In this document: one piece after another, positions 1 to 64,000 of the stretch
Layout of the letters: each line of letters opens with the position of its first letter
Position numbering within the stretch: position 1 is the first letter of the stretch
DNA from: Candidatus Liptonbacteria bacterium
GTDB taxonomy: Bacteria; Patescibacteriota; Minisyncoccia; UBA6257; 2-01-FULL-56-20
Assembly (NCBI GenBank): GCA_023244895.1
Contig: JAHFLL010000001.1
Coordinates: forward strand, 681,802 to 745,801
Length of the DNA stretch: 64,000 bases
Reading direction: 5' to 3'
Made by a program: the position numbers and the translations under genes
Notes under the pieces: model-generated
The model's input: only the letters and a program-made list of their open reading frames with translations
What the model was told of the DNA's origin: nothing
Database searches by the model: none

Positions 1-21
1 GGCAGAAAAACTTTTTCTGCC
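1..21. repeat. Perfect 21-bp hairpin palindrome ggcagaaaaactttttctgcc at the window edge; may be the terminator of an upstream gene outside the window
   Basis: Inverted repeat read directly from the sequence. Confidence 0.4.
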
Positions 22-144
22 TGTTTCTGACGGGACATGACCCTTATCCTAACGATTCTGAGAAGAAAAATAAAGCTCTCTGAACTCCTACCGCCTACAC
101 TCTAAGTTCTAAGCACTAAGTCCTATTTTCTAATTTAAAAACCA

Positions 145-168
145 AAGCCCCCCGCTAAGCGGGGGGCC
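145..168 (-). terminator. GC-rich hairpin (agccccccgctaagcggggggc) just downstream of the stop of the giant minus-strand CDS
   Basis: Stem-loop lies 50 bp past the stop at 220; on the minus strand it is followed by a T-rich tract (plus-strand a-run at 133-143). Confidence 0.55.
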
Positions 169-219
169 AAGGTTTGGCCTGCAATCTTCTCAAGAGATCG
201 CAGAGCTATGTGACTTGTC

Positions 220-3200
220 TTAGGATCCAGACACGTACGAGACGGAGTTGAGGTTGATCGGGGCAACGTTGGTCGGCAGCGAAAGGCTGCTGGTCGGCGT
301 GCCGGATAGACCACCCGTGTATCTCACATCTGTAGCCGCGTTGATGGAAGCTCCCAAGCCCTGAACCACACCGTTCGCACCAGCGAGAGTCTTGGTAGAG
401 TCTACGCGTAGCTTGAAGGAGTATGGCTGACCGGCAGAGATCTGCCAGCCGGCAGTGGTGGTTCCGAACATCCAAGTCTTGGTGCAAGTGTTGGTGCCGT
501 CGCAAGCAGCCGAGGTCGTAGCCGTTACACCAGAGGTGCTGGTTACGTTCACGCCGTTCGCGTCAAGCAAGGTCACACCCGCCAAGAAGGTGGAGATGGA
601 CGGAGCTGTACCGCTGAAGGTTACGGTCAAGGTGTTGAGGTAGGCGTTGTCCGCCGCATCAGCCGTAAAGGTGATGGTGGCGAAGTCGTCCGCAGTCAAC
701 TTGGAGCGGCTAGAAGCCGAACCGATCGCGGCAGAAGAGGCAGTCAGCTTGGTGCGCAATACGGTTAAGGTATTGGCAGTCGCGCCGCCGGAAGCCAGAA
801 CAACCGAGGAAGTAGCGTTAGACGTACTGCCCTTGGCGTTTACGGTTTCCGAGCCCATGTCGTCGTTATCGGTGTCGGTGGAAGTCGCGATCCTGAAGCT
901 GTGTGCGGAGTTATCCGACGCAGCGTTGGAGTTGTAGGTCGCTACATCTCCCTTCAAGATCAAACTGACCGAACCATTCTGAGGGATGGTCAAGTTCACG
1001 CCCGAGAACTTGTAGTAGTAACCAGCACCCGGGTTGGAGCTGGAAGCCGCGGTGTTAGAAGAACCAGCCGTGCCGATCGGGTTAACCAAATCGGTGGACT
1101 TATAGAGCTTCAGATTACCGAAGGAAGGCTTCACAGTTGAGGTCGCAGCTACTACGTCGAAGACGTTCAGGTCGGTGACCTTAATTTCATCCACGTTGGA
1201 AGTCTCCGAAAGCTGGAAGGCAGCCAAGGTGACTCCAGTCGAACCCATTACTACCTGGCCGGTGGCCGGAGTAAGGGAAGAGTTGAGGCCAACTGTTAAG
1301 GTCGCCTGACCAGCTACCGTCACAGCCTGACCAGCGGTGGAGGTGCAAGACACGGCGGTGCCGGTCGAGCCACTGCCAGAGCAGCTGGAAAGAGTGGTGA
1401 TGGTGTTGTTGGTCTGAGAGGTCGCCGAGGACAAAATGTCCGCGTAGACATCCACATAGACGGTCGTACCCTGGGCAACAGTGAACGGAGTACCCGCGAA
1501 GGAGTAGCTACCGTTGTTAGCCAAGGTGGCTTGCGTCTGACCAAACTGAGTGGAACCAATCTTTACCATCAAGTTCTGGAACTGAGCGCCAGCGGCGCCC
1601 ATCAAAACCGTGACGTTAGAGATAGTAACAGACTCCGCGGAAGAGGCAGACAGAGCGTAAGAACCGATCTTGCGCGCCAACGCACCCTTAGCGAAGGTCT
1701 GGGTACCAACTGCGCTGTTCTGAGCTACGGACAATGAAGTCGCGGACAAGGTCAGAGCACTGCCAGTCGCAGAACCGCTTGAGGCGGCTTGGCTGGAAGA
1801 CATGCCCTGCAAGTTGCTGGTATTGCCGGTTAAAGCACCGGTAATAGAGCTGAATGCCGCAGTGGACTGCACGTCACCGACCAAAGACAACACGCGAGTG
1901 GTGTTGGCCGGGACAATGTAGTTGATGTTGGAGCTAGTGTTACCGAAGCAGTTCGAGGCAGTCGAAGTGGCTGCCGAGAAAGCTGTACCGGTACAGGTCG
2001 CAGAGGTGGTCAAGGAGCTTATAGTAGCACCCAACTGACCGCCCGCATCATCCATCATGCGCACATTCTTGATTTCCTGGTCCCAATCTGCACCCAAGGT
2101 GCCGGTCGGAATCAATTGGAAGCCCAAGAACTTTACCTTAACCGCTTCGCCAGCGGCGTAGATGTTGAACTTAGCAAACGTTACATTGGACTGACCCTTC
2201 GCAACATTGCCGGTCGGGGTGTTGGAGGCCAAGGTGACAGTAATCTGTCCCTGGCTGATCGTTACCTGAGTACCGGTGTTGGACTGGGCTCCAATCGGAA
2301 CATTGTACTGAGAGTCAACAGCTAATACATCGTAGGAGTTCAAGATTTCGAACTGGAAGTTATAGCTCGCGGAACCCATAACGTCGGCGTAAACCTGAAC
2401 GTTATTGGAGCCGGTGTTAATCGTTCCAGGGGCCGAAGCCAAATCAAAGTAGGCCGAGCCATCTGCCGCAACCTGCGCCAAGGTAGAACCTACCTGGGTG
2501 CCGTTCACGAATAGCTTGACGTTCTTCAGATCGGACTTGTTGGCCGAACCGATAACCTTGAAGTTGATGCCCTTCAACCACACCTTGGAGTTGCCTCCAG
2601 TGAAGGTCCAGGCACCTACGATTACGTTCTGAGAGCCAGCAGTTACCGAAGTACCAATCGAAGACGAAGCGATGGTTAAGGTCGCGATCGCAGGATTAGA
2701 TACAGTGGTGACTGTCATGGTGTTTCCGTTCAAAGGATAGGAACCGCCAGCGGTGATCGCTGTGCCGGCTACGTCGGTCGCGGAGATATCCGCAGCCGAA
2801 GCAACTCTGAAGGAAATGGTGTTACCCGCGAACAAACCAGTGGCTGGATCTATGGCCAACTCAAAGGTGCGGGTCTGACCGGCGCCGACCGAAAGGCCTA
2901 AGCCGGAGAAGACCAATACGCCACCCGAAAGGGAGTTGTACTGGGCCAATACCTTACCATTTTCGGTCAGGTACGCACCGGAGATAGAACTGTCGGAAAC
3001 AACACCAGCTTTGGTGAACTTGATACCGTTGAAATTCACGGCGCCAGAATTACCAGCGGTTACATTCACGGCCAAAACCGGAATGCGCGCCGCGGAAGTG
3101 GTGCCAGAAATGATAGAACCAGCAACCGGGTTAGAGGCAGCGATGGTCGCTGTCAAACCGGAAGCCGGAACTACTACTGTGCCAGTGCCTGTGCCAGTAC

Positions 3201-3654
3201 CGGTTCCGGTGCCTGTGCCAGTGCCTGTGCCAGTCGAAGTGCCCATCGCCGCGATCTTAGCCCGAGTGATTGCACCAAAGTAGCCGGACGCCGGAGAGAC
3301 TCCGTTCGCCGCTTGCCACTTGGCCAAGGCTGCCTTGGTAGCTGCACCGAAATATTCGGTCTCGTTACCAGGGGAACCAGCACCACTCGCGGATACCTGC
3401 GCGCCATGAGAGTTAAGGAACTGCTGAAGGGCTTTTACTTGCGCTCCCTTCGAACCAAGAGTGAGGTTCATGGTGAAGGAATACGAAGAACCGCCGGTCT
3501 GCGCAGTACCTAACTGCGCCTGCAGTGCCGAAACCTGAGCGAGCAAGGCCGCAATCTGGGCCTGAAGATCAGTGGACGATTGAGCGGATACGCTCGGAAC
3601 TATGGCCAAAACGGTCATAGCGGTAAGCGCTATGGAAACTAATTTTTTGCTCAT
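220..3654 (-). CDS. Giant secreted cell-surface protein (1144 aa). It has an N-terminal signal peptide, a coiled-coil segment, a peptidoglycan-binding-like domain, a (Gly-Thr)n linker, and a long Thr/Ser/Ala/Gly/Val-rich region predicted to be beta-rich. Looks like an S-layer protein or adhesin
   Basis: ORF of 1144 aa; signal peptide MSKKLVSIALTAMTVLAIVPSVSAQS; PG_binding_1-like segment (KGAQVKALQQFLNSHGAQV...GYFGAITRAKI); TGTGTGTGTG linker; low-complexity T/S/G/A-rich body. Confidence 0.85.
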   Translation of the reverse strand: MSKKLVSIALTAMTVLAIVPSVSAQSSTDLQAQIAALLAQVSALQAQLGTAQTGGSSYSFTMNLTLGSKGAQVKALQQFLNSHGAQVSASGAGSPGNETEYFGAATKAALAKWQAANGVSPASGYFGAITRAKIAAMGTSTGTGTGTGTGTGTGTGTGTVVVPASGLTATIAASNPVAGSIISGTTSAARIPVLAVNVTAGNSGAVNFNGIKFTKAGVVSDSSISGAYLTENGKVLAQYNSLSGGVLVFSGLGLSVGAGQTRTFELAIDPATGLFAGNTISFRVASAADISATDVAGTAITAGGSYPLNGNTMTVTTVSNPAIATLTIASSSIGTSVTAGSQNVIVGAWTFTGGNSKVWLKGINFKVIGSANKSDLKNVKLFVNGTQVGSTLAQVAADGSAYFDLASAPGTINTGSNNVQVYADVMGSASYNFQFEILNSYDVLAVDSQYNVPIGAQSNTGTQVTISQGQITVTLASNTPTGNVAKGQSNVTFAKFNIYAAGEAVKVKFLGFQLIPTGTLGADWDQEIKNVRMMDDAGGQLGATISSLTTSATCTGTAFSAATSTASNCFGNTSSNINYIVPANTTRVLSLVGDVQSTAAFSSITGALTGNTSNLQGMSSSQAASSGSATGSALTLSATSLSVAQNSAVGTQTFAKGALARKIGSYALSASSAESVTISNVTVLMGAAGAQFQNLMVKIGSTQFGQTQATLANNGSYSFAGTPFTVAQGTTVYVDVYADILSSATSQTNNTITTLSSCSGSGSTGTAVSCTSTAGQAVTVAGQATLTVGLNSSLTPATGQVVMGSTGVTLAAFQLSETSNVDEIKVTDLNVFDVVAATSTVKPSFGNLKLYKSTDLVNPIGTAGSSNTAASSSNPGAGYYYKFSGVNLTIPQNGSVSLILKGDVATYNSNAASDNSAHSFRIATSTDTDNDDMGSETVNAKGSTSNATSSVVLASGGATANTLTVLRTKLTASSAAIGSASSRSKLTADDFATITFTADAADNAYLNTLTVTFSGTAPSISTFLAGVTLLDANGVNVTSTSGVTATTSAACDGTNTCTKTWMFGTTTAGWQISAGQPYSFKLRVDSTKTLAGANGVVQGLGASINAATDVRYTGGLSGTPTSSLSLPTNVAPINLNSVSYVSGS

Positions 3655-3805
3655 CTTTTACTGAATTACTTACTTTTAATTTCGTTTTAATTTTTTTCTG
3701 GAAGGGTGATTCCGGCGCTATCGACCCGTCTTCTAACCTGTGAGGTTGGTCAGATGGACAGCTGTACGGAGACCCGTAGTAACAATGAAAACCCGGATAA
3801 TAAAA

Positions 3806-3832
3806 AACTCGCTCTGGGAGCGAGGCTTGGTA
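3806..3832 (-). terminator. Rho-independent terminator candidate downstream of the HTH gene
   Basis: Hairpin ctcgctctgggagcgag; on the minus strand it is followed by a T-run. Confidence 0.45.
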
Positions 3833-4044
3833 TACGAATGCCTTAACGAACAGGCACACACGAATAATTCTATTCGTATGGGCGCGTTCGTAGCGCGCTA
3901 TCCGTATGCCAGATTCAGCCTCACTTCCGAATCCGGGCTGGTCCGAAGACCTTAAATTGACAACTGCGATTATACCCTCCTTACCACAAAAAATCAACTC
4001 CTGCAGGGTATAGCGGAAGAGGAAACGGGTAGCCCGTTAAAAGG

Positions 4045-4773
4045 TTACGGCAGGGGGCTAGAAAGCGCCTTTGGACCATTTTCCGGCACGGAAATGACCG
4101 TATCGCGCCTGACTCTGTAATAGGTAGCTGGCCCTCCCCCGCCGATACGCTCTACCTCGCCCGAAACCATCAGCTCCTGTATGTCATAACGCAAAGTCCG
4201 GTCGCTTATGTCCGGCAAGGCCTCTTGGATGTCTCGCAACCGGCAACTGCCCGCCTGCCTTATTTTACTTAGAATTGCCTCTCGACGAACATTGGATTCG
4301 GCACTGTTTTTCTTGGATTCCTTAACCTCCTTAGGCTCCCCATTCTCCTGCTTAGGCTCTTTCGGCAAGACGCTTATCTTTGCCTCTCTGGGTTCCTTTT
4401 GCCGAATTGCCGAATTGCCGAATTGTTTCGGCAATGGCGTAAATATATTGCCGAGTTCAATTGCCGGATTATCCGGCAATATTGCCGAATTCATTGCCGA
4501 ATTAAGATTCTGCAATTCGGCAATAATGAGCTGACTATGATTTTGCCGAATTAAGCCAGATTCGGCAATTATTCTTAAAATATTCTCCAATCCGGCAAGA
4601 TGCTTATTAAAAGAGTCCCTATCTAAGGCGCTTGCCGATTCCATTACGCCTATTGCATGGGAGTATAAAACAGACCTTATTGCCGGATCCTGGTTCGCGG
4701 CAACCCTAAAGACAGCGTAAGCTATTTCGAAACCCTTTTTGCCGAATACCTGTTCTTTGCTTAATTCCGGCAT
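4045..4773 (-). CDS. Transcriptional regulator-like protein with a C-terminal DeoR-type winged-helix HTH. The N-terminal domain is uncharacterized
   Basis: 242 aa; C-terminal segment ILSKIRQAGSCRLRDIQEALPDISDRTLRYDIQELMVSGEVERIG resembles a DeoR/HTH_11 domain; the N-terminal coding DNA is full of GCCGAAT repeats. Confidence 0.6.
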   Translation of the reverse strand: MPELSKEQVFGKKGFEIAYAVFRVAANQDPAIRSVLYSHAIGVMESASALDRDSFNKHLAGLENILRIIAESGLIRQNHSQLIIAELQNLNSAMNSAILPDNPAIELGNIFTPLPKQFGNSAIRQKEPREAKISVLPKEPKQENGEPKEVKESKKNSAESNVRREAILSKIRQAGSCRLRDIQEALPDISDRTLRYDIQELMVSGEVERIGGGGPATYYRVRRDTVISVPENGPKALSSPLP

Positions 4774-4850
4774 TGCCTTAATTCGGCAATACTATCGCAC
4801 AAGCCAAAAAGGAATGCAAGCCGAATTGCCGGATATTCGGCAAGCACCAA
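4395..4850. repeat. Dense cluster of roughly 20 copies of the 9-10-mer ATTGCCGAAT / ATTCGGCAAT in both orientations. It includes three tandem gccgaatt units. The cluster spans the 5' half of the HTH CDS and about 75 bp upstream of it
   Basis: Direct reading, e.g. ttttgccgaattgccgaattgccgaattgtttcggcaatgg; attgccgaattcattgccgaattaagattctgcaattcggcaat; gccgaattgccggatattcggcaag. Confidence 0.8.
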
Positions 4851-4934
4851 GTTCCAAATACCAAACTCCAAACAAATCCCTCCGACAGGAGCGGGTTGAT
4901 GCTTGTTTGTTATTTGGTGCTTGGGATTTGGGAT

Positions 4935-5726
4935 TTACGCAATTTTATTGCGTTGCATGTATTCCTCCGCCTCCTTTAACCCCTCTAAAGTCCCGCAGTC
5001 CAAACGATGTCCGTCAAATTCCCAGCCATAGACATAATTCCCCTTTTTAAACTCCATATCTATGCCGGAATAAACCGGCAGGGCATCCGCCGCGTGCGCC
5101 ATATTCAAAGATGCCTCTTTTAAGTTTTTCAGAATCTCCGGACCCAAAACATATCCACCTATCACATAGAGTTCGGAGGGAACCTGCGCGAGAGGCGGCT
5201 TTTCTATAATATTTGAAATCTGATAAACGTCCGGTTCGCCCAAAACAGGCTCGGCAACTACCACGCCGTAACGCACTATTACCTCCTTCGGTCCGCGCGC
5301 CAGAAGCACGGCGGAACGATCTTTTTTTTCATACAATTCTATGAGGCGCGTAAGAGTCGGCTGACCGCCAAGAATTATGTCGTCGCAAAATCTCATTAGA
5401 AAGGGCTCCTCCCCTATTAAGTCTTCCGCCTGTAAAATCGCGTGGCCATGACCCAACGGTTCGGCCTGGACGCGAATATGGAATTTCAACTTGGGATATT
5501 CTCTTCCAGCTTCTTCAATATACTCCTCGTAAGCACCTTGGTGCTGGGGACTAACGATCAAAACAACTTCCTCAAGCTCGGTCTTTTTAATCTCGTCCAG
5601 AATATAGGAGACTATCGGCCGACCCGCGAGCGGAATCAGGTTTTTAGGGGTGGTAAGCGTAAGCGGCATCAAGCGCTTGCCTATCCCCGCTACCGGTAAA
5701 ATTATTTTGCGTACCTTGTGGCTCAT
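4935..5726 (-). CDS. Sugar-1-phosphate nucleotidyltransferase, most similar to UTP--glucose-1-phosphate uridylyltransferase (GalU-like)
   Basis: N-terminal motif KIILPVAGIGKRLMPLTLTTPKNLIPLAG (G-x-G-x-R-x-P-x-T-K); length 263 aa. Confidence 0.7.
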   Translation of the reverse strand: MSHKVRKIILPVAGIGKRLMPLTLTTPKNLIPLAGRPIVSYILDEIKKTELEEVVLIVSPQHQGAYEEYIEEAGREYPKLKFHIRVQAEPLGHGHAILQAEDLIGEEPFLMRFCDDIILGGQPTLTRLIELYEKKDRSAVLLARGPKEVIVRYGVVVAEPVLGEPDVYQISNIIEKPPLAQVPSELYVIGGYVLGPEILKNLKEASLNMAHAADALPVYSGIDMEFKKGNYVYGWEFDGHRLDCGTLEGLKEAEEYMQRNKIA

Positions 5727-5811
5727 ATTTCCGATAATATCCGCAACTTATCTGATAGGCAAATTCTGGGGACGGTCTACCCTCTAGCGGGCCCGCCAAA
5801 AGCGGGCAAGT

Positions 5812-6546
5812 TTATCCTCCCCCGGCGGAAGACCAAATAGACCAAGAGTTGGCAGTTAGCATCAAAATAACGAGCGCAAACCAGGTAGAAAAGTAGAGCA
5901 GTCCGCTCCGACGAGAAAGAGCTCCCCGAAAACTTTCCAAAACCATCTCCGTCCCGATAACCAAAGACACCAAGACTAATCCGGTTTGGAGATATTGACT
6001 CATGGGCAGAATAGACGCGACCCAAATGAGCTCTAAGGTGAAAAATGCCAAAACGCCAGCGCCCACCGCTCGTCGCCCGGGCGCGAGCTCCTCTCCCCCA
6101 TAGTGGAACATAAGATGGTTCAGCAAAAAGAAAATCGCGAGCGCGAGAATTATCGCGGTGAGCCACAAGCCTGGCACGCCAGGATTTGTGAAATATCCAA
6201 AAAACAAGAGAAGCATCACAAAAGAAAGCGTGAAGAACAAGGCCTCGCTGGCAGATGCCCGATTTATGAGCAATAGGTCCTTAATGCCCAGGACCAGAAA
6301 CATCAAAACCGACAGGAGTAATGCCATCCAAAAATTACTAGCCGGAACAAAAAAAGTAATCCCCAATAAGGCCAAAAATGGCAGTCCCGTCCGGCCGGGC
6401 TGGAAAAAGGGAATGAAGTAAAGCAAAAGCGCAACCGCAAGAAACCAGCCATAGGGCAGAAGCCAAAAAGCCGCTCCGAACGCGACGGCTCTAGCTACCA
6501 ACCACCAAGGCGTTATTTTTGAAATTGACCTTAATTTTTCCTCCAT
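5812..6546 (-). CDS. Polytopic integral membrane protein, function unknown. The 5' end overlaps the clpB stop, so the true start may be internal
   Basis: Highly hydrophobic 244-aa ORF with several predicted TM helices. Confidence 0.5.
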   Translation of the reverse strand: MEEKLRSISKITPWWLVARAVAFGAAFWLLPYGWFLAVALLLYFIPFFQPGRTGLPFLALLGITFFVPASNFWMALLLSVLMFLVLGIKDLLLINRASASEALFFTLSFVMLLLFFGYFTNPGVPGLWLTAIILALAIFFLLNHLMFHYGGEELAPGRRAVGAGVLAFFTLELIWVASILPMSQYLQTGLVLVSLVIGTEMVLESFRGALSRRSGLLYFSTWFALVILMLTANSWSIWSSAGGG

Positions 6547-9136
6547 TTTTGAATTCTCCGCGAATAATCTTATCCGCTAGACCGTCTAGAATAACCTTCT
6601 GCATCAAGCGCTTTAAAGGTCGCGCGCCGAAATCCGGGTCAAAGCCCTCTTTGGCCAGGTATTTCTTGGCAGCCGGGTCTAGAGTTATTTTAATGCTTTT
6701 TTCGGATAAACGCTCTTCTATTTGGCGGAATTGAATATCCACGATCTTCTCTATCTCCTGGGGAGACAAAGGATTAAAGATAATCACGTCATCTATACGA
6801 TTCAAGAACTCCGGCCGAAAACTGCGCTTTAGGGCCTCCATCACCTTACTCTTATAATCCTCCGTGTCTACTTCTTTCTCATTTTCTCCGTCCGCCCGGA
6901 AGCCCAGCTTGGTAGTAGAGCGCAAATGCTGACTGCCCACATTGGAGGTCATAATAATAATCGCATTCCGGAAATTAACCGTCTTACCCTTGCTGTCGGT
7001 TAGCCGGCCGTTGTCCAAAATCTGTAGCAATAAGTTGAACACCTCCGGATGAGCTTTTTCTATCTCGTCAAAAAGTATCAGGCTGTAGGGTCGATGGCGG
7101 ACCGTTTCGGTCAGCTGTCCACCCTCCTCGTGACCGACGTAGCCCGGAGGCGAACCTATTAGCCTGCTAGTAGAGTGCCGCTCCATATATTCCGACATAT
7201 CAATACGGATTATGGCCTTCTCGTCGTTGAACATAAATTCCGCGAGTGTGCGCGCCAGCTCCGTCTTACCCACCCCAGTCGGACCGAGAAACATAAATGA
7301 GCCCAAGGGTCTACTCGGGTCAGAAAGTCCCGCGCGAGCGCGGCGCAGGGCGGAGGAAACAGCTTTAATAGCCTGATCCTGGCCCACTACCCTCTCTCGT
7401 AAGACATCTTCTATTTTGGTTAGCTTCTCGCCTTCCGACTCCAGCATCCTTTGAAGCGGTATGCCCGTCCAGAGAGAAACCACCGCCGCCACATCTTCCT
7501 TGTCCACTGCCTCTTTTAGAAAATGCGCTTCTTCTCCTGATTTTTTTGTTTTCTTGCCCTCGCTGAAGTGCTTCTTCTCGTAGTTTTCGTAATCCTTCTG
7601 AGCCTGAGGCAGTTCTCCGTAAATTATTTCTGCTACCCGCTCTAGGTTGCCATCTCTCTCCGCCACCTCCACTTCCCTTTTCAGGTTTTCTAACTTTTGT
7701 CTCAACTGGTGCAGAGTCTCAAACTTAACTTTTTCGGTACGCCAACGAGAAGAGAGCTCTTCGTTCTCTCCTTTTAGTTTGGCCAAATCGGAATCAATCT
7801 GTTTTAAGCGCGCTTTGCTACCGGAGGTCTCTTCCTTGCTAAGCGCCTGGCGCTCTACTTCCAGACGAGTCATCTCTCTACGCGCCTTACTTATTTCGGT
7901 CGGCAAGCTCTCACTCAGTAGGCGCCTCGCTGCCGCCGCTTCATCAATTAAGTCCACTGCCTTATCCGGCAAAAAACGGTCAGAGATGTAGCGCGCGGAA
8001 AGATTGACCGCCGCCACAATTGCCTCGTCCGAGATACGCAGACCGTGGTGAATTTCATATTTCTCCTTCAGGCCCCGCAAAATAGCAATAGAATCTTCTA
8101 TGCCGGGCTCCTCTACCATAACCGGTTGGAAGCGTCTCTCTAGAGCCGGGTCCTTTTCAATATAACGCTGATATTCCCGGATTGTGGTCGCGCCGATAGC
8201 ATGCAATTCCCCTCTTGCCAAAGCCGGCTTCAATAAGTTGGAAGCATCCACCGCGCCCTCCGCCGCGCCTGCGCCCACGATAGTATGTATCTCATCTATA
8301 AAAAGTATCAGCCGCCCCGCGGAATTTTTTATCTCCTTCACGAAAGCCTTAAGACGGTCTTCAAATTCTCCCCTAAACTTAGTGCCCGCGATTAGCGCGC
8401 CTAGGTCCAGCATTAAAATCTGCTTGTCTTTTAATGTTTCCGGTACCTCGCCCGAGACAATCTTCTGAGCCAGACCCTCCACTATCGCGGTCTTGCCCAC
8501 ACCCGGCTCGCCGATTAGGACCGGATTGTTCTTGGTGCGCCGGGAGAGAACCTGTATGACCCGACGCAACTCATCGTCCCGCCCGATAACGGGGTCAAGC
8601 TGACCGGCCTTAGCCTTGTCGCTTAGGTTGATAGCGTATTTTTCCAGCACCTGATACTTGGTTTCCGGAGTTTCGTCCGTCACGCGCGCGGAACCGCGCA
8701 ACTGGGCCAGAATTCTTATGGCCGCGTCTCTCCTTAAACCGGATTCCTGCAAGGTTCGCTGAGCCGCGGAGGGAATGTCCAGGATAGCGAGCAGAATATG
8801 CTCGCAGGAAATGAATTCGTCTTTCTGCTGGGCAGCCACTTTGGCGGACTGGTCCAAAATACGCATCACTTCTTGAGAAAGATAGAGCTGACCCACCGCC
8901 CCACCCCCGGCTATTTTAGGCAGCTGGTCAATCTGCGCCTCTACGTCGCTCTGAAGTTTTTCCAAATTTATTCCCGCTTGCGCCATAAGCGGCTGGACCA
9001 AAGATTGGCTGTCCGACACGAGGGACAAGAGTAAGTGCAGAGCCTTAAGCTCACCATGATTCTTCTCGGCAGCCTTCTCCTGCGCGAATTGTAATGATTC
9101 CTGAGCCTTTATGGTAAAACGGTGAAAATTGGGCAT
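6491..9136 (-). CDS. clpB: ATP-dependent chaperone/disaggregase ClpB
   Basis: 881 aa; two AAA+ modules with Walker A motifs GEPGVGKT and GPTGVGKT; a long coiled-coil middle domain; N-terminus [16 protein letters not shown] typical of ClpB. Confidence 0.95.
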
Positions 9137-9293
9137 TTGAGATAAATTAAAGTTTATAAATCAAAATGTAGAATGGCGAACTCGCCACACAGCGAATTAT
9201 ACCTTAATTCCGCATTTTGATATTTGATTTTTGAACTGAGTTTAAGAAATATTGTCAGTCCTGTCAACAGATTGCCAATACGCCCCTAAAAGT

Positions 9294-10595
9294 TTATTGC
9301 TCCGCCGGTCTTTTGGCTAAAACTAACTTGAGAGTCATGGTCTTGTCCCCTCTTCTTATCTCCAATGAGATCTCGTCCCCTATGCCATAATTGGATATCA
9401 AGCTGCCCAGAGAACGTTCCGGGGTAATTTTCTTGCCATCCAAGGAAAGAATAATGTCCTCCGCCAGAATACCAGCCTTTTCCGCGGGCGAGCCGGGCGC
9501 CACCCCCGGACCATCCGCACTCCCCCTCACCAGCGCCCCATAGTCCACGGGTAGCTTTTCTTTTTCCGCGACAGCTGCCGTGACGGCCATATAGCGCACG
9601 CCTAAGTAGGCAGACTGTATCTCGCCGGTTTTTTTGACGGACGCAATGTCCCGTTTGGCGTCGTTAATCGGAATAGCAAAACCGATATTTTGTGCGCCGG
9701 AGGCCATGGCGGTGTTTATGCCAATAACCTCTCCCTTTAAATTAAGTAGTGGGCCGCCGGAGTTGCCCAGATTGATAGCCGCGTCGGTTTGAATAACACC
9801 GTGGATGGTTTCCGTACCCATACCCGGACCGGAAGCCTGGACCGTGCGCGAGAGACCGGAAATGACGCCAACCGAAACGGTATTGCGATATTCTCCCAGG
9901 GCGTTCCCGATGGAAATCGCGGTCTGACCCAATTCTATACTGTCCGAATCTCCCAACTCCACGGGAGTTAAACCGATTTTATCTATTTTTATGACTGCCA
10001 AGTCCTTGGCTGGGTCGCGCGCCAAAACCTTAGCGTCATACTTCTTGCCGTCGTTCGTAAAAACCGTGTAGGTCGCCTTGGTGTCCGCGACCACGTGTTT
10101 ATTGGTCAGAATTAAGCCATCCGCGGAGATAATAAAGCCACTGCCCCCGCCCACTTCCTGCAATTTAGAGCCCTGTTCGCATGCTTGCTGCTGAAACTGC
10201 GGGATATTGCCAAAGAATTGCTGGAACTCCGGAGGTAGGTCAGAGAAAGGATTAAGCGGGCTTGTTTGGCAGTTTTCTAGAATAGGCACATTTTTGGAAA
10301 CGGTAATCGCGACTACCGCTGGGGAGGCTTTTTTGACTGCCGCGATAGTGGCTTTTTCATAGTCCAGAGCCGGCTTATAAAGAGGAACTTCCTCTGCCTT
10401 TTTAGATTCATCTTGCTTCAAGACCGGCCCACCCTCCGAGCCTGGCACGGAGACCGGCGCCATATTGTCTTTTATACCTTGCCAAAGATTTCCCCAAAAA
10501 CCCGCCTTGACCTGGGGCGCGAATAGTATTGCAACCAATAAGAAAACCGCGACCAACCAGAAAAACTTAATATTTTTATTATTAGGTTCGTGCAT
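9294..10595 (-). CDS. HtrA/DegP-family periplasmic serine endoprotease with a PDZ domain
   Basis: Trypsin-like catalytic motifs including TDAAINLGNSGGPLLN; C-terminal PDZ-like region; N-terminal TM anchor. Confidence 0.9.
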   Translation of the reverse strand: MHEPNNKNIKFFWLVAVFLLVAILFAPQVKAGFWGNLWQGIKDNMAPVSVPGSEGGPVLKQDESKKAEEVPLYKPALDYEKATIAAVKKASPAVVAITVSKNVPILENCQTSPLNPFSDLPPEFQQFFGNIPQFQQQACEQGSKLQEVGGGSGFIISADGLILTNKHVVADTKATYTVFTNDGKKYDAKVLARDPAKDLAVIKIDKIGLTPVELGDSDSIELGQTAISIGNALGEYRNTVSVGVISGLSRTVQASGPGMGTETIHGVIQTDAAINLGNSGGPLLNLKGEVIGINTAMASGAQNIGFAIPINDAKRDIASVKKTGEIQSAYLGVRYMAVTAAVAEKEKLPVDYGALVRGSADGPGVAPGSPAEKAGILAEDIILSLDGKKITPERSLGSLISNYGIGDEISLEIRRGDKTMTLKLVLAKRPAEQ

Positions 10596-10667
10596 TTTTT
10601 GCTTATATTTCTTCGCGATATACGACGCGTAAAATATCGCTCTCTTACTTATCTGACTATATATATT

Positions 10668-11966
10668 TTAGCCTGCGGACTCTACTAATTTTCGGATAGC
10701 TCCGAGCGCCACGTCAACCTGTCTGCGGTCTGTCCCCCGGCCTAAGGTTATGCGTAAGCTGTGTCGGGCGATCTTATCATCCCCAAACATGGCTCGTAGG
10801 ACATGGGATGGTTCCGCCCCGCGCGCGGAACAGGCCGAACCCGTAGAAACCGCGACTCCCTGCATATCCAGGTAGGTCAGCGCCTCCTCGGCTAAAACGC
10901 CCGGTAGATATACATTAATATTATTGGGCAGGCGCGCGTATTTTTCACCACCCCGAACATCCGGACCGTTTAATCTGGCCTTCCTGTTTATTAATACAAT
11001 CTTTTCCCAAAAATAATTTCGTAGTCCGAAGATTCTTTTCGCCTCCTCCTGTTTTATTTTTTCCGAAACACGCACGGCTTCGGCTAGGCCGACAATATTC
11101 GCCACATTTTCCGTCCCGGAGCGCAAGCCGAACTCCTGACCCCCACCGGTTATCTGAGCCTGCAACATGGACCATGGAACAGAAAGCCTACTATCTTGTT
11201 TTGTGCCGCTTGCACCCTGTTTAATGTTGTGTGTTTTGCGTCCCATGATTAGCGCTCCCACCCCCTTCGGGCCATATATCTTGTGCCCGGAGATGGTCAT
11301 AAAATCCACCCCCAGCTCATTCGGGCGGCAATCCAGATACTGCAAGGCCTGGACCGCATCCGTATGGAAAAGCGGGTACGTGCCAGTAGCTCTGAATTTG
11401 GCTATTTCCGCGCCTATTTTAGAGATGGGCTCTATCGTGCCGATTTCGTTATTCGCATACATCACCGATACCAAAACAGTTTTGTCGTTCAATAGCTTTT
11501 TGAGCTCGGGCAGGCTCACTACTCCCTCCTCGTCCACGGGCAATATTTTTAATTCTATGAGCCCCTCCTGCTCCATATCCCGCGTGGTCTTTAAAACCGA
11601 ATCGTGCTCCACTGCCGAGACTATTACCCTCGGCAAGTAGTCCGAATGCTCCGAATGTCTTTTTTCGGATAATTCGGATGCCATTCGGGTCATTCGAGTC
11701 GCTTTTACAATCCCCCGCAAAACCAGATTGTTCGCCTCCGTAGCCGAACTGGTAAAAATCACGTCCCGGAAATCCACTTCCAGCATTTTCGCAATCGCCT
11801 CCCTGGACTTATCTATCGCCCCCATCGCTTCCTGACCGAAGGAGTGAAGTGAGCCGGGATTGCCGAAGATGTCGCTAAAATACGGCCGCATAGCCTTAAA
11901 CACCCCTTCGTCCAGAGGCGTCGTCGCGGCGTAGTCCAAATATATTCTCTTATTAGTGCCAATCAT
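10668..11966 (-). CDS. Cysteine desulfurase (class-V aminotransferase, NifS/IscS-like). It carries an about 25-aa insertion encoded by a repeat element
   Basis: PLP-lysine motif ISGHKIYGPKGVGAL; overall NifS/IscS-like layout; atypical segment RMTRMASELSEKRHSEHSDYL encoded by the ATTCGG-rich repeat. Confidence 0.85.
   Translation of the reverse strand: MIGTNKRIYLDYAATTPLDEGVFKAMRPYFSDIFGNPGSLHSFGQEAMGAIDKSREAIAKMLEVDFRDVIFTSSATEANNLVLRGIVKATRMTRMASELSEKRHSEHSDYLPRVIVSAVEHDSVLKTTRDMEQEGLIELKILPVDEEGVVSLPELKKLLNDKTVLVSVMYANNEIGTIEPISKIGAEIAKFRATGTYPLFHTDAVQALQYLDCRPNELGVDFMTISGHKIYGPKGVGALIMGRKTHNIKQGASGTKQDSRLSVPWSMLQAQITGGGQEFGLRSGTENVANIVGLAEAVRVSEKIKQEEAKRIFGLRNYFWEKIVLINRKARLNGPDVRGGEKYARLPNNINVYLPGVLAEEALTYLDMQGVAVSTGSACSARGAEPSHVLRAMFGDDKIARHSLRITLGRGTDRRQVDVALGAIRKLVESAG
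11635..11706. repeat. In-frame copy of the ATTCGG-rich RPE-like repeat element inside the cysteine desulfurase CDS. It consists of an inverted half plus a direct half
   Basis: gtccgaatgctccgaatgtcttttttcggataattcggatgccattcgggtcattcgagtcgctttt closely matches the intergenic copies at 19739, 25021 and 47587-47677. Confidence 0.65.
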
Positions 11967-12150
11967 TAATTAAATATCTACACGTACTTAATCCGTCATC
12001 TAAAAGGAATTATGAATTAAGAATTGTGAATTAGGCAAATTCTAAGATCTCTTAAACCCACTACCGAGAAATAACGAGCTTAAGAGATTGGGCAGAGGCG
12101 GCGCATAAGACGCCACGTACCCAATATGCTTGACGGGAGAGCTCTCGCCG

Positions 12151-12714
12151 CTACAGGAAGATGATCAGTGTGCAGACCACCACCCAGACGAGCAGTACGA
12201 CGAAGTGCGTGAACTGCTCCTCCTTGTCAGGCTCATCGGCTTCGTACTCCCGAACCTTCCCTCCATCGTGAATGTCCCTTTCCTCCTTCAGAACCCGCCT
12301 GGGGATGCAGTTCTTGTAGTAGGAGTAGGTCCAGATCACGAAACCCACGAGTAGGAGGGGCACGCCCACCAGAAACTGAATCAGGTCGGTGCCGATCACC
12401 TTCCAGGCGATGAGGATCATAGTGAACTGCCCCACGCCGGTCTTGCTGAACTCGTCGGCCTGCTTGGTAAGCGCGCCGAGCGAGCCGTTCACAGCCTCGC
12501 CCACTTCCTTGCCGAGGCCGACCCACTTGCCGTAGGTCTCGATCCTGCGTTTGAGGTTGTCCTGCTCCACCGTCGCGATCTGCGAAGCGGTGAGTTGGCT
12601 CTTGGGAACAGAGACCATCTCCTCCTGGCCCGGTGCGGTCTGGGCCAGTACCGGCTGGACAAACCCAGCCAGAACTACGAACGCGACGAGGACGAACAGC
12701 AGTCTGCGCATCAC
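12151..12714 (-). CDS. GC-rich orphan ORF. Predicted exported protein with a signal peptide, a roughly 75-aa soluble domain and two C-terminal TM helices
   Basis: 187 aa; N-terminus MMRRLLFVLVAFVVLAGFVQPVLAQ; C-terminal hydrophobic helices; local GC clearly above the flanks. Confidence 0.55.
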   Translation of the reverse strand: MMRRLLFVLVAFVVLAGFVQPVLAQTAPGQEEMVSVPKSQLTASQIATVEQDNLKRRIETYGKWVGLGKEVGEAVNGSLGALTKQADEFSKTGVGQFTMILIAWKVIGTDLIQFLVGVPLLLVGFVIWTYSYYKNCIPRRVLKEERDIHDGGKVREYEADEPDKEEQFTHFVVLLVWVVVCTLIIFL

Positions 12715-12882
12715 ACTCTCCCTTGTTTGAGCCCAGCTTGAAAACTGGGCTGTTGGCTACGGCCCTCAAGAACAATTAATCAAAGATTGATTCCTGAAGG
12801 CCATAGCCACCCTTATCAAAGAACGGCCATAATATAAAATATGAATATTAATATGTCAATTTTTCTGCTTGATTCAGACTAG

Positions 12883-13437
12883 TTATGACTTCCCAAACCT
12901 GACCTCCTTCATCTCCCCCGTCTCCCGGTCGGGAATGAGAAACGCACCCTTCTCTCTATATATATCATATAGCCTCTTAGTCAGTTCTACATCTTTGAGA
13001 CAATATTCCTTCAGCTCCTCAAATCTGCGTTCGTCGTACATCTTAATGGCTTCTGAGCCATGCCCGGTTTTAGCCTCCCCTAAATTCGCCTCCGCGAGGC
13101 GGCTTAAACTGATACGCCGTCCGGTAACAAACTCTATTTTATCCAGCAGATCAACCCGTTCCTTCCCAAACAAATCTAGGCCCACTTTCAGCCTATTAAA
13201 ATGATAGTTCAAGACCGGAATATCGTAGCGATTACTACTGAAGCCAACCAGCGTGTCTGCCCTGTTAAAGTGTTCCGCCGCCAGCACCAACTCATTCTCA
13301 TTAAAATAAGAATATTTATCGGTTTCATATTCATAGATACCCACGCCAGAAATTTTAAGGCGCGCGAAATTATTCCAACCCACATCCGGGTCGGTAAAAA
13401 AGTTGGCTGTCTCAATATCAAATACTAAAGTTTTCAT
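12883..13437 (-). CDS. DEDDy-type 3'-5' exonuclease (DnaQ / YprB / RNase_H_2-like)
   Basis: Exo I motif LVFDIETANF; Exo II motif GFSSNRYDIPVL; Exo III motif YCLKDVELTKRLY; 184 aa. Confidence 0.75.
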   Translation of the reverse strand: MKTLVFDIETANFFTDPDVGWNNFARLKISGVGIYEYETDKYSYFNENELVLAAEHFNRADTLVGFSSNRYDIPVLNYHFNRLKVGLDLFGKERVDLLDKIEFVTGRRISLSRLAEANLGEAKTGHGSEAIKMYDERRFEELKEYCLKDVELTKRLYDIYREKGAFLIPDRETGEMKEVRFGKS

Positions 13438-13479
13438 TTGTATTCCCTGTTCTGTCTTTTACTACCTACTGCTAACTAA

Positions 13480-14040
13480 TCAGTGCGTGTATCTGTCCGC
13501 CACATTAGATGCCGCGTAGCTGTCTGGCTTGGTGATTGCTTCAAAATTGTAAGCGCGGATCATACCGACAACTTCTTGGATCAAGCTCTTGGTCGCTCCC
13601 CCCTCGCCCACGTCCGCGTGGATTTCAAACTCCCATTCCGGAATATTTTCCGCGCCTGGCCCGCTCGCGGGAATAAGATTGCGCAACTCCCCTAGAACCT
13701 GCTGGCCCAACTCTAAAGAAAGCATCACTTCCTTAATAATCCTGTCCCGCAAGGTGTGGAACTTGCCGTAATCTAAATGGCGCCAGAAGTACCTACCCCC
13801 GCTGCCTATGCGATGGATGACCACCGCAGTCACAAAATCAACCTTGTCTTCCGAATTCTTCTGGGAATCGGTGCCAATGGTTATCTTGTACTTGCGGAGT
13901 GGCTCCGCTCGCATAAAACCAACCAAATCCTCCACGAGCTCGGGGACGGTTCGCTTTAGGCCATATGCGCTATTAAACTTAGTATCTTCGGACACAATAT
14001 CCATACCAAAGCACTCTACTCCAAACCTAAATCCTGTCAA
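13480..14040 (-). CDS. Hypothetical protein with a probable RNase H-like (RuvC / RNase HI-like) fold
   Basis: 186 aa; ITIGTDSQ followed by VDFVTAVVIH (beta1-beta2 pattern with an acidic residue); C-terminal PEWEFEIHADVGEGG resembles the RNase HI WEWVKGHAGH region. The assignment is tentative. Confidence 0.45.
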   Translation of the reverse strand: MTGFRFGVECFGMDIVSEDTKFNSAYGLKRTVPELVEDLVGFMRAEPLRKYKITIGTDSQKNSEDKVDFVTAVVIHRIGSGGRYFWRHLDYGKFHTLRDRIIKEVMLSLELGQQVLGELRNLIPASGPGAENIPEWEFEIHADVGEGGATKSLIQEVVGMIRAYNFEAITKPDSYAASNVADRYTH

Positions 14041-14050
14041 AAAAATTGAA

Positions 14051-14075
14051 GCCCGGACGCTGTTCTGTCCGGGCT
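14051..14075 (-). terminator. Terminator hairpin after the small ORF at 14100-14456
   Basis: gcccggacgctgttctgtccgggc; on the minus strand it is followed by a T-run (plus-strand caaaaaaa at 14040-14047). Confidence 0.6.
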
Positions 14076-14099
14076 AAAGCCTTCTCTGTCCGCCGTCTC

Positions 14100-14456
14100 C
14101 TAGGACGGCTTACCAGACGGCAACGCGATGGACTCGCCGTATGCCCGCACCGTCTCCATGGCGGAGACCGTCCCGTCCTGGCGGCGCAGCTCCTCAGCCG
14201 TGTCCGAGGCCAGCCGGGCCGTGACCCGTTCCGCGTCCTCGATCACTCCCGAAATTCTGCCCACGAGGGGGGAGATGGCCAGCAGTTGACGCATGACCCT
14301 CTCGGCCTCCACCTGGCGCTCCAGGAGCTGCTTCTTGTCGTTGTCCACCACAGCGAAGAGTTGAGCGTGGATTCTCGACAAGGAAGCGTTCAGTGTTTCC
14401 ACCGCCTCGGTCAATGTGACCTGTCTTGACTCTGCCACAGCAGACCTCCTCCCCAA
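14100..14456 (-). CDS. GC-rich orphan small ORF (118 aa), predicted all-alpha, no recognisable domain
   Basis: Open frame in a high-GC segment with AT-rich promoter and terminator spacers on both sides. Confidence 0.45.
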   Translation of the reverse strand: MGRRSAVAESRQVTLTEAVETLNASLSRIHAQLFAVVDNDKKQLLERQVEAERVMRQLLAISPLVGRISGVIEDAERVTARLASDTAEELRRQDGTVSAMETVRAYGESIALPSGKPS

Positions 14457-14479
14457 CCGAGAAACCGGTCAGGCTGGCC

Positions 14480-14560
14480 CAATCATATCAATAGAAATAG
14501 ATACGTCAATTCCAAAACCATATAAAAAACGCAACGCCCGTGGCCACGATGGCAACGAGC
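14480..14560. terminator. AT-rich spacer with a near-palindromic hairpin (gcaacgcccgtggccacgatggcaacg) flanked by an A-run and a T-run. Looks like a bidirectional terminator
   Basis: aaaaaacgcaacgcccgtggccacgatggcaacgagcgttatttttt. Confidence 0.5.
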
Positions 14561-14561
14561 G

Positions 14562-14843
14562 TTATTTTTTGGTCTCATCTTTCGCTTGCCCTGCCCGCGC
14601 GATAGCCAGAGCGGACACGAGCGAGAGGTGAAGGTGCGCGAGAGTGCGCAGGGAGCCATACAGAGCGAGCTCGGCCTGGGCGGCGGCTTCCAGCACAGAG
14701 AGCTCTTCGGGAGAGACTCCCCGCTCCAGAGCATTGCGCACTTCCTGAATCAATCCCAAGACGCGCCGACGTGACTCGGCCGCCTTTTGTCGTTCGTCAA
14801 ACAGCCTCGCTGGGTCCATAAGTCCCCCTTCCCCTGCACTCAA
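14562..14843 (-). CDS. GC-rich orphan small ORF (93 aa), predicted helical
   Basis: Open frame in a high-GC segment bounded by AT-rich spacers. Confidence 0.45.
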   Translation of the reverse strand: MSAGEGGLMDPARLFDERQKAAESRRRVLGLIQEVRNALERGVSPEELSVLEAAAQAELALYGSLRTLAHLHLSLVSALAIARAGQAKDETKK

Positions 14844-14964
14844 CTAACACCTTCCAGTCATAAAAATCAAGACAGTACTAATATATATATCCTTAAAATG
14901 ACGAACGCTCGCGATGCCCAATGCATCGCGAGCGCTACCCTACTACGCCACGCATAGACGCCTC

Positions 14965-15207
14965 CTACGCCCGGGACGACCAACGAAGTTCAAACTCCTC
15001 TCGGGCTGCCTTCAGGTTGTCCATAGCTTCGGCAAGCCCGTCAAGCGAATCCGCGCAGGAGTTGCTTGAGGTCACGAGCTTGTCGACCGGAGGCTCACTG
15101 CCCTTTGGTCTTCCGGCCCATTCCCGATATCTGGCGGCTAGGCCCTTCGTTTTCACGGTTAGCGCCGCAACCAGATCCAGGAATGCGATTCCGTTTGGGG
15201 TGTCCAT
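14965..15207 (-). CDS. GC-rich orphan small ORF (80 aa)
   Basis: Open frame; downstream hairpin cgctcgcgatgcccaatgcatcgcgagcg at about 14905-14935; upstream promoter-like TTTACG...TATAGT. Confidence 0.4.
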   Translation of the reverse strand: MDTPNGIAFLDLVAALTVKTKGLAARYREWAGRPKGSEPPVDKLVTSSNSCADSLDGLAEAMDNLKAAREEFELRWSSRA

Positions 15208-15301
15208 GGCTCACCTCCCTTCTCCCAAGACGGTTCCTGCCCTTACTATAGCAAATCGCGGGTGCGCCGAAAAATATCGTAAATTCGCCTGCTTATAGAA
15301 A

Positions 15302-16648
15302 TTATTTGTTGTGGATTAGACCCAAAATTTCTTCTGTCTTCTGTTGCATAAGCTCTCTACTTTTGGCTTCTAAGTTTAAACGCAACATCCGTTCGCCGGT
15401 ATTAGAAAATCTCAGGTTCGCGCGCCAATCTGGATATTCTATTGAAATCCCATCCATATTGTTCATGCGTGCATCCGCGTAACGTCTTTCTAGCCTGGCC
15501 AGGACATTCTCTGAGTCAAATATATCCTTGAGGTAAGTATTTATCTCTCCCGAGATAAAATATTTTTGGAAAAGAGGCTCAAATAGCTCGCTAACCTTCC
15601 GGCCCGATTCCGAAACTATCTGAGATATGGTTAGGAATGGGATAAGACCGTTGTCCGCGTAAAAATAGTCGCGGAAGTAGTAGTGTCCGCTCATCTCTCC
15701 TCCGAAAACCGCGTCCTCTTTGCGCATACGTTCTTTAATGAATGTGTGACCTGCTTTATTTTCTATCGTACTGCCGCCTGCCGCCCCAACCAGATCTATG
15801 GTCGCTCGCGTTAAACGCAAGTCGCTCACCACCCTTGCGCCAGGATTCTTTTTCGCGAAATATTCTCCCAGAAAAGCGGTAATGTAATAGCCGGGAATGT
15901 AACGACCATTCTCGTCAAAAAGGAAGAATCTGTCCGCGTCCGCATCCCAAGCTACCCCAAAATCCGGTTTTTCTTTTTTTACCAGCTCTTCTGTCTCCAC
16001 CCTGTTCTGTTCCTGCAATGGATCGGGCTGGCCCTTAGGAAAACTGCCATCCATTTCTTCATTTAAGGGAATTATCTGAAACGGCAGATTAGCATTGCGA
16101 ATGTTTCGCAGCACTGGACCATTCATTCCGTTGATAACTATCCGCAAGGGCTTAAGCTTAGAAATATCAATAAATTCCAGGCACTTCTTTAAATAATCCG
16201 ACATAATTTCCTTGCCGCTTACCTGGCCCGCTATTTCCGCCTTATGTGCGTAGCCACCTTCCACCAACTTCTTTATATCGGACAGGCCAGAATCGGAAGA
16301 GATGGCCACTGCGTGGGCTCGCACCATTTTGATGCCGTTATATTCCCTTTTGTCGTGCGAGGCGGTTATACTCATGCCCCCATCCACCGGATATGCTCCA
16401 GCGGCAAAATAGAGCATGTCTGTAGTAATCACCCCGATGTCTATCACATTCACTCCATGGTCCATAAAACCCTGGGCGGCAGCACGACACAAAGCTGGAC
16501 CAGACAATCTCACGTCCCGTCCCAAAACCACCACTTTGGGCGAATACATTTTGCTGTATGCCTGAGCAATTGCATATACAGCCTTCTCGTCTATGTCCTC
16601 CGGATAGATGCCTCTTATATCGTATGCCTTGAATATGGCTGGATTCAT
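15302..16648 (-). CDS. Phosphomannomutase/phosphoglucomutase (alpha-D-phosphohexomutase family)
   Basis: 448 aa; active-site serine loop SITASHDKREYNGIK (TASHNP-type); four-domain phosphohexomutase layout. Confidence 0.85.
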   Translation of the reverse strand: MNPAIFKAYDIRGIYPEDIDEKAVYAIAQAYSKMYSPKVVVLGRDVRLSGPALCRAAAQGFMDHGVNVIDIGVITTDMLYFAAGAYPVDGGMSITASHDKREYNGIKMVRAHAVAISSDSGLSDIKKLVEGGYAHKAEIAGQVSGKEIMSDYLKKCLEFIDISKLKPLRIVINGMNGPVLRNIRNANLPFQIIPLNEEMDGSFPKGQPDPLQEQNRVETEELVKKEKPDFGVAWDADADRFFLFDENGRYIPGYYITAFLGEYFAKKNPGARVVSDLRLTRATIDLVGAAGGSTIENKAGHTFIKERMRKEDAVFGGEMSGHYYFRDYFYADNGLIPFLTISQIVSESGRKVSELFEPLFQKYFISGEINTYLKDIFDSENVLARLERRYADARMNNMDGISIEYPDWRANLRFSNTGERMLRLNLEAKSRELMQQKTEEILGLIHNK

Positions 16649-16760
16649 ATTTTCAAATTATATCCTAAATCGCGTAGAAACATGCAACCACTACCCCGGG
16701 AGCAATGTCCCAAAGGGGCGGATTGATATTTCTTCATTAATAGACGAAAATATATGGCGT

Positions 16761-18929
16761 ATGGCCAAGAAGAATAAAGATAAGGAGCGCAATCTCAGAA
16801 ACAACCGAGGAGAGGACAAAAACGGAAAAATTAGAAAATTACATCCCGATACTGCCCGTAGCATCTGGGCGGTAGCTTGCCTGGGCGTGGCCTTGATTCT
16901 ATCCCTGGCCGGGTTTCATAAGGCCGGGCCGGTGGGCGAATGGATTTTTTTCGTACTCAACTATCTCTTGGGCTGGGGTTATTTTTTGTTGCCGATAGTG
17001 TTTCTGGTAATGGCCGGAATACTTTTCGCCTACGACCGCAAGACCTGGGTAGGACTTACCACGCTTGGCGCGGTTTTCTTTGTTTTCTCCGTCTTAGGAT
17101 TAATTCATATTTATTCTCCGGGTAGCGGCGGCATCTTTGGAATGGTGTTGGGCGCGCTAAGGCTAGCCTTTGGCAACCTCGCGGCGGTAATTATAAATAT
17201 TGTAATCGCCCTAATTTCCGCGCTAGTTACGCTTAACACTCCCCTACGCCTAACCTGGTTTAAGTGGCAGAAAAAATTGCTGGATACCACGGAGACGGAA
17301 GAGGAAGACGCGCCGGTTCTGATAGTAGGCGAAGCGAATCAAAAGATGGGCAACAAGGAAGAGCCGCCCAAAGAAGATAAAAAAGAAGAACAAGAATCAG
17401 AGCCGGAGGTAAAGCATATGTCCATCTTTGGCATGGGAGGCAAAAAGCCGACCGCGGTTAAGTTCAAAAACTATTCCGCTCCTCCCTTAGACTTGCTGCT
17501 CACGTCCACCGAGAAGCCGACCACCGGGGATTTGCGCGCCAACGCCAATATTATTAAACGCACCCTGGAAAGCTTCGGAATAATTGTGGAAATGGGCGAG
17601 ATAAACGTGGGGCCTAAGTTTACCCGTTATACCCTAAAGCCCGCGGAAGGAATGAAACTTTCCCGCATAACCGCCTTAGGTCAGGATCTGGCTATGGCGC
17701 TCGCCGCTCATCCAATTCGTATTGAGGCCCCGATTCCGGGCAAGTCTCTGGTTGGTATTGAGGTGCCGAATAAATCCGCCTCCGCGGTGCGTCTAGGCAG
17801 TATGTTGAGCTACCCCGAGTTCCAATCCGCGGGCGCGCTTGCTTTTGCTCTGGGCCGGGACGTGATGGGCGAACCACTCTACGCCAACATTGAGAAGATG
17901 CCTCACCTTTTAATCGCGGGCGCGACCGGCACCGGTAAGTCGGTGGCCCTCCACTCGCTCATTATCTCACTGCTCTACAAAAACTCTCCCGCCAATCTGC
18001 GTTTCATTATGATTGACCCCAAGCGGGTGGAGCTTTCTATGTATGAAAACATCCCCCACCTGGTCGGACCGGTTATAACGGATAATAAAAAAGCGCTCAA
18101 CGTTTTCCGCTACGCCATAAATGAAATGGAGAAGCGCTACGAAACATTCCAAAAATGCGGCAACCGCGACATTAAAAGCTACAACTTAGGCACTGGCAAA
18201 GAGAATCCTCTGCCCTATCTAATGATTATCGTGGACGAAGTAGCGGATATGATGAAGTCTTATGGCCGAGAAGTGGAAGGCTCTATTGTACGCTTGGCGC
18301 AAATGGCGCGCGCGACCGGCATCCACCTGGTCCTTTCCACGCAACGTCCTTCCGTGGAAGTCATCACCGGCCTGATTAAAGCTAACATCACCTACCGCAT
18401 CGCGCTCAAAGTTTTCAGCCAAATTGACTCTCGCACCATTTTGGACACCGGTGGAGCGGAAACGCTTTTGGGTGGTGGAGACATGTTATTTATTTCCGGA
18501 GACAATCCCAAGCCGCGCCGCATGCAGGGTTCTTACATAACAGAAGAAGAAATTAATCGGGTGGCGGATTATGTGCGCGAAAACAATCAGGCCATCGTGG
18601 AAGATGTGAATGTTAGCTTTGAGGGCAACTCCGAAAATGGCCATAGCGGGGAAGGAAGCGCGAACGGCAACGGTGGCATGGCCAGCATGAATACTTTTGA
18701 CGATTTTAGCGATGAGAACGGCAGCGACGAGTTATATGACGAAGCCGTCCGCGTAGTGCGGGAGGCACGCAAAGCATCTGCCTCGTATCTCCAGCGCCGC
18801 CTGGCAGTGGGCTACGCTCGCGCCGCCAAACTCTTGGACATGATGGAGGAACGGGGCGTGGTCGGCCCGGGCGAGGGCGCCAAACCCCGCGAAGTGTTTC
18901 TTACCTCCGAACCTCCCGCCGCGGAATAA
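16761..18929 (+). CDS. ftsK: DNA translocase FtsK/SpoIIIE
   Basis: N-terminal TM segments; Walker A motif IAGATGTGKS; C-terminal winged-helix gamma domain. The ORF opens at 16608, but the likely start is MAKKNK at 16761. Confidence 0.9.
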   Translation: MAKKNKDKERNLRNNRGEDKNGKIRKLHPDTARSIWAVACLGVALILSLAGFHKAGPVGEWIFFVLNYLLGWGYFLLPIVFLVMAGILFAYDRKTWVGLTTLGAVFFVFSVLGLIHIYSPGSGGIFGMVLGALRLAFGNLAAVIINIVIALISALVTLNTPLRLTWFKWQKKLLDTTETEEEDAPVLIVGEANQKMGNKEEPPKEDKKEEQESEPEVKHMSIFGMGGKKPTAVKFKNYSAPPLDLLLTSTEKPTTGDLRANANIIKRTLESFGIIVEMGEINVGPKFTRYTLKPAEGMKLSRITALGQDLAMALAAHPIRIEAPIPGKSLVGIEVPNKSASAVRLGSMLSYPEFQSAGALAFALGRDVMGEPLYANIEKMPHLLIAGATGTGKSVALHSLIISLLYKNSPANLRFIMIDPKRVELSMYENIPHLVGPVITDNKKALNVFRYAINEMEKRYETFQKCGNRDIKSYNLGTGKENPLPYLMIIVDEVADMMKSYGREVEGSIVRLAQMARATGIHLVLSTQRPSVEVITGLIKANITYRIALKVFSQIDSRTILDTGGAETLLGGGDMLFISGDNPKPRRMQGSYITEEEINRVADYVRENNQAIVEDVNVSFEGNSENGHSGEGSANGNGGMASMNTFDDFSDENGSDELYDEAVRVVREARKASASYLQRRLAVGYARAAKLLDMMEERGVVGPGEGAKPREVFLTSEPPAAE

Positions 18930-18984
18930 ATCGCAAACCTCAGCTCCCCTACTTATCACTATCTACTCACTACCTACTAATTAG

Positions 18985-19695
18985 ATGGACACCCTAGATT
19001 TCTCCGCGTTTCTGCGGGATAAAATGAAAGAGCACAATATGTCCTTGCGCCGTCTATCGGACGTAACCGGGATTTCAATCGCGCACTTGGAACTATTCCT
19101 GAAGGGAGATATGGACGACATGCCCGCCGCGCCTTATCTGCGCGGATACATATCGCACATCGCGGAGGCGCTGGAATTTGAGCCGGAAATCTGGTGGGAG
19201 TATTTCAAGCAAATCGGCGTTAAGTCCTCCGGCGGGAAAGACTCCTTACCCAAGAACCGTTTCGCGCCCAAGCCGGTCTCTAAACACATTTGGTGGATAG
19301 GAGCGCTAGTCTTAATTGCCGCCTATTTCGGCTTCCGCTTTACCGCCATTTTTGGCAAACCAATTCTTACCGTGGAATACCCGGCAAGTGAGATGATCCA
19401 AGTCGCGGAATCTTCCGTAATTCTGCGCGGGCAAATCAAATATGGCGATCAGGTATTCATAAATTCCGAATCCATTCCACTGGAAAATAATGCCTGGAAA
19501 AAAGAGGTGCCCCTCCAGCCCGGGCTCAATAGCTTTGAGATAAAGGCGACCAAGTTCTTGGGACGCGAGACGATCTCTCTGCGTCAGATTTTCTATGAGC
19601 CAACCCGGCAGGTAACCTCCACCACCCCGACCGAGAACGCCAGCACTACCCTACAAGACGGAATGAATAGCCAGCCGTCTTCTACGGAGGAATAA
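18985..19695 (+). CDS. RodZ-like protein: XRE-type HTH, one TM helix, and a C-terminal extracytoplasmic domain
   Basis: N-terminal HTH (MSLRRLSDVTGISIAHLELFLKG); TM segment IWWIGALVLIAAYFGF; 236 aa. Confidence 0.6.
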   Translation: MDTLDFSAFLRDKMKEHNMSLRRLSDVTGISIAHLELFLKGDMDDMPAAPYLRGYISHIAEALEFEPEIWWEYFKQIGVKSSGGKDSLPKNRFAPKPVSKHIWWIGALVLIAAYFGFRFTAIFGKPILTVEYPASEMIQVAESSVILRGQIKYGDQVFINSESIPLENNAWKKEVPLQPGLNSFEIKATKFLGRETISLRQIFYEPTRQVTSTTPTENASTTLQDGMNSQPSSTEE

Positions 19696-19738
19696 CTGAT
19701 CTGGGGCGTAGCGTTTCTTAATACAATTATTCTTATAT

Positions 19739-19778
19739 AATTCGGGGTATTCGGATGCGATTTGTAGTATTCGTGTTG
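19739..19778. repeat. Copy of the ATTCGG-rich repeat (aattcggggtattcggatgcgatttgtagtattcgtgttg)
   Basis: Same consensus as the copies at 25021, 47635 and 11662. Confidence 0.7.
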
Positions 19779-19866
19779 TATATATAAATTTTTGCTCTTT
19801 CCCCTGCCCCGTTCTAGAATTAGGCTATAAATATAAAAGTCTATAAACATATATAAAGATATAAAT

Positions 19867-20913
19867 ATGCCTCCTGCAAAAAAAGCCAAACCAGTCGAAG
19901 AAAAAAATGAATTAAAAGACCTACTTTCTTCGCTTCAAGAAAAATTCGGAGAAGGCGCGGTCATGACCCTGGGAGACACCAGAAAGGTGGACGTGGCGGT
20001 TATTCCGACCGGTTCCTTCTCCCTGGACTTGGCGTTGGGCGTAGGCGGAATTCCCCGTGGACGCGTGATTGAGGTGTTTGGTCCGGAATCAAGCGGGAAG
20101 ACTACGCTCGCGCTCCACGTGGTAGCACAAGCCCAAAAGCAAGGTGGTAAGGCCGCATTCATTGACGCGGAGCACGCCCTCGACCCGGAATATGCCGCTC
20201 GTATCGGCGTAAAGATAAACGAACTCCTTATCTCCCAACCGGACAACGGCGAAGAGGCTCTAAATATTCTGGAAAGCTTGGTGCGCTCAGAGATTATCTC
20301 AGTAGTGGTGGTGGATTCAGTCGCGGCGCTTACGCCCCGCGCGGAGATTGAGGGTGAAATGGGCGCACAGTTTATCGGACTGCAGGCTAGAATGATGTCG
20401 CAAGCCCTCCGCAAATTGACCGCTATCGCGGCCAAGAGTCAGACCACCATAATCTTCATCAACCAGATCCGCATGCAGGTCGGCGTATTCTTCGGCAATC
20501 CCGAGACCACCCCGGGCGGAAAAGCTCTCAAATTCTACGCTTCGGTACGCATTGATGTGCGTCGTACTGCCCAAATAAAGAAAGGTGAGGAAGTTTACGG
20601 CAACCGCATTAAGGCCAAGGTGGTTAAAAATAAAGTCGCTCCCCCATTCCGGGTGGCGGAGTTTGATATCTTGTACGGTTCCGGAATTTCTTACGAAGCA
20701 GATGTTCTAAACGCGGGGGTGAAATATGGCGTGATAGCCAAGTCCGGCGCGAGTTTCAGCATGGATGGCGAAAAGATTGGCAATGGCTTTGATAACACCC
20801 GTCTTAAATTGAAAGAGGACAAGAAACTCTTGAACACGATTAAGGCAAAGGTGCGAGAGGCTATCAAAAATAATCAGTCGGCCATAGTAGAGGCGGAGCC
20901 GGAAAAGGAATAG
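19867..20913 (+). CDS. recA: Recombinase RecA
   Basis: Walker A motif [13 protein letters not shown]; full-length RecA-like sequence (348 aa). Confidence 0.97.
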
Positions 20914-20956
20914 CGAGCTAGAAGCTGGAAGTTAGAAGTTAGTAGATGATACAAAT

Positions 20957-20982
20957 CAAAAATCCCGCACTGCGGGATTTTT
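20957..20982. terminator. Bidirectional rho-independent terminator between recA and the convergent 345-aa gene
   Basis: aaaaatcccgcactgcgggattttt: a hairpin flanked by an A-run and a T-run. Confidence 0.8.
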
Positions 20983-21064
20983 GACTCAAGTGTTTTCTAT
21001 ATTTTAAATCCTCCCCTGCACCATTCTTAATTCTAACTTCTACATTCTACCTTCCAACTTCTAC

Positions 21065-22102
21065 TCACAGCCTCCTACCCGCCTCCTCAAAGGACTCGAG
21101 CGATGTGCTAATCAAAAAGTATTGGCTGTTTACCCAGCCATACACCAAGCGCGCGCCGGGATTGCTATAAGTCAAAACCCTAGCCGACTCGCCATAGACT
21201 TGCTTGCTCTCAAACTGAGTCACTTCCGACCCCGGGTCAAGGAAAAATAGTTTTTTGAGTTCGGAGGATTTCTCTTCCATATTCCTTAAATCCACATCCG
21301 CCAGAATCTTGGTTTGCCCCTCCTTTAACTTCAAGACATAAACCGGCCAAGCGCCTCGCTCGTCCCAGCGTACAAATAGATTAAAACCCTGCTCAAAGTA
21401 CCCTTGCCATAGTCTTTCTTCCAAGAGAGAAGCTTCCGCCATTTTCAAATACGATGCCCAAGAGAGGGCGTGCCCTTCCGAGTTCTTAACGACAACCTCC
21501 GTGAAACGGCTTAGCGCGGAAGTCGCATTGTTCTCCCCCGCCGAACCCACCACCGCATCCACCAATCCTAATTTAGTGGCATTATCCGTTAAAATTATCT
21601 CGTACTTCCCATCCGTGGGAAATTTAGCAAAACTCTTATAGCCCAAGAATGTGGGCGCGGTAACGGGCGGAAGCGATGGCGCGTTGGTACTGCTAGCGTT
21701 GTTGACCGTCGCAGGCGGCGGAGTCGGCTTAGCCGTAAGTTTCGGTATCAGAAAATATCCTCCCGCGAAAAGTAGCCCTGCAATGCCTATACCCACAAGC
21801 ACCCAAAGCCAAGCGACATAGCTCTTATTGGGCATCACATCCGACACGTCTCCTTGAAACGGAGCTCCCGTCGCTTGCGACCTCACCTCCACCTGTGGAG
21901 CGGAAAAAGTAAGATTACCGAAGGCGTTGGCCTGTCCGCCCATCTGCTCAATATCGGACTGCATAGTCCTTATCTCTATTTCCGCATTAATCCCCGGGGA
22001 GGGTGGCGGGAAATTTTGACCAGGAGTTCTGTTCTGCGCGCCCGGAACTTGATTCTGACCGGAACCGCTTGCGTATGGTGATTGATTGAAAATCTGACTC
22101 AT
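21065..22102 (-). CDS. Hypothetical membrane-anchored protein. It has an N-terminal disordered Gln/Pro/Gly-rich region, a single TM helix and an extracytoplasmic domain
   Basis: 345 aa; TM segment VAWLWVLVGIGIAGLLFAGGYFLI; no recognisable catalytic motifs. Confidence 0.6.
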   Translation of the reverse strand: MSQIFNQSPYASGSGQNQVPGAQNRTPGQNFPPPSPGINAEIEIRTMQSDIEQMGGQANAFGNLTFSAPQVEVRSQATGAPFQGDVSDVMPNKSYVAWLWVLVGIGIAGLLFAGGYFLIPKLTAKPTPPPATVNNASSTNAPSLPPVTAPTFLGYKSFAKFPTDGKYEIILTDNATKLGLVDAVVGSAGENNATSALSRFTEVVVKNSEGHALSWASYLKMAEASLLEERLWQGYFEQGFNLFVRWDERGAWPVYVLKLKEGQTKILADVDLRNMEEKSSELKKLFFLDPGSEVTQFESKQVYGESARVLTYSNPGARLVYGWVNSQYFLISTSLESFEEAGRRL

Positions 22103-22198
22103 AACTTTGATATTTTAACACACAAAACCAAAATCCCGCGCTGGGCGGTATCTTGGCTAAGATCTTTTTACTAAGTCCTAATGACTAGGTTCTATGTC

Positions 22199-24307
22199 TT
22201 ATTTCTGCTCCTCCATCTGCTTCAAAGACAAACCAATCTTACCCTCCTCCACCTTGATGATTTTGGCGGTGACAATATCTCCTAGATGGACTACCTCCGT
22301 CACGGTTTTAACAAAACCGTTCTTAAGCTCGGAAACGTGAATCATGCCGTCCTGCCCCCCGCCCAAATCCACTATCGCTCCGAAGTCCATAATGCGCACC
22401 ACCTTGCCAGTTACAACCTCCCCGATCGTAAACTCCCGAGTCATGGAACGGATCTGGCTGGCCGCCTCCTCTGCCTTACTTCTATCAATAGCGGCGATAA
22501 AGATACTGCCGTCTTCTTCTATGTCAATCGTGGTTAGTCCCAAATCGCGAATCATGCCGTTTATCATCTTGCCACCCGGTCCGATAACCATTCCGATTTT
22601 CTCCGGATTTATCTTGAGCTGAATAATCGTCGGCGCGTACACGGAAAGCTGTTTGCGAGGCTCGGGAATAACGGAGTTAATGACTCCCAGAATTTCCAGG
22701 CGGGCATCCTTGGCCTGCTTCATAGTCTGCTCAATTATCTGCTTGGTTAAACCAAACACCTTCACATCCAGCTGAATAGCGGTAATACCGTCTTTGGTGC
22801 CCGCCACCTTAAAGTCCATATCACCATAATGATCTTCCGGTCCCTGTAGGTCGGTTAGCACTCGGAAATTATCTCCCGACTCGTCCATCATGAGACCCAT
22901 CGCGATACCGGCCACTGGCTTCTTTAAAGGCACGCCAGCGTCCAGGAGCGACATGGTGGTCGCGCAAACTGTCGCCATAGAAGAAGATCCGTTTGAGGAC
23001 AGAATTTCGGTGACCACGCGGATGGTGTATGGGAATTGTTCCACGCCCGGGATCAGGGGCTTCAGGGCCTTCTCTGCCAAGGCGCCATGCCCAATTTCCC
23101 GCCTGCCCGGACCGCGGAAGTTACCAGTCTCCCCCACGGAATAGGGCGGGAAGTTGTAGTGCAACATAAATCTGCGCTTGGTGTTCGTCTCCATAGTCTC
23201 AATCAACTGCTCCGCGCCTGGTGCGGCCAAAGTCGTAACCGCAAGCGCCTGGGTGTTGCCTCTCACAAACAGAGCGGAGCCGTGAGTGCGCGAGAAAAGT
23301 CCTACCTCGCCGTAAAGCGGGCGAATCTCGGTTATCTTGCGCCCATCCACGCGCCGGTCTTTAGCGATAGCTTCCTTATGCGCTAAAGCATCTATCATTT
23401 CTTCCATAATGAAGTCCGCTGCTACCATATCCGGTTTTTCCAACTTCTCCGCAAGGTGCGCCCCGAGCTGTTCCTTTAGCTCGTTTAAGCGACGGGTATG
23501 TTCCATTTTATTGGACTGGAAAACAGCCTCTTCTAAACGAGGCGCCAAAAACTCCTCTACCGCGGAGCGCAACTCCGGTGCCGGTTCATAAACCTTGACC
23601 TGCACTTTAGGCTTGCCGATTTCCGCGATAATTTTGGATTGAAAATCAATCAGTTTGTTTATCTCTGTTTGCGCGAGCTCAAAAGCGTGCATTACGTCCG
23701 CCTCCTGCGCCTCCATACCGGAAAGCTCTATCATACTGATGCGGTCTTTGGGTCCGGCCGCGAAAGTTTCAAATACAAAATCTTTTTCGGCGAGGCGAGA
23801 GTTGTTAGGGTTGACCACAAAGTCGTTCCCTATTTTAGCCACGCGCACTCCACCCACAGGACCGGCCCAAGGAATATCGGAAGTGCCGAGCGCGGTAGAA
23901 GCCGCGACGAGACCGATGAAATCAGGGTCATTCTCCTCGTCTATCGCGAGCACGGTTACCACCACTTGCATATCCCGGCGAATACGTTGGTCAAAAAGCG
24001 GACGCAGCGTGCGGTCTATTAGGCGACCGGAAAGGACCGCGTCTTCCGAAGACCTGCCCTCTCTGCGCACGTAACGGCTACCCAAGATTTTGCCCGCCGC
24101 GTAAAATCTTTCTTCGTAATCCACCTTGAGCGGCAGATAGTTGGCGGTAGACTCAAAGGGAGCCATAACCGCGGTTGCCAAAACTACCGTCTCGCCATAC
24201 TTGGCAAGCACCGCCGAGTTCGCCTGCTCCGCCATTATGGAGAACTCCAGAGAGAAGGTCTTACCTCCTATCTCGGTTGTAAACTTCTTTTTATTCATTT
24301 CTTTCAT
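22199..24307 (-). CDS. pnp: Polyribonucleotide nucleotidyltransferase (PNPase)
   Basis: 702 aa; two RNase PH-like domains plus KH and S1 domains at the C-terminus; classic rpsO-pnp neighbourhood. Confidence 0.95.
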   Translation of the reverse strand: MKEMNKKKFTTEIGGKTFSLEFSIMAEQANSAVLAKYGETVVLATAVMAPFESTANYLPLKVDYEERFYAAGKILGSRYVRREGRSSEDAVLSGRLIDRTLRPLFDQRIRRDMQVVVTVLAIDEENDPDFIGLVAASTALGTSDIPWAGPVGGVRVAKIGNDFVVNPNNSRLAEKDFVFETFAAGPKDRISMIELSGMEAQEADVMHAFELAQTEINKLIDFQSKIIAEIGKPKVQVKVYEPAPELRSAVEEFLAPRLEEAVFQSNKMEHTRRLNELKEQLGAHLAEKLEKPDMVAADFIMEEMIDALAHKEAIAKDRRVDGRKITEIRPLYGEVGLFSRTHGSALFVRGNTQALAVTTLAAPGAEQLIETMETNTKRRFMLHYNFPPYSVGETGNFRGPGRREIGHGALAEKALKPLIPGVEQFPYTIRVVTEILSSNGSSSMATVCATTMSLLDAGVPLKKPVAGIAMGLMMDESGDNFRVLTDLQGPEDHYGDMDFKVAGTKDGITAIQLDVKVFGLTKQIIEQTMKQAKDARLEILGVINSVIPEPRKQLSVYAPTIIQLKINPEKIGMVIGPGGKMINGMIRDLGLTTIDIEEDGSIFIAAIDRSKAEEAASQIRSMTREFTIGEVVTGKVVRIMDFGAIVDLGGGQDGMIHVSELKNGFVKTVTEVVHLGDIVTAKIIKVEEGKIGLSLKQMEEQK

Positions 24308-24409
24308 GTTTTTGTTTTTATTTTTTGTTATTTATGAGCTCAAATTAAAAAAGCCTATGCGGCATTACTTGATTTTAACTCGTTTTTATTTGGTTTTTAT
24401 GACTTTTTA

Positions 24410-24997
24410 TTAGCGTCTTAAAATTATCCTGGGTATCGACTCCAAGTTAATAAATTTGTCCACCGCTTCCTGCAATTTGGAAGAAGTACTGCGGTGAAAC
24501 CCAGCCACCTCCACTCTGCGTCCGCGGCCATGCTTCAAATATTCCACGAGTGGTATGTAATCTCCGTCTCCAGTTACAAGTATAATAACGTCCAGAAAAT
24601 CACACATACGGATGGCGTCTACCGCCAAGCCCACATCCCAATCTCCTTTCTTTAGGCCATCGCCGTAAACCTGCAGGTCTTTAACCCGCAATTCCAATCC
24701 GGATTTCTCCAGAGCGTCAAAGAAAGCGCTTTCGGTAGAGAGCCCCTTTTGGCGCTGATTTACAACCTGCTCTAGGGGATGTACAGAGGCCTCCACTCCT
24801 TCGCTTTTGATAACGTAAGCCATAGCACGAATAAGCTGGCGGGGGCCAACCAAGTGCTTCATCATCTCCGCGTAGTTAACCCGGCCATGGTAGATGTTCT
24901 TGGCGGAATGATACAGATTGGAAACGTCCACAAATATACCAACTCTCTGATTGGGCAGATAGTCGGATTGTGGGCGCACTTTACGTTCGGGAATCAT
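24410..24997 (-). CDS. NYN-domain (LabA-like) predicted ribonuclease
   Basis: GIFVDVSNLYH...ILVTGDGDYIPLVEYLKHGRRVEVAGF matches the NYN/LabA motif pattern. Confidence 0.7.
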   Translation of the reverse strand: MIPERKVRPQSDYLPNQRVGIFVDVSNLYHSAKNIYHGRVNYAEMMKHLVGPRQLIRAMAYVIKSEGVEASVHPLEQVVNQRQKGLSTESAFFDALEKSGLELRVKDLQVYGDGLKKGDWDVGLAVDAIRMCDFLDVIILVTGDGDYIPLVEYLKHGRGRRVEVAGFHRSTSSKLQEAVDKFINLESIPRIILRR

Positions 24998-25020
24998 CTA
25001 ATAGTTATCTTCTTTGCCCT

Positions 25021-25064
25021 AATTCGGGGCATTCGGATGGAATTTGTAGTATTCGGGTCGCTTT
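25021..25064. repeat. Copy of the ATTCGG-rich repeat (aattcggggcattcggatggaatttgtagtattcgggtcgcttt) between rpsO and the NYN gene
   Basis: Direct sequence match to the other copies. Confidence 0.7.
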
Positions 25065-25335
25065 ACTTCTTCAAATCCAGCTTCTTGATCAGCTTTTCAT
25101 AATCCGCCGGCTTCTTCTTGCGTAAGTAGTCTAAAAGCTTTCTGCGCTGGCTGACCATCTTCAAAAGTCCCCGACGGGAGTGATTATCCTTGGGGTTTTT
25201 CTTGAGATGCTTACTTAACTCCTCTATCTGACGGGTAAGTGTGGCAACCTGCACGTTGGCCGAGCCAGTATCTTTGTCGTGGACTCCGTGTTCCGAAGAA
25301 ATTTTTGTTTTTACTCTTTTAGTTAACATTGACAT
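25063..25335 (-). CDS. rpsO: 30S ribosomal protein S15
   Basis: [50 protein letters not shown] matches the S15 signature. The likely start is the internal MSMLTKR, not the ORF-track start at 25392. Confidence 0.93.
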
Positions 25336-25397
25336 AAGAATAACACCTTTTCGTATATATTGCAAATAAGACCCAGTCAGATCATCAGCCAAGGCAT

Positions 25398-25438
25398 TTA
25401 TCCACGAGAATAGACGATCGTCTTTTTTTGTGGATAAA
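25398..25438. promoter_or_regulatory. Imperfect palindrome: two inverted DnaA-box-like 9-mers (TTATCCACG and TTATCCACA) flank a perfect 12-bp core agacgatcgtct. Its left half is related to the palindrome at 26843
   Basis: ttatccacgagaatagacgatcgtctttttttgtggataa. Confidence 0.5.
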
Positions 25439-25506
25439 TTGGCCCTGGTCTATTAATCTTTAGAAACGACTGTGGCCGGGGTGCGCTGATGCACCTCGGC
25501 CACGGA

Positions 25507-25770
25507 CTAGTCCCCTGGAGAGCGGGACCATGTGTCCCAAGCTGACGAGAAGAGCATCACGCCAGCCACGAGCAGACCCGCGACGCAGATACCCTTCGTC
25601 GGGGCAAGGGGCACGAGCAACCACGAGGCGGCCGCGAAGACCAGCCTCCAGGCAGCCTTCTTCGGGGTCGGAACCTTCGGCCTCATTATCCCTCCGAGGG
25701 AGCCCGCTTCGGCAGTCGCCCATGCGAAGGCTCCTACCGTTCCCAACAGCACCAACTCGCAAACCATCAT
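25507..25770 (-). CDS. GC-rich orphan small membrane protein (87 aa, 2-3 TM helices)
   Basis: Hydrophobic ORF in a roughly 330-bp high-GC segment, bounded by AT-rich spacers and a hairpin at 25471-25502. Confidence 0.45.
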   Translation of the reverse strand: MMVCELVLLGTVGAFAWATAEAGSLGGIMRPKVPTPKKAAWRLVFAAASWLLVPLAPTKGICVAGLLVAGVMLFSSAWDTWSRSPGD

Positions 25771-25886
25771 GTCTGACCTCCTTTTTTAATTATAACATAT
25801 TATCCATACATTGGCAAATACAACCAAGATTGGCAATAGAAACATTAATAATGTACATATCTGTCGCAAAATAAAATTGTGGTAGA

Positions 25887-26804
25887 ATGGGGTTAATGTC
25901 TAATCTGAAGGAGCTGGTACAAGATTATCTGAACTACCTGGAGATAGAAAAGGGGCGCTCCCCTCGCACCCGCGAGAACTACGAGCACTATCTCGCGGAC
26001 TTTATGGCCTACGCCAAAATCTCCTCCCCCAAAGACATTACCGACCGCCTGGTGCGCGAATATCGCTTGAATCTCGCACGGCGGGATATCAAAAAAATCA
26101 GCCAGAACTACTACACCATCGCTCTGCGCAACTTTCTAAAATATCTGGCACGGCGGGACGTTGTCTCTCTCCAGCCGGATAAAATTGAGCTGGCGAAAGT
26201 TTCCCGCGCGCAAATAGAAATATTGGAATATCAGGATTTAGAAAGGCTGCTCCAGGCGCCCCAGGGCGGAGACTTGCGCTCTCTGCGGGATAAGGCGATT
26301 TTGGAAATGCTTTTTTCAACCGGCCTGCGCTTGGCGGAACTGTGCTCTCTGGAGCGATATCTGAATTTGGAGCGGGGAGAATTTACGGTGCGGGGCAAGG
26401 GCGATAAGTTGCGGGTGGTTTTCTTATCCGACCGCGCCAAAAAAGCTATTAAGCAATACCTGGACAAGCGCACCGACGCGGAGCCGTATCTCTTCGTGAG
26501 TCTTTCTAAAATTGCCAAGGGCTCCAAAAAGGAGCCGAAGGTGCTGGGCAGAATAACCCCCCGGGCGGTGGAGCGGGCGGTGGAGCACTGGTCCAAGGTG
26601 GCGGGCATTCCCAAGCATATTCATCCCCACCAGCTACGACACAGCTTCGCGACCGATCTTTTAATGAACGGGGCGGACCTACGCTCCGTGCAAGAGCTCC
26701 TGGGTCATGCCAATATTTCTACTACTCAAATCTACACCCATCTAACCAACAAGGAACTTAAAGAGATCCACGAGGCCTTCCATGGCCAAAGGAGGAAGAA
26801 GTAA
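25887..26804 (+). CDS. Tyrosine site-specific recombinase of the XerC/XerD family
   Basis: C-terminal catalytic region HQLRHSFATDLLMNGADLRSVQELLGHANISTTQIYTH (R...H-x-x-R...Y); N-terminal SAM-like domain; extended -10 tgtggtagaat upstream. Confidence 0.9.
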   Translation: MGLMSNLKELVQDYLNYLEIEKGRSPRTRENYEHYLADFMAYAKISSPKDITDRLVREYRLNLARRDIKKISQNYYTIALRNFLKYLARRDVVSLQPDKIELAKVSRAQIEILEYQDLERLLQAPQGGDLRSLRDKAILEMLFSTGLRLAELCSLERYLNLERGEFTVRGKGDKLRVVFLSDRAKKAIKQYLDKRTDAEPYLFVSLSKIAKGSKKEPKVLGRITPRAVERAVEHWSKVAGIPKHIHPHQLRHSFATDLLMNGADLRSVQELLGHANISTTQIYTHLTNKELKEIHEAFHGQRRKK

Positions 26805-26842
26805 GTAGTGCTCTTAAAATCCATAAAATCCACTCGCTCGGT

Positions 26843-26884
26843 CTACTCCACGATAATTAACGATCGTTAATTATCGTGGAGTAG
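26843..26884. repeat. Perfect 42-bp palindrome with a 6-bp centre cgatcg and AT-rich arms, immediately 3' of the xer gene. Candidate dif-like site
   Basis: ctactccacgataattaacgatcgttaattatcgtggagtag is its own reverse complement. Confidence 0.6.
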
Positions 26885-26922
26885 CGGGAAACCGCTCTCA
26901 TCTGCCTAGTTTTGTACGAATT

Positions 26923-27747
26923 TTAATTTCTAAGCCAACCCTTAAGATTAATAACCTCCACCACCCTCCCTAAAACATCCGATTCCTTGATCGGACCAAA
27001 TTCCCGGGAATCATAAGATGAGTCCATATTGTCGCCCATCATAAAATATTCTTTGTCCTTTAGGTTGACTACGAGCCCTTCCGGGTAGGTGCCATGATAG
27101 AATCTGTTCTTTACGGCTTGACCATTCACGAGCATCTCCCCATCCTTAATCTCCAGGGTTTCGTTCGGTAGCGCCACTACTCTTTTAGCCAGGCGCGTGC
27201 CCGGACTTTCTTCTATGGAAAATATTAATACGTCTTCCCTCTCTATCTTCCCGCCCGCCCGACTGGTTAAGAGATAATCTCCAGACAGATAGGCAGGTTG
27301 CATGGAGTTGCCGCTCATTAGATAGGGCTCGTAGGGATATAGTTTTTTTGCTATAAACGCAGTGGGAACGGATATCAAATTCCCGATTATTATAAATGTC
27401 ATAAAAATCAGGAAACTTTTCCCGAAACTGATGGGGCTGACCCTATTAATAAAAAAGTGGACCGTATAAGTGGCCAGGATCAGACCTATTACCAGTATTC
27501 CCAAATAGGTTACTACCACAAGACCCATGTTTACCCGCGAATCTCCCGAAATGTCGAACCCGCCAGAAAGGCTTATTAAAACCAAAAGTACCGTTGATAG
27601 AATGAGCAGTAAAAATACCGTGCCGAGCGACCTCTTCCAGGAAACATCCTCTATCCCAAATAATCGCACCACAAAATAAAAGACGGCCACTTCTATGATT
27701 AGGAGGCCCCCGGCGGTCAAAAACATATAGAACATCTGCGCGAGCAC
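26923..27747 (-). CDS. lepB: Signal peptidase I
   Basis: Motifs GNSMQPAY (Ser box), AKRVVALPNE and GDNMDSSYDSREFG (GDNR-x-x-S-x-DSR); N-terminal TM helices. Confidence 0.85.
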   Translation of the reverse strand: MLAQMFYMFLTAGGLLIIEVAVFYFVVRLFGIEDVSWKRSLGTVFLLLILSTVLLVLISLSGGFDISGDSRVNMGLVVVTYLGILVIGLILATYTVHFFINRVSPISFGKSFLIFMTFIIIGNLISVPTAFIAKKLYPYEPYLMSGNSMQPAYLSGDYLLTSRAGGKIEREDVLIFSIEESPGTRLAKRVVALPNETLEIKDGEMLVNGQAVKNRFYHGTYPEGLVVNLKDKEYFMMGDNMDSSYDSREFGPIKESDVLGRVVEVINLKGWLRN

Positions 27748-27835
27748 GGCACCATACTATTCCCAAAGTGAAATAAATTCAATCCTCGCGCGGCATATAT
27801 GCTGATAAGGCTGCCTTCTTCCGATTTTACGGAAA

Positions 27836-28840
27836 TTGTGGCATATTAAATATATGGAACAAACAAATAATATAGAGTCTAAAAAAGCGGGGCCGAAAGA
27901 CGTGTTGTCTCATCTTTTCGGTATAGTGCTCCTATATATAAGCACTATCAGCTTCGGTACTTTAGCCTTTCAAATAATAAACATAATCTTCCCGGACCAA
28001 ATAAACTACCTTTCCGCTCAGGGCCTACGAGAAGCGGTCCGCTGGCCAGTCGCGATTCTGACACTCGCCTTCCCGGCCTACCTCATAATAATGTCCTGGC
28101 TCCAGCGCGACCTGATGCGCAATCCCGAAAAGCGCGAAATCAGAACCCGCAAGTGGCTGATTTACATCACTCTCTTTATCACCGCACTCGTAATCTTGGT
28201 TGATCTAATCACGCTTATTTATCGCTTCTTAGGTGGAGAACTACCCACGCCCTTCCTACTCAAGGTTCTGACTGTTCTGGTTCTCGCCATACTAGTTTTC
28301 TTCTACCACCTCTGGATATTGAAAAACGACAGGCCCGCGCTCAAAGATCCTAAAATGAAGTGGTTCGTCTACGCGGTTATCGTCTTAGGGTTGGGACTCA
28401 TAGTCTCCGGCTACTACTTCGCGGGCGCGCCCAAGACGGAGCGAATGCGCAAACTGGACGAGCAAAGAGTAAGTGACCTGCAATCTCTGCAATACAGCAT
28501 TCAGTATTACTGGCAGGCCAAACAAAAGTTGCCGACCGCGCTTATAGACCTGAAAGATGATATGAGAGGCACGGTTGTTCCGAGCGACCCGGAAACTAAA
28601 ATGGCATATGAATATCAGGCGACTGGCACGAAAGATTTCAAGCTGTGCGCCACCTTCAAGGCCTCCAATGAGGAGGATGTAGCTTCCTGCCAAGTTAGAG
28701 CCTACTGCCCGGAAACGTATAGCCCCATCTGGGCGCACCCCGCAGAGAAAACCTGCTTTACTCGCACGATTGACCCCGACCTCTATCCTCCACTCAAAGA
28801 TGGATCTACTGTACCCACTAAGCCAATACCGGCACCCTAG
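27836..28840 (+). CDS. Hypothetical membrane protein: four to five N-terminal TM helices and a Cys-containing C-terminal extracytoplasmic domain
   Basis: 334-aa ORF; hydrophobic N-terminal half; no recognised motifs. Confidence 0.6.
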   Translation: MWHIKYMEQTNNIESKKAGPKDVLSHLFGIVLLYISTISFGTLAFQIINIIFPDQINYLSAQGLREAVRWPVAILTLAFPAYLIIMSWLQRDLMRNPEKREIRTRKWLIYITLFITALVILVDLITLIYRFLGGELPTPFLLKVLTVLVLAILVFFYHLWILKNDRPALKDPKMKWFVYAVIVLGLGLIVSGYYFAGAPKTERMRKLDEQRVSDLQSLQYSIQYYWQAKQKLPTALIDLKDDMRGTVVPSDPETKMAYEYQATGTKDFKLCATFKASNEEDVASCQVRAYCPETYSPIWAHPAEKTCFTRTIDPDLYPPLKDGSTVPTKPIPAP

Positions 28841-28852
28841 CCCTCTAATCAA

Positions 28853-28877
28853 AAACGCCCCCACCGGGGCGTTTTTG
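28853..28877. terminator. Bidirectional terminator between convergent genes
   Basis: aaaaacgcccccaccggggcgtttttga. Confidence 0.8.
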
Positions 28878-28884
28878 ATTTAGA

Positions 28885-29496
28885 CTACTTTTTCGCTAGC
28901 GCCACGCCTTTATACATAAAAAGAAGCGGTCTGCGCTTTTGGGGAAAGGTTTCTAGCTCCGTGATTTTGAAACCCGCTTGCGAAATGAGCTGGTCCACTT
29001 CCCTATCTAGATGGCACCCGCCCGACACGTACCCGAAAATGGGCGTCAGCCACTTTTGCCACTTCGCCGTGAGGCGCCCGGGAGATTTTCCGTGCTCAAT
29101 AAAAATAAACTTCCCGCCCGGCTTAAGGACTCGGAAGATTTCTTTAAGCGCGAGCTCGGGGCGAGGAATACTGCACATGCTCCAGGTGGAGACAACGGTA
29201 TCGATCGTATTTTCCGAGAGAGGAATATTCTCCGCCGAAGCCTTGATGTACTCAACCGGAAAGGAGACTTCTTTAATCCTTGTCTCCGCGAGATTGTATA
29301 GCTCTAAGGACGGGTCAAGCGCGTAAAGCTTCAAGATGCCCCGATAGTGCGGAAGATTGAGACCGGAGCCGAAGCCAACCTCTAACACCCTGCCCACGGC
29401 CTGACTCACCACCCCCGGCCGGAGCTTCTCCGTCTCCTCTCTACGCATAGTGGAGTTAAGCAACCGAGGCAGAATGTATTTTTGATAGGGGTTCAT
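28885..29496 (-). CDS. Class I SAM-dependent methyltransferase (Methyltransf_11-like)
   Basis: Motif I VLEVGFGSGLN; post-I motif LKPGGKFIFIEHG; 203 aa. Confidence 0.8.
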   Translation of the reverse strand: MNPYQKYILPRLLNSTMRREETEKLRPGVVSQAVGRVLEVGFGSGLNLPHYRGILKLYALDPSLELYNLAETRIKEVSFPVEYIKASAENIPLSENTIDTVVSTWSMCSIPRPELALKEIFRVLKPGGKFIFIEHGKSPGRLTAKWQKWLTPIFGYVSGGCHLDREVDQLISQAGFKITELETFPQKRRPLLFMYKGVALAKK

Positions 29497-29618
29497 CTTC
29501 TATGATAAAAGTATACGAAAATTAAGAGCTTATTGTAGAGTTCGTCCGGAATGGTTTGAAGTACCTAAGCCGAAGTCAGGTAAAAGAAAGAATATGGTTT
29601 ATTATTCTGTGAAATAAA

Positions 29619-31145
29619 CTACAGATTTTTTACGGTTTGTATCAAGCCTGCAATTGAGTTTTTTAACTCAATATCCGTATAATTAAAACTCTGCATCGTT
29701 TTATTTTCAGGATGATGCGTTTTATTTCTTATGAATGTTGGCAAGGTAACATCTATTTCTCCCTGGGACACTCCTCCGTACTCGGGATTCCACTTTTTAG
29801 TGGCTGCTATTTTTGTTTGTAAATAATCCTTCTCAAACACGGTTTGCTTACCCCTGCTATCGGCATCTGATTGATCAGTGGCCTTACTGATGAAAAGTTC
29901 GTGCAAATAACCATATAGCTCATCGTGAAATTCTATCGTGGGCATATCGTAAGCAAAATAATTAATTTCTCCCCAAGATGGGCTCCAAGAAGGGAAAAGC
30001 CCCCATCCTTTAGATCTTGCATCCTCAATCTTGATCTTATTATTCACGTCTCTAGTAAATAGCAGGAGCGTGGCATTCTGGGAAATGGCGCCCTTAAACA
30101 AATAGGGTGAGTGGGTAGAAACAATTATTTGTTTACTTTTCGATTCTTCAAGTAATAACTCCAACAGCTTTTCTTGTGCTTTGGGGTGAAGATGTAGTTC
30201 TGGTTCGTCAATTAAATAAACAATGCTGCCTTTTGAAGCTCCTGCTATGTTTTTTAGTATCAAAAGAGTCAATATTATCTCTACGCCAGAACCTAAATCC
30301 CTGACATTAATTTGAGACAAGGTATTTTCATCTCGTAAAGCGAAAAAGGCCGCGGAGAAAGGATGTAGAATATTTAAAAGTTCAATTTTAATTTTCTCAA
30401 ATTCGTCTTTTCCAAAAAACTCTTTTAACTCTTTAGTGGTCTTTTGGCTAAAACTCTTATTTGCAATCGCATCAACATTTTTAAAATATTCCCCTGCAAT
30501 ATTCTGAGAAATCATATTTATATTCTCATCTGTTAAATTCTTAACAAATGTCCAATTCAGATCATCACAGATTTTTTCGAAAGTTGTTTTATAGTTTCCA
30601 GTAGTAATTTGTCTTGTCCTATTTTTATCGAAAAAGAATATATTCAGTTCGTCGCTATCGTTGATTCTCGATTTGGAAAATATTTTATCTCTCCCATCAA
30701 TCTCTTTCCCCTGCGAACCATCTCCTTTTATATAATTGGCTTCTGTAATAAAGGAGTTATTTATTTGAAAAGGACTAGATAACAAATTTCCTCTTTCCTT
30801 GGTATCCCTACTCTTGGCCTTAAAAGAAACGCCCTTTGCTTTAAAACTCCAATCCTTATAAAAATCAATTCCCGAACCACAACCGAACTCATCACTCTCA
30901 GCTTCGACAAGTATCTCTTTTTTGAAATCAAAGAAATCGTTAATGCTTAATTTATTTTCCGCGGAAAAACTATTAAGCGTGAGATAATTAACTGCTTCAA
31001 GGACAGTAGTTTTTCCATTTCCATTCTCTCCAATGAGAATATTTAGACCGCTTCCACGATTTCCATTTGGAACATTAAAACTAATCGGTTCATTTTCAAA
31101 ACATCTATAGTTTTGAATCTTTAATTTTTTTATGAATATGGCCAT
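29619..31145 (-). CDS. AAA_21/AAA_15-type ABC-like ATPase. It has an OLD/RecF-like N-terminal ATPase head and a C-terminal roughly 150-aa domain of unknown type. Candidate defence ATPase
   Basis: N-terminus IKKLKIQNYRCF; Walker A motif GENGNGKTT; Walker B / D-loop motif VYLIDEPELHLHP...STHSPYLF; gene sits in an AT-rich island. Confidence 0.75.
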   Translation of the reverse strand: MAIFIKKLKIQNYRCFENEPISFNVPNGNRGSGLNILIGENGNGKTTVLEAVNYLTLNSFSAENKLSINDFFDFKKEILVEAESDEFGCGSGIDFYKDWSFKAKGVSFKAKSRDTKERGNLLSSPFQINNSFITEANYIKGDGSQGKEIDGRDKIFSKSRINDSDELNIFFFDKNRTRQITTGNYKTTFEKICDDLNWTFVKNLTDENINMISQNIAGEYFKNVDAIANKSFSQKTTKELKEFFGKDEFEKIKIELLNILHPFSAAFFALRDENTLSQINVRDLGSGVEIILTLLILKNIAGASKGSIVYLIDEPELHLHPKAQEKLLELLLEESKSKQIIVSTHSPYLFKGAISQNATLLLFTRDVNNKIKIEDARSKGWGLFPSWSPSWGEINYFAYDMPTIEFHDELYGYLHELFISKATDQSDADSRGKQTVFEKDYLQTKIAATKKWNPEYGGVSQGEIDVTLPTFIRNKTHHPENKTMQSFNYTDIELKNSIAGLIQTVKNL

Positions 31146-31165
31146 GCATTTAAATAAATTGCAAG

Positions 31166-31663
31166 CTATTTAGCCATTTCGCATTTACCAGAAGATACTA
31201 TCGCTCCCGTTCCGAGTGTCGCGATATCAACAAATTCTCCTTTATCGCCTAAGGCATCTCCAGTGACAACCTTGAACATCATTGCTTGACCTTGCAATGG
31301 AGTAAATTGTGTAAATTCTCCAGAAATGTGTACCTCAACTGGATATGAATCACATCCTTTAGTATCACACCTAAAATAGGTTCCGCTCTCAGTTCCATAA
31401 TCTACGAAATAATAAGTTGCTGGAGTTGAAGCCGTACAACTACCCCCACCACAATCAAACCGACTTGTCGGAAAACAAGAAAGCTCGGCGATATCTGCCA
31501 TTGCGGAATGTTGTGAGGATTCTTCATATGCGATCCTCAATGACTCGGTGGGCGGGATGATTACAGTTGTCGTTTGAACCTTTTCTTTATTTCCAAAAGC
31601 AATATAGGAAAAAATACCCAATAGAATTACAAGCATGCCAATAATTAAATTTTTCTTTTCCAT
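31166..31663 (-). CDS. Small exported Cys-rich protein (165 aa; N-terminal TM or signal sequence, 8 Cys)
   Basis: N-terminus MEKKNLIIGMLVILLGIFSYIAFG; downstream domain with CFPTSRFDCGGGSC...CDTKGCDS...GKCE. Confidence 0.55.
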   Translation of the reverse strand: MEKKNLIIGMLVILLGIFSYIAFGNKEKVQTTTVIIPPTESLRIAYEESSQHSAMADIAELSCFPTSRFDCGGGSCTASTPATYYFVDYGTESGTYFRCDTKGCDSYPVEVHISGEFTQFTPLQGQAMMFKVVTGDALGDKGEFVDIATLGTGAIVSSGKCEMAK

Positions 31664-31907
31664 ATGTTTGAAAATGTCCTTATTTACTTGGGTTCGAACT
31701 TGGAAATCTGGCGGAGAGGAAGGACGCTAAGCTATTCGAACGCACTCCAGTTCCTATTGTAGCCCCGCCGGATTGTTTGGCAAATATGGGGTCATTAAGG
31801 ATTATAGCCCTCTTTCGCTTTTCTAGTTTATGTAGCAATAAATTGTATCCTTTGCGTGAACCTTTTTGAGACGAACTGACACGCCCGGACATAATTTTCT
31901 GCGACGA

Positions 31908-34900
31908 TTATTCTAATTTCAACATCTCCTTTATCTCTAGCACGCACCGCGCCAAATCGTTTTGGAGTTGGTACACCCAAAATCGTTTGACTCGCCATCC
32001 GTGCATGATGAGATGCTGGTCTCGCTTCAAATCCGACAGTAAGCGGCCTCCGTCAATGTCGCGATGCCACATCTCACCGTCAATCTCAATATCAATCGGG
32101 ATTTCCGAATCAAGGACGGCGAGATCAAGGCGATATTGATATAGCGGGTACTGCGAGACGGTTCTGATACCTTCCCGCGCGAGGGCGTCATACAAAACTT
32201 CCTCCCATGGTGACTCAAATTTTCCTCCACTCTTGTTTTTGTTTTCCGGCTCCAGCTCCTCGACATACTGCACGAACTCTGAAAGGTGCGAGATGCCGGA
32301 TTGGGCGCAAGCTACCCTGTCGCCGACAATGTGCAACTCCGCCCTTGCACGGGTAATCGCGACATTAAACAGGTTTACCGTGCTCCCTAAAAATCCTAGT
32401 GAGCGTTGTTGAATTTTACGCGACACAACCGGAGAGAAAATCATTATGTCGCGTTCGTCTCCTTGATATTTATGCGCGGTATCAACCGTAAAATCCAGCT
32501 TCCGCAACTCCGCCGCGTCTATTTTTTGTTCTACCAAATCTCTGATTTTATTCGCTTGCTCTCGAAACGGCGTAACGACGCCAAGTGATACAGAGTAGTC
32601 GTCGCCGTGGGCGGAAATCCTGCCGATGATTTCTCCAATCAATACAACAATCGCCTTCGCCTCTTCCAGATTGTATGCGCTTCCGGCAGATGGCCGGACA
32701 ACCTCACCGACGACATTGTGCCATGTGAGAGCGTCGGGGTGTCCCGCACCGCGCAATCTACGATAATCCGTCCAGACGCTCAACTTGCCACCATAAAATT
32801 TCTTATTGGAAAAACCGATAATTTCGGCGCGGCTGCGGTAGTGTTCGAGCAAGTGAATGAATTTTGCCCCGGTTCCCACAACGCTTCGTGCAAGCTCAAA
32901 GAGCGAGTTTATGCTGTAAAGAAAACGTTGGTCGTCGGTTGAGGTTAGACTAATCTGCCGTTGTAACTGTTGATCGTCCACCCGATGCAAAAGCGAGATG
33001 TGCGTAAGCTGATTTGGATCGCCAACAATAACGGCTCGTTTCGCGCGATAAAGTAGTGGAATCGCGGACGCGATGTCGCACTGGGAGGCTTCATCAATAA
33101 TCACAACATCAACGGCTCCTGCGCTCAACGGAAGCGCATGACGGACAGATAGATTTGTAACTGCCATCGCCGGAAACGCTTTTACTACGCTCTTAAACAT
33201 TCTCTTGCGCTCATTTCTCAGTTCCTCCGCGAGCTCACCTCCTGTTACGTCGCCCTCCAGTCGGCGCACGATACTCACATAATCCGCAATATCGCGTCGT
33301 TCCTTGGGGCCGAGCGATTTTAAGCGACGTTTCATTAGCGCATCAACATATCTAACGCTAATGTCTATCGCGCGTTCTTTACTTTTTGTGATTCGCTCCC
33401 GTAAAACCTCTACTCGCGCTTCATTCTCGTTCTCTCGCACAATTCCCAAAAGCTCCGATTGATTATCAATCCATTTTTTTAATGCACGGCAAATCGTCAA
33501 AAGCTCGCGACAGGCATGGATAGAATTAAGCGAGAGGGGGATATCTTCAATCGGCGCAAGCGCGAGTAAAGATTTTGCCGTTTCTAAAACTCGCTTTTCC
33601 AGCGTGGAACCAAAAAACGCGAGAATGCGCGAGATAAAACTAGGCCCTTCGTCAACTTCTTTTACCAAACGACTCAACGAAATAAGAGAGGCATAAAACT
33701 CCTGTTTCCCCTCGATTTTTTGGTACGAATCGAGATTGCGAGAAATTGACGAGGGCAATTCCGCTCTAACAGATTCAAGCGTGACATCAAGACGACTTAT
33801 TCGATTCCTGCGGGCAAGGATGCGGAACAGCGATTGCTGTGCCTCTTTTTCTTCTGAGCGCACTAATTCAAGTTCCTTTTTGTACTCGCTGATTTCTCGC
33901 TCTAATGACTGGTTGTTGTAGCTTGAGGCACGTTCAATCGCCGACAAGAGCGCTTCCGCAAATTCAATCTCGCGTTCTTTCTGTCCGTATTTCAGAATGA
34001 CCGGCTCGGACTGAAGCCTCAATAATCGTTCGATAACAACATCAACCGCTTTGTGATTTTTACTTCCGAACAAGACGCTTTCATTACGAAGTAGTGCGTT
34101 AGCAATAATATTGAGAACAATTTGCGACTTTCCGGTTCCGGGCGGGCCGGTAATGACGCTAACCGTGTTGTTAAAAGCACTTTTTACCGCGCCTCGCTGT
34201 TCGTCATTCAATCCGGTTATTTCCAGCAATCCTTCACCATTATCCTCTTTAACTTCTGCGTTTCTATCAAGAATTACGCGCCATACATCATTAGGAACGG
34301 TCGTGTCTCGTAATTCGCTCAATTCTTGTTCTAGCCCACCAGTATATTTTGAATCTGCGCTCCGAAAAATAACGCCGAGAGGGAAAACGCCGCTCTCTGC
34401 TTTTAGTTCCGTTGTCTTTCCGCCAAGAATATCTTTTGAGAACGGAACCTCTTGTGGTAGAAGTTCGGCGAACGCACCCAAAATAATTTTGAGGTTCTGC
34501 CCCCTGTTTTTTTCATCGTCCCACGACTCTAAAACTGCTTCGGCTATTTGCTTTCTTTCCTCAACGCTCGTTAATAAACTTTTGTCTGTAAGAAAAGCAG
34601 AGTTGATTCTCGGTCTATCCGATTGCAAAATGAAAGCGTATCCGGTTTCTGTTTGAATAAGATCTATTCCAAAAATTAGAATGGGTTGAATGATCTGACC
34701 CGACCATCCTCGCCGCGATTGTCCAATTTGTTTTATGTGGCAAGGAAAGCCGTAGAAATACGAAAGCGGACTGCGACTCCATCGGGGACCACTGATGAAC
34801 GCTTGGATTTTTTCATTCTGCCCCTCAAATTCTAGCTTTTCTTTGCCGGACGCAATCCATTCTTTTTTCATCGTAGGCACCTGTAAAAACTCCACCCCCT

Positions 34901-35096
34901 CTTTTGACGAGTAGAGCGTAATTTCTCCGGCGTTCTCAACAGAAATGCACGAACCGTAATACTTGAGAAGTTTTTGCCAGCGCAAAGATGTCGGGTCGGT
35001 ATGAACCACCGGAGCTTCGTTTTCCGTTTTTCGCGCGATTGTCGTTCGCCTATATCCGCTCCGACCTCTGTATTTGTTGCGATAGTAGATTGCCAT
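31908..35096 (-). CDS. Large SF1 (Upf1/DNA2-like, AAA_11+AAA_12) helicase. It has an uncharacterized N-terminal domain of about 300 aa and a C-terminal DUF559/Vsr-like PD-(D/E)xK nuclease domain
   Basis: Motif I GPPGTGKSQ; motif II VIIDEASQ; VGDPNQL; YRSRAEIIGFSN; motifs V/VI VDTAHKYQGDERDIMIF; C-terminal RLDLAVLDSEIPIDIEIDGEMWH (DUF559-like). Confidence 0.8.
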   Translation of the reverse strand: MAIYYRNKYRGRSGYRRTTIARKTENEAPVVHTDPTSLRWQKLLKYYGSCISVENAGEITLYSSKEGVEFLQVPTMKKEWIASGKEKLEFEGQNEKIQAFISGPRWSRSPLSYFYGFPCHIKQIGQSRRGWSGQIIQPILIFGIDLIQTETGYAFILQSDRPRINSAFLTDKSLLTSVEERKQIAEAVLESWDDEKNRGQNLKIILGAFAELLPQEVPFSKDILGGKTTELKAESGVFPLGVIFRSADSKYTGGLEQELSELRDTTVPNDVWRVILDRNAEVKEDNGEGLLEITGLNDEQRGAVKSAFNNTVSVITGPPGTGKSQIVLNIIANALLRNESVLFGSKNHKAVDVVIERLLRLQSEPVILKYGQKEREIEFAEALLSAIERASSYNNQSLEREISEYKKELELVRSEEKEAQQSLFRILARRNRISRLDVTLESVRAELPSSISRNLDSYQKIEGKQEFYASLISLSRLVKEVDEGPSFISRILAFFGSTLEKRVLETAKSLLALAPIEDIPLSLNSIHACRELLTICRALKKWIDNQSELLGIVRENENEARVEVLRERITKSKERAIDISVRYVDALMKRRLKSLGPKERRDIADYVSIVRRLEGDVTGGELAEELRNERKRMFKSVVKAFPAMAVTNLSVRHALPLSAGAVDVVIIDEASQCDIASAIPLLYRAKRAVIVGDPNQLTHISLLHRVDDQQLQRQISLTSTDDQRFLYSINSLFELARSVVGTGAKFIHLLEHYRSRAEIIGFSNKKFYGGKLSVWTDYRRLRGAGHPDALTWHNVVGEVVRPSAGSAYNLEEAKAIVVLIGEIIGRISAHGDDYSVSLGVVTPFREQANKIRDLVEQKIDAAELRKLDFTVDTAHKYQGDERDIMIFSPVVSRKIQQRSLGFLGSTVNLFNVAITRARAELHIVGDRVACAQSGISHLSEFVQYVEELEPENKNKSGGKFESPWEEVLYDALAREGIRTVSQYPLYQYRLDLAVLDSEIPIDIEIDGEMWHRDIDGGRLLSDLKRDQHLIMHGWRVKRFWVYQLQNDLARCVLEIKEMLKLE

Positions 35097-35121
35097 AATT
35101 ACGAGCGAAAGTTCCTATTAG

Positions 35122-35208
35122 CGGAGAGGGAGGGAGTCGAACCCTCGAAGCCGGTTAAGGCTTACGCGCTTTCCAAGCGCGCGCACTAGGCCACTATGCG
35201 ACCTCTCC
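35122..35208 (-). tRNA. tRNA-Ser (anticodon GGA), a type II tRNA with a long variable arm
   Basis: Minus-strand sequence GGAGAGGTCGCATAGTGGCCTAGTGCGCGCGCTTGGAAAGCGCGTAAGCCTTAACCGGCTTCGAGGGTTCGACTCCCTCCCTCTCCG: 7-bp acceptor stem, anticodon loop TTGGAAA, T-loop TTCGACT, discriminator G, no encoded CCA. Confidence 0.85.
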
Positions 35209-35229
35209 TTTAACTCGCCCATCTTAACC

Positions 35230-35811
35230 CTAAAGCCCGATATTTTCAATCCTGGAAATTATCTCCGCCTCCTCTTCGCACCAGGGAGAATACGTGCCGG
35301 GCTTATTCCTTATTTCCTCCAAAAACTCCTGCCAGGGCACAGAGCGCACCGCCTCCACCTCCTCCGGATTGATAATCGGCTCTTGGTCCGAGAACCCGAT
35401 AAATATCGGGCAGATTTCATTTTCCATTACCCCATCTTTGGTAAAGCAGTAGCGATAAGGCGCTACTTCCTTCACTTCTATGCCCGTAAGTCCCAGCTCG
35501 TCTTTTAGTCTCCTTTTGACCGCCTCCCCTCTATCTTCCCCGGGCGAGGGATGCCCGCAACAACTATTGGACCAGACTAAGGGCCAGGTTTTCTTTTTAG
35601 AACTTCTTTGCTGGAGCAATAATTCTTTCTTGGAGTTAAATAGAAAAAAGGAAAAGGCGCGATGAAGGGGCGTCTGCACCCCGTGCACTAATGCCTTAGG
35701 CATAGTGCCAATTTCCCTATCATCCTCATCCACCAGAACGACCGACTCTGCCATTGTGTCGTCTGCCAGGTCCCCATTTTTACCGGGTGACTCCATTGCG
35801 CGTTGTTCCAT
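35230..35811 (-). CDS. idi: Isopentenyl-diphosphate delta-isomerase, type 1 (Nudix family)
   Basis: HRAFSFFLFN and WSNSCCGHP motifs plus Nudix box GEDRGEAVKRRLKDELG. Confidence 0.8.
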   Translation of the reverse strand: MEQRAMESPGKNGDLADDTMAESVVLVDEDDREIGTMPKALVHGVQTPLHRAFSFFLFNSKKELLLQQRSSKKKTWPLVWSNSCCGHPSPGEDRGEAVKRRLKDELGLTGIEVKEVAPYRYCFTKDGVMENEICPIFIGFSDQEPIINPEEVEAVRSVPWQEFLEEIRNKPGTYSPWCEEEAEIISRIENIGL

Positions 35812-35923
35812 GTTTTAAATATAACTCTACTTATGACGGTTGCAAATTAAGTACCCCTGCTTCTAGGACGCGATATTCTCCACAAGGAGGCATGCTGCCA
35901 AATTGTGTATAATATAATTATCA

Positions 35924-35937
35924 AACAAAGGCCGAAC
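35924..35937. promoter_or_regulatory. 14-bp palindrome GAACAATATTGTTC overlapping the promoter and start region of the zinc-ribbon gene. Candidate operator. An extended -10 tgtgtataat lies upstream
   Basis: Direct reading: ...ttgtgtataatataattatcaaacaaaggccgaacaatattgttcagtt. Confidence 0.4.
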
Positions 35938-35941
35938 AATA

Positions 35942-36244
35942 TTGTTCAGTTATTATTTACCCATGGGAATTTTAGACGACGCAGTTAATTCCGTTAAAAA
36001 CAGCTTGAAATGGAAGGCTCAAGGCGCGATAAATAGCGGGGTAGAAAAGGGCATCGGTTCCGTGATCTCACGATTCAAAAACAAATGTCCAAAATGCGGC
36101 AAGGCAGTGACGGAAGAGGGCGCGAAATTCTGCCCCAATTGCAGTGCCAACCTAGTTCTTACCTGCAGTAACCCGAACTGTCAGCGCATCTCTCCTATCG
36201 GCACAAAGTTTTGTCCCGCTTGCGGAGGAAAATTAAAGGCCTAA
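35942..36244 (+). CDS. Double zinc-ribbon small protein
   Basis: CPKCGK...CPNCSAN...CSNPNCQ...CPACGG: four CxxC pairs. Confidence 0.6.
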   Translation: MFSYYLPMGILDDAVNSVKNSLKWKAQGAINSGVEKGIGSVISRFKNKCPKCGKAVTEEGAKFCPNCSANLVLTCSNPNCQRISPIGTKFCPACGGKLKA

Positions 36245-36309
36245 AGAACTCGGACGGGGGGTTCAAATAAAATGCCAAGTAGACATAATTTGAGCGCATA
36301 CACTCTAAA

Positions 36310-36552
36310 ATGAATAAAGATGAGTTAGAAAAAACATTAGATAAAATAAGACCTACAATTACCCCTTTTGGCTGTAAGTTGAGCGTTGACAGCATAGATG
36401 GCGACGAGATCAAATTGAAGATGGACTGTCCGCCCCTTGACATGTTCAAGGTGCAGGGCAAGACGGTTAGCATGCAAGACGAGTTTAAAAAGAAAATTAT
36501 AGATCGCATTCAAACCGGCTACGCAAGCGCAAAAGTGACATTTATCCAATAA
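36310..36552 (+). CDS. Small NifU/Nfu C-terminal-domain-like protein (tentative)
   Basis: LDKIRPTITPFGCKLSVDSIDGDEIKLKMDCPP resembles the Nfu pattern IRP...DGGD.ELV...G.C. Confidence 0.4.
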   Translation: MNKDELEKTLDKIRPTITPFGCKLSVDSIDGDEIKLKMDCPPLDMFKVQGKTVSMQDEFKKKIIDRIQTGYASAKVTFIQ

Positions 36553-36556
36553 AACC

Positions 36557-37618
36557 ATGAATCTAAAAAGTTTGAGGTTTAATCTGCCCCCTAGTTGGCG
36601 GGAGATTTCCCGTTCCGGCAATGAAAACCAGCTGGTTTTAAGGTTGTACCACATAAATCCCGTTTCCCAGGTTGATTCCAAAATTTTCCAGGACCAACTG
36701 ATTTCTTCTAGTGACACATCCTCTGTTTCTAAAATAGCGGTTTCTACACCATCTGGAGTGGGTGGTTCTTATGCGGATTTCTTTAAGGGCATGCAAGGAT
36801 TCATAGATAGTGGCTTCGCGCCCGCTCATATGACCTCCAGCTGGTTGAATGATTTTCGCACCAAGGCAACTAAAAGACCCGGGGCGGAGGTGCCGGATGA
36901 ATCTGACCTGACCGGAGACCTCTCTATCGTGCAGAGCAAAACCAAGGACATTGCCGAACAGGTTTTCCAGGGTTATGCCTCCTTCCCGCTCGGCCCCTTC
37001 GGCGGACCGATCCCGGGCGGCCCGGTTTCTAATGGAAAAGCTATGAACTTTATGGATTTGATGGAAAGCGATGCCTTAAAGTCGGTTGTTTCCAAGGAAC
37101 AGCTGGCTCAGATGAATCTGCTGTCAAAAGAGATGAAAAAACAACTGCCCAAAATCCAAGCGGAAGCTAAAAAAACCGGAATGAAATATAGAGAAGAAAA
37201 ATATTTAGGCTACCGGGCTATTTTTTGCGACATGCCCAATCCCAACCCCCCGCCCAAGCCGCCCAGCCCGATTCCCAAGGGTAAGTTTCAAGGCGGAGGC
37301 AGTCGTGGCAACAACGTCACCATTCCCCTACCTAAAGCATCAACCCCCTACTCCAAAACCATAAGCACTTGCCAAGCGGTTATTGTTAAAAATTTCGTGG
37401 TCACGGGCGGCTTACTGGCAGCAGCCTCCTTTCTGCCTCCCGGGAAGACTCCCTGCTACTCGCTCAAAAAAACGGAAAAAAGGACTGAAACTGTGGAGGG
37501 CATAAAGTCAACTTACATCATCGCCTCCGCGAGCACTTACGCGCAAGAAGGATACTTGAATAGAGAGGAAGTGGAAAAGGCGCTGAGTTGTGTTTTCTCT
37601 AAACTAAAAAGTCAGTAG
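36557..37618 (+). CDS. Hypothetical protein (353 aa) with a Pro-rich PNPNPPPKPPSPIP segment
   Basis: Long ORF with average composition and no recognised motifs. Confidence 0.5.
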   Translation: MNLKSLRFNLPPSWREISRSGNENQLVLRLYHINPVSQVDSKIFQDQLISSSDTSSVSKIAVSTPSGVGGSYADFFKGMQGFIDSGFAPAHMTSSWLNDFRTKATKRPGAEVPDESDLTGDLSIVQSKTKDIAEQVFQGYASFPLGPFGGPIPGGPVSNGKAMNFMDLMESDALKSVVSKEQLAQMNLLSKEMKKQLPKIQAEAKKTGMKYREEKYLGYRAIFCDMPNPNPPPKPPSPIPKGKFQGGGSRGNNVTIPLPKASTPYSKTISTCQAVIVKNFVVTGGLLAAASFLPPGKTPCYSLKKTEKRTETVEGIKSTYIIASASTYAQEGYLNREEVEKALSCVFSKLKSQ

Positions 37619-37663
37619 CGCGAATAAGCGCAAGCCCCTCTCAGTCTGGGCCTCCTGGCGAAA

Positions 37664-38356
37664 TTAGCTAACTACTGTCCCCCTAAATTCTCGGCCCTTC
37701 ACTAATTTTTCAAAATTATCCAATTCCCGACCATCTATCACTATCGCGTTTATCTTTGCGCGCATAGCGAGCTTGGTTGCTACCGGATCTACCGGAGCAT
37801 GCATACCCGGATTCCACTTTGTCGGGATAAGCTTGCGGTATTCCTTCCAGCTCATTCCCTCAAATTTTTTGGCTTTGGGGTTTTTGACCGGATCGCTTGA
37901 ATACACAAAGTCCGGCTTGCCCGCTACTATCACTTCTTTTATTTTAAGCTTTTCCGCCATCGCAAAAGCGATATAATCCGTGGACCAGCCCGGATGCCAG
38001 CCGGAAGCGACGGTTATTTTGTATTTTAGTTTTTTGACCTTGTCCGCGCCATCCACCACCACCGGGTCCGCCACGTCCCGAAAAACGGTGCGAATAAGAT
38101 GAGCGTTCAACCTGGTCGCGTGAATACCCAGCCAATCTTTATCTTCGTTGGTAACCTTGGTGAGCGCGCTCGCCGCTTTCTGGTACTCGCGCGCGACTCC
38201 CCCGCCGCCTATAACCACCACTATCTTTTTGCCCGAACGTATCAGGGGTTTTATAAATTTCTGAAATCTCCTTAAAAACTCCACATTCACTCCATCCGGA
38301 CAGACTATTGAGCCACCCAGGCCAATTATTATTTCCGAACCAAATTTATATCTCAT
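37664..38356 (-). CDS. pyrH: Uridylate (UMP) kinase, archaeal type
   Basis: IIIGLGGSIV...VVVIGGGGVAREY and GWHPGWSTDY match archaeal PyrH (GGTHPGHTTDA); amino-acid-kinase fold. Confidence 0.8.
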   Translation of the reverse strand: MRYKFGSEIIIGLGGSIVCPDGVNVEFLRRFQKFIKPLIRSGKKIVVVIGGGGVAREYQKAASALTKVTNEDKDWLGIHATRLNAHLIRTVFRDVADPVVVDGADKVKKLKYKITVASGWHPGWSTDYIAFAMAEKLKIKEVIVAGKPDFVYSSDPVKNPKAKKFEGMSWKEYRKLIPTKWNPGMHAPVDPVATKLAMRAKINAIVIDGRELDNFEKLVKGREFRGTVVS

Positions 38357-39246
38357 GCGACTGGAGTTTCTTCGGGCGAGATCGGAGCGACCGACACTGT
38401 TTCCGCCAGGATTTTCTGAGGCTCAAGATTTATCCAAACACAAACTGCGAAAAGCACCGTAAATAGGATTGGCACGCCGGGCAATCCGACATTTCCCAAA
38501 AAGTTCAAAATAACTCCCAAGGTAACCGCGTGCAAACCGATGCGGTAAGCATAGCCATAGGTCATTTCCACCTTCTTGACTCTAGCGATGAGTAGAACAA
38601 TGAGCGCGCCAAAGAGCAAGAACACCAACTTGGAAAGACTAATGATGTATGCCAAGAATATCAGGATGGCGGTTATGGGTAGAACCACCGGCGTTGCTCG
38701 TTTTACCATTTTGTCAGTTTTATCCGCCAGACCATCCATAAACTGCTTATTGATAACCGTGTTGGGTACATCTTTAAGGGCGGTTACCCTCGTCTCCGCG
38801 CCCTGTTTTACCACCATAGAATCGGAGGTTAGCCAGGCCAGAGTTCTGTATTCCTCCATCTTGCTCAAAGAAAACGGGGTTTTAGTGTCTATGGCAACCA
38901 CATTAGCGAGCTTGCAGAAGTCATCTTCCTTCATCTCGCTTGAAAGATTGCACAGCCCCCGAGGCATCTCCACAAAGTAGGGCTCTTCTACGTTGGTGCT
39001 AGCCCGCCCATCTTGTATTGTAACCGTAAGTTCGGACGGATAGCTGCGCAGGAAAGGCTCCGCCTTTTGCATCAGCGTCTTAACCATGGGCAGAACAAAT
39101 ATTGAAGTGGCCACCGCGGAAACGAAGGCCAATATCAGGACTAAGGAATAAAAATATCTCAGGGAAAACCAGAAGTTTTTGTGTTTTAGCTCGCGATAAA
39201 ACTGCGGAGAGTAGAAACTCTGCTTAAAGACTTGTATAAATTTCAT
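38353..39246 (-). CDS. Membrane protein, possibly of the DUF1189 family
   Basis: N-terminus MKFIQVFKQSFYSPQFYRELKHKNFWFSLRYF followed by TM helices. Confidence 0.55.
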   Translation of the reverse strand: MKFIQVFKQSFYSPQFYRELKHKNFWFSLRYFYSLVLILAFVSAVATSIFVLPMVKTLMQKAEPFLRSYPSELTVTIQDGRASTNVEEPYFVEMPRGLCNLSSEMKEDDFCKLANVVAIDTKTPFSLSKMEEYRTLAWLTSDSMVVKQGAETRVTALKDVPNTVINKQFMDGLADKTDKMVKRATPVVLPITAILIFLAYIISLSKLVFLLFGALIVLLIARVKKVEMTYGYAYRIGLHAVTLGVILNFLGNVGLPGVPILFTVLFAVCVWINLEPQKILAETVSVAPISPEETPVA

Positions 39247-39300
39247 GGCTACTATTATATCATGCCCAACCCAACTTCACCCAACCATCTCGTGGCGCGC

Positions 39301-39852
39301 CTAGTAAGGAATAAGCTGCATAAAATTCATAGCCGACCAACCCGCCACAAGCATAATTAATATGCCCCACGCGACAAACTTTATTTTTTCCATTTCCGGC
39401 AATTTGGAGAGTGGAGACAAACCTACCTCCGCGCCTTGCCGCCACTTCAACTTATAGAGCCAATAGATTAGCAGAAAAAATATATAGACATACGGTGCGA
39501 TTATTGCTGCCGCGTCTAAAAAAACAGAAGGCTCGCCCGAGAAAAGAGCCCACGCTCCCTCTCCTATTGATCCCATCAGAACCAAAAAACCGAATCCATC
39601 TTCGATAGTCAAACTGACCACGGAAAATAAAATTAAGGCCAAAATAAAAGAATATAGCACGTGCCTAGAAACAAAACTCCCCGGCTTTACATCTACTCCT
39701 CTTTCCCTAACTTTTTTAACATCCCTCCACAGCCACAGCATAAAAAACGGCATTAAAATCGAGAGGGCCGATATAAACTGCATTATTTGTTTCATAAACG
39801 TATATGATATTGCTCCAATATTAACTCCCATTATGCGGGACCCCCCAACCAA
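39301..39852 (-). CDS. Small polytopic membrane protein; paralog 1 of a three-member local family
   Basis: Shares the pattern W..R.....R.RG.D..PG......H..YSF.L.LI with the ORFs at 40889-41338 and 42661-43170. Confidence 0.6.
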   Translation of the reverse strand: MVGGSRIMGVNIGAISYTFMKQIMQFISALSILMPFFMLWLWRDVKKVRERGVDVKPGSFVSRHVLYSFILALILFSVVSLTIEDGFGFLVLMGSIGEGAWALFSGEPSVFLDAAAIIAPYVYIFFLLIYWLYKLKWRQGAEVGLSPLSKLPEMEKIKFVAWGILIMLVAGWSAMNFMQLIPY

Positions 39853-39937
39853 ACCTAAACGCCGGACCGATGACTATTTTCTTGTTTACATGTTTTTGTT
39901 ATTTATTGCTACTTATTTGTTATTCATAGTTCAAGCC

Positions 39938-40861
39938 CTATACCTTCATGCCCTGGAGGGCCCGAACCCTATCCTGAATAGGCGGGTGGGTCAAAAATAG
40001 CTTCGCGAAACCGGAAGTCTGCGCCTTGCCCCGGAATGGGTCGGAAAGCCAGAGGTGGGCAGTAGCGTGCCCCGCCGCGCGCATGGGGGTGGGGTCGCTT
40101 GAGATTTTTAGAAGTGCGCTCGCCAAGCCTTCCGGATAACGGGTAAGGAGCGCGCCCGAGGCATCCGCCAAAAACTCGCGCTTACGGGAGATAGCTAATT
40201 GTAAGAGGGTGGCGGCGATGGGTGCCAAAATCACTGCTACGAGCGCCAAGACCGCGAAAAGATTATTCCCTCCCCGGTCGTCATCCCGACTACGCCCCCC
40301 ACCCCAAAACATTGAGCGACTAAAAAAGTCCGAGAGTAGAGAAACAAAACCCACTAAGACCACCGCCACCGTGCCGATCAACATATCCCGATTACCGATA
40401 TGCGACAGTTCGTGGGCCAGAACCCCTTCCAACTCGGAACGGTCCAATTTAGAGAGAAGCCCCTGCGTTACCGCAACCACCGCGTGTTTGGGGTCACGTC
40501 CAGTCGCGAAAGCGTTAGGTTGCTGTTCCGGTACAAGATAAACCCGGGGCATAGGCAGACCGGAAGTGATGGATAGGTTTTCTACGATGCGATATAGCTC
40601 GGGATAGTTCTGCATAGTAACCGGCGCGGCACGGGTGGAAGCCAATACTATTTTGTCGGAATACCAATAACTAGTGAAGCTCATCAAGACGCTGATAATT
40701 ACCGCGACATACAAGATCCCCGGATTGCCGTAGGCCTTGGAAAAAATCCAACCCAATCCGATAACTACAACCAAAAACACACTCATCAAGAGCCAAGTCT
40801 TCGCGATATTAGAAGATTTGTGGGTGTAGAGTGAGGTCATTAAATTATCAGGCAGACGCAA
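39938..40861 (-). CDS. htpX: Zinc metalloprotease HtpX (M48 family)
   Basis: HELSHIGNRD (HExxH motif); TM topology; C-terminal HLWLSDPF...THPP. Confidence 0.85.
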   Translation of the reverse strand: MRLPDNLMTSLYTHKSSNIAKTWLLMSVFLVVVIGLGWIFSKAYGNPGILYVAVIISVLMSFTSYWYSDKIVLASTRAAPVTMQNYPELYRIVENLSITSGLPMPRVYLVPEQQPNAFATGRDPKHAVVAVTQGLLSKLDRSELEGVLAHELSHIGNRDMLIGTVAVVLVGFVSLLSDFFSRSMFWGGGRSRDDDRGGNNLFAVLALVAVILAPIAATLLQLAISRKREFLADASGALLTRYPEGLASALLKISSDPTPMRAAGHATAHLWLSDPFRGKAQTSGFAKLFLTHPPIQDRVRALQGMKV

Positions 40862-40888
40862 AACCGACTTATTATCGCCAAACGGAAG

Positions 40889-41338
40889 CTAGAAAAATAC
40901 ATACCAAGAAAAGAAAAAATATATCGTAGTAACAGCCCAGAATAATATCCCATTGATAGCTGGCAGATTCGCTAGCGGAGGATTCTCTGGACGAACCATC
41001 TTTAGAAGACGAGATCTATATGCATAATGAATCAAGCTAATAATTATAAACCACAACAAGGGGCCAGATACTAAGTTAAATCCGATACCCAAATCACGGG
41101 CCACTTCAGGTCTAAAACCGATAAAAAGATACACTAACCGATACGCTAAATAAGTAGTTAAATTGCCCAAAAAATTTGAAATATTAGTTCCAATAATAAA
41201 AAATGCGATTGGGATAATGTTGGGATAAGTTTCGACGTTCATCGTCCTTATTTTAATCAGGTCTGAACGCTGCCAAATAACAAAAATGTAATATACGACG
41301 ACGAGGCACACCCAAACTGCGGCATAAATACTTACCAT
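40889..41338 (-). CDS. Small polytopic membrane protein; paralog 2
   Basis: Same conserved pattern as 39301-39852 (WQRSDLIKIRTMNVETYPN...). Confidence 0.55.
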   Translation of the reverse strand: MVSIYAAVWVCLVVVYYIFVIWQRSDLIKIRTMNVETYPNIIPIAFFIIGTNISNFLGNLTTYLAYRLVYLFIGFRPEVARDLGIGFNLVSGPLLWFIIISLIHYAYRSRLLKMVRPENPPLANLPAINGILFWAVTTIYFFFSWYVFF

Positions 41339-41342
41339 AAAT

Positions 41343-42683
41343 TTAAATATTGGTTGATTGTTTCTTAAATAGCCGGAAGACCATAAAACCCATCCCCAAG
41401 ACGACCAATACGAGGACCGTGGTCAGAAGCCAAGAGTAGCGCTCGCTAAATGGCCTCTCCAGCCCGGTGGGATATTTATATTGCTCGTTATCATGCTTGT
41501 TTCCCAGACTGAACTTCACCCTTGCGGAAGCGTCAAAATATTGCAAATAATTGTTTAGGTCATACTGCGCGTAGCGGGCGCCGGGATTGCCGTAGTAGAG
41601 CTTATAACTCTTCCCAACTTCATACGGGAAAATAGCCTTGCGCACCGTGCCATAAAGCGTGCCCTTCTCTATTTGAATGGGTTGATTGTCGCGGTTAAAG
41701 ATGGTCAATTTCAGAAAACGATAGTTCTGGTCCGGAAAACGCAATTCCAGCTTGTTGCCGGTAAACTTGGGCGTGCTATAGGAGAAGATAACGTCCCGAT
41801 TGGTAATTATGCTCCAAGCCGTGCCATCGTTCGTCCCCTCCAGCGCCACCTCCCTATTGAAATTAGTGCTGGGCGTCTCTAAAACCAAACGATTTGTCGG
41901 CAAGCCCTTAACTCCCATATCAAGAAGTATAGAGTTGGCCTGCCTGTCTTTTACTTCCGTCCGCTCCACAATCGGAACTTCATAAGAAACCTCTTTGCCG
42001 GCGCCATATGATTCGCGCGAGATGGTCGCGGAAACAATTCCGAGCGGAGCTTCGCCCTTGTCCGAAATCGTAATTCTCAAATAACGGTAAGTGGAGTCGG
42101 TATAAGACAAAGATGTATCGCGCGCCTTAAATTCCAAGGTGTAGTCGTAAATTGAACCGTTCGCAAGCGTAAACCAATTCGCCATATCCGAGCTGCCTTC
42201 CACCTGCATCTCTCGCCGGAAATTAGTGGAGGTAACGCTAAGCTCCACTCGGTTATGAATGAACCCTTCTGCCGCTAAATCTAGAACCAAAAAGGTGCTT
42301 CCTGCCTGGACGCCCTTGTTTAGAATTCTCGCGGAATGAGTCTCACGGGCGAAGGAGGGCGCCTCTACGTCCATCACATACGGTATTTCCCTCTCCCCCG
42401 ACATGATGCGCACATCACTCAAGTCCGACTTGGAACCGGAAAGGACCTCTCCGTCAAAAACAACCTCTCCAAAATCGCCCGATCCGCCACTCGCGGGCAT
42501 AAGTTCCTTTTCATACTTCCAGCCCGCCGAATCAAAATCTGCCAGGGCTGACGAACACGAAAACAAAAGAATCAGTCCTGCAAACAATATATTCCTAGTC
42601 GAACTCCCTGCCCAGTTTTTAAAATATTTCATTTTGTTGATTTTACAAATATTTATTAATTTACAATAGACCGAAAGTAACAA
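41343..42683 (-). CDS. Exported protein of 446 aa with a signal peptide and a C-terminal TM anchor; possibly DUF3999-like
   Basis: N-terminal signal with the lipobox-like LLFSCSS; C-terminal segment WLLTTVLVLVVLGMGFMVF; it sits next to a DUF2339-like gene. Confidence 0.55.
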   Translation of the reverse strand: MLLSVYCKLINICKINKMKYFKNWAGSSTRNILFAGLILLFSCSSALADFDSAGWKYEKELMPASGGSGDFGEVVFDGEVLSGSKSDLSDVRIMSGEREIPYVMDVEAPSFARETHSARILNKGVQAGSTFLVLDLAAEGFIHNRVELSVTSTNFRREMQVEGSSDMANWFTLANGSIYDYTLEFKARDTSLSYTDSTYRYLRITISDKGEAPLGIVSATISRESYGAGKEVSYEVPIVERTEVKDRQANSILLDMGVKGLPTNRLVLETPSTNFNREVALEGTNDGTAWSIITNRDVIFSYSTPKFTGNKLELRFPDQNYRFLKLTIFNRDNQPIQIEKGTLYGTVRKAIFPYEVGKSYKLYYGNPGARYAQYDLNNYLQYFDASARVKFSLGNKHDNEQYKYPTGLERPFSERYSWLLTTVLVLVVLGMGFMVFRLFKKQSTNI

Positions 42684-43170
42684 CTATGGTGTAAATCCAT
42701 GACTTAAAATACGGGATGCCCGGAATGAGCAACATGGCCAGGCCAATAAAGAAAAGAATGTTGTCCGACGGGGGGACAACTGGAAGAGGGAGATTATTAG
42801 ACAAAGGTTCTTTCTTTAGCCTAGCTCGCGAGGAAAGATGGATGATCAGGAAAAAAAACAAGATAAGCGGCATAGCGGCCATGGAATAATTAAGCACGCC
42901 TGATAGATAATCAATACCGTGATAACCCACTACCATAGTTAATAAGTTGAATCCTTCTCCTGAATATATAATGACTGATAATTTGGCTATTAGGCCCAAT
43001 AGAAAAGAATAGATTATGTGCTTAAGCATAAGCTCCCCAGGCCTTATATCTATCCCCTGCAGCCTAAGTCTTTTAAGCTCATCCCATTCTCTCCGCACAT
43101 AACATACAAGAAGGACATACAATATTAGGCGAATAAATGCGGAAAACCAAAGTATATATACCCACGCCAT
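42661..43170 (-). CDS. Small polytopic membrane protein; paralog 3
   Basis: YVRREWDELKRLRLQGIDIRPGELMLKHIIYSFLLGLI parallels paralog 1. Confidence 0.55.
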   Translation of the reverse strand: MAWVYILWFSAFIRLILYVLLVCYVRREWDELKRLRLQGIDIRPGELMLKHIIYSFLLGLIAKLSVIIYSGEGFNLLTMVVGYHGIDYLSGVLNYSMAAMPLILFFFLIIHLSSRARLKKEPLSNNLPLPVVPPSDNILFFIGLAMLLIPGIPYFKSWIYTIVVTFGLL

Positions 43171-43185
43171 GTTTTTTAAATTATA

Positions 43186-45198
43186 CTACAACACCAGTTC
43201 TTTTATTTTTTCCCGGAAGCGATAGTACAGGAAAGAAATCAAAAGCAATATTACGCCCAGACCAATAAAGGAGATGATGCGGTATAAATCCGACAGGGCC
43301 TGCATGTCGTACAGGAACACCTTCAGTATCACCACCAGTAGACCGACTATTCCCAAGATTCGGACAGAACGTATTCTCTTCGCGAACCCCACCAACATCA
43401 GAAACCCGGAATAAAGCCCCCAGATTACCGAAAGAGCTAAGTTCTGTTGATTATGGATGGAATCTATCTGCCGCCAGGTATCTTCCCTGCCAGTGGGGGC
43501 AAAGATGGACGGCTGACGACTAGCTTGGTCCAGCTCATATACCTTCTTATCAAAGATTTGGCTGACCTCCATGCTTAAAGCGAAAACTCCCAAAAGATTA
43601 GCTACCACGCCCATTATCACGGGCATACTACGCTCTCCTTCCTCCAGCTCTTCCCCAGCGCGCGCCAAAAGCCAAGTCGCGCCGAACATCATTAGGATCG
43701 CAAACAAGAAGGTCATGAAACGCTGATTGAAGAATGCCACAGAGTCCCCTATCGCAACCCCGGAGTCCAAATCAAATGCGAATAAACGGATAATGATAAG
43801 AACAAAAACTATATAAGCGAAGGCTCGGATGTTTTGAGACTTAAGAGACAGCCCCGTCCAAATTAGAACCATGGCCTCCGCCGCCCAGGCGATCGTTATC
43901 CAATTAGAACTAAGCTGAATCGGAATCGCCGCGGTCGCAAGCACTAAGCCCACTCCGCCCAAGCCCAAGATACCGACCCTATCTTCTTCGTTGACCACCG
44001 AGAGGACATACGCGCCCAAAATGTAGGCTGCCGCCCAGCCCGCGAAGAAAAAGCCCAGATAGGCGTCAAAATCTGGCTTAAGTAATATGTAGCTGGTTAC
44101 AAAATACGCTCCCGCGTTTATTACCGCCGCGAGAATGTCTTCGTTCTCGGATTTAATCTTGCGGGCCAAGCTCATGACAAACGGACCAATCAGGAATATC
44201 AGGAAATAAATCGTCAACACGAACATAGATGGTCCGAGAAGTGCCTTCTCATAGAACTGAGCCATCCAGGAATAAAAAACAATATAGGTTCCCAAGAAAC
44301 TCAGAAGATAGACCTTGTGCCACTTTTTGAAATAGCTAATCACCAAATAAGTTAGGTCCAATATGGCCAAATAGGTAAAGAGCGCGGGATAGTTGTTCTC
44401 CCCCGAAGACGCGAGGAATGGGGTTAGAAACCCGCCCAGAAGAGACAACGTGGAAAGCCAGACACTATCTTGTTTAATGGCGAGGACTGCGCCTATCAAG
44501 GTCACAATTACCATAAAAACAAACGCTGGAGCCTGAGAAATCAGATGATAGTAGTTAAAGGCGCTGTAAATTGAAAGATATAGTACTGCTAAACCGCCTC
44601 CACTCAAAAAGAAGGAGTATTGCCTGTATCTCTCTCTGCGGGATAAAAAGTCTCCCAGGGCGAGCAGTACCACTCCGCCTAAGAAGCCCAGAATCACCCG
44701 GCCAGTTTCTCCGATGAGATTATTATCAAAAGCGTATTTCAAGAGGAAGGCGACGCCAAAAATAATCGCCAAAATACCCAAGGCCGCAAACCACTTGCCA
44801 GTAATCTTGCTTTCCAATTTTTCCGGTTCCTGGAACTTCTCTGGGCTGATTTCGGAATATGCAGGCGAAAATTTTTCTGCCGTCACAGGTTCAAAGACAT
44901 TGCCCTCCACATAGGTCGTGGCATTTTCCGGCATCTTACTACTGACTCCCAGCTTAGCCTCCAGGCTGCCTAGGCGATTTTCAAGATATTTTAACTGGCT
45001 TTTAATGGATGCTGCTTCCTGGCGTAAATCGGAAGAGGTTCCGGAGGCGGAGACGGAGGCTGTCCCTAAGGAGCTGAGCGCCAGTTGTATGTCTGCCTCT
45101 TTCCAGCCCGCGCTACGCAACTTGTCCGTAATCAAACTAAGCGCTATCCCCTTCTGGAGCTGTTCGCTAATATATTTGACGATATCCGGATTCGCCAT
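43186..45198 (-). CDS. Large polytopic membrane protein (670 aa) with an N-terminal cytoplasmic coiled-coil region; DUF2339-like
   Basis: More than 12 predicted TM helices after a roughly 130-aa soluble N-terminus. Confidence 0.65.
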   Translation of the reverse strand: MANPDIVKYISEQLQKGIALSLITDKLRSAGWKEADIQLALSSLGTASVSASGTSSDLRQEAASIKSQLKYLENRLGSLEAKLGVSSKMPENATTYVEGNVFEPVTAEKFSPAYSEISPEKFQEPEKLESKITGKWFAALGILAIIFGVAFLLKYAFDNNLIGETGRVILGFLGGVVLLALGDFLSRRERYRQYSFFLSGGGLAVLYLSIYSAFNYYHLISQAPAFVFMVIVTLIGAVLAIKQDSVWLSTLSLLGGFLTPFLASSGENNYPALFTYLAILDLTYLVISYFKKWHKVYLLSFLGTYIVFYSWMAQFYEKALLGPSMFVLTIYFLIFLIGPFVMSLARKIKSENEDILAAVINAGAYFVTSYILLKPDFDAYLGFFFAGWAAAYILGAYVLSVVNEEDRVGILGLGGVGLVLATAAIPIQLSSNWITIAWAAEAMVLIWTGLSLKSQNIRAFAYIVFVLIIIRLFAFDLDSGVAIGDSVAFFNQRFMTFLFAILMMFGATWLLARAGEELEEGERSMPVIMGVVANLLGVFALSMEVSQIFDKKVYELDQASRQPSIFAPTGREDTWRQIDSIHNQQNLALSVIWGLYSGFLMLVGFAKRIRSVRILGIVGLLVVILKVFLYDMQALSDLYRIISFIGLGVILLLISFLYYRFREKIKELVL

Positions 45199-45255
45199 AT
45201 TTATTGTTTTATTTTTTAGTTCCTAAGTCCTAAATTCTAAGTTCTAATAACTAAC

Positions 45256-45801
45256 CTAGAAGCTCACCTTCACCGGCTCTTTCTCCGCCGCGGAACTTAC
45301 TTCAAAAAACTTTTCCTCGTGGAAGCCGAACATGCCCGCCAAAAGATTGGTCGGGAATTTCATAACGGCGGTGTTGAGGTCGTTCACGGTGGAATTATAG
45401 AAGCGACGGGAAGCCATCATCTTATTCTCGGTATCAGATAATTCTCTCTGGAGCTCTAAAAAATTAACGTTGGCTTTCAGGTCGGGATAGTTCTCCGCTA
45501 CCGCGAAAAGAGATTTAAGCGTGCCGGACAAAGCGTCTTCCGACTTGGCCCGGTCTAGAGCGGAACCTCCGCTCATCGCCGCCGTTCTGGCCGCAGTCAC
45601 ATTTTCCAGCAGTCCCTTCTCGTGCGCGGCATAGCCTTTTACGGTTTCTACCAGATTGGGAATGAGGTCGTATCTGCGCTTGGACTGGACATCAATATCG
45701 GAAAGCGCCTCCTTGGCCCGATTTTTCAAGGTTACCAGCCGATTGTACATGGTAGCGACCAAGAGAACCAAAACTACGAGGACTATTAATGTATATATCA
45801 T
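45256..45801 (-). CDS. lemA: LemA family protein
   Basis: N-terminal TM helix followed by YNRLVTLKNRAKEALSDIDVQSKRRYDLIPNLVETVKGYAAHE, characteristic of LemA. Confidence 0.85.
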   Translation of the reverse strand: MIYTLIVLVVLVLLVATMYNRLVTLKNRAKEALSDIDVQSKRRYDLIPNLVETVKGYAAHEKGLLENVTAARTAAMSGGSALDRAKSEDALSGTLKSLFAVAENYPDLKANVNFLELQRELSDTENKMMASRRFYNSTVNDLNTAVMKFPTNLLAGMFGFHEEKFFEVSSAAEKEPVKVSF

Positions 45802-45834
45802 ATAGAGAGATTATCATATTTTTGACCTCCAATC

Positions 45835-45869
45835 AAAAACCCCGCCGTCCGGCGGGGTTTTTGATTTAT
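45835..45869. terminator. Bidirectional rho-independent terminator
   Basis: aaaaaccccgccgtccggcggggtttttga. Confidence 0.85.
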
Positions 45870-45926
45870 TCACTCTCCTTTTATTTCCTAACTTCTAAAT
45901 TCTATCTTCTAGCTACTAACTTCTTC

Positions 45927-47588
45927 TTAATAATCCATCCCTCCCATGCCCGGCATGCCGCCCGCCATTGGATTTTCTTTCTTCTCCGGAATATTGGTTA
46001 TGGCCGCGCCGATCGTGAGATACGTGCTCGCGACCGAGACAGCGTTCAGGAAGGCGGTCTTGGTCACCTTGAGTGGGTCAATGATTCCCGCTTCCTTGAG
46101 GTCGCCAATATCGTTTATGACGGCATTAAAACCCCGCCAAGATTCATTCTCCTTGCGATCTTTAAGCTTGCGCGCGATTGTGTCCGGCGACTCACCGCTG
46201 TTCGCTACGATCGCCCGCAGAGGCGCCTCCGCCGCGGTTAAAAGAATATGGTAGGCGGTTTTCGCCACCTCGTCCTTACCTTCCCCCGCGAGACCAGAGG
46301 CGACATTGAAGAGCGCGATACCTCCGCCCGGGACTATGCCCTCTTCCATCGCCGCGCGTGTCGCGGCTACTGCGTCTTCTACTCTCTGTTTTAATTCTTT
46401 CTGAGCGGTTTCGGTTGGGGCGCCAACTTTAATAACAGCCACTCCGCCCGACAACTTACCCAAGCGCTCCTGCAACTTTTCTTTGTCGTAATCGGAATCG
46501 GTTTTCTTAATTTGCGCCTTGAGCTGGGCAACCCGCTCTTCAATCATTTTCTTGTCGCCCTTACCGGCCACAATCACGGTATTGTCCTTATTGGAGACAA
46601 CCTTGTTGGCATGGCCCAAATCTTCCAAAGTCACGCCATCCAACTTCTTGCCCAAATCTTCCGAAACATAAGTCGCGCCGGTCACAATCGCCACATCCTG
46701 CAACATCTCCTTGCGCCTGTCGCCGAAGCCCGGCGCCTTGACCGCCAGGACGTTAAAGATACCGCGCAGCTTGTTCACGATAAGCGTGGCCAAGGCCTCG
46801 CCCTCAATTTCGTCCGCGATAATAACCAACTCCTTCTTGCCGCTCTGGACTATTTTTTCCAGTAATGGCAATAAGTCATTAATGGAAGAAATTTTGCGGT
46901 CGGTTACCAAAATGTATGGGTCCTCCAGGGCCGCCTCCATCCTTTCCTGGTTGGTAACCATATATTGAGAAACATAACCGCGGTCAAACTGCATACCCTC
47001 TACCATCTCGTAGGAATTACCGATGGTGTTGGAGTCCTCAATCGTGACTACGCCCTCTTTACCGATTTTACCCATCACCTCCGCGATCAAGGTCCCGATT
47101 TCGGAGTCCTTGGCAGACAAAGTCGCCACTTCTTGCACTTTTTTATTGTCGTTAATAAGCTCTTTTTGCTTTTCTAGTCCCTCTATCACCTTCGCTACTC
47201 CTTTCTTCAATTCCTCCGAAAGATGGATAACGTTAAAACCCTTCTCGCGAATGGCTTTCTCGCCTTCATCTATCATAACGTGGGTTAAAACTACGGAAGT
47301 GGTTGTGCCATCCCCTACGTTGTCGTTGGTTTTGTCCGCGGCCTGCTTAATAAATTCCGCGCCTAAATTTTCGTACTTATCTTCAAAGCTAATTTCTTTC
47401 GCTACGGTCACACCGTCAAAAGTTACCTGGGGCGCGCCATAGCCTTTTTCTATTACCGCCGCCCGGCCTCGGGGCCCGAGCGTCATGCGGACCGCGTCCG
47501 CCAACTTATCCATACCCTTCTTCATCGCCGCGCGAGCGTTCTCGCTGAATAAAATTTGTTTGGCCATGTTTTTTTGTTTTTTTTGCAA
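45927..47588 (-). CDS. groL: Chaperonin GroEL
   Basis: 553 aa; C-terminal GGMPGMGGMDY tail; canonical GroEL sequence throughout. Confidence 0.97.
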   Translation of the reverse strand: MQKKQKNMAKQILFSENARAAMKKGMDKLADAVRMTLGPRGRAAVIEKGYGAPQVTFDGVTVAKEISFEDKYENLGAEFIKQAADKTNDNVGDGTTTSVVLTHVMIDEGEKAIREKGFNVIHLSEELKKGVAKVIEGLEKQKELINDNKKVQEVATLSAKDSEIGTLIAEVMGKIGKEGVVTIEDSNTIGNSYEMVEGMQFDRGYVSQYMVTNQERMEAALEDPYILVTDRKISSINDLLPLLEKIVQSGKKELVIIADEIEGEALATLIVNKLRGIFNVLAVKAPGFGDRRKEMLQDVAIVTGATYVSEDLGKKLDGVTLEDLGHANKVVSNKDNTVIVAGKGDKKMIEERVAQLKAQIKKTDSDYDKEKLQERLGKLSGGVAVIKVGAPTETAQKELKQRVEDAVAATRAAMEEGIVPGGGIALFNVASGLAGEGKDEVAKTAYHILLTAAEAPLRAIVANSGESPDTIARKLKDRKENESWRGFNAVINDIGDLKEAGIIDPLKVTKTAFLNAVSVASTYLTIGAAITNIPEKKENPMAGGMPGMGGMDY

Positions 47589-47677
47589 TCCGAATCTACA
47601 AATTCACACGAATGCCCCAAATTATAAATTTATTTATTCGGATAATTCGGATGTGATTCGTAATATTCGGGTCGCTT
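47587..47677. repeat. Two copies of the ATTCGG-rich repeat in opposite orientation, lying between groEL and groES
   Basis: caatccgaatctacaaattcacacgaatgcccc (inverted copy) followed by ttattcggataattcggatgtgattcgtaatattcgggtcgctt (direct copy). Confidence 0.7.
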
Positions 47678-47966
47678 ATTGAATTATTGCCAACACGTCT
47701 TCTTCCTCTCCGACCAAATATTTTTTGCCTTCTATCTCTATTTCATCCGGACCATATTTCTTAAAAAGAACCGTGTCTCCAACTTTGACCGACATGGGGA
47801 TAATTTCGCCCTTCTCGTTCCGCTTGCCCTCGCCTATGGCTAGAACCTTTCCGCGGGTCGGTCTTTCCTTGCTGGCGGTCTCGGGCAGTACGATGCCGGA
47901 CTTAGTGACCTTTTCGTCTTCCAGGGGCTCCAGGAAGATGTGGTTTGATAATGGTTTAAAATTCAT
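47676..47966 (-). CDS. groS: Co-chaperonin GroES
   Basis: 96-aa Cpn10 sequence (PLEDEKVTKSGIVLPETASKERPTRGKVLAIGEG). Confidence 0.97.
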   Translation of the reverse strand: MNFKPLSNHIFLEPLEDEKVTKSGIVLPETASKERPTRGKVLAIGEGKRNEKGEIIPMSVKVGDTVLFKKYGPDEIEIEGKKYLVGEEEDVLAIIQ

Positions 47967-47976
47967 TTTTTTATTA

Positions 47977-48003
47977 TTAGCAGTCTACCTCGACGATTGC
48001 TAA
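47977..48003. promoter_or_regulatory. CIRCE-like HrcA operator upstream of groES
   Basis: TTAGCAGTC-N9-GATTGCTAA, compared with the CIRCE consensus TTAGCACTC-N9-GAGTGCTAA. Confidence 0.7.
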
Positions 48004-48043
48004 TTTATACGAAATGCTGGGTTTCGTCAATCCTTCGACCAAC

Positions 48044-48496
48044 TCAGGGCAAGGACGAAAGAGCGAGCCGACCGCGGACCGGTCGGCTCTCATCTCCTCT
48101 TGCCCTCGCTTCCCGATATTGGGCCGGGTCGTCCCGGTCAAACACCTGGAACTCCACCGCCAGGACGAGCATCCGGCAGAATTCCTCAATGGCAGCTTCT
48201 GAGCCAAGCTGGAGCAGGTTCAGAGCCTTCTCCCGCATCTGCTCGGTTTCGCCCTGGGACAATGGGCGCTTCATGGCAATCTCGCGCGCCAAGGCGAAGG
48301 TCGCCACTCTCTGCGCCGTCCTCTCCAGTCGCCGCGCGACGATTGCCCTAGCGCGAATCCTGCCCGCTTCGGTTTTGGGGGCGTCCACCCCGAAAACCGC
48401 GCGGAAGCTTCGCTCCGATTCGCTCTCCCCCAGAAGCGCGAGTAGGATGCTTGCGACGACGAGCATGCCTGTCAGCACGCATACCAGAAACTTCAT
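48044..48496 (-). CDS. GC-rich orphan ORF of 150 aa: an N-terminal TM or signal segment followed by an Arg/Ala-rich helical domain
   Basis: High-GC segment bounded by AT-rich spacers; a heptamer array and a promoter-like region lie upstream. Confidence 0.45.
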   Translation of the reverse strand: MKFLVCVLTGMLVVASILLALLGESESERSFRAVFGVDAPKTEAGRIRARAIVARRLERTAQRVATFALAREIAMKRPLSQGETEQMREKALNLLQLGSEAAIEEFCRMLVLAVEFQVFDRDDPAQYREARARGDESRPVRGRLALSSLP

Positions 48497-48611
48497 GGCC
48501 TCGCCTCCTCTGGCTCAAAATAATATGCCCAAAACTAAACGGACACAATCCCCGCTCGTCAAGAAAATTTCCCCTCTTGCCTACTATATTCTATCTTCCA
48601 GATTCTAACTT

Positions 48612-49526
48612 CTACTTACTGAGCTCCTCGTAAATATTCAAAAGCGCCTTCACTCCGTCGCCCACCGAGATATTGTTTTGTTTATAGAGCACGTCGCTCA
48701 CATCTCCTATCGCCCAAATGCGAGCGTGGGAGGTTTTCTGTGTGCGCGGGTCGGCAATTATCTGACCGTACTTATCAAGCCCCACCAAAGCTTTGACTGG
48801 TTCGGAGTTCGGCATCGCGCCAATTTCCACAAAGACGCCCTGCACCGCCAAAGATTTTTCCTCACCGCTTATTCTGTCTTTATATTTCAAACCGTTCACA
48901 AATTTATCTCCGGTCACCGCCATGGTTTGCGCGTTCAAAATTATTTCCACCTTGGAATTAGCCCTTATCTTTTCCTGGGTAACCAAATCGCCCTTCAGTG
49001 CGTCGCCATATTCCAAAAGATAAATCTTATTGGCGTAAGACAAGAGGTCCACTACCGATTCCAGACCGGAATTGCCACCGCCTATCACCACCACGTCTTT
49101 ATCCCCGAACATGGGTGCGTCGCAAGTGGCACAATAAGCCACACCCTTGCCGTCGAACTCTTTCTCGCCCGGCACGTTAAGCTTGCGTCTGCGACTACCC
49201 GCCGCCCAGAGCAAATACCTAGTCTCAAATTCCTCGCCGGAGGACGTTTTGACCTTAAGACCGTCCGGTATTTCGGAAACTTCCGTTACCAGCTGGCCGT
49301 CTTTAATATCTATTCCCTCCTGCGCGCGCAGATGCTCCTCCAATGTCTTGGCCAGCTCCAACCCCGAAATATTTTTGGTGCCGATCCAATTTTGGATGTC
49401 CGCGGAAACAATAGATTGCCCCCCGAACGATTCGGTTATAAGTAACGATTTTATCTTTTTGCGGGCCCCGTATATTCCGGCCGATACTCCGCCCGGCCCA
49501 CCCCCGACTATAATTAGTTCGTACAT
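48612..49526 (-). CDS. trxB: Thioredoxin-disulfide reductase
   Basis: FAD motif GGGPGG; redox-active CATCDA; NAD(P)-binding VIGGGNSG. Confidence 0.9.
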   Translation of the reverse strand: MYELIIVGGGPGGVSAGIYGARKKIKSLLITESFGGQSIVSADIQNWIGTKNISGLELAKTLEEHLRAQEGIDIKDGQLVTEVSEIPDGLKVKTSSGEEFETRYLLWAAGSRRRKLNVPGEKEFDGKGVAYCATCDAPMFGDKDVVVIGGGNSGLESVVDLLSYANKIYLLEYGDALKGDLVTQEKIRANSKVEIILNAQTMAVTGDKFVNGLKYKDRISGEEKSLAVQGVFVEIGAMPNSEPVKALVGLDKYGQIIADPRTQKTSHARIWAIGDVSDVLYKQNNISVGDGVKALLNIYEELSK

Positions 49527-49557
49527 ATATTAGTGATTAGGACTTAGTTCTTAGGAC

Positions 49558-49917
49558 TTAGTCTTTGAGCTTAGATTTACTTAACATGGAATTTAACATT
49601 TTCCGGACTTCAAGTAAAAGACTCTCTGATTTGCGATACTGCTCAGGGACAGCATAACCTAGGTCTTTCGATAATAATAACTGCGTCTCTACTTCGCTAG
49701 TTGAGCCATAGGCTATCGAGAAAAATTGCCTGTTCTCCCGTAAGGATTTACGGCTAAACCCCTCCGCAATATTGGAAACTACAGAAACCGCTGCCCTACG
49801 CAATTGCGAAGTTAGTCCGTACTGCTCAGTCTGCGGGAATTGACCGGTCAAACGATATATTTCTTTCGTCAGCTCAAAAGATTTCCGCCAAACAATCAAA
49901 TCTTTATATGATGTCAT
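49558..49917 (-). CDS. Four-helix-bundle protein, member of the family named after 23S rRNA intervening-sequence proteins (Avd-like)
   Basis: DLIVWRKSFELTKEIYRLTGQFPQTEQYGLTSQLRRAAVSVVSNIAEGFSR is a near-canonical sequence for that family. Confidence 0.8.
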   Translation of the reverse strand: MTSYKDLIVWRKSFELTKEIYRLTGQFPQTEQYGLTSQLRRAAVSVVSNIAEGFSRKSLRENRQFFSIAYGSTSEVETQLLLSKDLGYAVPEQYRKSESLLLEVRKMLNSMLSKSKLKD

Positions 49918-49971
49918 CTTTCGTCTTACATCCTAGGTTCCCGCTAAGTTCTAAAGTCTAAGTCCTAGGTC

Positions 49972-50223
49972 CTATCCCAGTCCCAGCGCTTTCTCTATCG
50001 CTTTTTCATCAAATCCCACAAAGACCTCCTCTTCTATCTCTATAACCGGCACGCCCAGCTGGCCGGTCTTGCGCCTGATCTCTTCGTGGACCACCGTGTC
50101 CCCCATCACGTCTATTTCCTCATACATTACCCCATGCTTAGCGAAAAGACGCTTAGCCAAATTGCAATAAGCACAAGTCGGCAGAGTGTATATCTTTACA
50201 TTTCTACGCTTACCTCTTTCCAT
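49972..50223 (-). CDS. Glutaredoxin/NrdH-like small redox protein
   Basis: CAYC active site with a thioredoxin-fold pattern (KIYTLPTCAYCNLAKRLF...GVPVIEIE). Confidence 0.75.
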   Translation of the reverse strand: MERGKRRNVKIYTLPTCAYCNLAKRLFAKHGVMYEEIDVMGDTVVHEEIRRKTGQLGVPVIEIEEEVFVGFDEKAIEKALGLG

Positions 50224-50392
50224 TGGTTTTACTTACTGGCTCCTGACCATAGATCAGCCAGAGGCCTCTTAGAACCAGTACTACGCCCAAAACGGTGTTG
50301 CTCCACAATAGTAAAGTAACCCCGCTTGCGCCTAATATCCAAGGCGAAACTATTAACCAAGCTCCGATTGTAACCTCCACCCAGAAAGACAT
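50210..50392 (-). CDS. Small hydrophobic protein (60 aa, two TM helices); the call is uncertain
   Basis: Short hydrophobic ORF with no other support. Confidence 0.3.
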   Translation of the reverse strand: MSFWVEVTIGAWLIVSPWILGASGVTLLLWSNTVLGVVLVLRGLWLIYGQEPVSKTNGKR

Positions 50393-50414
50393 GTTCTTAT
50401 TCTAACGCCAGCGA

Positions 50415-51224
50415 TTATTTGAGCAAGGCGTCAATTACGCTGATGAATGCCGAGAATGGCTGGGCGCCGGATATTTCCTGACCATTGCCGTTCTTCTCTT
50501 TCGCATCAAGAGTTGGAGAGAGCTTTATGAAGGAGGCTACTTCCGAGGTTGCCCGCGTAATAAACGAAGTGGGGGTAGAATTTATGCCCGTCTTCTGGGA
50601 TGTTTGGACACTGTTCTCCACTGCTTCGGAATACTTCTTACCGTCATAGCACTTTACAAAATCATTCGTGTTCATGCCCACTTGCTTAGCTAGTTTAATG
50701 AATAGGTCTCTATTCAAGTTGCCGTTATGTTCCTCCCCGTCTTTTATTTCCTCCGTGTAGAGCGCGTCGTGAAACTGCCAAAACTTATTTTGATCCTTGG
50801 AACATTCTGCCGCTTCCGCGCTCGCAATTGATTCGGGGCCCAGGAAGGCAAGATCTCTATATACAAACTTAACCTTGCCGGTGTTAACGTAGTCTTCTAT
50901 CAGGTTGGGTTCTACTTGGGTAAAAAACCTGCCGCAAAAGGGACACTGGTAGTCACCATACTCAATAAGCGTCACTTTAGCATCTTTATTTCCCATAACA
51001 ACGTCTCTCGTCCCGATCGGAGGCACCACTATGGTTTGCGCCTGATCCGCCCCGTTCGCGGCAGGGGCAGATGGGTCTCCGGCGGAGGGAGGCAACACGG
51101 TCCCCTTTTGGTTAGCGGAATATATTACAGCCCCGGAGATAAGTATTGCCGCCGCCAGAATGCTTATCGGCAAAGAAACAATGGGCTTTCTTTCGCCGTT
51201 TCCACCTTCGTTATTTTCGTTCAT
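50415..51224 (-). CDS. DsbA-family thiol:disulfide oxidoreductase (exported)
   Basis: CPFC active site (GDYQCPFCGRF); N-terminal TM anchor; thioredoxin-like fold. Confidence 0.8.
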   Translation of the reverse strand: MNENNEGGNGERKPIVSLPISILAAAILISGAVIYSANQKGTVLPPSAGDPSAPAANGADQAQTIVVPPIGTRDVVMGNKDAKVTLIEYGDYQCPFCGRFFTQVEPNLIEDYVNTGKVKFVYRDLAFLGPESIASAEAAECSKDQNKFWQFHDALYTEEIKDGEEHNGNLNRDLFIKLAKQVGMNTNDFVKCYDGKKYSEAVENSVQTSQKTGINSTPTSFITRATSEVASFIKLSPTLDAKEKNGNGQEISGAQPFSAFISVIDALLK

Positions 51225-51447
51225 ATTTTTATTTTGTTATTTGTTCGAGAAGTATAACATAAGCGGCATAATTGGGAAGACAAAAGTCCGTATAAATTCC
51301 AAGCGCAAAATCCCAAATTCCAAACAAATCCCAATTGCCCGAACCCCGAAGACTAAATTGATTTTTATCTAAATATCGGTGCTTATGGATTGTTTGTCAT
51401 TTGGCGCTTGTTTTAGAGCTTAATCCTGGCTATACTGGCTAGATAAG

Positions 51448-52794
51448 ATGCGTGTTTTTCTGCTTATTTTAGGCGATCTAGTGGTCTTGTTCGCGTCCTT
51501 GGCGCTCACCGTACTGGTTCGCTACGGCAGAGGAGACTGGCTGACCCACTTCCTCCCCCACCTTCCGCCCTTTAGCGCCGTTTTTTTGATCTGGCTAGTA
51601 GTTTTCTACATTGCCGGACTTTATGACTTCCGCAGATTGCGCAACCGCCTGGACTTTTTCCGGGTTCTTTCCGTTAGTCTTATAGTCAACGCTCTACTCG
51701 CGACCGTGTTCTTCTATCTGACCCGTTCCTCTGGCATCACTCCTAAAACCAACCTGGTCATATTCTTGATATTATTCTTTGTACTGGAAACATTATGGCG
51801 GCAATGGTTCAACCGCATCTCACGCTCTATGCTTCCCATAAGCCGAATAATTATCTTCGGAGAGAATCGGGCCAATGAAGAACTGTTCGGCTTTCTCAAA
51901 GAGAACCCCCAATTGGGATATGAAGTACGTGCCTGGGTGCAGGCCTCCGGAGACTTGCCCGCTCAAATGCACGACTGGAAAGATTTGGCGCGTAGTAATT
52001 CCGCGGACACCCTGATTATGCCCCGCGATATTTTGCACGACCCAAAGCTGAAGAAAGTTTTTTTCGGACTAATTGACTACGGGCTGGAAATAAAAGATCT
52101 GCCGGTATTTTACGAGTCTATTTTCAATAAGATCCCTCTCTCTGAGATAGATGAGGAGTGGTTTCTGGAGCACATTACCGGCACTCACGACACATACGAG
52201 TTCATAAGGCGCGGGACGGACTTCCTAATTGCGACCGTGGCACAAATAATTTTCCTGCCTTTAGAGATACTAATAATACCCGCTATACTCCTTACCTCCC
52301 GCGGACCCCTTATCTATAAGCAAACTCGGGCCGGTAGGCACGGCAGGCCCTTTATGCTCTATAAGTTCCGCAGGATGTACAACGAGAAAGCCAAAAATCC
52401 GGACGCGGATTCCAGTAGCCCCACCTGGAGCCCGCCTACGGGCGACTCGCGCGAGACACCGGTTGGCAAGTTTTTGCGCGCCAGCCATCTGGACGAGCTA
52501 CCTCAGCTGATAAACATCCTTAAGGGAGACATGTCTTTCGTGGGTCCCCGACCGGAAAGACCAGAGCTTATTCAAAATCTCAAAACAGAGGTACCTTACT
52601 ATGAGATGCGCAGTCTAATAAAACCGGGCCTGACCGGCTGGGCACAGATTCATCACTCTAAAGACACGAATCTGGACGATGTAAAAGAAAAACTTTCCTA
52701 CGATCTATACTATCTCAAGAATCGTTCCTTTGTTATTGACGTGGCAATTATCATAAAAACTATAAAGGTCCTATTCGTGAAGCCAAGTAAGTAG
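51448..52794 (+). CDS. Polyprenyl-phosphate glycosyl-1-phosphate transferase (bacterial sugar transferase, WbaP/EpsL-like); the initiating enzyme of glycan assembly
   Basis: C-terminal DELPQLINILKGDMSFVGPRPERPE; N-terminal TM helices. Confidence 0.85.
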   Translation: MRVFLLILGDLVVLFASLALTVLVRYGRGDWLTHFLPHLPPFSAVFLIWLVVFYIAGLYDFRRLRNRLDFFRVLSVSLIVNALLATVFFYLTRSSGITPKTNLVIFLILFFVLETLWRQWFNRISRSMLPISRIIIFGENRANEELFGFLKENPQLGYEVRAWVQASGDLPAQMHDWKDLARSNSADTLIMPRDILHDPKLKKVFFGLIDYGLEIKDLPVFYESIFNKIPLSEIDEEWFLEHITGTHDTYEFIRRGTDFLIATVAQIIFLPLEILIIPAILLTSRGPLIYKQTRAGRHGRPFMLYKFRRMYNEKAKNPDADSSSPTWSPPTGDSRETPVGKFLRASHLDELPQLINILKGDMSFVGPRPERPELIQNLKTEVPYYEMRSLIKPGLTGWAQIHHSKDTNLDDVKEKLSYDLYYLKNRSFVIDVAIIIKTIKVLFVKPSK

Positions 52795-52820
52795 AAAGTG
52801 GTAGGGCGATAATCAAAACA

Positions 52821-53735
52821 ATGAAAATTATTGTAACAGGAGGGGCGGGATTCATCGGGAGCCACATTGTAGATGCCTATATCAAAGCGGGACACAAGGT
52901 GGTCGTAATAGACAATCTTCTAACCGGTTTTCGCAAAAACCTGAACAAGAAGGCTAAATTTTATAAAGCTGACATTAGAGATTCCGCTACGATTCTAAGG
53001 ATATTCAAAAAAGAGCGACCGGAAGTGGTAAATCACCATGCCGCCATAGCGGAAGTAGCCAAATCTCTGCGCGATCCATTACCGACCCTAGAGGTCAATG
53101 TCCTGGGAACTGCTAATCTCTTAAACAACTTCGGCAAGTATGGCCGAGGGGCGCGCAGGTTTATTTTCGCTTCCACTGGCGGGGCGATATACGGTGAACC
53201 GAAAAATTTACCGGCCAGCGAAAAAACCCCCGTTAATCCCCTCTCCCCATACGGACTCTCAAAAAAACTGGGTGAGGATTTAATAGAGTACTACGCCAAA
53301 CAACATGACTTTGAGTTTGTGATATTCAGATATTCTAACGTCTACGGTCCGCGCCAAAACCCCAAAGGTGAAGCGGGGGTGGTGGCTATCTTTGGCGGAC
53401 TGATGCGCTTGAAGCAACGGCCGATAATTTTCGGCGATGGCAGTAAGACTCGCGATTATGTTTTTGTCTCGGACGTAGTCCACGCCAACATGCTTGCTCT
53501 CCAGAAAGGCACTGGCAAGAGGATGAATATCGGGCGGGGCGAAAGGGTGAGTGACCGAGACATTTTCGATGCCGTCTCCAGCGAACTAAGATATTCGGAT
53601 AAGCCAATCTATAAACCGTTCCGGAAAGGAGAAGTAAGGCATATTTCCCTAGACGCCAAACTGGCCAAAAAGACTATCGGCTGGCAGCCGCAAGTGAATC
53701 TGGGAGCGGGCATCCGGAAGGCATTATCTAGATAG
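52821..53735 (+). CDS. NAD-dependent nucleotide-sugar epimerase/dehydratase (GalE-like SDR)
   Basis: MKIIVTGGAGFIGSH Rossmann motif; SDR-type YxxxK expected near YGLSKK. Confidence 0.85.
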   Translation: MKIIVTGGAGFIGSHIVDAYIKAGHKVVVIDNLLTGFRKNLNKKAKFYKADIRDSATILRIFKKERPEVVNHHAAIAEVAKSLRDPLPTLEVNVLGTANLLNNFGKYGRGARRFIFASTGGAIYGEPKNLPASEKTPVNPLSPYGLSKKLGEDLIEYYAKQHDFEFVIFRYSNVYGPRQNPKGEAGVVAIFGGLMRLKQRPIIFGDGSKTRDYVFVSDVVHANMLALQKGTGKRMNIGRGERVSDRDIFDAVSSELRYSDKPIYKPFRKGEVRHISLDAKLAKKTIGWQPQVNLGAGIRKALSR

Positions 53736-53841
53736 GACAAGCTCAAAAGCTAGGAGCTACTGAATGCGGCTTCCTGTTTTTCACATTTCCCTCAACCACT
53801 ACCTTCTAAATTCTATCTTCTGACTTCCATCTACTACCCTC

Positions 53842-54555
53842 CTACTCCCACTCCTTAATCGCCTTCTCCCACTTCTCTAAAGTACCGCAATCGTACCAGC
53901 GCGAATTTATCATCTCGAATCCAGCCAATTTGCCTTGCTTGGCCAACTGTGGGAAAACATCTCTTTCAATCATAATCTCGCCGTCTCTAGAGAAATCTAC
54001 CAAATCCAATACGCCCGACTCCAACACATAAGTGCCGGCGTTTATCCAGTTGGAGGGAGGGTCATCCGGCTTCTCCAAAAAATTCACTATCTTGTTCCCC
54101 TCTCGGATAGGCACTCCCTTACTGCGAACCACTTCTGGCTCAACCTCTATGAGTGCCAGCGTCCCTAAGGCACCCTCTCTTTTATGCAAATCTATCATGC
54201 TGGTAAAATCCACATCCTTCAGGTCATCGCCATTAGTCATAACAAATCTCTCTCCGCCCAACCAGTCTTTCAATAGCTCAAACCCACCGAAGGTCCCACG
54301 TGGTTTTTCCTCATAAAATATGCTAACTTTTCTTTGAGCTAGATAGTCGTCCCAGGCTTTTTGCCAGCGACGAAAATCTTCCTCGTGGCCACGGGAAGCA
54401 AGCAGAGCGATATCATTGACTCCGTGCTTGTGGAAAAGTTCTATTAGATGGTTTACTATCGGCTTTTTCTGAACAGGCACCAAGGGCTTGGGTATTTCAT
54501 AAGTAACTGGCCTCAAACGGGTACCCATTCCGCCTACCAAAATTACTCCTTTCAT
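53842..54555 (-). CDS. Sugar-1-phosphate nucleotidyltransferase (HddC/RmlA-like)
   Basis: MKGVILVGGMGTRLRPVTYEIPKPLVPV. Confidence 0.8.
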   Translation of the reverse strand: MKGVILVGGMGTRLRPVTYEIPKPLVPVQKKPIVNHLIELFHKHGVNDIALLASRGHEEDFRRWQKAWDDYLAQRKVSIFYEEKPRGTFGGFELLKDWLGGERFVMTNGDDLKDVDFTSMIDLHKREGALGTLALIEVEPEVVRSKGVPIREGNKIVNFLEKPDDPPSNWINAGTYVLESGVLDLVDFSRDGEIMIERDVFPQLAKQGKLAGFEMINSRWYDCGTLEKWEKAIKEWE

Positions 54556-54575
54556 AATACATAAAATATAACAGC

Positions 54576-56054
54576 ATGTTCGCTAAAGTCAAAAGGCTTC
54601 TCCTGGAAAATTACGGTGTCCGACAAACTGTAGTTAAAAATACATTTTGGCTAAGCGTGAGTAATGTGGGCGGTAGATTGATCAGAATGCTCATCATTAT
54701 GTATGCGGCCCGCGTTCTGGGCGCATCGGAATGGGGGGCCTTCTCTTATAGTATGGCTATTATTGCTTTTCTGACCATCTTGGTTGACTTTGGAATTAAC
54801 AACGTGGCCACCCAGGAACTATCCCGGAACAATTCCGATAAACCGGTTCTAATATCTACCATCTTCAGGATAAAAATCGTCCTGCTCTCACTGATTGTGC
54901 TAGGCACGGTAGTTTTCGTGCCCCATCTGACGAAAATAGAAAGTGCGCGCGCGGTTCTACCCATACTAGCTTTAGTTATGGCCATGGACGCCTTAAGAGA
55001 TTTTGGTTTTTCTATTATCAGATCTGAAGAGAAGATGGAGAAAGAGGCTCTTTTATTTGTCTTGACCAACATTGCCATAGTTGGATTTGGATTCTTAACT
55101 CTCTACCTTTCGCCTACCGCAGAGTCATTCGCCTATGCCTATGCGGCAGGGGGAGGGCTGGGCACGATATTCACCGGCATAGCCCTAAGGTCCTACTGGA
55201 AATATTTAACCGTAAAAATAAACCTCTCCAGGATAAAAAAGATATTCTCTCGCGCTTGGCCTTTCGGACTCTCTAGTTTGCTGGGTGGGATGATGGTAAA
55301 CACGGACGTAGTTATTTTGGGCTGGCTAAAAACATCAGAGGCGGTAGGATACTACTCCTCCTCTCAAAGGATAATTCTGCTACTCTATATTATCCCCGGT
55401 ATACTTGCTTCCAGCATTTTCCCAGTCATATCCCGTCTAGCAAGAAAAGACGACGAGAAGGTCGGGAGGGTATTATCTGCGTCTCTTCGTTTTATTTGGC
55501 TTGTCTCTCTGCCCATTATGATGGGCGGAGTCATCTTGGCAGATAATTTAATTGGTTTCTTTTTTGGCGCGGAATATCTTCCCGGGGTTATGGCTTTTAG
55601 GATCTTGGTACTATCTCTGGGGGTGAATTTCTCCGGAATGATCTTGGCAAGTATTATTTTCGTCTATAACAGACACAAGGAGTTGATTATATACTCCGCC
55701 CTAGGTGGCGTAACTAATGTCATCCTAGATTTAATACTAATCCCACGCTGGGGCATAGAAGGTAGCGCCTTTGCTACGTCCATGGTGCAAGTTATGACTA
55801 CGATCTACATTTGGAATCGTGCCAGTAAAGATGTCCACTTTCCAATAGGAAAATACTTGCCCAAAATGTTTGGCGCGACTGCCGTCATGGGCATTCTCGT
55901 TTTTTTAATGAAAATGTGGCTCGTACCGGTAATACCCCTAATTTTTGCATGCGGATTGATCTACTTCCTGGTTCTATACCTGCTGAAAGAACCCCTCTTA
56001 ATGGAAGCTAAAGAAGTGATGCTCGATACTGGAAGACAGAACTCGGTCCCATAA
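54576..56054 (+). CDS. Wzx-type oligosaccharide flippase (polysaccharide biosynthesis protein family)
   Basis: 492 aa with about 12 TM helices and a MATE-like Wzx layout. Confidence 0.75.
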   Translation: MFAKVKRLLLENYGVRQTVVKNTFWLSVSNVGGRLIRMLIIMYAARVLGASEWGAFSYSMAIIAFLTILVDFGINNVATQELSRNNSDKPVLISTIFRIKIVLLSLIVLGTVVFVPHLTKIESARAVLPILALVMAMDALRDFGFSIIRSEEKMEKEALLFVLTNIAIVGFGFLTLYLSPTAESFAYAYAAGGGLGTIFTGIALRSYWKYLTVKINLSRIKKIFSRAWPFGLSSLLGGMMVNTDVVILGWLKTSEAVGYYSSSQRIILLLYIIPGILASSIFPVISRLARKDDEKVGRVLSASLRFIWLVSLPIMMGGVILADNLIGFFFGAEYLPGVMAFRILVLSLGVNFSGMILASIIFVYNRHKELIIYSALGGVTNVILDLILIPRWGIEGSAFATSMVQVMTTIYIWNRASKDVHFPIGKYLPKMFGATAVMGILVFLMKMWLVPVIPLIFACGLIYFLVLYLLKEPLLMEAKEVMLDTGRQNSVP

Positions 56055-56055
56055 A

Positions 56056-56880
56056 TTACTCAACAGACTTATAAATTCTTAGGGCTAGTCTCATGGCCGA
56101 TTTTGGCAACAAAGAGACCAGGCGATATGCCAGAAGGCGCAGATACCCCCGTGCGACCACCCACACTCCCCCGCGATATAGTCCGAGATATTTTCTAGAT
56201 AGGCGGATGTCTTTCTGGAATTGATCTATTTTATTGCTAGAGCTGATATTGCCCGGACGCAAGGTGAACTTAGTGGCATAATCCGGCAGATTGGCGAACT
56301 TCCATTTCTCGCCCAGACGCAACCACAAATCATAATCCTCCACGTGTTTAGTCTCTTCCGTTTCCGGATATCCGCCCAATTCTATTACCGCACCCCGCCG
56401 GAACATGACCGAAGAATGAGTAAAACAATTCTGCTTTAATATTTTCCTACGCACATCCTCGTCTCTAAGAGGTTGCCGATAGCGGAAAATCTCCGCGCCG
56501 TTCTCGTCCGCCTCAATTATTCCCGTACCGACAATCCCATGCTCCGGATTGCTATCTAAAAACTCAACCTGTTTCTTTAGCTTGTCTTTGTCCGCCCATT
56601 CATCGTCATCGTCTATGCGTGCCACATATTCCCCTCTTCCAGCCACCAACCCGCGGTTAAGAGATTTCTGGATGCCCAAATTCTTCTCGTTGCGCAACAA
56701 TTTCACTCTCGCATCTTTTTGAGAGGTCTCCGCAACAAGACCCGCCGTTCCGTCGCTCGAGCCATCGTCTATAACTATGAACTCCCAATCTGTAAACGTC
56801 TGGGCTTGAACGCTGGCGATTGCCCTCGGAAGATATTTGGCGCCGTTGTGGCATGGCAAAATTATGCTGACTTTAGGCAT
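56056..56880 (-). CDS. Family-2 glycosyltransferase
   Basis: VSIILPCHNGAKYLPRAIASVQAQTF...IVIDDGSSDGT. Confidence 0.85.
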   Translation of the reverse strand: MPKVSIILPCHNGAKYLPRAIASVQAQTFTDWEFIVIDDGSSDGTAGLVAETSQKDARVKLLRNEKNLGIQKSLNRGLVAGRGEYVARIDDDDEWADKDKLKKQVEFLDSNPEHGIVGTGIIEADENGAEIFRYRQPLRDEDVRRKILKQNCFTHSSVMFRRGAVIELGGYPETEETKHVEDYDLWLRLGEKWKFANLPDYATKFTLRPGNISSSNKIDQFQKDIRLSRKYLGLYRGGVWVVARGYLRLLAYRLVSLLPKSAMRLALRIYKSVE

Positions 56881-57469
56881 GTTTATTTTTTAAAATTATA
56901 TCAACTGCTTCTGTTAAATTTTTTGCCACATGGTCCGGACGCATAGGATATTTACCGTCACCCCCCCCATAACCGGTTTTAACCAAAATAGTCCTAACTC
57001 CAGCTCTCTCCCCTGCAAGAATATCTCCGGTCTTATCGCCCACCAAATAACTCCTCTTGAGATCTATGTTCATTTCTTTGACTGCCTTCAAAATTAATCC
57101 TGGCTCTGGCTTGCGGCAACTGCACTTATGAGCATATTTTACCACCTTGCCGTCCAGGTGATGAGGACAATAATAAGCCGCATCTAATCTGGCTCCTTTC
57201 CCCATTATTCTAGAATTAAGAACTTCTCCTATTCGGTACATTTCCGCCTCAGACAACATGCCCTTGGCAACTGCCGCCTGATTGGAAATTATAATCGTCA
57301 GCCAACCGGCGCGATTTAGACTGCTCAAGGCGCTTGCTACGCCAGGCAATAACCGCAACTGGTCTTCTTTGCAAAGATGATCAACGTCCCTTATTAAAAC
57401 CCCATCTCGATCTAAAAAAACCGCAGGGTGAACTTTAGCAGATCTATGCGCTATCACTAGGTTTTTCAT
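56873..57469 (-). CDS. gmhB: HAD-IIIA phosphatase, D-glycero-D-manno-heptose 1,7-bisphosphate phosphatase-like
   Basis: FLDRDGVLI motif I; Zn-binding CPHH...CSCRKPEPG; GDKTGD. Confidence 0.7.
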   Translation of the reverse strand: MKNLVIAHRSAKVHPAVFLDRDGVLIRDVDHLCKEDQLRLLPGVASALSSLNRAGWLTIIISNQAAVAKGMLSEAEMYRIGEVLNSRIMGKGARLDAAYYCPHHLDGKVVKYAHKCSCRKPEPGLILKAVKEMNIDLKRSYLVGDKTGDILAGERAGVRTILVKTGYGGGDGKYPMRPDHVAKNLTEAVDIILKNKHA

Positions 57470-58785
57470 TCTCTAAAATCTTCCGCTTCGTCAAAACGAC
57501 GCAAGAGTAGCCCAGAAACGATTAGGCTAATAACCAACCAGAGCCACCGCAGGGTTAGCGTATCCAAGAATAAGGAGTTTGCAAGCAATGCTATTAAGCA
57601 GACTATTAAACCATTACTTTCCCAATCGTTCTCAATTAGAATCTTTTTCGCGTAACGCAAAATATTGGCGAGAAACCCCAATAAGGCGATTAGCCCCAGA
57701 TATCCGCCCGACAAACCGACCTGCAAAAACAAGTTGTGAGGTCCCAATTTATGACCATCTGACGCTAGCATGATTGGTTGCCAATAATGATACGCGAGGC
57801 CGAAGCCCAAGGGATGGCTGATAAATTTTTTAAATCCGGTCAGGAAAAGAGTATCTCTACCTGAGGCGAGATAATCCAAGCTTTCATTAGAGGGCATCCC
57901 CACAGAGGAGGTTGAGCCGGTAAAAGGTCGCACTATACGATCAAGCATTGCACCTCTGATTTCGGGAGAGGCGCTTGTCCACGACAGTAATACTCCCAGG
58001 ATTAGAAATCCCGTAATCCAAATGGAACTTAGAAGTTTGCGGTGGATAAGGAAACTGCTACGAAAATAAAACACTGTTAAAAAAAGCGACGCCACAGCGG
58101 CAGAAAGGATTGCTCCCCGCGATGCAGTCCAGAGTAGGAGCGGTGTCAGAGTGGCAACCAAGGGCAAACCTAGCCAACGCTTACGATCCTTTGAGTAAAG
58201 AAAATACGCCGAGGACAATATCAAACCGAGAGCTATCCAACCACCCAAATAGTTTGGATCATTACCGGGGCCACGCAAGCGCTGATCCTCTATTTCAAAA
58301 AATAAACCACTCCAGATAGGAATGCGAGACAACCACAATACCAATGGAGAAATCATTATTGTAGCCAAAACACGCTTGCGCCAAATAGGGTATAAATAGA
58401 GAAAGCAAGTTGCGCCAAGAAAGAATGCCACCACAAACATAAATCTAAAATATTCTAAAACAACTTCACTCACATATATTCGCCATTCCGGCAGAAAAAT
58501 TGCGCTATAGAACAGTCCCAAGACAAACGACAAGGCCAAGAGCGTCAACCATGTAAAAGCAGCACGCAGATGCAACCCTAAATTGCGGATCAAGCTACGC
58601 GCCTGGATAGATGCCAAAATCACAAAGATAAGCACCGCGAGGAACAGAGCAGTAAATAATTCGAAAAACTTGAGCGCTGGCCAAGGCCAACCAAAACGCA
58701 ACGTCAACGAAAACACGGCTGAACATAACAGCACCCCCGCGACGTTAGCCGAGTAATTTATTAAATAGTTCTTCATATTGGCCAA
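57466..58785 (-). CDS. O-antigen ligase/polymerase-like (Wzy/WaaL family) membrane protein
   Basis: 439 aa; polytopic with a large loop; characteristic RGAxxS region (SRGAILSAAVA). Confidence 0.65.
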   Translation of the reverse strand: MANMKNYLINYSANVAGVLLCSAVFSLTLRFGWPWPALKFFELFTALFLAVLIFVILASIQARSLIRNLGLHLRAAFTWLTLLALSFVLGLFYSAIFLPEWRIYVSEVVLEYFRFMFVVAFFLGATCFLYLYPIWRKRVLATIMISPLVLWLSRIPIWSGLFFEIEDQRLRGPGNDPNYLGGWIALGLILSSAYFLYSKDRKRWLGLPLVATLTPLLLWTASRGAILSAAVASLFLTVFYFRSSFLIHRKLLSSIWITGFLILGVLLSWTSASPEIRGAMLDRIVRPFTGSTSSVGMPSNESLDYLASGRDTLFLTGFKKFISHPLGFGLAYHYWQPIMLASDGHKLGPHNLFLQVGLSGGYLGLIALLGFLANILRYAKKILIENDWESNGLIVCLIALLANSLFLDTLTLRWLWLVISLIVSGLLLRRFDEAEDFRE

Positions 58786-60625
58786 CTATGGTCTGCCAGT
58801 CGTGCCCCCCTTGCCATATCTCTTTGCCATTTCGGATTAAATCTGCACGCAAGGAAGGATTATCTAGCAAGCGGTTCGCGGAAGCAGACATTTCGTCGAA
58901 AGTCGTGGCGATTTCAACCGCTCCAGGATGGTCCAAAACGTTACCGACTGGCCTAGTCAGAAACGGAGTACCAGCCGCGAAAGATTCATACATGACTAAT
59001 GGAGAACATTCTACCTGGGAGCCGAAAAGAAAAAGATCTGCGTTTTTATAGGCAGATAAAACCGCCTGCCTATTCCGTCCATCCACTAGATATATATTCT
59101 TGCTCCAGACGCTTTTCCAGAAACAGGACAACCTGTCCACAAAAACATGTCCCCATTCCTTAAAACTGCGGGGGGGCCTCAACTCTCCTATCATGAGCAA
59201 AGATACATCATCTCTCTGCATTCTGCGGAAGGCCTTTAGGACAAAATCGTGCCCCTTGGCTTTATAATGATTAGAAACAGATATGGCTAAAAAGGGAGTT
59301 TTTATACCCATCTTTTTACGTATGTCGTAGTCGTCCGTGGATACAAATTCCTCGCTCGCCACGCCATTAGGAATTAAAACCGATTTATCTGCTAGGCCAT
59401 GCTCATCCCCAAATTTTTTGTCCTGGTAGTTTGGAGACATATAAACCAAAGCATCATAATGGCGTAAATATTTTGGTAACTCCCGAAAATAATCTTGATA
59501 GCATTTTTTAAGGAGGCCCGAGTAGCCACAAGGCACTAATATCTTTCTAGCTTTTATCTTATCTAAACGGTCCAGCGCTAAATCGGTTGGCCAACTTTGA
59601 GCGGCATAATTCAGTATCACATCGAAGTCGCCCTCTAGTAGTTTCTGATACCGCTCTATTTCCCTGGCGCTACCACGTATGCCCGCAACCTTGTTTCCAG
59701 CCAGATTAAATTCTTCTAATCTCACGCCGTTATGGTTGAATCTTTCGCGTTCGACTAGCTTAGTGGTGGCAACCGTGACTTTATGCCCACTATCGGCCAA
59801 TCTTTCGGCCAATTGCCTAACAACCTCTTCTGCTCCGCCAATTTTAGGATAATAGAACTCCACCGTTAAAAGAATTTTCAGCTGTCTAGAAATTAGACTT
59901 TTTGCTTTGGGCCCAAAGCCAGCATCCTTCATCCAAACTGCCAAAAGATCCTCCTCTTCCTTGCCTACTAGATATTGGGATAATAGTGAGCAGACAGCCC
60001 TTCTTTCGTCTACCGTCTGGTCGGCATCCTTCCTGGCCTTCATTTCTAGGTTGGGCAAACGATGTCCCCCATATTTACGATAGAAACTATCTGGAACGAA
60101 TCTACCTATAAAATTAAGAAATGGTATCTTGGGATAATGTTGCGCCAAACGGTTATGGTAGGTCTTGCATCTTATATTTTTAAAACCTAATTTTTTTAGA
60201 ACCAAATTGCCCTTGGACTTATCCCAATAATCATAATGGTTAGCCCACTTAGCCTCTTGAGAACCTAAAATATGTCGCCATAGCTGGAACTTTCTTCTTT
60301 GAGAGAGAGCGAATACGTATGCTCGAGCGCATGCCCCAAAGTCAGGGGTTTCTATCCAAAGTAGACCGTTTGGCTTAAGCCATCTACGCCAGCGTAACAA
60401 CAATTTTAAAGCCTGCGCACGGTTAAAATGTTCAAAAAGATGGTGGCTACGAATCTCATCTACTGAATTATCCGGATAGCTCAAATCCATCATATCGGAA
60501 TACAAGTCCGCCTTAACCTTCATCACGCTATGCTCCGATTGAGGATAATCGACATTAACGTACCCCTCCATATACTTATCCCCGCAACCTAGATGGAGCT
60601 TAACCGGATTTGGATTTGTTTCCAT
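58745..60625 (-). CDS. Fusion protein: N-terminal class I SAM methyltransferase plus C-terminal GT4 (group 1) glycosyltransferase
   Basis: N-terminus HLGCGDKYMEGYVNVD...LKPNGLLWIETP; C-terminal GT1 region LFGSQVECSPLVMYESFAAGTPFL. Confidence 0.75.
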   Translation of the reverse strand: METNPNPVKLHLGCGDKYMEGYVNVDYPQSEHSVMKVKADLYSDMMDLSYPDNSVDEIRSHHLFEHFNRAQALKLLLRWRRWLKPNGLLWIETPDFGACARAYVFALSQRRKFQLWRHILGSQEAKWANHYDYWDKSKGNLVLKKLGFKNIRCKTYHNRLAQHYPKIPFLNFIGRFVPDSFYRKYGGHRLPNLEMKARKDADQTVDERRAVCSLLSQYLVGKEEEDLLAVWMKDAGFGPKAKSLISRQLKILLTVEFYYPKIGGAEEVVRQLAERLADSGHKVTVATTKLVERERFNHNGVRLEEFNLAGNKVAGIRGSAREIERYQKLLEGDFDVILNYAAQSWPTDLALDRLDKIKARKILVPCGYSGLLKKCYQDYFRELPKYLRHYDALVYMSPNYQDKKFGDEHGLADKSVLIPNGVASEEFVSTDDYDIRKKMGIKTPFLAISVSNHYKAKGHDFVLKAFRRMQRDDVSLLMIGELRPPRSFKEWGHVFVDRLSCFWKSVWSKNIYLVDGRNRQAVLSAYKNADLFLFGSQVECSPLVMYESFAAGTPFLTRPVGNVLDHPGAVEIATTFDEMSASANRLLDNPSLRADLIRNGKEIWQGGHDWQTIVGQYEELFNKLLG

Positions 60626-60635
60626 GTGGTTTGTT

Positions 60636-61574
60636 CTAGCCTATTTTATTGCCTGCCCGATCCCTAAACTGCATTGGCTCTTCGACGAGCTTTGTTTTCA
60701 ATGCGGAAATTTTTACCAGATAATCCTCCCGGCTTTTGCGATTATACTCCAGAAACTTTTCGCTAATGGACCCGGAATTCACTCGAGCAAAACTTATTAT
60801 ACGCGGGAAACAATAAGAGAGGTATCCTCGGGCGTTAAAGTTATAGTAGAAAGACATCCAATCTCCTGGCTCCTTAGTACCCATGTGATACGGAGGCAAG
60901 CAATCCATAAACATTTTTCTATCCATAAACATGGCATTATCCGGAAACAGAACTCCCGTCTCTAGCCAATAATTGAACCACTCCCTTTTGTGGAGAGGCT
61001 TGGAATTTTTCACAAAGCTCGCGGCTGCTTTAAGATTGGCAGGTTTCCAGAGGCGTAATATATTCCGAACCGATTTTATAGGATGTAAAATATCTATCCG
61101 CGAAAAAGCACTATTGATTAATTTCGCCCATCGCCAGCCAGACTTATTCTCCGGCAAAAATCTAGCAAACATATAGTTTGGTCCTAATTCTTTTCCTTCT
61201 TCGTTTATCTGCATAGGCACTCCCCAAACCAAAGATACCTCCGGATCACTCTCCATCGTCTCCACGCAAGATTTCAGCCAATCCTTATCGAGCCAACCAT
61301 CCGAAGCGCACAAGACGCAAACAAACTCTCCCTGCGCCTTTTCCAAGGCTTTATGTATGGCGTGGTATGGTCCTTCGTCCGGCTCTGACCAAAATCTTAC
61401 GCGCGGATCAGAAATGGCATATTTCTTCAGTATTTCCACGGTAGCATCTTTAGAGCCACCATCCATAACAATTACCTCCCAGTCTCCAAAGGTTTGAGCG
61501 AATACCGTGTCTAGTGTTTCCGCTAGGTATTTCTCTGCCTGAAAAATTGGCATTAAGATGGATACTTTAGCCAT
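60636..61574 (-). CDS. Family-2 glycosyltransferase
   Basis: VSILMPIFQAEKYLAETLDTVFAQTF...IVMDGGSKDAT. Confidence 0.85.
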   Translation of the reverse strand: MAKVSILMPIFQAEKYLAETLDTVFAQTFGDWEVIVMDGGSKDATVEILKKYAISDPRVRFWSEPDEGPYHAIHKALEKAQGEFVCVLCASDGWLDKDWLKSCVETMESDPEVSLVWGVPMQINEEGKELGPNYMFARFLPENKSGWRWAKLINSAFSRIDILHPIKSVRNILRLWKPANLKAAASFVKNSKPLHKREWFNYWLETGVLFPDNAMFMDRKMFMDCLPPYHMGTKEPGDWMSFYYNFNARGYLSYCFPRIISFARVNSGSISEKFLEYNRKSREDYLVKISALKTKLVEEPMQFRDRAGNKIG

Positions 61575-61585
61575 AAACGCTCTTC

Positions 61586-62596
61586 TTATCTGAAATTTAT
61601 TCCGCCCAGATTATGACTATAGTGAACAATATGACTACCCAAAGAATCGAACCTAAAAGGCACGTGCATAAATTTACCAAGGGCGCTTCGAACCTCTTCT
61701 TGTTTGTCTGGCTCAACGAAAAGAAGCACGAATCCCCCTCCGCCAGCACCCAAAAGCTTCCCCCCTATCGCCCCCGCCTGCTTAGCGGAATTGTAAACTT
61801 CGTCCACGGTGGAGTTGGTGATATTATCAGTTAATTCTCTTTTGCGGCGCCAAGCTTCGTCTAGCAATTCCCCGAACTCCCGCAGATTATGACTCGTATT
61901 AGTCAATATTTCTACCGCCTCATCCACCATTTGGTGCATCCGTCTAAGATTAGCATCATTGCGCTCTGTGTTCTTTATCCAATGTATAGCCATGTCAGAT
62001 GCCGTGCGAGATAAACCCGTGAAGAAAAGCATGCAGTGATCCTGCATACTCTCCAATCGATCGTGAGACATGATAATTGGCTCAACTCTAACGCCATGCT
62101 GGCCCCCGAATATTATTCTATTCAACCCGCCGAATGCTGCAGCAACTTGGTCCTGGGAACCGACATTTTCTTTAATGTGCTGCTGTTCCACCTGAATGGC
62201 ATCCATTGCAAGTTGGTGCTTGCTTACCATTTTGCCCTTAAGAGTATAGAGCGCATGAAGCAGTCCCACCGTAAAAGAAGAGCTTGAGCCCATTCCGGAA
62301 CGTGCCGGCAAATCGCCATCATGGATAACGGTGACACCATGGTCTATATCTGCGAACTTTAGACACTCCCTTACGGAGGGATGCTCTATCTCGTCCGGGT
62401 GGTCTACATTTTCTATCTTGGAATAAACTATATGATGTTTTTTCTCAAAAAAAGGAGGGAGTGGACGACAGGTGACATGGCAATACTTGTCTATACTGGT
62501 AGACAAAACCTGACCCCCGTTTTTATCATACCAGGCAGGATAATCTGTGCCACCTCCGAAAAACGATATACGAAATGGTGTTCTAGTAATAACCAT
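61586..62596 (-). CDS. GHMP-family sugar kinase, D-glycero-alpha-D-manno-heptose 7-phosphate kinase (HddA)-like
   Basis: GHMP motif PARSGMGSSSSFTVG; 336 aa. Confidence 0.7.
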   Translation of the reverse strand: MVITRTPFRISFFGGGTDYPAWYDKNGGQVLSTSIDKYCHVTCRPLPPFFEKKHHIVYSKIENVDHPDEIEHPSVRECLKFADIDHGVTVIHDGDLPARSGMGSSSSFTVGLLHALYTLKGKMVSKHQLAMDAIQVEQQHIKENVGSQDQVAAAFGGLNRIIFGGQHGVRVEPIIMSHDRLESMQDHCMLFFTGLSRTASDMAIHWIKNTERNDANLRRMHQMVDEAVEILTNTSHNLREFGELLDEAWRRKRELTDNITNSTVDEVYNSAKQAGAIGGKLLGAGGGGFVLLFVEPDKQEEVRSALGKFMHVPFRFDSLGSHIVHYSHNLGGINFR

Positions 62597-62646
62597 AGAT
62601 ATGTTTACTGCTCCAATTTATCCTAGAGTGAGACAAAGCGCAACAT

Positions 62647-63567
62647 CTAAGCAGCTAGAATACGGGAAATAGACCCCGCCACCTTTTCCGCGGAGATATT
62701 ACAAACATCCCTTAAGTACTGCTGACTCCCGACCGTTTCTGGCCAAAAATCGTCCACTCCAAAAGAATGAAATTTTTTAGGGCGATTGTCCGAATCCATA
62801 AGAACTTCCGCAACCGCGCTACCGAGTCCACCGATAACACTGTGCTCCTCCAGAGTAAATATTCCTCGCCTCTTGCCGGCTCGATCCAGTAAGAACTCCC
62901 TATCTATAGGCTTTAAAGTATGCATATTCGCTACCTCTACCTCCAAGCCCTCCGCAGAGAGAATTTCCGCAGCGCGCAACGCTTCTGACACTATCGTGCC
63001 CTGTGAAACTATAGTTATGTCTCCCCCCTCCCTCAAAACGGATGCCTTACCTAAGGCGGCTGGAATCTGAACTGGTAAATTGGGCTCCTTACCTCTTCCA
63101 ATACGCACATAAGCTGGTCCGCCCAGCTCGAGCACCTGTTTCATTAAGCTGTATGTCTCGGGCGGATCCGCAGGACAAACTATTTTCATATTGGGCAAGG
63201 CCCGCAACATAGCAAGTTCCTCTATGGAATAGTGTGTTGCTCCGGCAGAACCATAGGCGAATCCTCCGCCTACTCCCAGTACTATAACGTTCAGGTTCTG
63301 ATCGCAGATATCAATCTTTATCTGCTCTATGCAACGCAAGGTAATAAAAGGCACTATGGAATATGCCACCACTTGCATGCCCGAAAGAGCCAGGCCGGCA
63401 GACACTCCAATAATGTTCTGCTCGGACATTCCTCCATTGATATAGCGCGCACCGAAATCTCTACGAAACTCCTCTGTTTTCATGTGCCCCAGATCACCAT
63501 TAATAAACCACAGACTGTTGTTTTTCAAACCATTTTCATATATTGCTCTTACGGCTTCAAAGCGCAT
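62647..63567 (-). CDS. Transketolase, C-terminal (pyrimidine-binding) subunit of a split enzyme
   Basis: 306 aa; the Pyr and C-terminal transketolase domains (GMSEQNIIGVSAGLALSG...). Confidence 0.8.
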   Translation of the reverse strand: MRFEAVRAIYENGLKNNSLWFINGDLGHMKTEEFRRDFGARYINGGMSEQNIIGVSAGLALSGMQVVAYSIVPFITLRCIEQIKIDICDQNLNVIVLGVGGGFAYGSAGATHYSIEELAMLRALPNMKIVCPADPPETYSLMKQVLELGGPAYVRIGRGKEPNLPVQIPAALGKASVLREGGDITIVSQGTIVSEALRAAEILSAEGLEVEVANMHTLKPIDREFLLDRAGKRRGIFTLEEHSVIGGLGSAVAEVLMDSDNRPKKFHSFGVDDFWPETVGSQQYLRDVCNISAEKVAGSISRILAA

Positions 63568-63579
63568 ATTTCTGCTGAA

Positions 63580-64000
63580 TCAAGATAGTTCTTTTATTGC
63601 GACCTCGTACTGCTCTGCGTCCGGACATTTACCATGCCACTCTCCCCTATTTTCCATAAAAGAAACCCCCTTGCCCTTTAAAGTATTGGCGATAATTGCG
63701 CGGGGTTTATCTGATTTATTTTCCAGTGCCGATATAAGCTCATCAAAATCATGTCCATTCACGCTTTCCACTTCCCACCGAAATGCGCGCAATTTTTCAT
63801 CCAGGGGATCGATATCTAGAATCTGATTCGTGCGTAGGCCAGACATTCCGTCCTGTAGATAGTTGCGATCTATAATAAGGGTTAGATTGGATAATTGATG
63901 ATGTCCCGCGAAAAGAAGCGCCTCCCAAACAGAACCCTCCTCCATCTCGCCATCTCCGGAAAGAACGAATATTCTGGAATCTTCGCCTTTTTGCTTAGCT
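63580..64000 (-). CDS. Transketolase, N-terminal (TPP-binding) subunit; 3' portion only, the CDS runs beyond the window edge
   Basis: The reading frame stays open to position 64000; upstream translation ...VLSGDGEMEEGSVWEA is the TPP-binding GDG motif. Confidence 0.75.
   Translation of the reverse strand, partial: AKQKGEDSRIFVLSGDGEMEEGSVWEALLFAGHHQLSNLTLIIDRNYLQDGMSGLRTNQILDIDPLDEKLRAFRWEVESVNGHDFDELISALENKSDKPRAIIANTLKGKGVSFMENRGEWHGKCPDAEQYEVAIKELS

Follow-up and report, generated by a model that had tools for sequence, protein, structure and literature searches.

Multiple short recognition sites overlap a DeoR-type winged-helix gene and its promoter in Candidatus Liptonbacteria: a probable autoregulatory array

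A site of about 10 bases (consensus aTTGCCGnATt) recurs about 20 times, in both orientations, over a regulator gene and its own promoter in Candidatus Liptonbacteria, an ultra-small member of the CPR (Paceibacteria). We consider it probable that these are multi-operator autoregulatory sites, with the encoded DeoR-type helix-turn-helix (HTH) protein as their putative binder. We show that the motif is enriched, that it is conserved across the gene family, that selection acts on the DNA and that the sites overlap the promoter. In the window, by which we mean the whole 64-kb stretch of DNA that was analysed, exact TTGCCGNAT has 19 matches, 16 of them at 4399–4843 (chance expectation 2.7). When one mismatch is allowed, ATTGCCGAAT has 24 matches, 19 of which fall between 4296 and 4844; shuffled controls averaged 6.5 and never exceeded 15. 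The shorter TTGCCGRA is present in 18 copies in 4250–4860 (29.5 per kb) versus 12 in the remaining 63 kb (0.19 per kb). Neither a second motif cluster nor any other target was found in the 64-kb window; three intergenic cores lie outside the array, unclustered. The array noted in the preliminary description is thus real, as are its two orientations and the triple tandem (8-bp period, 4399–4423). That description placed two thirds of the copies in coding sequence; they do lie mostly inside it, but the actual share is about five sixths, since only three of 19 (4781–4790, 4825–4834 and 4835–4844) are upstream of the ATG.

The sites extend from the promoter through the first two thirds of the gene (Table 1), a region of about 48% G+C. 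The dense block contains the triple tandem and corresponds to helix 4 and the first part of the linker in the protein, including the peptides IIAES, IIAEL, NSAM, NSAI, NPAI and FGNSAIRQ. The recurring peptides remarked on earlier, such as NSAI, are simply the motif translated in three frames (NSAM, NSAI, IIAES, IIAEL, FGNSAIRQ). The scattered copies at 4590–4598, 4633–4638 (core only), 4679–4688 and 4738–4747 are all kept in five distinct close relatives (offsets 29, 88, 136 and 175). Weaker cores lie at about 4212, 4240 (GTTGCCGG, encoding S-C-R), 4298 and 4362; most copies of this part have been lost in the lineage of the window, although it is the densest part family-wide.

Table 1. Features of the array and its surroundings (window coordinates).
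Feature	Position	Strand	Basis
Giant partner gene, 1144-aa secreted surface protein	220..3654	-	ORF and conserved pairing
σ70-like promoter of giant gene (TTGATT-17-TATAAT)	3969..3997	-	Promoter scan
HTH gene, 242 aa	4045..4773	-	ORF; Pfam HTH_DeoR; AlphaFold2; homologues at 93–29% identity
Weaker or degenerate copies, linker and HTH coding part	4212..4368		Core positions
Dense intragenic block, 14 copies of (A/T)TTGCCG(A/G)AT, both orientations	4398..4569		Motif counts
Scattered intragenic copies, coding part of helices 1–3	4590..4747		Motif counts; kept in close relatives
Promoter-proximal copy TATTGCCGAATT	4781..4790		Conservation in relatives and family hot spot
Putative HTH-gene promoter	4791..4819	-	Sequence reading and analogy with family promoters
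Inverted pair ATTGCCGGAT/ATTCGGCAAG abutting putative −35	4825..4844		Motif scan

AlphaFold2 models the product as an N-terminal four-helix bundle (residues 6–96, window 4486–4758, pLDDT above 90), a disordered linker (residues 99–155, window 4309–4479) and a C-terminal DeoR-type winged HTH (residues 158–221, window 4111–4302, pLDDT 87–90). Pfam HTH_DeoR (PF08220) matches residues 163–213 (E 6e-7, 29.6 bits, cut-off 21), and the sole other Pfam match is a weak one to HxlR. Neither DeoRC (PF00455) nor RepA_N (PF06970) or any other Rep domain was matched in Pfam at E ≤ 1, and the NCBIfam DeoR/GlpR/AgaR equivalogs reached 15–20 bits against cut-offs of 260–351, through the HTH part only. Pfam, AlphaFold2 and Foldseek gave no ParB or RHH fold. 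The bundle is specific to the family, with no sequence homology to other proteins found; its fold weakly resembles the pentameric four-helix-bundle proteins 2gsc and 2rld (E about 0.02), and Foldseek gave a weak match to the centromere-binding winged-HTH protein AspA (E about 0.03). At E ≤ 1e-30, 505 protein clusters (50% identity) match. No viral or plasmid relatives were found. With an intact ORF, confidently predicted domains and this many relatives, the gene is not a pseudogene built from decayed repeats. Linker length varies among the homologues. The recognition region S(E/D)RT(L/I)RYD(L/I)Q is nearly invariant in the family and so is the TTGCCG core of the sites; judged from sequence, the one fits the other.

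The gene is neighboured by genes for an NTP transferase, an unannotated 244-residue protein, ClpB and a protease. This synteny is chromosomal and conserved (clpB and the htrA-like gene), relatives are also found on complete chromosomes of 0.8–0.9 Mb, and the syntenic loci compared have no further DNA-binding gene among their conserved neighbours. In 63 of 70 loci the HTH gene is followed, 300–550 bp downstream and in the same direction, by a homologous giant gene. In the window its product has a signal peptide, a DLQAQIA coiled segment and long Ser/Thr/Ala/Gly-rich repeats; related giant proteins carry PG_binding_1, and the protein probably mediates contact with hosts. Its promoter begins 48 nt past the HTH stop codon, has a −35 box that is kept in close relatives (GTTGATTTTT), and lies beyond the end of the array.

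We assembled 65 non-redundant Paceibacteria loci, whose HTH proteins share only ∼30% identity. Over the gene and its promoter TTGCCG reaches 4–20 times its density in the flanks (1.0–1.75 cores per kb), rising from 7.0 per kb in the 400 bp upstream to 10.4 in the N-domain part, 17.1 in the linker and 21.7 in the HTH part, and then dropping sharply at the stop codon to background (1.0 per kb). At least eight cores are present in 58 of the 65 loci, and conservation extends to at least 149 species-level genomes. Three loci (L060, L066, L078) keep the HTH with only three or four cores and share the recognition helix of the others. Tandem periods are 7–8 bp across the family, and neighbouring copies form 500 direct-repeat pairs versus 81 convergent ones. 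Between the window and its relatives L001, L002/L003 and L090, copy positions and numbers are identical and all ORFs intact; six relatives of 70–93% identity have the same copy number and positions, and the triple tandem keeps its reading frame in relatives. This constancy is at odds with the earlier idea that the repeats drive recombinational variation of the gene. No covariation of site variants with HTH residues was found across the family, a comparison that is uninformative because the one site position that varies follows the G+C content of the genome (rho 0.59) and the array-poor loci have the same recognition helix.

The array is maintained across the family by selection on the DNA itself. 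Synonymous-codon shuffles of the 65 loci predict 165 ± 11 cores versus the 715 observed, and the excess is present in all three protein regions. For the gene in the window the figures are 20 cores versus 3.5 ± 1.6 (z = 10), whereas the 28 other genes of the window, taken as a control, hold 34 versus 30.5 expected, so that a generic oligonucleotide bias does not account for the array. Inside cores 68% of third codon positions are invariant, versus 19% elsewhere (Fisher p = 3e-9). For the peptide RQxGNCR the spelling is nearly always CGGCAAnnnGGCAATTGCCG, with CGG in 36/39, CAA in 39/39, GGC in 35/39, AAT in 39/39 and TGC in 39/39 cases.

Promoters of the family have the form cTTGCAA/TTGACT-17 nt-TATAAT. 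By analogy, the putative promoter in the window consists of a −35 box TTGCAT (4819–4814), a 17-nt spacer and an extended −10 TGcGATAGT (hexamer 4796–4791), and is too weak to be listed by a consensus scan. The TATTGCCGAATT copy lies 8–17 nt before the ATG, just 3′ of the putative −10 and over the likely transcription start, and none of the six close relatives departs from it (offset −16). It falls within a family hot spot: the 50 nt before the start codon contain 26 cores per kb, 69 of 84 in the TATTGCCGAATT orientation. A copy adjoins the −10 box in 38 of the 65 loci, and in 15 of the 65 two tandem copies fill the −35/−10 spacer (cTTGCAA-TTGCCGgaTTGCCGgat-TATAAT). In many lineages a leaderless start of transcription is predicted. 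Where the window has the inverted pair at the putative −35, L002 and L090 have a different yet analogous palindrome, ATTGCCGAGTTGCTAGCAACTCGGCAAT.

The tandem copies filling the spacer of the gene's own promoter in many loci lead us to favour autoregulation. Which protein binds, whether it represses, whether the bundle oligomerises and what the intragenic copies do are inferred. The suggestion that the array serves the encoded HTH protein is the one favoured by the evidence: a very divergent family has conserved these sites as DNA, they are always in cis with this gene, and they reach into its core promoter; the protein is their putative binder. In our model some 20 short double-stranded-DNA recognition sites would be read by the product of the gene that bears them, each site being about the footprint of one winged HTH, and each HTH would be tethered through the ∼55-residue flexible linker to a bundle that probably oligomerises. 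The recognition helix (SxRTLRYD) is predicted to enter the major groove of TTGCCG, and the wing to contact the A/T flank. Oligomerisation of the bundle is a prediction, unsupported as yet: the fold similarity is weak and sequence homology is lacking. The spacing of the sites is variable (8-bp tandems, abutting palindromes, gaps of 10–30 bp), and this, together with their variable orientation, would be a better fit for independently tethered DNA-binding heads than for a rigid dimer. Bound sites in and near the core promoter would keep RNA polymerase out and thus result in negative autoregulation. The intragenic copies may provide extra avidity, looping or a higher-order complex, and might stop elongating polymerase within the gene as well. 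Since sites and codons share the same bases, the gene would encode operator and protein at once, the operator dictating peptides of the linker (NSAI, FGNSAIRQ) and setting codon choice in the structured parts. Since two or three operators suffice for ordinary autorepression, the 15–30 selected copies suggest that the array has an additional role.

It is doubtful, though conceivable, that the array goes beyond an autoregulatory operator and is a dedicated chromosomal landing pad, on which a multivalent protein with an oligomeric bundle and tethered winged HTH would assemble a large unique nucleoprotein body. Such an element would be centromere-like or organising, of a kind previously unknown in Paceibacteria, and might act in concert with parS and with further arrays close to yraN. 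In an alternative version the array would be an enhancer or insulator for the gene of the cell's dominant surface protein. Either way, the protein that binds the element would have it within its own coding sequence. We regard it as unlikely that the array is primarily a control platform for the giant gene, with autoregulation secondary, in which a nucleoprotein complex over the HTH gene is an enhancer-like, insulating or topological element that tunes the strong promoter ∼50 bp past the stop codon or blocks read-through into it. The two genes remain paired even where the upstream neighbours differ, family site density climbs toward the 3′ end of the HTH gene, nearest the giant-gene promoter, and a regulator with its own gene as the only dense target needs some output. 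However, the giant-gene promoter and 5′ leader are at background (1.0 cores per kb), the nearest core in the window is ∼220 bp upstream of that promoter, and the best-conserved positions are those in the HTH gene's own promoter. Distinctly unlikely is a centromere-like or organising site on the chromosome that would serve in segregation, in anchoring or in the organisation of domains. The 8–10-bp sites in both orientations, with their 7–8-bp tandem periods, resemble the 7-bp heptads of the omega protein, they form the sole cluster in 64 kb, and AspA is among the weak fold matches. Yet no ParA/ParM/TubZ-type neighbour was found in any syntenic locus compared and no linked partition NTPase at any locus, the protein has no ParB or RHH fold, the array has no one consistent coordinate in five complete genomes, and plain repression accounts for the placement of copies in the promoter spacer. 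The parS sequence TGTTNCACGTGAAACA has no match within three mismatches in the window; the one link to parS is a single contig, on which an array in a second context (L126) lies ∼100 bp from a perfect parS. The proposal of a parS-like partition site is therefore not borne out.

That second, intergenic context came from a metagenome scan, in which the tandem signature recurred in 10 of 120 loci beside YraN/UPF0102, LAGLIDADG and DksA/TraR-like genes; 81 of 123 matches were isolated, chance hits in unrelated coding sequence. Because the signature recurs near YraN and DksA/TraR-like genes, the binder probably has targets beyond its own gene. No gene of the family is present on those stretches and no direct tie links site to protein, so the sites might be bound by a protein encoded elsewhere, with the HTH gene as its most heavily regulated target. 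We think this quite improbable: the association with the gene family is strict and ancient (58 of 65 loci), the most conserved peptide of the HTH family is overprinted by the sites, cis sites at a gene for a DNA-binding protein are most simply its own, and the conserved neighbours offer no other candidate. A function of the mRNA, in which inverted copies form hairpins for stability, translation or protein binding, is very improbable. The sense RNA of 4380–4860 folds far below shuffled controls (−162 kcal/mol, z = −5.2) and four consecutive convergent pairs in the window could form 9–12-bp stems, but this strong fold is not general: convergent pairs are rare across the family, their spacings are broad, and they lack covariation, complementarity at the variable position being seen in 35 of 79 pairs versus 31 expected (P = 0.05, not significant). 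No Rfam family was above threshold on the array; the sub-threshold, microRNA-like matches arise because of the inverted repeats. With copies in both orientations and inside the untranscribed −35/−10 spacer, the array is best read as a DNA-level rather than an RNA-level element.

There is only a faint chance that the array is an iteron-type replication origin inside an initiator gene. The parallel is with RepA_N plasmids such as pSK41, in which the Rep boxes are central in rep itself (PMC5703833). Against it, and against the replication-control element proposed earlier, stand the chromosomal locus with its housekeeping synteny, including the complete 0.8–0.9-Mb genomes, the missing Rep domain and viral-contig relatives, and the array itself, which has no AT-rich stretch; no DnaA box (TTATCCACA within one mismatch) was found in 0–15 kb of the window. 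The GC skew changes near 4 kb, at the giant gene with its odd composition, and no skew inversion goes beyond what the composition of that neighbour explains. Separately, a DnaA-box cluster at 25.4 kb was rejected as an origin, being flanked by NYN and integrase genes and not by dnaA/dnaN. Scarcely credible is a neutral or mutational by-product, whether 8-bp slippage in a tolerant linker or recombination and phase variation of the gene. Tandem 8-mers do occur in the disordered linker of variable length, and pure 8-mer microsatellites of the motif exist in L205 and L141, on unrelated contigs that are not CPR-like. However, the copies here are dispersed, in both orientations, through structured domains and non-coding promoter DNA, synonymous sites are under purifying selection, and the relatives show no change in copy number or in the frame of the triple tandem.

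Literature searches on the motif and on Patescibacteria regulators returned no description of such an array, whose double coding is unusually dense. E. coli DeoR acts through three operators, with looping by the octamer, and auxiliary or intragenic operators include lac O2 in lacZ, O3 at the end of lacI and gal OI in galE; by looping between the promoter operator and distant ones the oligomeric repressor gains avidity. Those systems have two or three operators against 15–30 here, and their auxiliary operators do not shape the sequence of the repressor. Canonical DeoR proteins combine an N-terminal HTH with a C-terminal DeoRC sugar-phosphate sensor; the present protein shares the DeoR-type HTH, but it is C-terminal and DeoRC is absent. 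In Bacillus subtilis and many other bacteria a single 16-bp palindrome, parS, bound by ParB, lies inside spo0J/parB. This likewise puts a recognition site within the gene of a DNA-binding protein, whereas here there is no parS and the protein is not ParB. ParR/parC (R1, pSK41) and TubR/tubC consist of iterated short sites, and the array also represses the promoter of its own operon. The omega heptads of pSM19035 are contiguous short direct or inverted sites bound cooperatively, of which at least four contiguous copies are required, and they repress omega's own promoter (PMC9499535). The present sites are like these three in being short, iterated and located at the promoter of the putative binder's own gene. 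They differ in lying mostly inside coding sequence, the other arrays being intergenic, and in belonging to a winged HTH without a motor gene, whereas omega and ParR are RHH proteins or the system is a plasmid one with an adjacent motor gene. RepA_N initiators (pSK41 Rep, pAD1 RepA) are strikingly similar in layout, with repeated sites in the linker-coding part of their own gene. pSK41 Rep has a winged HTH, tetramerises and binds these boxes, whose DNA encodes a dispensable, poorly conserved linker (PMC5703833). Yet RepA_N proteins are plasmid initiators with an N-terminal PF06970 domain and a C-terminal primase-binding domain, whereas the present gene is chromosomal and its winged HTH is C-terminal, DeoR-type and without a Rep domain. 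There are also ∼20 sites here against four, extending into the promoter and with no sign of an origin.

Gene regulation in the CPR/Patescibacteria, which cannot be grown alone, is barely known, and the array and its gene offer a concrete candidate pair of cis-element and regulator beside a giant surface-protein gene. If confirmed, a multi-head regulator with flexible linkers, suited to arbitrary spacing and orientation, would be a compact route to avidity. The array is also an unusually clear natural example of dense double coding, in which the co-evolution of regulatory and protein codes can be studied: codon choice is constrained by the site, linker peptides follow from it, and two conserved parts of the protein read it in two frames. 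The palindrome CGGCAATTGCCG is read both as GNCR and as SAIAE in 41 of the 65 loci; outside these genes it has two copies in 340 kb.

The preliminary description had placed an array of short repeats over a DeoR-type HTH gene, and this array is confirmed as lying far above chance. With at most one mismatch, ATTGCCGAAT matches the 64-kb window 24 times and 19 of these matches fall within 4296-4844; shuffled sequence averaged 6.5 matches and never exceeded 15. The stricter pattern TTGCCGNAT has 19 occurrences (2.7 expected), 16 of them within 4399-4843, and the density of TTGCCGRA is 29.5 copies/kb in 4250-4860 against 0.19/kb in the rest of the window. Copies are present in both orientations, and 4399-4423 holds a tandem of three with a period of 8 bp. 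Three copies lie 5' of the ATG and the remainder within the coding sequence, where they are read in three frames (IIAES/IIAEL, NSAM/NSAI/NPAI and FGNSAIRQ).

The encoded protein was modelled with AlphaFold2 on the basis of 17 homologues. Residues 6-96 form a confidently predicted four-helix bundle (pLDDT above 90), 99-155 a disordered linker and 158-221 a winged HTH; the densest block of sites (4398-4569) codes for helix 4 and the first part of the linker. The C-terminal residues 163-213 match the DeoR-type HTH (PF08220, E 6e-7). This HTH type is shared with the DeoR family, whereas the protein lacks the family-defining DeoRC domain and has its domains in the opposite order. No sequence relatives of the bundle were detectable in Pfam or the PDB. 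Foldseek gave weak matches of the bundle to the pentameric four-helix-bundle proteins 2gsc and 2rld, and of the winged HTH to MarR, PerR, PadR and AspA.

The annotations of the homologues name Candidatus Liptonbacteria and other Parcubacteria/Paceibacteria. When one genome per species was scanned, 149 relatives came up, from which 80 loci were fetched, and an exhaustive profile search (E<=1e-30) returned 505 clusters at 50% identity, every one of 200-300 aa; no relatives were found on viral contigs. Closer relatives keep the upstream synteny (clpB, a 244-aa protein and an NTP transferase), and a giant secreted-protein gene is a near-universal neighbour: in 63 of 70 loci it is encoded on the same strand, with its start 300-550 bp downstream. 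Even where protein identity falls to 29-38%, arrays built on the same TTGCCG/CGGCAA core are found in and around the homologous gene. Over 65 non-redundant loci, core density is 7.0/kb in the 400 bp upstream, 10.4/kb in the N-domain, 17.1/kb in the linker and 21.7/kb in the HTH part, falling to 1.0/kb in the first 300 bp past the stop codon (far flanks, ~1.7/kb); 58 of the 65 carry 8 or more cores. Copies peak in the final 50 nt 5' of the start codon, at the bundle end and where the winged HTH begins. Taken over 1088 sites, the consensus is aTTGCCGnATt, with a near-invariant core and an n position that tracks genome G+C (Spearman 0.59). At one locus (L072, ~2900-3000, upstream of the gene) both promoter-spacer copies read TTGCAGGAT instead of TTGCCGGAT (ccttgcaaTTGCAGgaTTGCAGgattataat) while the HTH is unchanged, an indication that C to A is tolerated at the fifth core position.

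Coordinates of genes, promoters and motif clusters (window positions unless a locus is named)
Feature	Position	Strand	Remarks
HTH gene	4045-4773	minus	ORF, 242 aa; overlain by the array
Giant gene	220-3654	minus	conserved downstream neighbour of the HTH gene
Sigma-70-like promoter of the giant gene	3997-3969	minus	upstream of the giant gene
Putative HTH-gene promoter	4819-4814 (-35), 4796-4791 (-10)	minus	our reading: TTGCAT, 17 nt, TGcGATAGT
YraN-context cluster, L175	2051-2196
YraN-context cluster, L148	77-175
YraN-context cluster, L129	4763-4873
YraN-context cluster, L126	2231-2285
YraN-context cluster, L147	6426-6482
YraN-context clusters, L170, L180, L181, L123, L198			further loci

Selection on the cores is evident at the level of the DNA. 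Family genes hold 715 cores where within-gene shuffling of synonymous codons predicts 165 +/- 11, and the excess is present separately in bundle, linker and HTH. For the window gene the figures are 20 and 3.5 +/- 1.6 (z = 10); 28 other window genes, taken as a control, have 34 cores against 30.5 expected. Most cores stay at the same position in relatives of 70-93% identity, and across five distinct relatives in this range 68% of third codon positions are invariant inside cores against 19% outside (odds ratio 9, p = 3e-9). In 39 divergent loci the peptide RQxGNCR is encoded with CGG (36), CAA (39), GGC (35), AAT (39) and TGC (39), preferred codons that join to CGGCAAnnnGGCAATTGCCG. The 12-bp palindrome CGGCAATTGCCG specifies G-N-C-R within the HTH and, read in a second frame, (S/A)-A-I-A-(E/G) at the bundle end; it is found in 41 of 65 loci, against two copies in 340 kb of sequence outside arrays. 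The HTH gene therefore carries two superimposed messages, and we have very little doubt that selection maintains the motif as an element of the DNA itself and that it belongs with this gene family.

The sites most probably act as double-stranded DNA, not RNA. The sense RNA of the window array folds strongly (z = -5.2) because four convergent pairs happen to adjoin. An RNA-hairpin function was rejected, since this fold does not generalise across the family and direct repeats prevail: they account for 500 neighbour pairs (129 with an 8-bp and 56 with a 7-bp period), next to 58 abutting divergent pairs and only 81 convergent pairs of broad spacing. In convergent pairs across the family, complementarity at the variable position was not significant, and many loci have copies in DNA outside the transcript of the HTH gene's promoter.

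Upstream of many family members we found cTTGCAA (or TTGACT), TTGCCGnaTTGCCGgat, TATAAT (or TATGCT), 7-9 nt and the ATG, an arrangement in which the -35/-10 spacer is made up precisely of two copies in tandem. Often there is a third copy downstream of the -10 box, ahead of a start codon near enough to allow leaderless transcription. In its strict version the spacer-filling form is seen in 15 of 65 loci and a copy adjoining a -10-like element in 38 of 65. The layout predicted for the window lineage is different but equivalent: an invariant copy, TATTGCCGAATT (4781-4790), directly follows the putative -10 box, and an inverted pair (4825-4844) abuts the putative -35 box. This placement of the predicted sites is that of classical repressor operators. 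An imperfect ~95-nt hairpin on the minus strand (4840-4940; -31.7 kcal/mol, z = -2.6) sits between the NTP-transferase gene and the HTH-gene promoter and may be a terminator or insulator of the upstream operon.

A metagenome scan with the tandem signature TTGCCGNNTTGCCGNATTAT returned 26 loci with an HTH-family gene, along with many chance matches. At ten loci, intergenic clusters of 3-13 cores adjoin a YraN/UPF0102 gene, and some have, in addition, a LAGLIDADG endonuclease gene that stands alone or a gene for a DksA/TraR-like zinc finger; because of these clusters, the motif binder probably has at least one target besides its own gene. No YraN gene was found in the 64-kb window. The YraN-context regions also carry lineage-specific GTTT...AAAC palindromes. 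Pure tandem microsatellites of the motif's 8-mer were observed in L205 (11629-11745, TTCGGCAA x12), L141 (200-530, 16-bp units) and L152 (3000-3030), contigs of GC 0.38-0.59 in which no trace of the HTH family was seen. Slippage unrelated to the arrays probably produced them, and they show that the 8-mer is able to expand by itself.

The literature searched held no description of the family or the motif. Judged from sequence, the simplest account would be that the HTH protein binds the sites of its own gene, given their strict cis association, their placement in the promoter and the near-invariance of both the core and the recognition region S(E/D)RT(L/I)RYD(L/I)Q. Of the possibilities raised in the preliminary description, the best supported is thus an array of binding sites that probably serve the HTH protein encoded by the gene itself, and the locus is best read as an exceptionally dense autoregulatory operator array overprinted on its own coding sequence. 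For the autoregulation model as a whole our confidence is moderate. One site would be roughly the length covered by one winged HTH, with TTGCCG in the major groove and the wing on the A/T flank. Free orientation and spacing would suit heads on long flexible linkers, held together by a bundle that we infer to be oligomeric and binding through avidity. Promoter sites would give negative autoregulation; the numerous intragenic sites may help to hold a looped or higher-order complex together, and they could also stop elongation. The nearest regulatory precedent is looping between several operators, intragenic ones included, as in DeoR, lac and gal, which uses 2-3 operators compared with 20 here.

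The 15-30 selected copies are far above the number that autorepression needs. This excess, the partnership with the giant gene and the second motif context keep two further readings alive. The array may be a control platform for the giant gene, as the conserved partnership points to an output there; however, the giant gene's promoter and leader contain no sites. It may also be a centromere-like or organising element: the L126 region with a YraN-context array also carries two perfect parS sites (2113-2128 and 3376-3391). ParR and TubR centromeres are typically arrays of short sites in both orientations that also repress their own operon. The omega-protein centromere, too, is an array of short sites in both orientations and also represses its own operon (PMC9499535). 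The HTH locus, in contrast, has no linked motor gene and the fold of its protein is not RHH, and identification of the array itself as parS is not supported. The closest formal analogues are the RepA_N initiators: pSK41 Rep is a tetramerising winged-HTH protein, and the Rep boxes that it binds lie centrally within its own gene, where the DNA codes for a dispensable linker (PMC5703833). The HTH protein resembles this design but is not a member, as it lacks the RepA_N domain, is chromosomal and shows no origin features; a replication-control role finds no support on the same grounds, nor does recombinational variation.

The giant protein has a signal peptide and a DLQAQIA segment, with a PG_binding_1 domain in relatives. 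It contains a perfect (Thr-Gly) dipeptide run (TGTGTGTGTGTGTGTGTGTGTG, window ~3130-3210) that reads (Pro-Val)n on the other strand, and the odd composition of its gene accounts for the positive GC skew of window 1-4000. At the -35 region of the giant-gene promoter, 33 of 64 loci have a DnaA-box-like 9-mer, TT(A/T/G)TCCACA, always in sense orientation and 10-130 nt past the HTH stop codon (e.g. L056, L016, L022, L045, L009); the perfect form TTATCCACA occurs 13 times in 38 kb against once in 292 kb of far flanks. It is absent from window 3655-4044. The 9-mer could mark a DnaA-controlled promoter or be a lineage-specific promoter element. Three DnaA-box-like 9-mers, one perfect (25429-25437), also cluster at 25398-25808 in a ~890-bp divergent intergenic region between an NYN-domain gene (24410-24997) and a XerC/D-type integrase gene (25887-26804), with no dnaA or dnaN nearby and no GC-skew inversion. 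Finally, 29619-35096 encodes an AAA_15/AAA_21 (AbiEii-like) ATPase and a 1062-aa superfamily-1 helicase with a REase_MTES_1575 domain, in and beside a low-GC stretch (36.8% G+C at 30001-32000), and may be an acquired defence island.

Follow-up and report, generated by a model that had tools for sequence, protein, structure and literature searches.

The interval at positions 12000–15301 of the window (i.e., the whole 64,000-nucleotide stretch of DNA that was analysed) is probably a composite, in which a vertically inherited core nuclease pair is accompanied by an unrelated layer of moron-like, variable, GC-rich small accessory genes. Its two layers are unrelated to each other, and they form neither a single accessory island nor a defence island.

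Gene content, composition and signals of the interval

All six of the consecutive minus-strand genes that had been listed for this interval in a preliminary description are real according to both the ORF list and the public gene calls:

12151–12711, minus strand: ORF1, 186 aa (public gene call)
12883–13437, minus strand: DEDDy exonuclease (exo), 184 aa (public gene call)
13480–14004, minus strand: YkuK/DUF458 RNase H-like protein, 174 aa from its ATG (public gene call)
14100–14438, minus strand: ORF4, 112 aa, GTG start (public gene call)
14562–14819, minus strand: ORF5, 85 aa (public gene call)
14965–15207, minus strand: ORF6, 80 aa (public gene call)

The RNase H-like protein had been given a length of 186 aa, and while its RNase H-like character stands (PF04308), its length probably does not, since the TTG start of this longer version overlaps a promoter-like –35 element and is therefore unlikely to be used, the ATG start yielding 174 aa. 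The host is a tiny groundwater bacterium; the window lies on a contig of 840,672 bp, and a protein in the 90% identity cluster of its DUF458 carries the label Candidatus Paceibacterota (CPR).

The four small genes indeed lie in markedly GC-richer DNA, as both the GC content of ORF1, ORF4, ORF5 and ORF6 (0.597, 0.637, 0.612 and 0.593, respectively, vs. 0.485 ± 0.043 in genes of the window that encode 150 aa or more and 0.48 for the window overall) and their GC3 (0.83, 0.81, 0.65 and 0.65, respectively, vs. 0.547 ± 0.088 for window genes) bear out, and their loci are the top GC outliers across the whole window. In the called frames, GC2 was lowest in all four and GC3 highest in three (with GC1 highest in ORF5), and a ribosome binding site (RBS) and start codon were in place.

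Promoter and terminator calls denote consensus matches only. Eight promoter-like sites were observed vs. 3.4 ± 1.6 expected, the three best being situated upstream of ORF1, ORF4 and DUF458 (14040–14013), and the total of terminator-like hairpins was not above chance (6 vs. 4.8). The following features were delineated, in part by alignment of the window (W) to the loci of relatives (L002, L007, L008, L018, L019, etc.):

12047–12123, minus strand: pair of stem-loops 3′ of ORF1 that lack a T-run, the longer stem being 19 bp
12831–12859, minus strand: ORF1 promoter-like site TTGACA-17-TATATT (12859–12831; 11 of 12 matches)
14013–14040, minus strand: nuclease-pair promoter-like site TTGACA-16-TAGAGT, inside a block conserved with L002, L007 and L008
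14050–14075, minus strand: ORF4 terminator-like hairpin with T-run, exactly where the W–L002 and W–L007 alignments resume
14445–14510, minus strand: ORF4-slot promoter-like TTGACG-16-TATGAT (with TG; 14509–14482), 5′UTR hairpin and RBS
14511–14895, minus strand: ORF5 cassette from alignment to L002, with AT-rich leader, ORF5 (GC 0.61) and terminator-like hairpin (14548–14530)
14904–14936, minus strand: ORF6-slot terminator-like hairpin with 14-bp stem, conserved in L002 and L018
15208–15301, minus strand: spacer after the phosphohexomutase stop, with extended –10 TGcTATAGT (15253–15245), 5′UTR and RBS GGGAGGTG; first small-gene slot

Each small gene had been credited with its own promoter-like and terminator-like spacer. 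Promoter-like matches were indeed seen for ORF1, ORF4 and ORF6 but not for ORF5, and hairpins follow all four small ORFs, those after ORF6, ORF5 and ORF4 being terminator-like and those after ORF1 lacking a T-run.

Identity, synteny and selection of the nuclease pair

That two of the proteins are predicted nucleases was confirmed by Pfam matches and invariant motif residues. DUF458 matched PF04308 at 1.3e-43 (148.8 bits vs. a Pfam HMM gathering score of 25), and the match is full-length, residues 35–185 (numbered on the 186-aa version) spanning positions 2–144 of the 145 in the profile. Residues D46, E92, D131 and D170 were invariant in 16 diverse sequences and are placed in beta1, alpha1, beta4 and the C-terminal helix, respectively, an assignment that follows Majorek et al. 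(PMC3985635) and the secondary structure of the model, whose C-terminal helix has a low pLDDT. The AF2 model as such scored a pLDDT of 82, and its fold matches were weak; Endonuclease V, PIWI and RT-RNase H accounted for most of them, with unrelated folds in between. Homologues (n = 1677) show 55–65% identity across Liptonbacteria, Jorgensenbacteria and Brennerbacteria. YkuK has been placed in the RNase H1 clade (Majorek et al. 2014; PMC3985635), and the protein, whose RNase H-like fold is a prediction, shares with the YkuK/DUF458 family (PF04308, COG1978) its single domain of ~170 aa and invariant D-E-D-D set, but differs in being fixed beside a DEDDy exonuclease across Paceibacteria. No description of this pairing was found in the literature under the names YkuK and DUF458; structure and literature searches returned no solved structure, substrate or characterised member of YkuK/DUF458, and no experiment or solved structure for a member of either nuclease family.

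The exonuclease matched PF13482 RNase_H_2 (7e-9; 36.2 bits vs. a cut-off of 22), PF10108 (27.4 bits vs. a cut-off of 24) and phrog_403, annotated as 'DNA polymerase exonuclease subunit' (3.4e-16). Its nearest solved sequence was that of N-terminal residues 22–122 of T7 DNA polymerase (1.8e-4), which lie in the exonuclease region of that enzyme. Residues D7, E9, D72, Y145 and D149 were invariant in 15 relatives (37–65% identity), so that the Exo I–III motifs are intact as originally read (DxE, D and Yx3D, respectively). These motifs are shared with the YprB-like/PolB-exo-like stand-alone DEDDy exonucleases (PF13482, PF10108, phrog_403), from which the present protein differs as a lone 184-aa domain of predicted activity with no polymerase or helicase attached.

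In 77 of 80 GTDB species genomes of the Paceibacterota, DUF458 is immediately followed by the co-oriented exonuclease gene (median gap of 54 bp, vs. 42 bp in the window), and the two likewise adjoin in 36 of 54 metagenome contigs, the usual block order in most genomes being RecA-HTH25-FtsK-(PMM)-DUF458-exo-CysDes-HtrA-ClpB. Judging from dN/dS values of 0.03–0.06 for DUF458 and 0.04 for the exonuclease, the pair is under strong purifying selection. Conservation of the same genes at the same place with the same composition, as expected of a vertical core, was found for these two genes only, whose GC is ordinary (0.445 and 0.516), and the preliminary view of one accessory island around the pair is abandoned because the pair is vertically inherited.

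The pair most likely performs housekeeping nucleic-acid work, possibly in a setting of DNA repair, replication or primer processing. YkuK, a predicted RNase H1-like endonuclease, would cut first, after which the exonuclease, a small PolB/PolA-exo-like DEDDy enzyme, would trim the 3′ ends, although we infer both this joint action and the substrate (DNA vs. RNA) from gene adjacency alone. An RNA-processing module had also been proposed, and the data agree with nucleic-acid processing by the pair but not by the small ORFs. A single promoter probably serves both genes; in L002, they are set apart by a 709-bp insert with a transmembrane ORF, so co-transcription is not obligatory.

Histories of the small genes and their slots

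Comparison with the relatives' loci, whose small-ORF content varies irrespective of the nucleases, supports the small ORFs being compositionally foreign stand-alone units with mixed histories. ORF1 has a signal peptide, as expected from its initial description as secreted, but also transmembrane helices, and is membrane-anchored rather than simply secreted. Its 31 homologues occur in scattered contexts and share conserved motifs, and its structure model is confident. It matched phrog_33832 (1.9e-10) and a fold in BFVD (1.5e-10), and its family, which is common to CPR genomes and phages, occurs on 12 IMG/VR contigs. Genes of this family were GC-richer than the host locus in four of six chromosomal or contig contexts. 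ORF1 is not at this site in L002, L007 and L019, and in L007–L012 the exonuclease gene is directly followed by CysDes. The stem-loops after ORF1 had a fold z of –3.4, none of 200 shuffles folding as well. ORF1 is probably a phage-shared membrane protein gained by horizontal acquisition.

The ORF5 cassette is a clean insertion of ~385 bp, vs. 21 bp in L002, and is specific to the window genome. No homologue of the ORF5 protein was present among 5.8 billion (5.8e9) sequences, and no DNA similarity to the cassette was found elsewhere. Because no promoter was detected at the scan threshold, ORF5 is regarded as a putative expressed gene; the RNA fold of its cassette (z of –1.6, no better than shuffles) indicates that it is not a structured RNA. 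It is best read as a genome-specific orphan insertion.

ORF6 is a helical orphan without a match in Pfam, PHROG, PADLOC or PDB. In L002, its place is taken by an orthologue of 81% identity, and its dN/dS is 0.46. W, L002, L018 and L019 all retain the –10 and RBS of its slot, and in the alignment L018 and L019 carry a different CDS behind them. In L019, the stem of the slot's hairpin differs and still pairs (as read, unscored, from the alignment).

ORF4, a helical protein encoded directly upstream of DUF458, has relatives of 87% (L018), 53% (L019) and 41% (L007) identity, all GC-rich and all in the same slot, with a family GC of 0.60–0.64 in four lineages and a dN/dS of 0.26–0.31. Its GC3 excess persists across lineages down to 83% DUF458 identity, which is hard to reconcile with a straightforward, recent transfer from a GC-rich source. 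Both ORF4 and ORF6 have a conserved position within the sub-lineage and are not recent acquisitions. When the ORF4 slot of W was aligned to that of L002, the promoter region (also conserved in L007) was 89.6% identical (z of 8.4 vs. shuffles) and the terminator region 69% (z of 8.0), whereas the CDS was 51.9% identical (z of 0.0), i.e., at the level of shuffled sequence.

In some relatives, the same-slot CDS is thus unrecognisable while promoter, RBS and terminator remain ~70–90% identical. The second layer would then comprise GC-rich stand-alone units (promoter, RBS, short ORF and hairpin) in the spacers around the nuclease pair, with ORF4 and ORF6 as lineage-restricted, fast-evolving helical proteins in conserved expression slots. 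The swapping of CDSs across strains while the flanks stay would most likely proceed by homologous recombination via these flanks. A broader and rather speculative extension, which we hold to be unlikely, is that the core-block spacers of Paceibacteria harbour conserved 'expression slots' (each with promoter, RBS, first few codons and terminator), in which short CDSs are swapped time and again or hyper-diverged, with GC3 far above that of the genome even when inherited in place. If true, this would point to a recombination-driven micro-gene pool in ultra-small symbiotic bacteria (e.g., allelic exchange through the flanks, coupled to GC-biased gene conversion) as opposed to one-off horizontal transfer.

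Alternative readings and known variable systems

The presence of two predicted nucleases, of adjoining small ORFs that are foreign in composition and strain-variable, and of PHROG relatives for ORF1, the exonuclease and DUF458 could also be read, as in the preliminary description, as a defence or counter-defence locus, i.e., an anti-phage or anti-defence module gained by horizontal transfer. We give this next to no credence: the non-patchy distribution of the pair, syntenic within a housekeeping block, largely refutes it, its dN/dS and GC argue likewise, the small ORFs vary without regard to the nucleases, and PADLOC-DB 2.0 returned no family at E ≤ 0.1 for any of the six proteins. As a positive control, an AT-rich defence-like island in the same window (29.6–35.1 kb) matched GajA/PtuA-like and MkoC/Hhe-like models at e-24 to e-65 (NsnB 8.5e-26, GajA 2.3e-24, PtuA 3.7e-24, MkoC 1.1e-64). 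The small genes are accessory cargo rather than defence-system partners. A very slight chance is left to the GC-rich segments being non-coding (i.e., structured RNAs or spurious ORFs from GC-rich DNA), to which the long ORFs in several frames (e.g., 14046–14429 on the plus and 12233–12775 on the minus strand), the missing homologues of ORF5 and the strong hairpins flanking the units would be congenial. Against it speak the codon-position GC, which fits a coding pattern in the called frames, the RBSs and start codons, the dN/dS below 1 for ORF4 and ORF6, the homologues, motifs and confident model of ORF1, the lack of an Rfam match and the unexceptional fold of the ORF5 cassette.

Somewhat more room, though still little, is given to the ORF4 family (and comparable short helical ORFs elsewhere) being a functional partner of the YkuK–exonuclease pair, as an inhibitor, specificity factor or regulator whose fast change reflects an arms race or shifting targets. 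The family is always directly upstream of DUF458 in the sub-lineage (W, L018, L019 and L007), many other Paceibacteria loci have a 74–137-aa helical ORF 77–350 bp upstream of DUF458, and one such family spans L018, L019, L024, L026 and L021. However, ORF4 has its own promoter-like site, plus a terminator-like hairpin ahead of that of DUF458, and in many lineages a HAD-type PMM occupies this position or it is empty. Moreover, the slot families lack detectable homology to one another, and ORF4 is only 41–53% identical where YkuK is at least 83% identical (the L007 DUF458 falling in the 90% cluster of the window protein); since YkuK is extremely conserved, a tight-binding partner should be conserved too.

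The composite reading, with its layer of small accessory genes, finds a close parallel in phage 'morons', which are independent promoter–gene–terminator units spread by horizontal transfer (PMC3594210). The small ORFs resemble these in their hairpin and, ORF5 aside, candidate promoter flanks, their foreign composition and their location between genes that are direct neighbours in relatives, and ORF1, as the only family among them, has phage homologues. Insertion between such neighbours was seen for ORF5 (385 vs. 21 bp in L002) and for ORF1 (exo–CysDes in L007–L012), with the 709-bp insert of L002 as the reciprocal case. In contrast to morons, the units reside in a housekeeping chromosomal block and not in a prophage, ORF4 and ORF6 have been passed on at a fixed site through considerable divergence, and at the DNA level no phage or plasmid record matched the locus. 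The earlier proposal of horizontally acquired or mobile cassettes accordingly survives in part: foreign composition, the putative stand-alone organisation, the strain-variability of ORF1 and ORF5 and the phage relatives of ORF1 agree with it, but the position-conserved ORF4 and ORF6 do not, and no mobility signature (flanking repeats, integrase or transposase) was found at the locus. Integron cassettes likewise are short single-ORF units in a row on one strand with strain-variable content, but the units here, ORF5 aside, would each have a promoter. Furthermore, no attC-like repeats are common to the cassette ends, where the hairpins have unrelated sequences. Nor is there an integrase next to the row of units; the window encodes a single tyrosine recombinase (25887–26804), which lies ~10 kb away.

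Finally, allelic replacement loci with conserved flanks are exemplified by hypervariable genes of the pherotype or immunity type, on which balancing selection acts. ORF4 and ORF6 differ from these in having no known function, secretion signal or partner gene. The resemblance lies in the sharp borders between ~70–90% identical regulatory flanks and a chance-level CDS, and in a slot divergence that disagrees with the neighbouring genes, L002 being the closest relative at the nucleases yet the most divergent in the ORF4 slot.

Layout and composition of the six-gene interval

Six minus-strand ORFs were described between the cysteine desulfurase and phosphohexomutase (PMM) genes, and all of them exist and are called genes on one contig of 840,672 bp in the public record (exact look-up). 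The physical observation made in the preliminary description was confirmed.

Genes of the interval and its borders (window positions; ORF1 to ORF6 as publicly called)
10668–11966, minus strand, cysteine desulfurase, bounding the six-ORF interval
12151–12711, minus strand, ORF1, 186 aa
12883–13437, minus strand, exonuclease, 184 aa
13480–14004, minus strand, DUF458 (YkuK) protein, 174 aa
14100–14438, minus strand, ORF4, 112 aa
14562–14819, minus strand, ORF5, 85 aa
14965–15207, minus strand, ORF6, 80 aa
15302–16648, minus strand, phosphohexomutase, bounding the interval at its other end

The DUF458 protein had been given 186 aa from a TTG start, but this start overlaps the gene's own promoter-like –35 sequence and differs from the public call. 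Compared with the window's genes of at least 150 aa (mean GC of 0.485 ± 0.043 and mean GC3 of 0.547 ± 0.088), ORF1, ORF4, ORF5 and ORF6 indeed lie in GC-richer DNA and rank as the top GC outliers across the 64 kb (GC of 0.597, 0.637, 0.612 and 0.593, and GC3 of 0.83, 0.81, 0.65 and 0.65, respectively). The GC of DUF458 (0.516) and of the exonuclease (0.445) is ordinary. Moreover, each small ORF had been credited with its own promoter-like and terminator-like spacer. ORF1, ORF4 and DUF458 are the genes preceded by the region's top promoter-like matches, a hairpin with a T-run was found 3′ of ORF6, ORF5 and ORF4, and two strong hairpins were found 3′ of ORF1 (z –3.4). For ORF5, the scan of the region for promoter-like sites detected no promoter. 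The idea of a structured RNA was dropped, as Rfam yielded one chance-level sRNA match on 11.5–16 kb (E 0.58).

The DUF458 protein and its neighbouring exonuclease

Both nucleases are members of known families and form a conserved pair. The exonuclease matched PF13482 and PF10108, both exceeding the cut-offs, and its D7, E9, D72, Y145 and D149 do not vary among 15 relatives; the DEDDy motifs of the claimed 3′–5′ exonuclease are thus intact. Its nearest relatives are exonuclease subunits of phage DNA polymerases (phrog_403, 3.4e-16), and a further match (1.8e-4) covers N-terminal residues 22–122 of T7 DNA polymerase, the exonuclease region of that enzyme. The second predicted nuclease, proposed to be RNase H-like, matched PF04308 (YkuK/DUF458) at 1.3e-43; its D46, E92, D131 and D170 are invariant, and its cluster is named "ribonuclease H-like YkuK family protein". 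YkuK/DUF458 has been classed in the RNase H1-like endonuclease clade, its function not being known (PMC3985635). The AlphaFold model of the DUF458 protein (pLDDT 82) has weak structural neighbours only. Many of them are nucleases with an RNase H fold (Endonuclease V, Argonaute PIWI, RT-RNase H, NurA and UvrC), but unrelated folds, e.g., YopH phosphatases and a de novo design, are scattered among them. PDB sequence searches gave no match for DUF458 or for the single-sequence exonuclease. Taken together, the family, residue, structural and PHROG/T7 matches suggest that the pair is probably a housekeeping endonuclease plus 3′–5′ exonuclease, which would cooperate on a DNA or RNA:DNA substrate.

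When each species was represented by a single genome, the scan gave 80 Paceibacterota loci. In 77 of these, the next gene after DUF458, in the same orientation, is the exonuclease (median gap of 54 bp), i.e., the adjacency is fixed. The block RecA–HTH_25–FtsK–(PMM)–DUF458–exonuclease–cysteine desulfurase–HtrA–ClpB is kept in most of the 80 loci, the same neighbourhood was found on contigs whose DUF458 protein is at least 90% identical, and the pair is retained even with differing flanks, as in Jorgensenbacteria loci. Among metagenome contigs, the pair was present in 36 of 54 evaluable loci; those without it are nearly all distant DUF458 copies (≤55% identity), and three are partial C-terminal matches. 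The metagenome scan yielded no close relatives beyond two already known. DUF458 has 1677 homologues, with 55–65% identity across candidate families, and the dN/dS values are 0.03–0.06 (DUF458) and 0.04 (exonuclease). Because of this synteny, the low dN/dS and the ordinary GC, the two nucleases cannot be counted as accessory: they occupy the same place with ordinary composition in 77/80 species loci, which, for these two genes, is the outcome that the preliminary description had named as refuting its reading.

Nor were the nucleases and their neighbours recognisable as the suggested defence or counter-defence locus, since none of the six proteins matched a PADLOC model at E ≤ 0.1; likewise, none matched NCBIfam. 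The PADLOC negative is meaningful because an AT-rich island in the same window (29619–35096; GC of 0.34–0.40), beside tRNA-Ser (35121–35208), strongly matched its defence models.

Genes of the AT-rich island (29619–35096)
508-aa ABC/OLD-type ATPase: PADLOC NsnB 8.5e-26; GajA/PtuA/AriA-like, range e-23 to e-24
1062-aa SF1 helicase, its C-terminus being a REase_MTES_1575/DUF559 nuclease: MkoC 1.1e-64, Hhe 3e-29
Two orphans of 165 and 70 aa

The reading of an accessory nuclease or defence island is thus not supported for the six-gene interval. This removes a false lead and moves attention to 29.6–35.1 kb, which is the real, AT-rich defence-like island of the window. The YkuK-type RNase H-like protein and the small DEDDy exonuclease instead emerge as a near-universal gene pair in Paceibacteria. 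Since these genomes are minimal and neither family has a known function, the pair offers biochemistry a sensible target for studying how CPR bacteria process RNA or carry out replication and repair.

What precedes DUF458 varies between lineages. The gene is of the alpha-D-phosphohexomutase type in the window (15302–16648) and in the related loci L002 and L019, an inverted 483-aa paralogue (31% identical) in L007–L012 (7883–9334 in L007), and in many other Paceibacteria (loci L022–L094) a ca. 260-aa ORF at the same position with a DxDGTL motif, HAD-like by eye. If the latter is a phosphomannomutase, this would be a non-orthologous displacement.

Small GC-rich genes and turnover of their slots

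The idea of horizontally acquired or variable cassettes finds support for the small ORFs alone, and in full only for ORF1 and ORF5. These small genes are moron-like accessory units with four different histories. ORF1, previously described as secreted, is a membrane protein instead. Its family counts about 31 proteins of 176–199 aa, which have transmembrane helices and a signal peptide and share the YGKWVGLGKEVGxAVN motif. Members occur singly, scattered over unrelated CPR contexts and also on a 148-kb contig of phage- or plasmid-like character. ORF1 matches two PHROGs and 12 IMG/VR contigs (seven of them 100–365 kb), its fold matches uncharacterised phage proteins (1.5e-10), and it is missing at the corresponding site of L002, L007 and L019. 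Family genes exceed the GC of their host locus in the window, L016, L112 and L114, but not in L013 and L014. A GC-rich phage donor was rejected, as the viral homologues found are AT-rich (GC of 0.31–0.50).

ORF5 is a clean insertion of ca. 385 bp that separates the ORF4 promoter from the ORF6 terminator, with no homologue among 5.8 billion proteins and no DNA similarity in any DNA compared. ORF6 has an 81% identical orthologue at the same position in L002, and ORF4 has three relatives only among 1.84 billion cluster representatives, all GC-rich and directly upstream of DUF458. With dN/dS values of 0.26–0.46, ORF4 and ORF6 are protein-coding, if weakly constrained. Viral-contig scans gave no relatives of ORF4, ORF5 or ORF6, and the small ORFs retrieved coiled-coil noise only from PDB sequences. 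A WXG100/ESAT-6 identity for ORF6 (an 80-aa helical protein with a W-A-G motif and an FtsK-type neighbour) was rejected because no Pfam family matched at E ≤ 1 and the neighbour is a canonical FtsK. Homology of ORF6 or ORF4 with the L018_88 family, or of ORF4 with ORF5, was likewise discarded (hhalign probabilities ≤1.1%).

Turnover was seen in the slots, i.e., conserved promoter, RBS and terminator flanks enclosing a small variable coding sequence.

ORF4 slot, window versus L002 (identity; z against shuffles)
Promoter/5′UTR: 89.6%; z 8.4
Coding sequence: 51.9%; z 0.0
Terminator and next promoter: 69%; z 8.0

At the nucleases no relative is closer than L002, yet its slot protein resembles ORF4 less than the slot proteins of L019 and L007 do, both of which are more distant. 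The match of ORF4 to the 110-aa protein of L002 is no more than marginal (HMM E 4.8e-4 against ca. 100 database sequences; hhalign probability 3.6%). The window, L002, L018 and L019 share the extended –10, RBS, first ca. 8 codons and terminator hairpin of the slot following PMM, whereas the body of the coding sequence belongs to the ORF6 family in the window and L002 and to a different 78–88-aa family in L018 and L019. Further GC-rich orphans occur in L002 at two places where the window has short spacers only: one separates DUF458 from the exonuclease, and two lie between RecA and HTH. The window in turn has another two, at 25507–25770 and 48044–48496. Searches around the cassettes for repeats at their flanks, direct or inverted, and for duplicated target sites gave chance-level short matches only, no attC-like elements were found, and the DNA matched no phage or plasmid records.

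The GC3 excess is not simply a transient mark of recent import; GC of the ORF4 family stays at 0.60–0.64 in four lineages. ORF4 and ORF6 have diverged less at synonymous sites (0.25–0.30) than the nucleases beside them have in the same genome pairs (0.53–0.76). Divergence between the window and L002 (12883–16648) is moreover a mosaic, with protein identities of 69% for PMM (synonymous sites saturated), 96.5% for DUF458 and 95% for the exonuclease, which implies recombination within the synteny block. A candidate explanation that would agree with the GC3 and divergence data is recombination through conserved flanks, perhaps accompanied by GC-biased conversion.

Core-block spacers in these reduced genomes carry fast-turning, GC-rich micro-genes; if slot turnover is general, it bears on the ways in which very small genomes gain new small proteins and try them out. 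Both this slot turnover and the conserved YkuK–exonuclease pair are worth following.

The ORF4 5′UTR (14445–14481) contains a small hairpin, ACCGgtttctCGGT, whose L007 counterpart, GGCCGacgctttCGGCC, forms its stem via different bases; this hairpin may be a regulatory element.

Further orphan ORFs and GC-rich stretches

An 87-aa, transmembrane-like orphan ORF (25507–25770; GC of 0.64, GC3 of 0.77) lies between rpsO (25063–25392) and a XerC/D-type tyrosine recombinase gene (25887–26804). Its coding strand is ambiguous, a plus-strand frame having similar GC3, and the corresponding S15-to-recombinase gap in L112 spans only about 139 bp. A 150-aa orphan with an N-terminal hydrophobic helix (48044–48496; GC of 0.63, GC3 of 0.74) is situated just upstream of groES (47676–47966), with no Pfam, PHROG or PADLOC match and no relatives in the viral-contig scan. 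Upstream of DUF458, stretches of 1–2 kb exceed the locus GC by 0.15–0.22 in the Paceibacterota loci L027 (3961–5910, including a 337-aa ORF with GC3 of 0.84), L041 (1951–3270) and L083 (4111–5160). Finally, a 1144-aa ORF (220–3654), with peptidoglycan-binding PF01471 as its sole domain match and an unusual codon-position GC (GC2 of 0.55 exceeding GC1 of 0.47), probably encodes a large repetitive or low-complexity surface protein.

What the first reader, a model, noticed from the sequence alone, without database searches (positions are those of the whole stretch)
12151..12714. Five loci of compositionally atypical (high-GC) single-ORF cassettes with AT-rich spacers
High-GC segments at 12.10-12.78 kb, 14.04-15.30 kb (three ORFs), 25.46-25.79 kb and 48.00-48.50 kb are estimated by eye at about 60-65% GC, against about 45-50% for their neighbours. 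Each encodes a small Ala/Arg/Leu-rich protein, several with an N-terminal signal or TM segment. All are on the minus strand, all are bounded by sharp AT-rich promoter- and terminator-like spacers, and none resembles a protein family I recognise. The alternative reading frames through these segments give Arg-rich nonsense, so the listed frames are the most protein-like. They might be recently acquired moron-like genes, orphan genes, or a dispersed family. One of them (25507-25770) sits inside the palindrome-flanked xer module.
Basis: seen in the sequence. Interest (0 to 1): 0.55.

Follow-up and report, generated by a model that had tools for sequence, protein, structure and literature searches.

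The report
GC-rich accessory gene cassettes in CPR genome
Six small genes in this candidate-phyla-radiation (Paceibacteria) chromosome really are compositional outliers: each is a self-contained promoter, ribosome-binding site, gene and terminator unit between housekeeping genes, several come and go or are swapped among close relatives, and their functions are unknown, so this is an interesting but fairly ordinary flexible-genome feature.

Summary
Six minus-strand ORFs at four loci have 59-64% GC, against 48% for the window and 47.5 ± 4.2% for 52 core ORFs. The listed frames have the GC3 and codon usage of a high-GC genome.

They are real genes, not RNAs or chance ORFs. Orthologues of A, B, D and F give dN/dS 0.26-0.45, against 0.01-0.10 for neighbouring core genes. 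Rfam finds nothing.

They are not one dispersed family and share no flank motif.

All six carry a strong Shine-Dalgarno site, against 4 of 44 core genes (p = 1e-5). Relatives show the same split.

Close relatives (Liptonbacteria-like groundwater MAGs) show slot-wise turnover.
- C is a clean ~375-bp insertion between a terminator and the next promoter.
- A and E are absent from, or replaced in, close relatives.
- B is replaced CDS-for-CDS in one relative, with its promoter, SD and terminator kept.
- Relatives carry other GC-rich cassettes where this window has none.
- B and F sit in the same slot in three or four relatives (39-87% identity) and stay GC-rich, so they are old residents, not recent arrivals.

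A belongs to an uncharacterised phage-borne membrane-protein family. E has no homologue.

Verdict: moron-like flexible gene cassettes in a cellular chromosome. Function unknown, interest moderate.

The parts
12151..12711 (-). Cassette A CDS (186 aa from ATG 12711; alternative GTG at 12714). Signal peptide, long helical hairpin, beta-hairpin and C-terminal TM helix. GC 0.60, GC3 0.835.
   Evidence: Composition. Matches phrog_33832 at E 1.9e-10 and phrog_19575. 31 homologues found, 23 aligned with conserved motifs. Present in 10 IMG/VR contigs. AF2 model pLDDT 83. BFVD hits to uncharacterised phage proteins.
12720..12859 (-). Cassette A promoter-like site (TTGACA-17-TATATT, 12859-12831), GC-rich 5' UTR and GGGAGAG Shine-Dalgarno site.
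14100..14438 (-). Cassette B CDS (112 aa from GTG 14438), helical, GC 0.64, GC3 0.81. Orthologues occupy the same slot in L008 (87%), L120 (P0042; 51%, 47% in the alignment) and L049 (39%).
14445..14509 (-). Cassette B promoter (TTGACG-16-TG-TATGAT), 5' UTR and GGGGAGGAGG SD. Conserved at 89.6% in L048, where the CDS is replaced by the unrelated Y.
14050..14075 (-). Cassette B hairpin terminator, conserved in four relatives.
14515..14893 (-). Cassette C as a whole: AT-rich upstream region, GGGGAAGGGGGA SD, CDS 14562-14819 (85 aa) and terminator 14548-14530. It is a clean ~375-bp insertion relative to L048 and L008.
   Evidence: The only distant homologue is P0043 at 53%.
14965..15207 (-). Cassette D CDS (80 aa), with a GGGAGGTG SD at about 15215-15225. 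Its orthologue is 81% identical in L048. L008 and L120 carry the unrelated X instead.
14904..14936 (-). Cassette D hairpin terminator (14 pairs). Conserved in L048, and also in L008 downstream of the different gene X.
25507..25770 (-). Cassette E CDS (87 aa; the 86-aa form from ATG 25767 is the one in the protein library). Hydrophobic, GC 0.64. No homologue other than itself.
   Evidence: Absent from the S15|xer spacer of L121/L122 and L006.
25777..25817 (-). Cassette E promoter-like site (TTGCCA 25817-25812, 17 nt, TATAAT 25794-25789) and AAGGAGG SD (25783-25777).
   Evidence: Read from the sequence.
25472..25503 (-). Cassette E G+C-rich hairpin after the stop codon, with a weak T tail.
   Evidence: Sequence; seen in the fold.
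48044..48496 (-). Cassette F CDS (150 aa): N-terminal TM helix plus a helical hairpin. GC 0.63. Orthologues occupy the same trxB|groES slot in L009 (P0037, 66-67% identical) and L119 (P0040, 42-44% identical).
48504..48510 (-). Cassette F GAGGAGG Shine-Dalgarno site.
48065..48089 (-). Cassette F hairpin (GAGCCGACC / GGTCGGCTC) inside the 3' end of the CDS, upstream of the separate groES promoter.
   Evidence: Read from the sequence.

Best explanation
The six ORFs are real protein-coding accessory genes. Each is packaged as its own transcription and translation unit: a sigma-70-like promoter, a strong Shine-Dalgarno site, a small CDS and (for B, C, D and E) a G+C-rich hairpin after the stop codon; F's hairpin lies inside the 3' end of its CDS, and no canonical terminator was found after A. 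They sit in intergenic slots between housekeeping genes of a Paceibacteria (Liptonbacteria-like, CPR) chromosome.

They belong to a gene class that differs from the core in three ways. It is 10-16 GC points richer, with high-GC codon usage. It depends on SD sites in a genome whose core genes have none. Its proteins evolve about ten times faster.

Shown: the units are unrelated to one another. Whole units are gained or lost exactly between a terminator and the next promoter (C, A, E, and Z in a relative). In other cases only the CDS is exchanged while the promoter, SD and terminator stay (B to Y, D to X). Neighbouring core genes show mosaic divergence.

Inferred: turnover happens by homologous recombination in the conserved flanks among co-occurring strains, drawing on a GC-richer, SD-using gene pool that is at least partly phage-borne. 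A is a phage family and carries its SD wherever it is found. B and F entered before the sampled relatives diverged and have been inherited vertically since. C, A and E are more recent or more labile.

Inferred with low confidence: the products are small secreted, membrane or helical proteins under weak purifying selection. They may act at the cell envelope in phage or host-cell interactions, for example superinfection exclusion by A.
For: - Composition and codon usage.
- Independent signals.
- Shine-Dalgarno sites: 6 of 6 cassettes against 4 of 44 core genes, Fisher p = 1.3e-5. In relatives, 11 of 13 GC-rich slot genes against 2 of 21 core genes, p = 1.8e-5.
- Coding status: dN/dS is 0.38 and 0.37 for F, 0.26 and 0.36 for B, 0.45 for D, 0.44 for A and 0.31 for X. 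Core genes give 0.01-0.10. The family alignments look protein-like.
- Turnover: the slot comparisons are.
- Recombination mosaic: PMM is 69% identical to L048 while the adjacent RNase-H-like gene is 97%.
- Phage link for A. SD sites on A homologues in a phage-like contig and in other CPR genomes. The A homologue is GC-rich relative to its flanks in L006 and L047.
- Found in several independent assemblies, so not a misassembly.
Against: - No donor was identified. The phage copies of A have the low GC of their phages. B and F have no viral relatives.
- B and F stay GC-rich across relatives with saturated dS. That fits intrinsic maintenance as well as incomplete amelioration.
- No integrase, repeat or target-site duplication marks the junctions. 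The insertion mechanism is therefore inferred only.
- E rests on a single sequence.
- Promoters and terminators are consensus matches, not measured.
- Function is not supported by any fold or family match.
Confidence: 0.6

Rival explanations
1. These are native, vertically inherited lineage-specific (orphan) genes. Their high GC and SD dependence are intrinsic properties. For example, a GC-rich and therefore structured mRNA may need an SD site in an otherwise SD-independent translation regime, and selection or biased gene conversion at recombination hot spots may keep GC3 high. No foreign origin is required.
For: F and B are syntenic in three or four relatives. Their dS is similar to that of neighbouring genes, and they are GC-rich in every relative. 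No donor or mobility gene was found. The slots coincide with recombination mosaics.
Against: C, A, E, Z and the two extra L009 genes are presence/absence polymorphisms among genomes 78-89% identical at the DNA level. A sits at different loci in different genomes and in phages. Slot genes that are not GC-rich (W, W') also lack an SD site, so the two traits travel together as a package.
Confidence: 0.25
2. The GC-rich segments are structured non-coding RNAs or other non-coding elements. On this view the ORFs are by-products of low stop-codon frequency in GC-rich DNA.
For: GC-rich DNA gives long ORFs in several frames. E has no homologue, and its region folds slightly better than shuffles (z = -1.9).
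Against: Rfam gives no hit at gathering threshold for the window. In E-value mode over 12000-15400 and 25380-25900 it gives none, or only chance-level miRNA and sRNA hits. Frame-specific GC3 periodicity is present. dN/dS is well below 1 and indels are in-frame for A, B, D, F and X. Every ORF has an SD site at the correct spacing. A forms a conserved 23-member protein alignment with a confident fold.
Confidence: 0.05
3. This is one mobile system: a dispersed cassette family moved by a site-specific recombinase (integron-like, or xer-mobilised) that recognises a shared site in the flanks.
For: E lies next to a tyrosine recombinase gene flanked by two palindromes. The units are compact and modular.
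Against: There is no shared sequence or repeat among the flanks or cassettes. Each unit has its own promoter, unlike integron cassettes. The xer gene is a conserved syntenic XerC/D-type gene present in relatives that lack E. The ACGATCGT-centred palindromes occur only at xer, not at the other cassettes.
Confidence: 0.03
4. Metagenome assembly or binning artefact: GC-rich fragments from another organism chimerically joined into the CPR contig.
For: The source is a metagenome-assembled genome, and the GC boundaries are sharp.
Against: The same junctions recur in independent assemblies from different samples and projects (L008, L009/L010/L011, L048, L049, L119, L120). Flanking promoters and terminators are shared with relatives.
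Confidence: 0.02

Closest known systems
Phage morons (Juhala, Hendrix and colleagues' definition, from my own knowledge): extra single genes between conserved prophage genes, with their own promoter and terminator and a deviant base composition
   Same: Single-gene unit with its own sigma-70-like promoter and a G+C-rich hairpin; a scan-called or T-tailed terminator only for B, C, D and E. Inserted exactly between genes that are adjacent in relatives. Composition differs from the neighbours. One member (A) belongs to a phage-borne family.
   Different: The host replicon is a cellular chromosome. The neighbours are housekeeping genes (nifS/iscS-like, PMM, rpsO, xer, trxB, groES), not prophage genes. 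Two units (B and F) are stably inherited. The units also differ from the host in translation-initiation signal.
Genomic islets, or flexible-genome hot spots replaced by homologous recombination in conserved flanks (as described in pan-genome studies of many bacteria; my own knowledge)
   Same: Conserved core flanks with variable content between close relatives, mosaic divergence of adjacent core genes, and no integrase or repeats.
   Different: The units are very small (0.3-0.7 kb, one gene). They are GC-rich rather than AT-rich, the opposite of the usual bias of accessory DNA. In two cases the exchange is confined to the CDS between a conserved promoter/SD and a conserved terminator.
PHROG families phrog_33832 and phrog_19575 (uncharacterised phage proteins)
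   Same: Cassette A matches them (E 1.9e-10 and 1.8e-7). Its model superposes on uncharacterised myovirus and podovirus proteins in BFVD.
   Different: Here the gene is solitary in a chromosome with no prophage around it, and it is 12 GC points richer than its host.
Integron gene cassettes
   Same: Compact single-ORF modules that vary between strains, one of them next to a tyrosine recombinase.
   Different: There is no attC-like repeat, no array at an attI site, and each unit has its own promoter. The recombinase is a housekeeping Xer type.

Membership tests
Phage moron (sensu Hendrix) | Independent transcription unit: own promoter upstream and factor-independent terminator downstream of a single gene | tested here: met
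   Consensus promoters were found for A, B and E. Hairpin terminators were found for B, C and D, and hairpins for E and F. These are sequence-level matches only, not expression data. No canonical terminator was called after A.
Phage moron (sensu Hendrix) | Inserted between two genes that are adjacent in related genomes | tested here: met
   C is absent in L048 and L008. The A slot is empty in L049. E is absent in L121, L122 and L006.
Phage moron (sensu Hendrix) | Base composition distinct from the flanking genes | tested here: met
   GC 0.59-0.64 against 0.475 ± 0.042. GC3 reaches 0.84.
Phage moron (sensu Hendrix) | Located in a phage or prophage genome | tested here: not met
   The neighbours are core genes, syntenic in many Paceibacteria. 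There are no phage structural or integration genes around any cassette.
Integron gene cassette | attC recombination site at the 3' end, shared in structure between cassettes | tested here: not met
   No shared direct or inverted repeat among the four loci.
Integron gene cassette | Promoterless ORF arrayed next to intI/attI/Pc | tested here: not met
   Each unit has its own promoter-like site. The cassettes are dispersed. The adjacent recombinase is a syntenic XerC/D type.
PHROG 33832 / 19575 (cassette A only) | Significant profile match over most of the protein | tested here: met
   E 1.9e-10 over residues 37-134 of 187, and E 1.8e-7. Supported by 10 viral loci and a BFVD fold match at E 3.6e-10, TM 0.56.
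Classical genomic island | tRNA-adjacent, >10 kb, integrase and flanking direct repeats | tested here: not met
   The units are 0.3-1.3 kb. The only tRNA lies at 35121-35208. No repeats were found.
Known structured RNA family (Rfam 15) | Covariance-model match at or near the gathering score | tested here: not met
Known anti-phage defence proteins (PADLOC-DB) | Profile match to a defence-system component | tested here: not met
   No hit for any of the six cassettes or four cassette genes from relatives.
Type I toxin-antitoxin small hydrophobic toxin (considered for E) | Short hydrophobic peptide with an overlapping or adjacent antisense RNA that represses it | not tested
   E is hydrophobic, but it is 87 aa long and has a strong SD and its own promoter. 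No antisense-transcript analysis is possible with these tools.

The most novel reading that the evidence does not exclude
This Paceibacteria clade may maintain a dedicated second gene class: small, GC-rich, SD-dependent, fast-evolving envelope or helical proteins. These would be exchanged among co-occurring strains as idiomorph-like cassettes docked between conserved promoter/SD and terminator 'sockets'. The sockets would act as a population-level diversification system for interaction with phages or with the host cells these episymbionts depend on. The separate translation-initiation mode (SD against SD-less) would allow the whole class to be regulated together.
Probability: 0.15. Interest if true: 0.65.

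Novelty: new variant of a known kind. Interest (0 to 1): 0.4.

Why it matters
CPR bacteria have tiny genomes and an episymbiotic lifestyle, and most of their strain-specific genes are unannotated. This analysis gives a simple, checkable signature for the flexible gene pool of one clade: GC excess, a Shine-Dalgarno site in an otherwise SD-less genome, and a single-gene promoter/terminator unit.

It also shows slot-wise turnover and CDS-precise replacement among near-identical genomes. One member links to a phage-borne membrane-protein family.

If the signature holds genome-wide, it would help separate core from accessory genes in CPR MAGs. It would also point to candidates for phage or host interaction proteins. 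The composition is unusual because accessory DNA is normally AT-richer than its host, not GC-richer.

Tried and rejected
- **Concatenated query in the word-indexed search.** Searching B+C+D+E+F together returned nothing, not even the sequences themselves. An exact look-up showed B, C, D and F are in the collection, so that search was uninformative. The exhaustive HMMER search was used instead.
- **Dispersed family or shared motif.** All-vs-all blastn-short and blastp found nothing.
- **ncRNA reading.** Rfam at gathering and E-value thresholds, tRNA/tmRNA scanning and folding of E all gave nothing useful.
- **Family and defence annotation.** Pfam, PHROGs and PADLOC gave only the PHROG hits for A.
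- **Fold-based function.** Models of A and F gave no significant PDB match, and afdb50 was unavailable. BFVD returned only uncharacterised phage proteins.
- **Phage origin of B and F.** No relatives in IMG/VR.
- **Donor search through A homologues.** Phage and other CPR copies have local, not high, GC.
- **Junction analysis of the A slot.** The spacers are too diverged to define breakpoints or target duplications.
- **Homology of swapped partners.** B against Y gives a weak E of 0.01 with shifted register, and E against the L123 slot ORF gives E 1.7. Both were treated as unrelated.
- **Own contig of the window.** It is not indexed for context look-up.
- **Literature.** Two searches found nothing specific on GC-rich or SD-bearing accessory genes in CPR.

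Full report

Yes. The window has 48.2% GC, and 300-bp windows have sd 5.5 points and a 99th percentile of 61.2%. The four named segments measure 58.7%, 57.9%, 62.2% and 61.3%. The six ORFs measure 59.3-64.0%.

Against 52 long ORFs taken as the core (mean 47.5%, sd 4.2), the six lie 2.8-4 sd out. GC3 in the listed frames is 0.63-0.84, against 0.53 ± 0.08 for the core. A, B and F show the coding signature GC1 > GC2 < GC3.

Codon choice is that of a ~60-65% GC genome. ATA falls from 0.34 to 0.04 of Ile codons, TTA from 0.14 to 0, AAT from 0.55 to 0.10 and AAA from 0.51 to 0.19. Ala, Arg, Val and Leu are enriched, and Ile, Lys, Asn and Tyr are depleted.

Of the five gaps longer than 400 bp in the core ORF map, four are these loci.

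Three caveats apply. The title says five loci but lists four. The shared minus-strand orientation is simply that of ~83% of the genes here. Some ordinary genes contain stretches of similar GC.

**2. Anatomy**

Each ORF is its own unit.

- **Promoters.** The scan finds TTGACA-17-TATATT upstream of A and TTGACG-16-TG-TATGAT upstream of B. E has TTGCCA-17-TATAAT.
- **Terminators.** G+C-rich hairpins with T tails follow B, C and D. Hairpins follow E and lie at the end of F. No canonical terminator was called after A.
- **Ribosome-binding sites.** Every ORF is preceded at the right distance by a strong Shine-Dalgarno site: GGGAGAG, GGGGAGGAGG, GGGGAAGGGGGA, GGGAGGTG, AAGGAGG and GAGGAGG.

The SD sites turned out to be the sharpest discriminator. 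Only 4 of 44 core genes have even a GGAG or GAGG at -20 to -3. Their upstream regions are A/T-rich, and several have a TATAAT about 7-10 nt before the ATG, which suggests leaderless or very short-leader mRNAs. Fisher p = 1.3e-5. A window-wide scan for SD-plus-start combinations finds almost only sites internal to genes apart from the cassettes.

**3. Are they genes?**

No tRNA, tmRNA or Rfam family matches these loci, even at E ≤ 1 over 12000-15400 and 25380-25900.

The forms of B, C, D and F with the starts I inferred are present in the public protein collection from an 840,672-bp contig.

An exhaustive HMMER search of 1.84 billion representatives found only tiny families:

| Cassette | Homologues found |
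|---|---|
| B | 87%, 51%, 41% |
| C | 53% |
| D | 81% |
| F | 66%, 44%, 52% |
| E | itself only |

A has 31 homologues, of which 23 were aligned and show strongly conserved motifs (YGKWVGLGKEVG, TGVGKFTM..AWKV).

Pairwise dN/dS against orthologues is 0.38 and 0.37 for F, 0.26 and 0.36 for B, 0.45 for D and 0.44 for A. It is 0.31 for X, a cassette gene found only in relatives. Adjacent core genes give 0.01-0.10.

A, B, D and F are therefore translated genes under purifying selection, but they evolve about ten times faster than the core. C has only one distant homologue. E remains unverified.

**4. One family?**

No. All-vs-all DNA and protein comparisons of the four loci, with flanks, give nothing beyond chance 11-mers. 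There is no shared repeat or recombination motif.

**5. Organism and relatives**

The neighbours are housekeeping genes: a cysteine desulfurase-like gene, two RNase-H-fold genes, PMM, PNPase, S15, XerC/D, TrxB, GroES/EL and LemA.

The nearest named relative is a Candidatus Liptonbacteria MAG with Xer 86% identical. More distant loci come from Paceibacteria and Parcubacteria MAGs. Close relatives, 78-89% identical at the DNA level and syntenic, come from aquifer metagenomes.

**6. Slot-by-slot comparison**

| Slot | This window | Relatives |
|---|---|---|
| PMM \| RNase-H-like | D-C-B | L048: D'(81%)-Y; L008: X-B'(87%); L120: X'-B''(P0042; 51%, 47% in the alignment); L049: B'''(39%) |
| RNase-H-like \| exonuclease | 43 bp | L048: Z, a 113-aa TM protein at 62% GC |
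| exonuclease \| nifS-like | A | L048: W (48% GC, no SD); L049: empty, 140 bp; L120: W' + 47 aa + a 209-aa gene at 60% GC |
| S15 \| xer | E | L121/L122 (Xer 95%): unrelated AT-rich 245-290 bp spacer; L006: 139 bp; L123: a different 61-aa TM ORF with SD and hairpin at 62% GC, not homologous to E |
| trxB \| groES | F | L009 (P0037, 66-67% identical) and L119 (P0040, 43-44% identical): F in the same slot, 61% GC |
| groEL \| lemA | 125 bp | L009: two GC-rich genes (106 and 166 aa) |

Two details in the first slot stand out. C is a clean ~375-bp insertion between the D terminator and the B promoter. In L048 the B promoter, 5' UTR, SD, last codons and terminator are conserved (89.6% for the promoter block), but the CDS is replaced by the unrelated Y of almost equal length.

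In relatives, GC-rich slot genes carry SD sites in 11 of 13 cases, against 2 of 21 core genes (p = 1.8e-5).

PMM in L048 is only 69% identical while the gene two positions away is 97% identical. The region is therefore a recombination mosaic.

**7. How old are they?**

For F and B, dS to the orthologue is similar to that of the flanking core genes (0.52 against 0.66-0.78, and 0.29 against 0.47). The genes occupy the same slot in relatives whose dS is saturated, and they are GC-rich everywhere.

B and F are therefore long-term residents, not recent arrivals. Whether their GC excess is incomplete amelioration or is actively maintained cannot be decided here. C, A, E and the relatives' extra cassettes are labile.

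**8. Where do they come from?**

Only A gives a lead.

- It matches two PHROG families of unknown function.
- It has relatives in ten IMG/VR contigs of 27-365 kb.
- It lies in a replication-gene neighbourhood of a 148-kb phage-like contig.
- Neighbouring ORFs in two viral loci match phage proteins such as RNA ligase, HNH endonucleases and portal.
- Its AF2 model (pLDDT 83) matches only uncharacterised phage proteins in BFVD, with a best E of 3.6e-10, and nothing in the PDB.

A is solitary between core genes at different places in different CPR genomes. It keeps a strong SD site in all of them. It is GC-richer than its surroundings in this window, in L006 and in L047 (0.51 against 0.32-0.37), but not in phages or in a Giovannonibacteria genome.

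B and F have no viral relatives. No ~60% GC donor was found.

**9. Function**

No Pfam, PHROG (apart from A), PADLOC or PDB match reaches significance.

- A is a signal-peptide protein with a long helical hairpin, a beta-hairpin and a C-terminal TM helix.
- F is a TM-anchored helical hairpin.
- E is hydrophobic.
- B, C and D are predicted to be helical.

F is not part of the groESL operon. It ends in its own hairpin, and groES has its own promoter plus a CIRCE-like operator.

A role at the envelope in phage or host interaction, such as superinfection exclusion by A, is a low-confidence inference. It rests on three features of these genes: their phage association, their membrane location and their fast evolution.

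**10. Comparison with known kinds**

The units work like phage morons, and they meet three of the four defining features. They fail the fourth because they are not in a prophage.

They are not integron cassettes, classical islands, known RNAs or known defence proteins.

The closest general concept is a flexible-genome hot spot replaced through recombination in conserved flanks. Three features are unusual:

- the single-gene scale;
- the GC-rich rather than AT-rich bias;
- the coupling to a different translation-initiation signal.

**11. Verdict**

The feature is real and well delimited. The 'dispersed family' and 'recent acquisition' readings are not right in general.

It is a new variant of a known kind and of moderate interest. 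The main value is the GC + SD + slot-turnover signature for the accessory gene class of this CPR clade.

Noticed in passing
window-wide (start codons of 44 core ORFs): Core genes essentially lack Shine-Dalgarno sites (4 of 44). They have A/T-rich upstream regions, and several have a TATAAT about 7-10 nt before the ATG. This suggests leaderless or SD-independent initiation as the default in this genome. The 16S anti-SD could not be checked because it is not in the window.
   Followed up: partly
window 29619-31663 (-): A low-GC island (30-37% GC). It encodes a 508-aa AAA_15/AAA_21 (OLD/Abi-type) ATPase plus a 165-aa protein with no family match. In the close relative L121 a 707-aa reverse transcriptase sits beyond the methyltransferase at the corresponding position. 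This looks like a variable defence-gene slot of the opposite compositional bias.
   Followed up: partly
window 25396-25439 and 26843-26884: Two palindromes of 44 and 42 bp bracket the xer gene, and both are centred on ACGATCGT. The one next to rpsO has a counterpart in relatives L121/L122 with the same centre but different arms. The 8-mer occurs only at these two places in the window.
   Followed up: partly
window 47977-48003 (-): A CIRCE-like inverted repeat (TTAGCAATC-N9-GACTGCTAA) lies between a TTGACG/TATAAA promoter-like pair and groES. It is conserved in L009. This implies HrcA-type control of groESL, separate from cassette F.
   Followed up: no
window 220-3654 (-): A 1144-aa ORF with a peptidoglycan-binding domain has elevated GC (0.555) and an unusual pattern (GC2 0.55 > GC1 0.47). 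It is a large, compositionally odd, probably surface protein.
   Followed up: no
L048 76-1104 vs window 15302-16330: The phosphomannomutase gene of the close relative L048 is only 69% identical (pS saturated). The RNase-H-like and exonuclease genes 1-2 kb away are 95-97% identical. This is a sharp recombination mosaic boundary at the cassette slot.
   Followed up: partly
window 49558-49917 (-): A 119-aa 23S-rRNA-IVP / bAvd-like four-helix-bundle protein with low GC (0.41), conserved in L009. Proteins of this family accompany diversity-generating retroelements in some genomes, but no RT is nearby here.
   Followed up: no
window 31908-35096 (-): A 1062-aa superfamily-1 helicase (AAA_11/AAA_12) with a C-terminal MTES_1575/DUF559 endonuclease-like domain. 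It lies directly next to the low-GC ATPase island and just upstream of tRNA-Ser.
   Followed up: no
L009 9727-9903: The relative L009 has a 58-aa MazE/AbrB-type antitoxin-like gene between trxB and the F orthologue, where this window has only ~90 bp. No partner toxin gene was seen.
   Followed up: no
L006 8660-10405: In the more distant relative L006, the A homologue is followed by a 581-aa ORF at 61% GC (local stretches up to 0.65-0.67) with no Pfam match. GC-rich accessory genes in this clade are therefore not always small.
   Followed up: no
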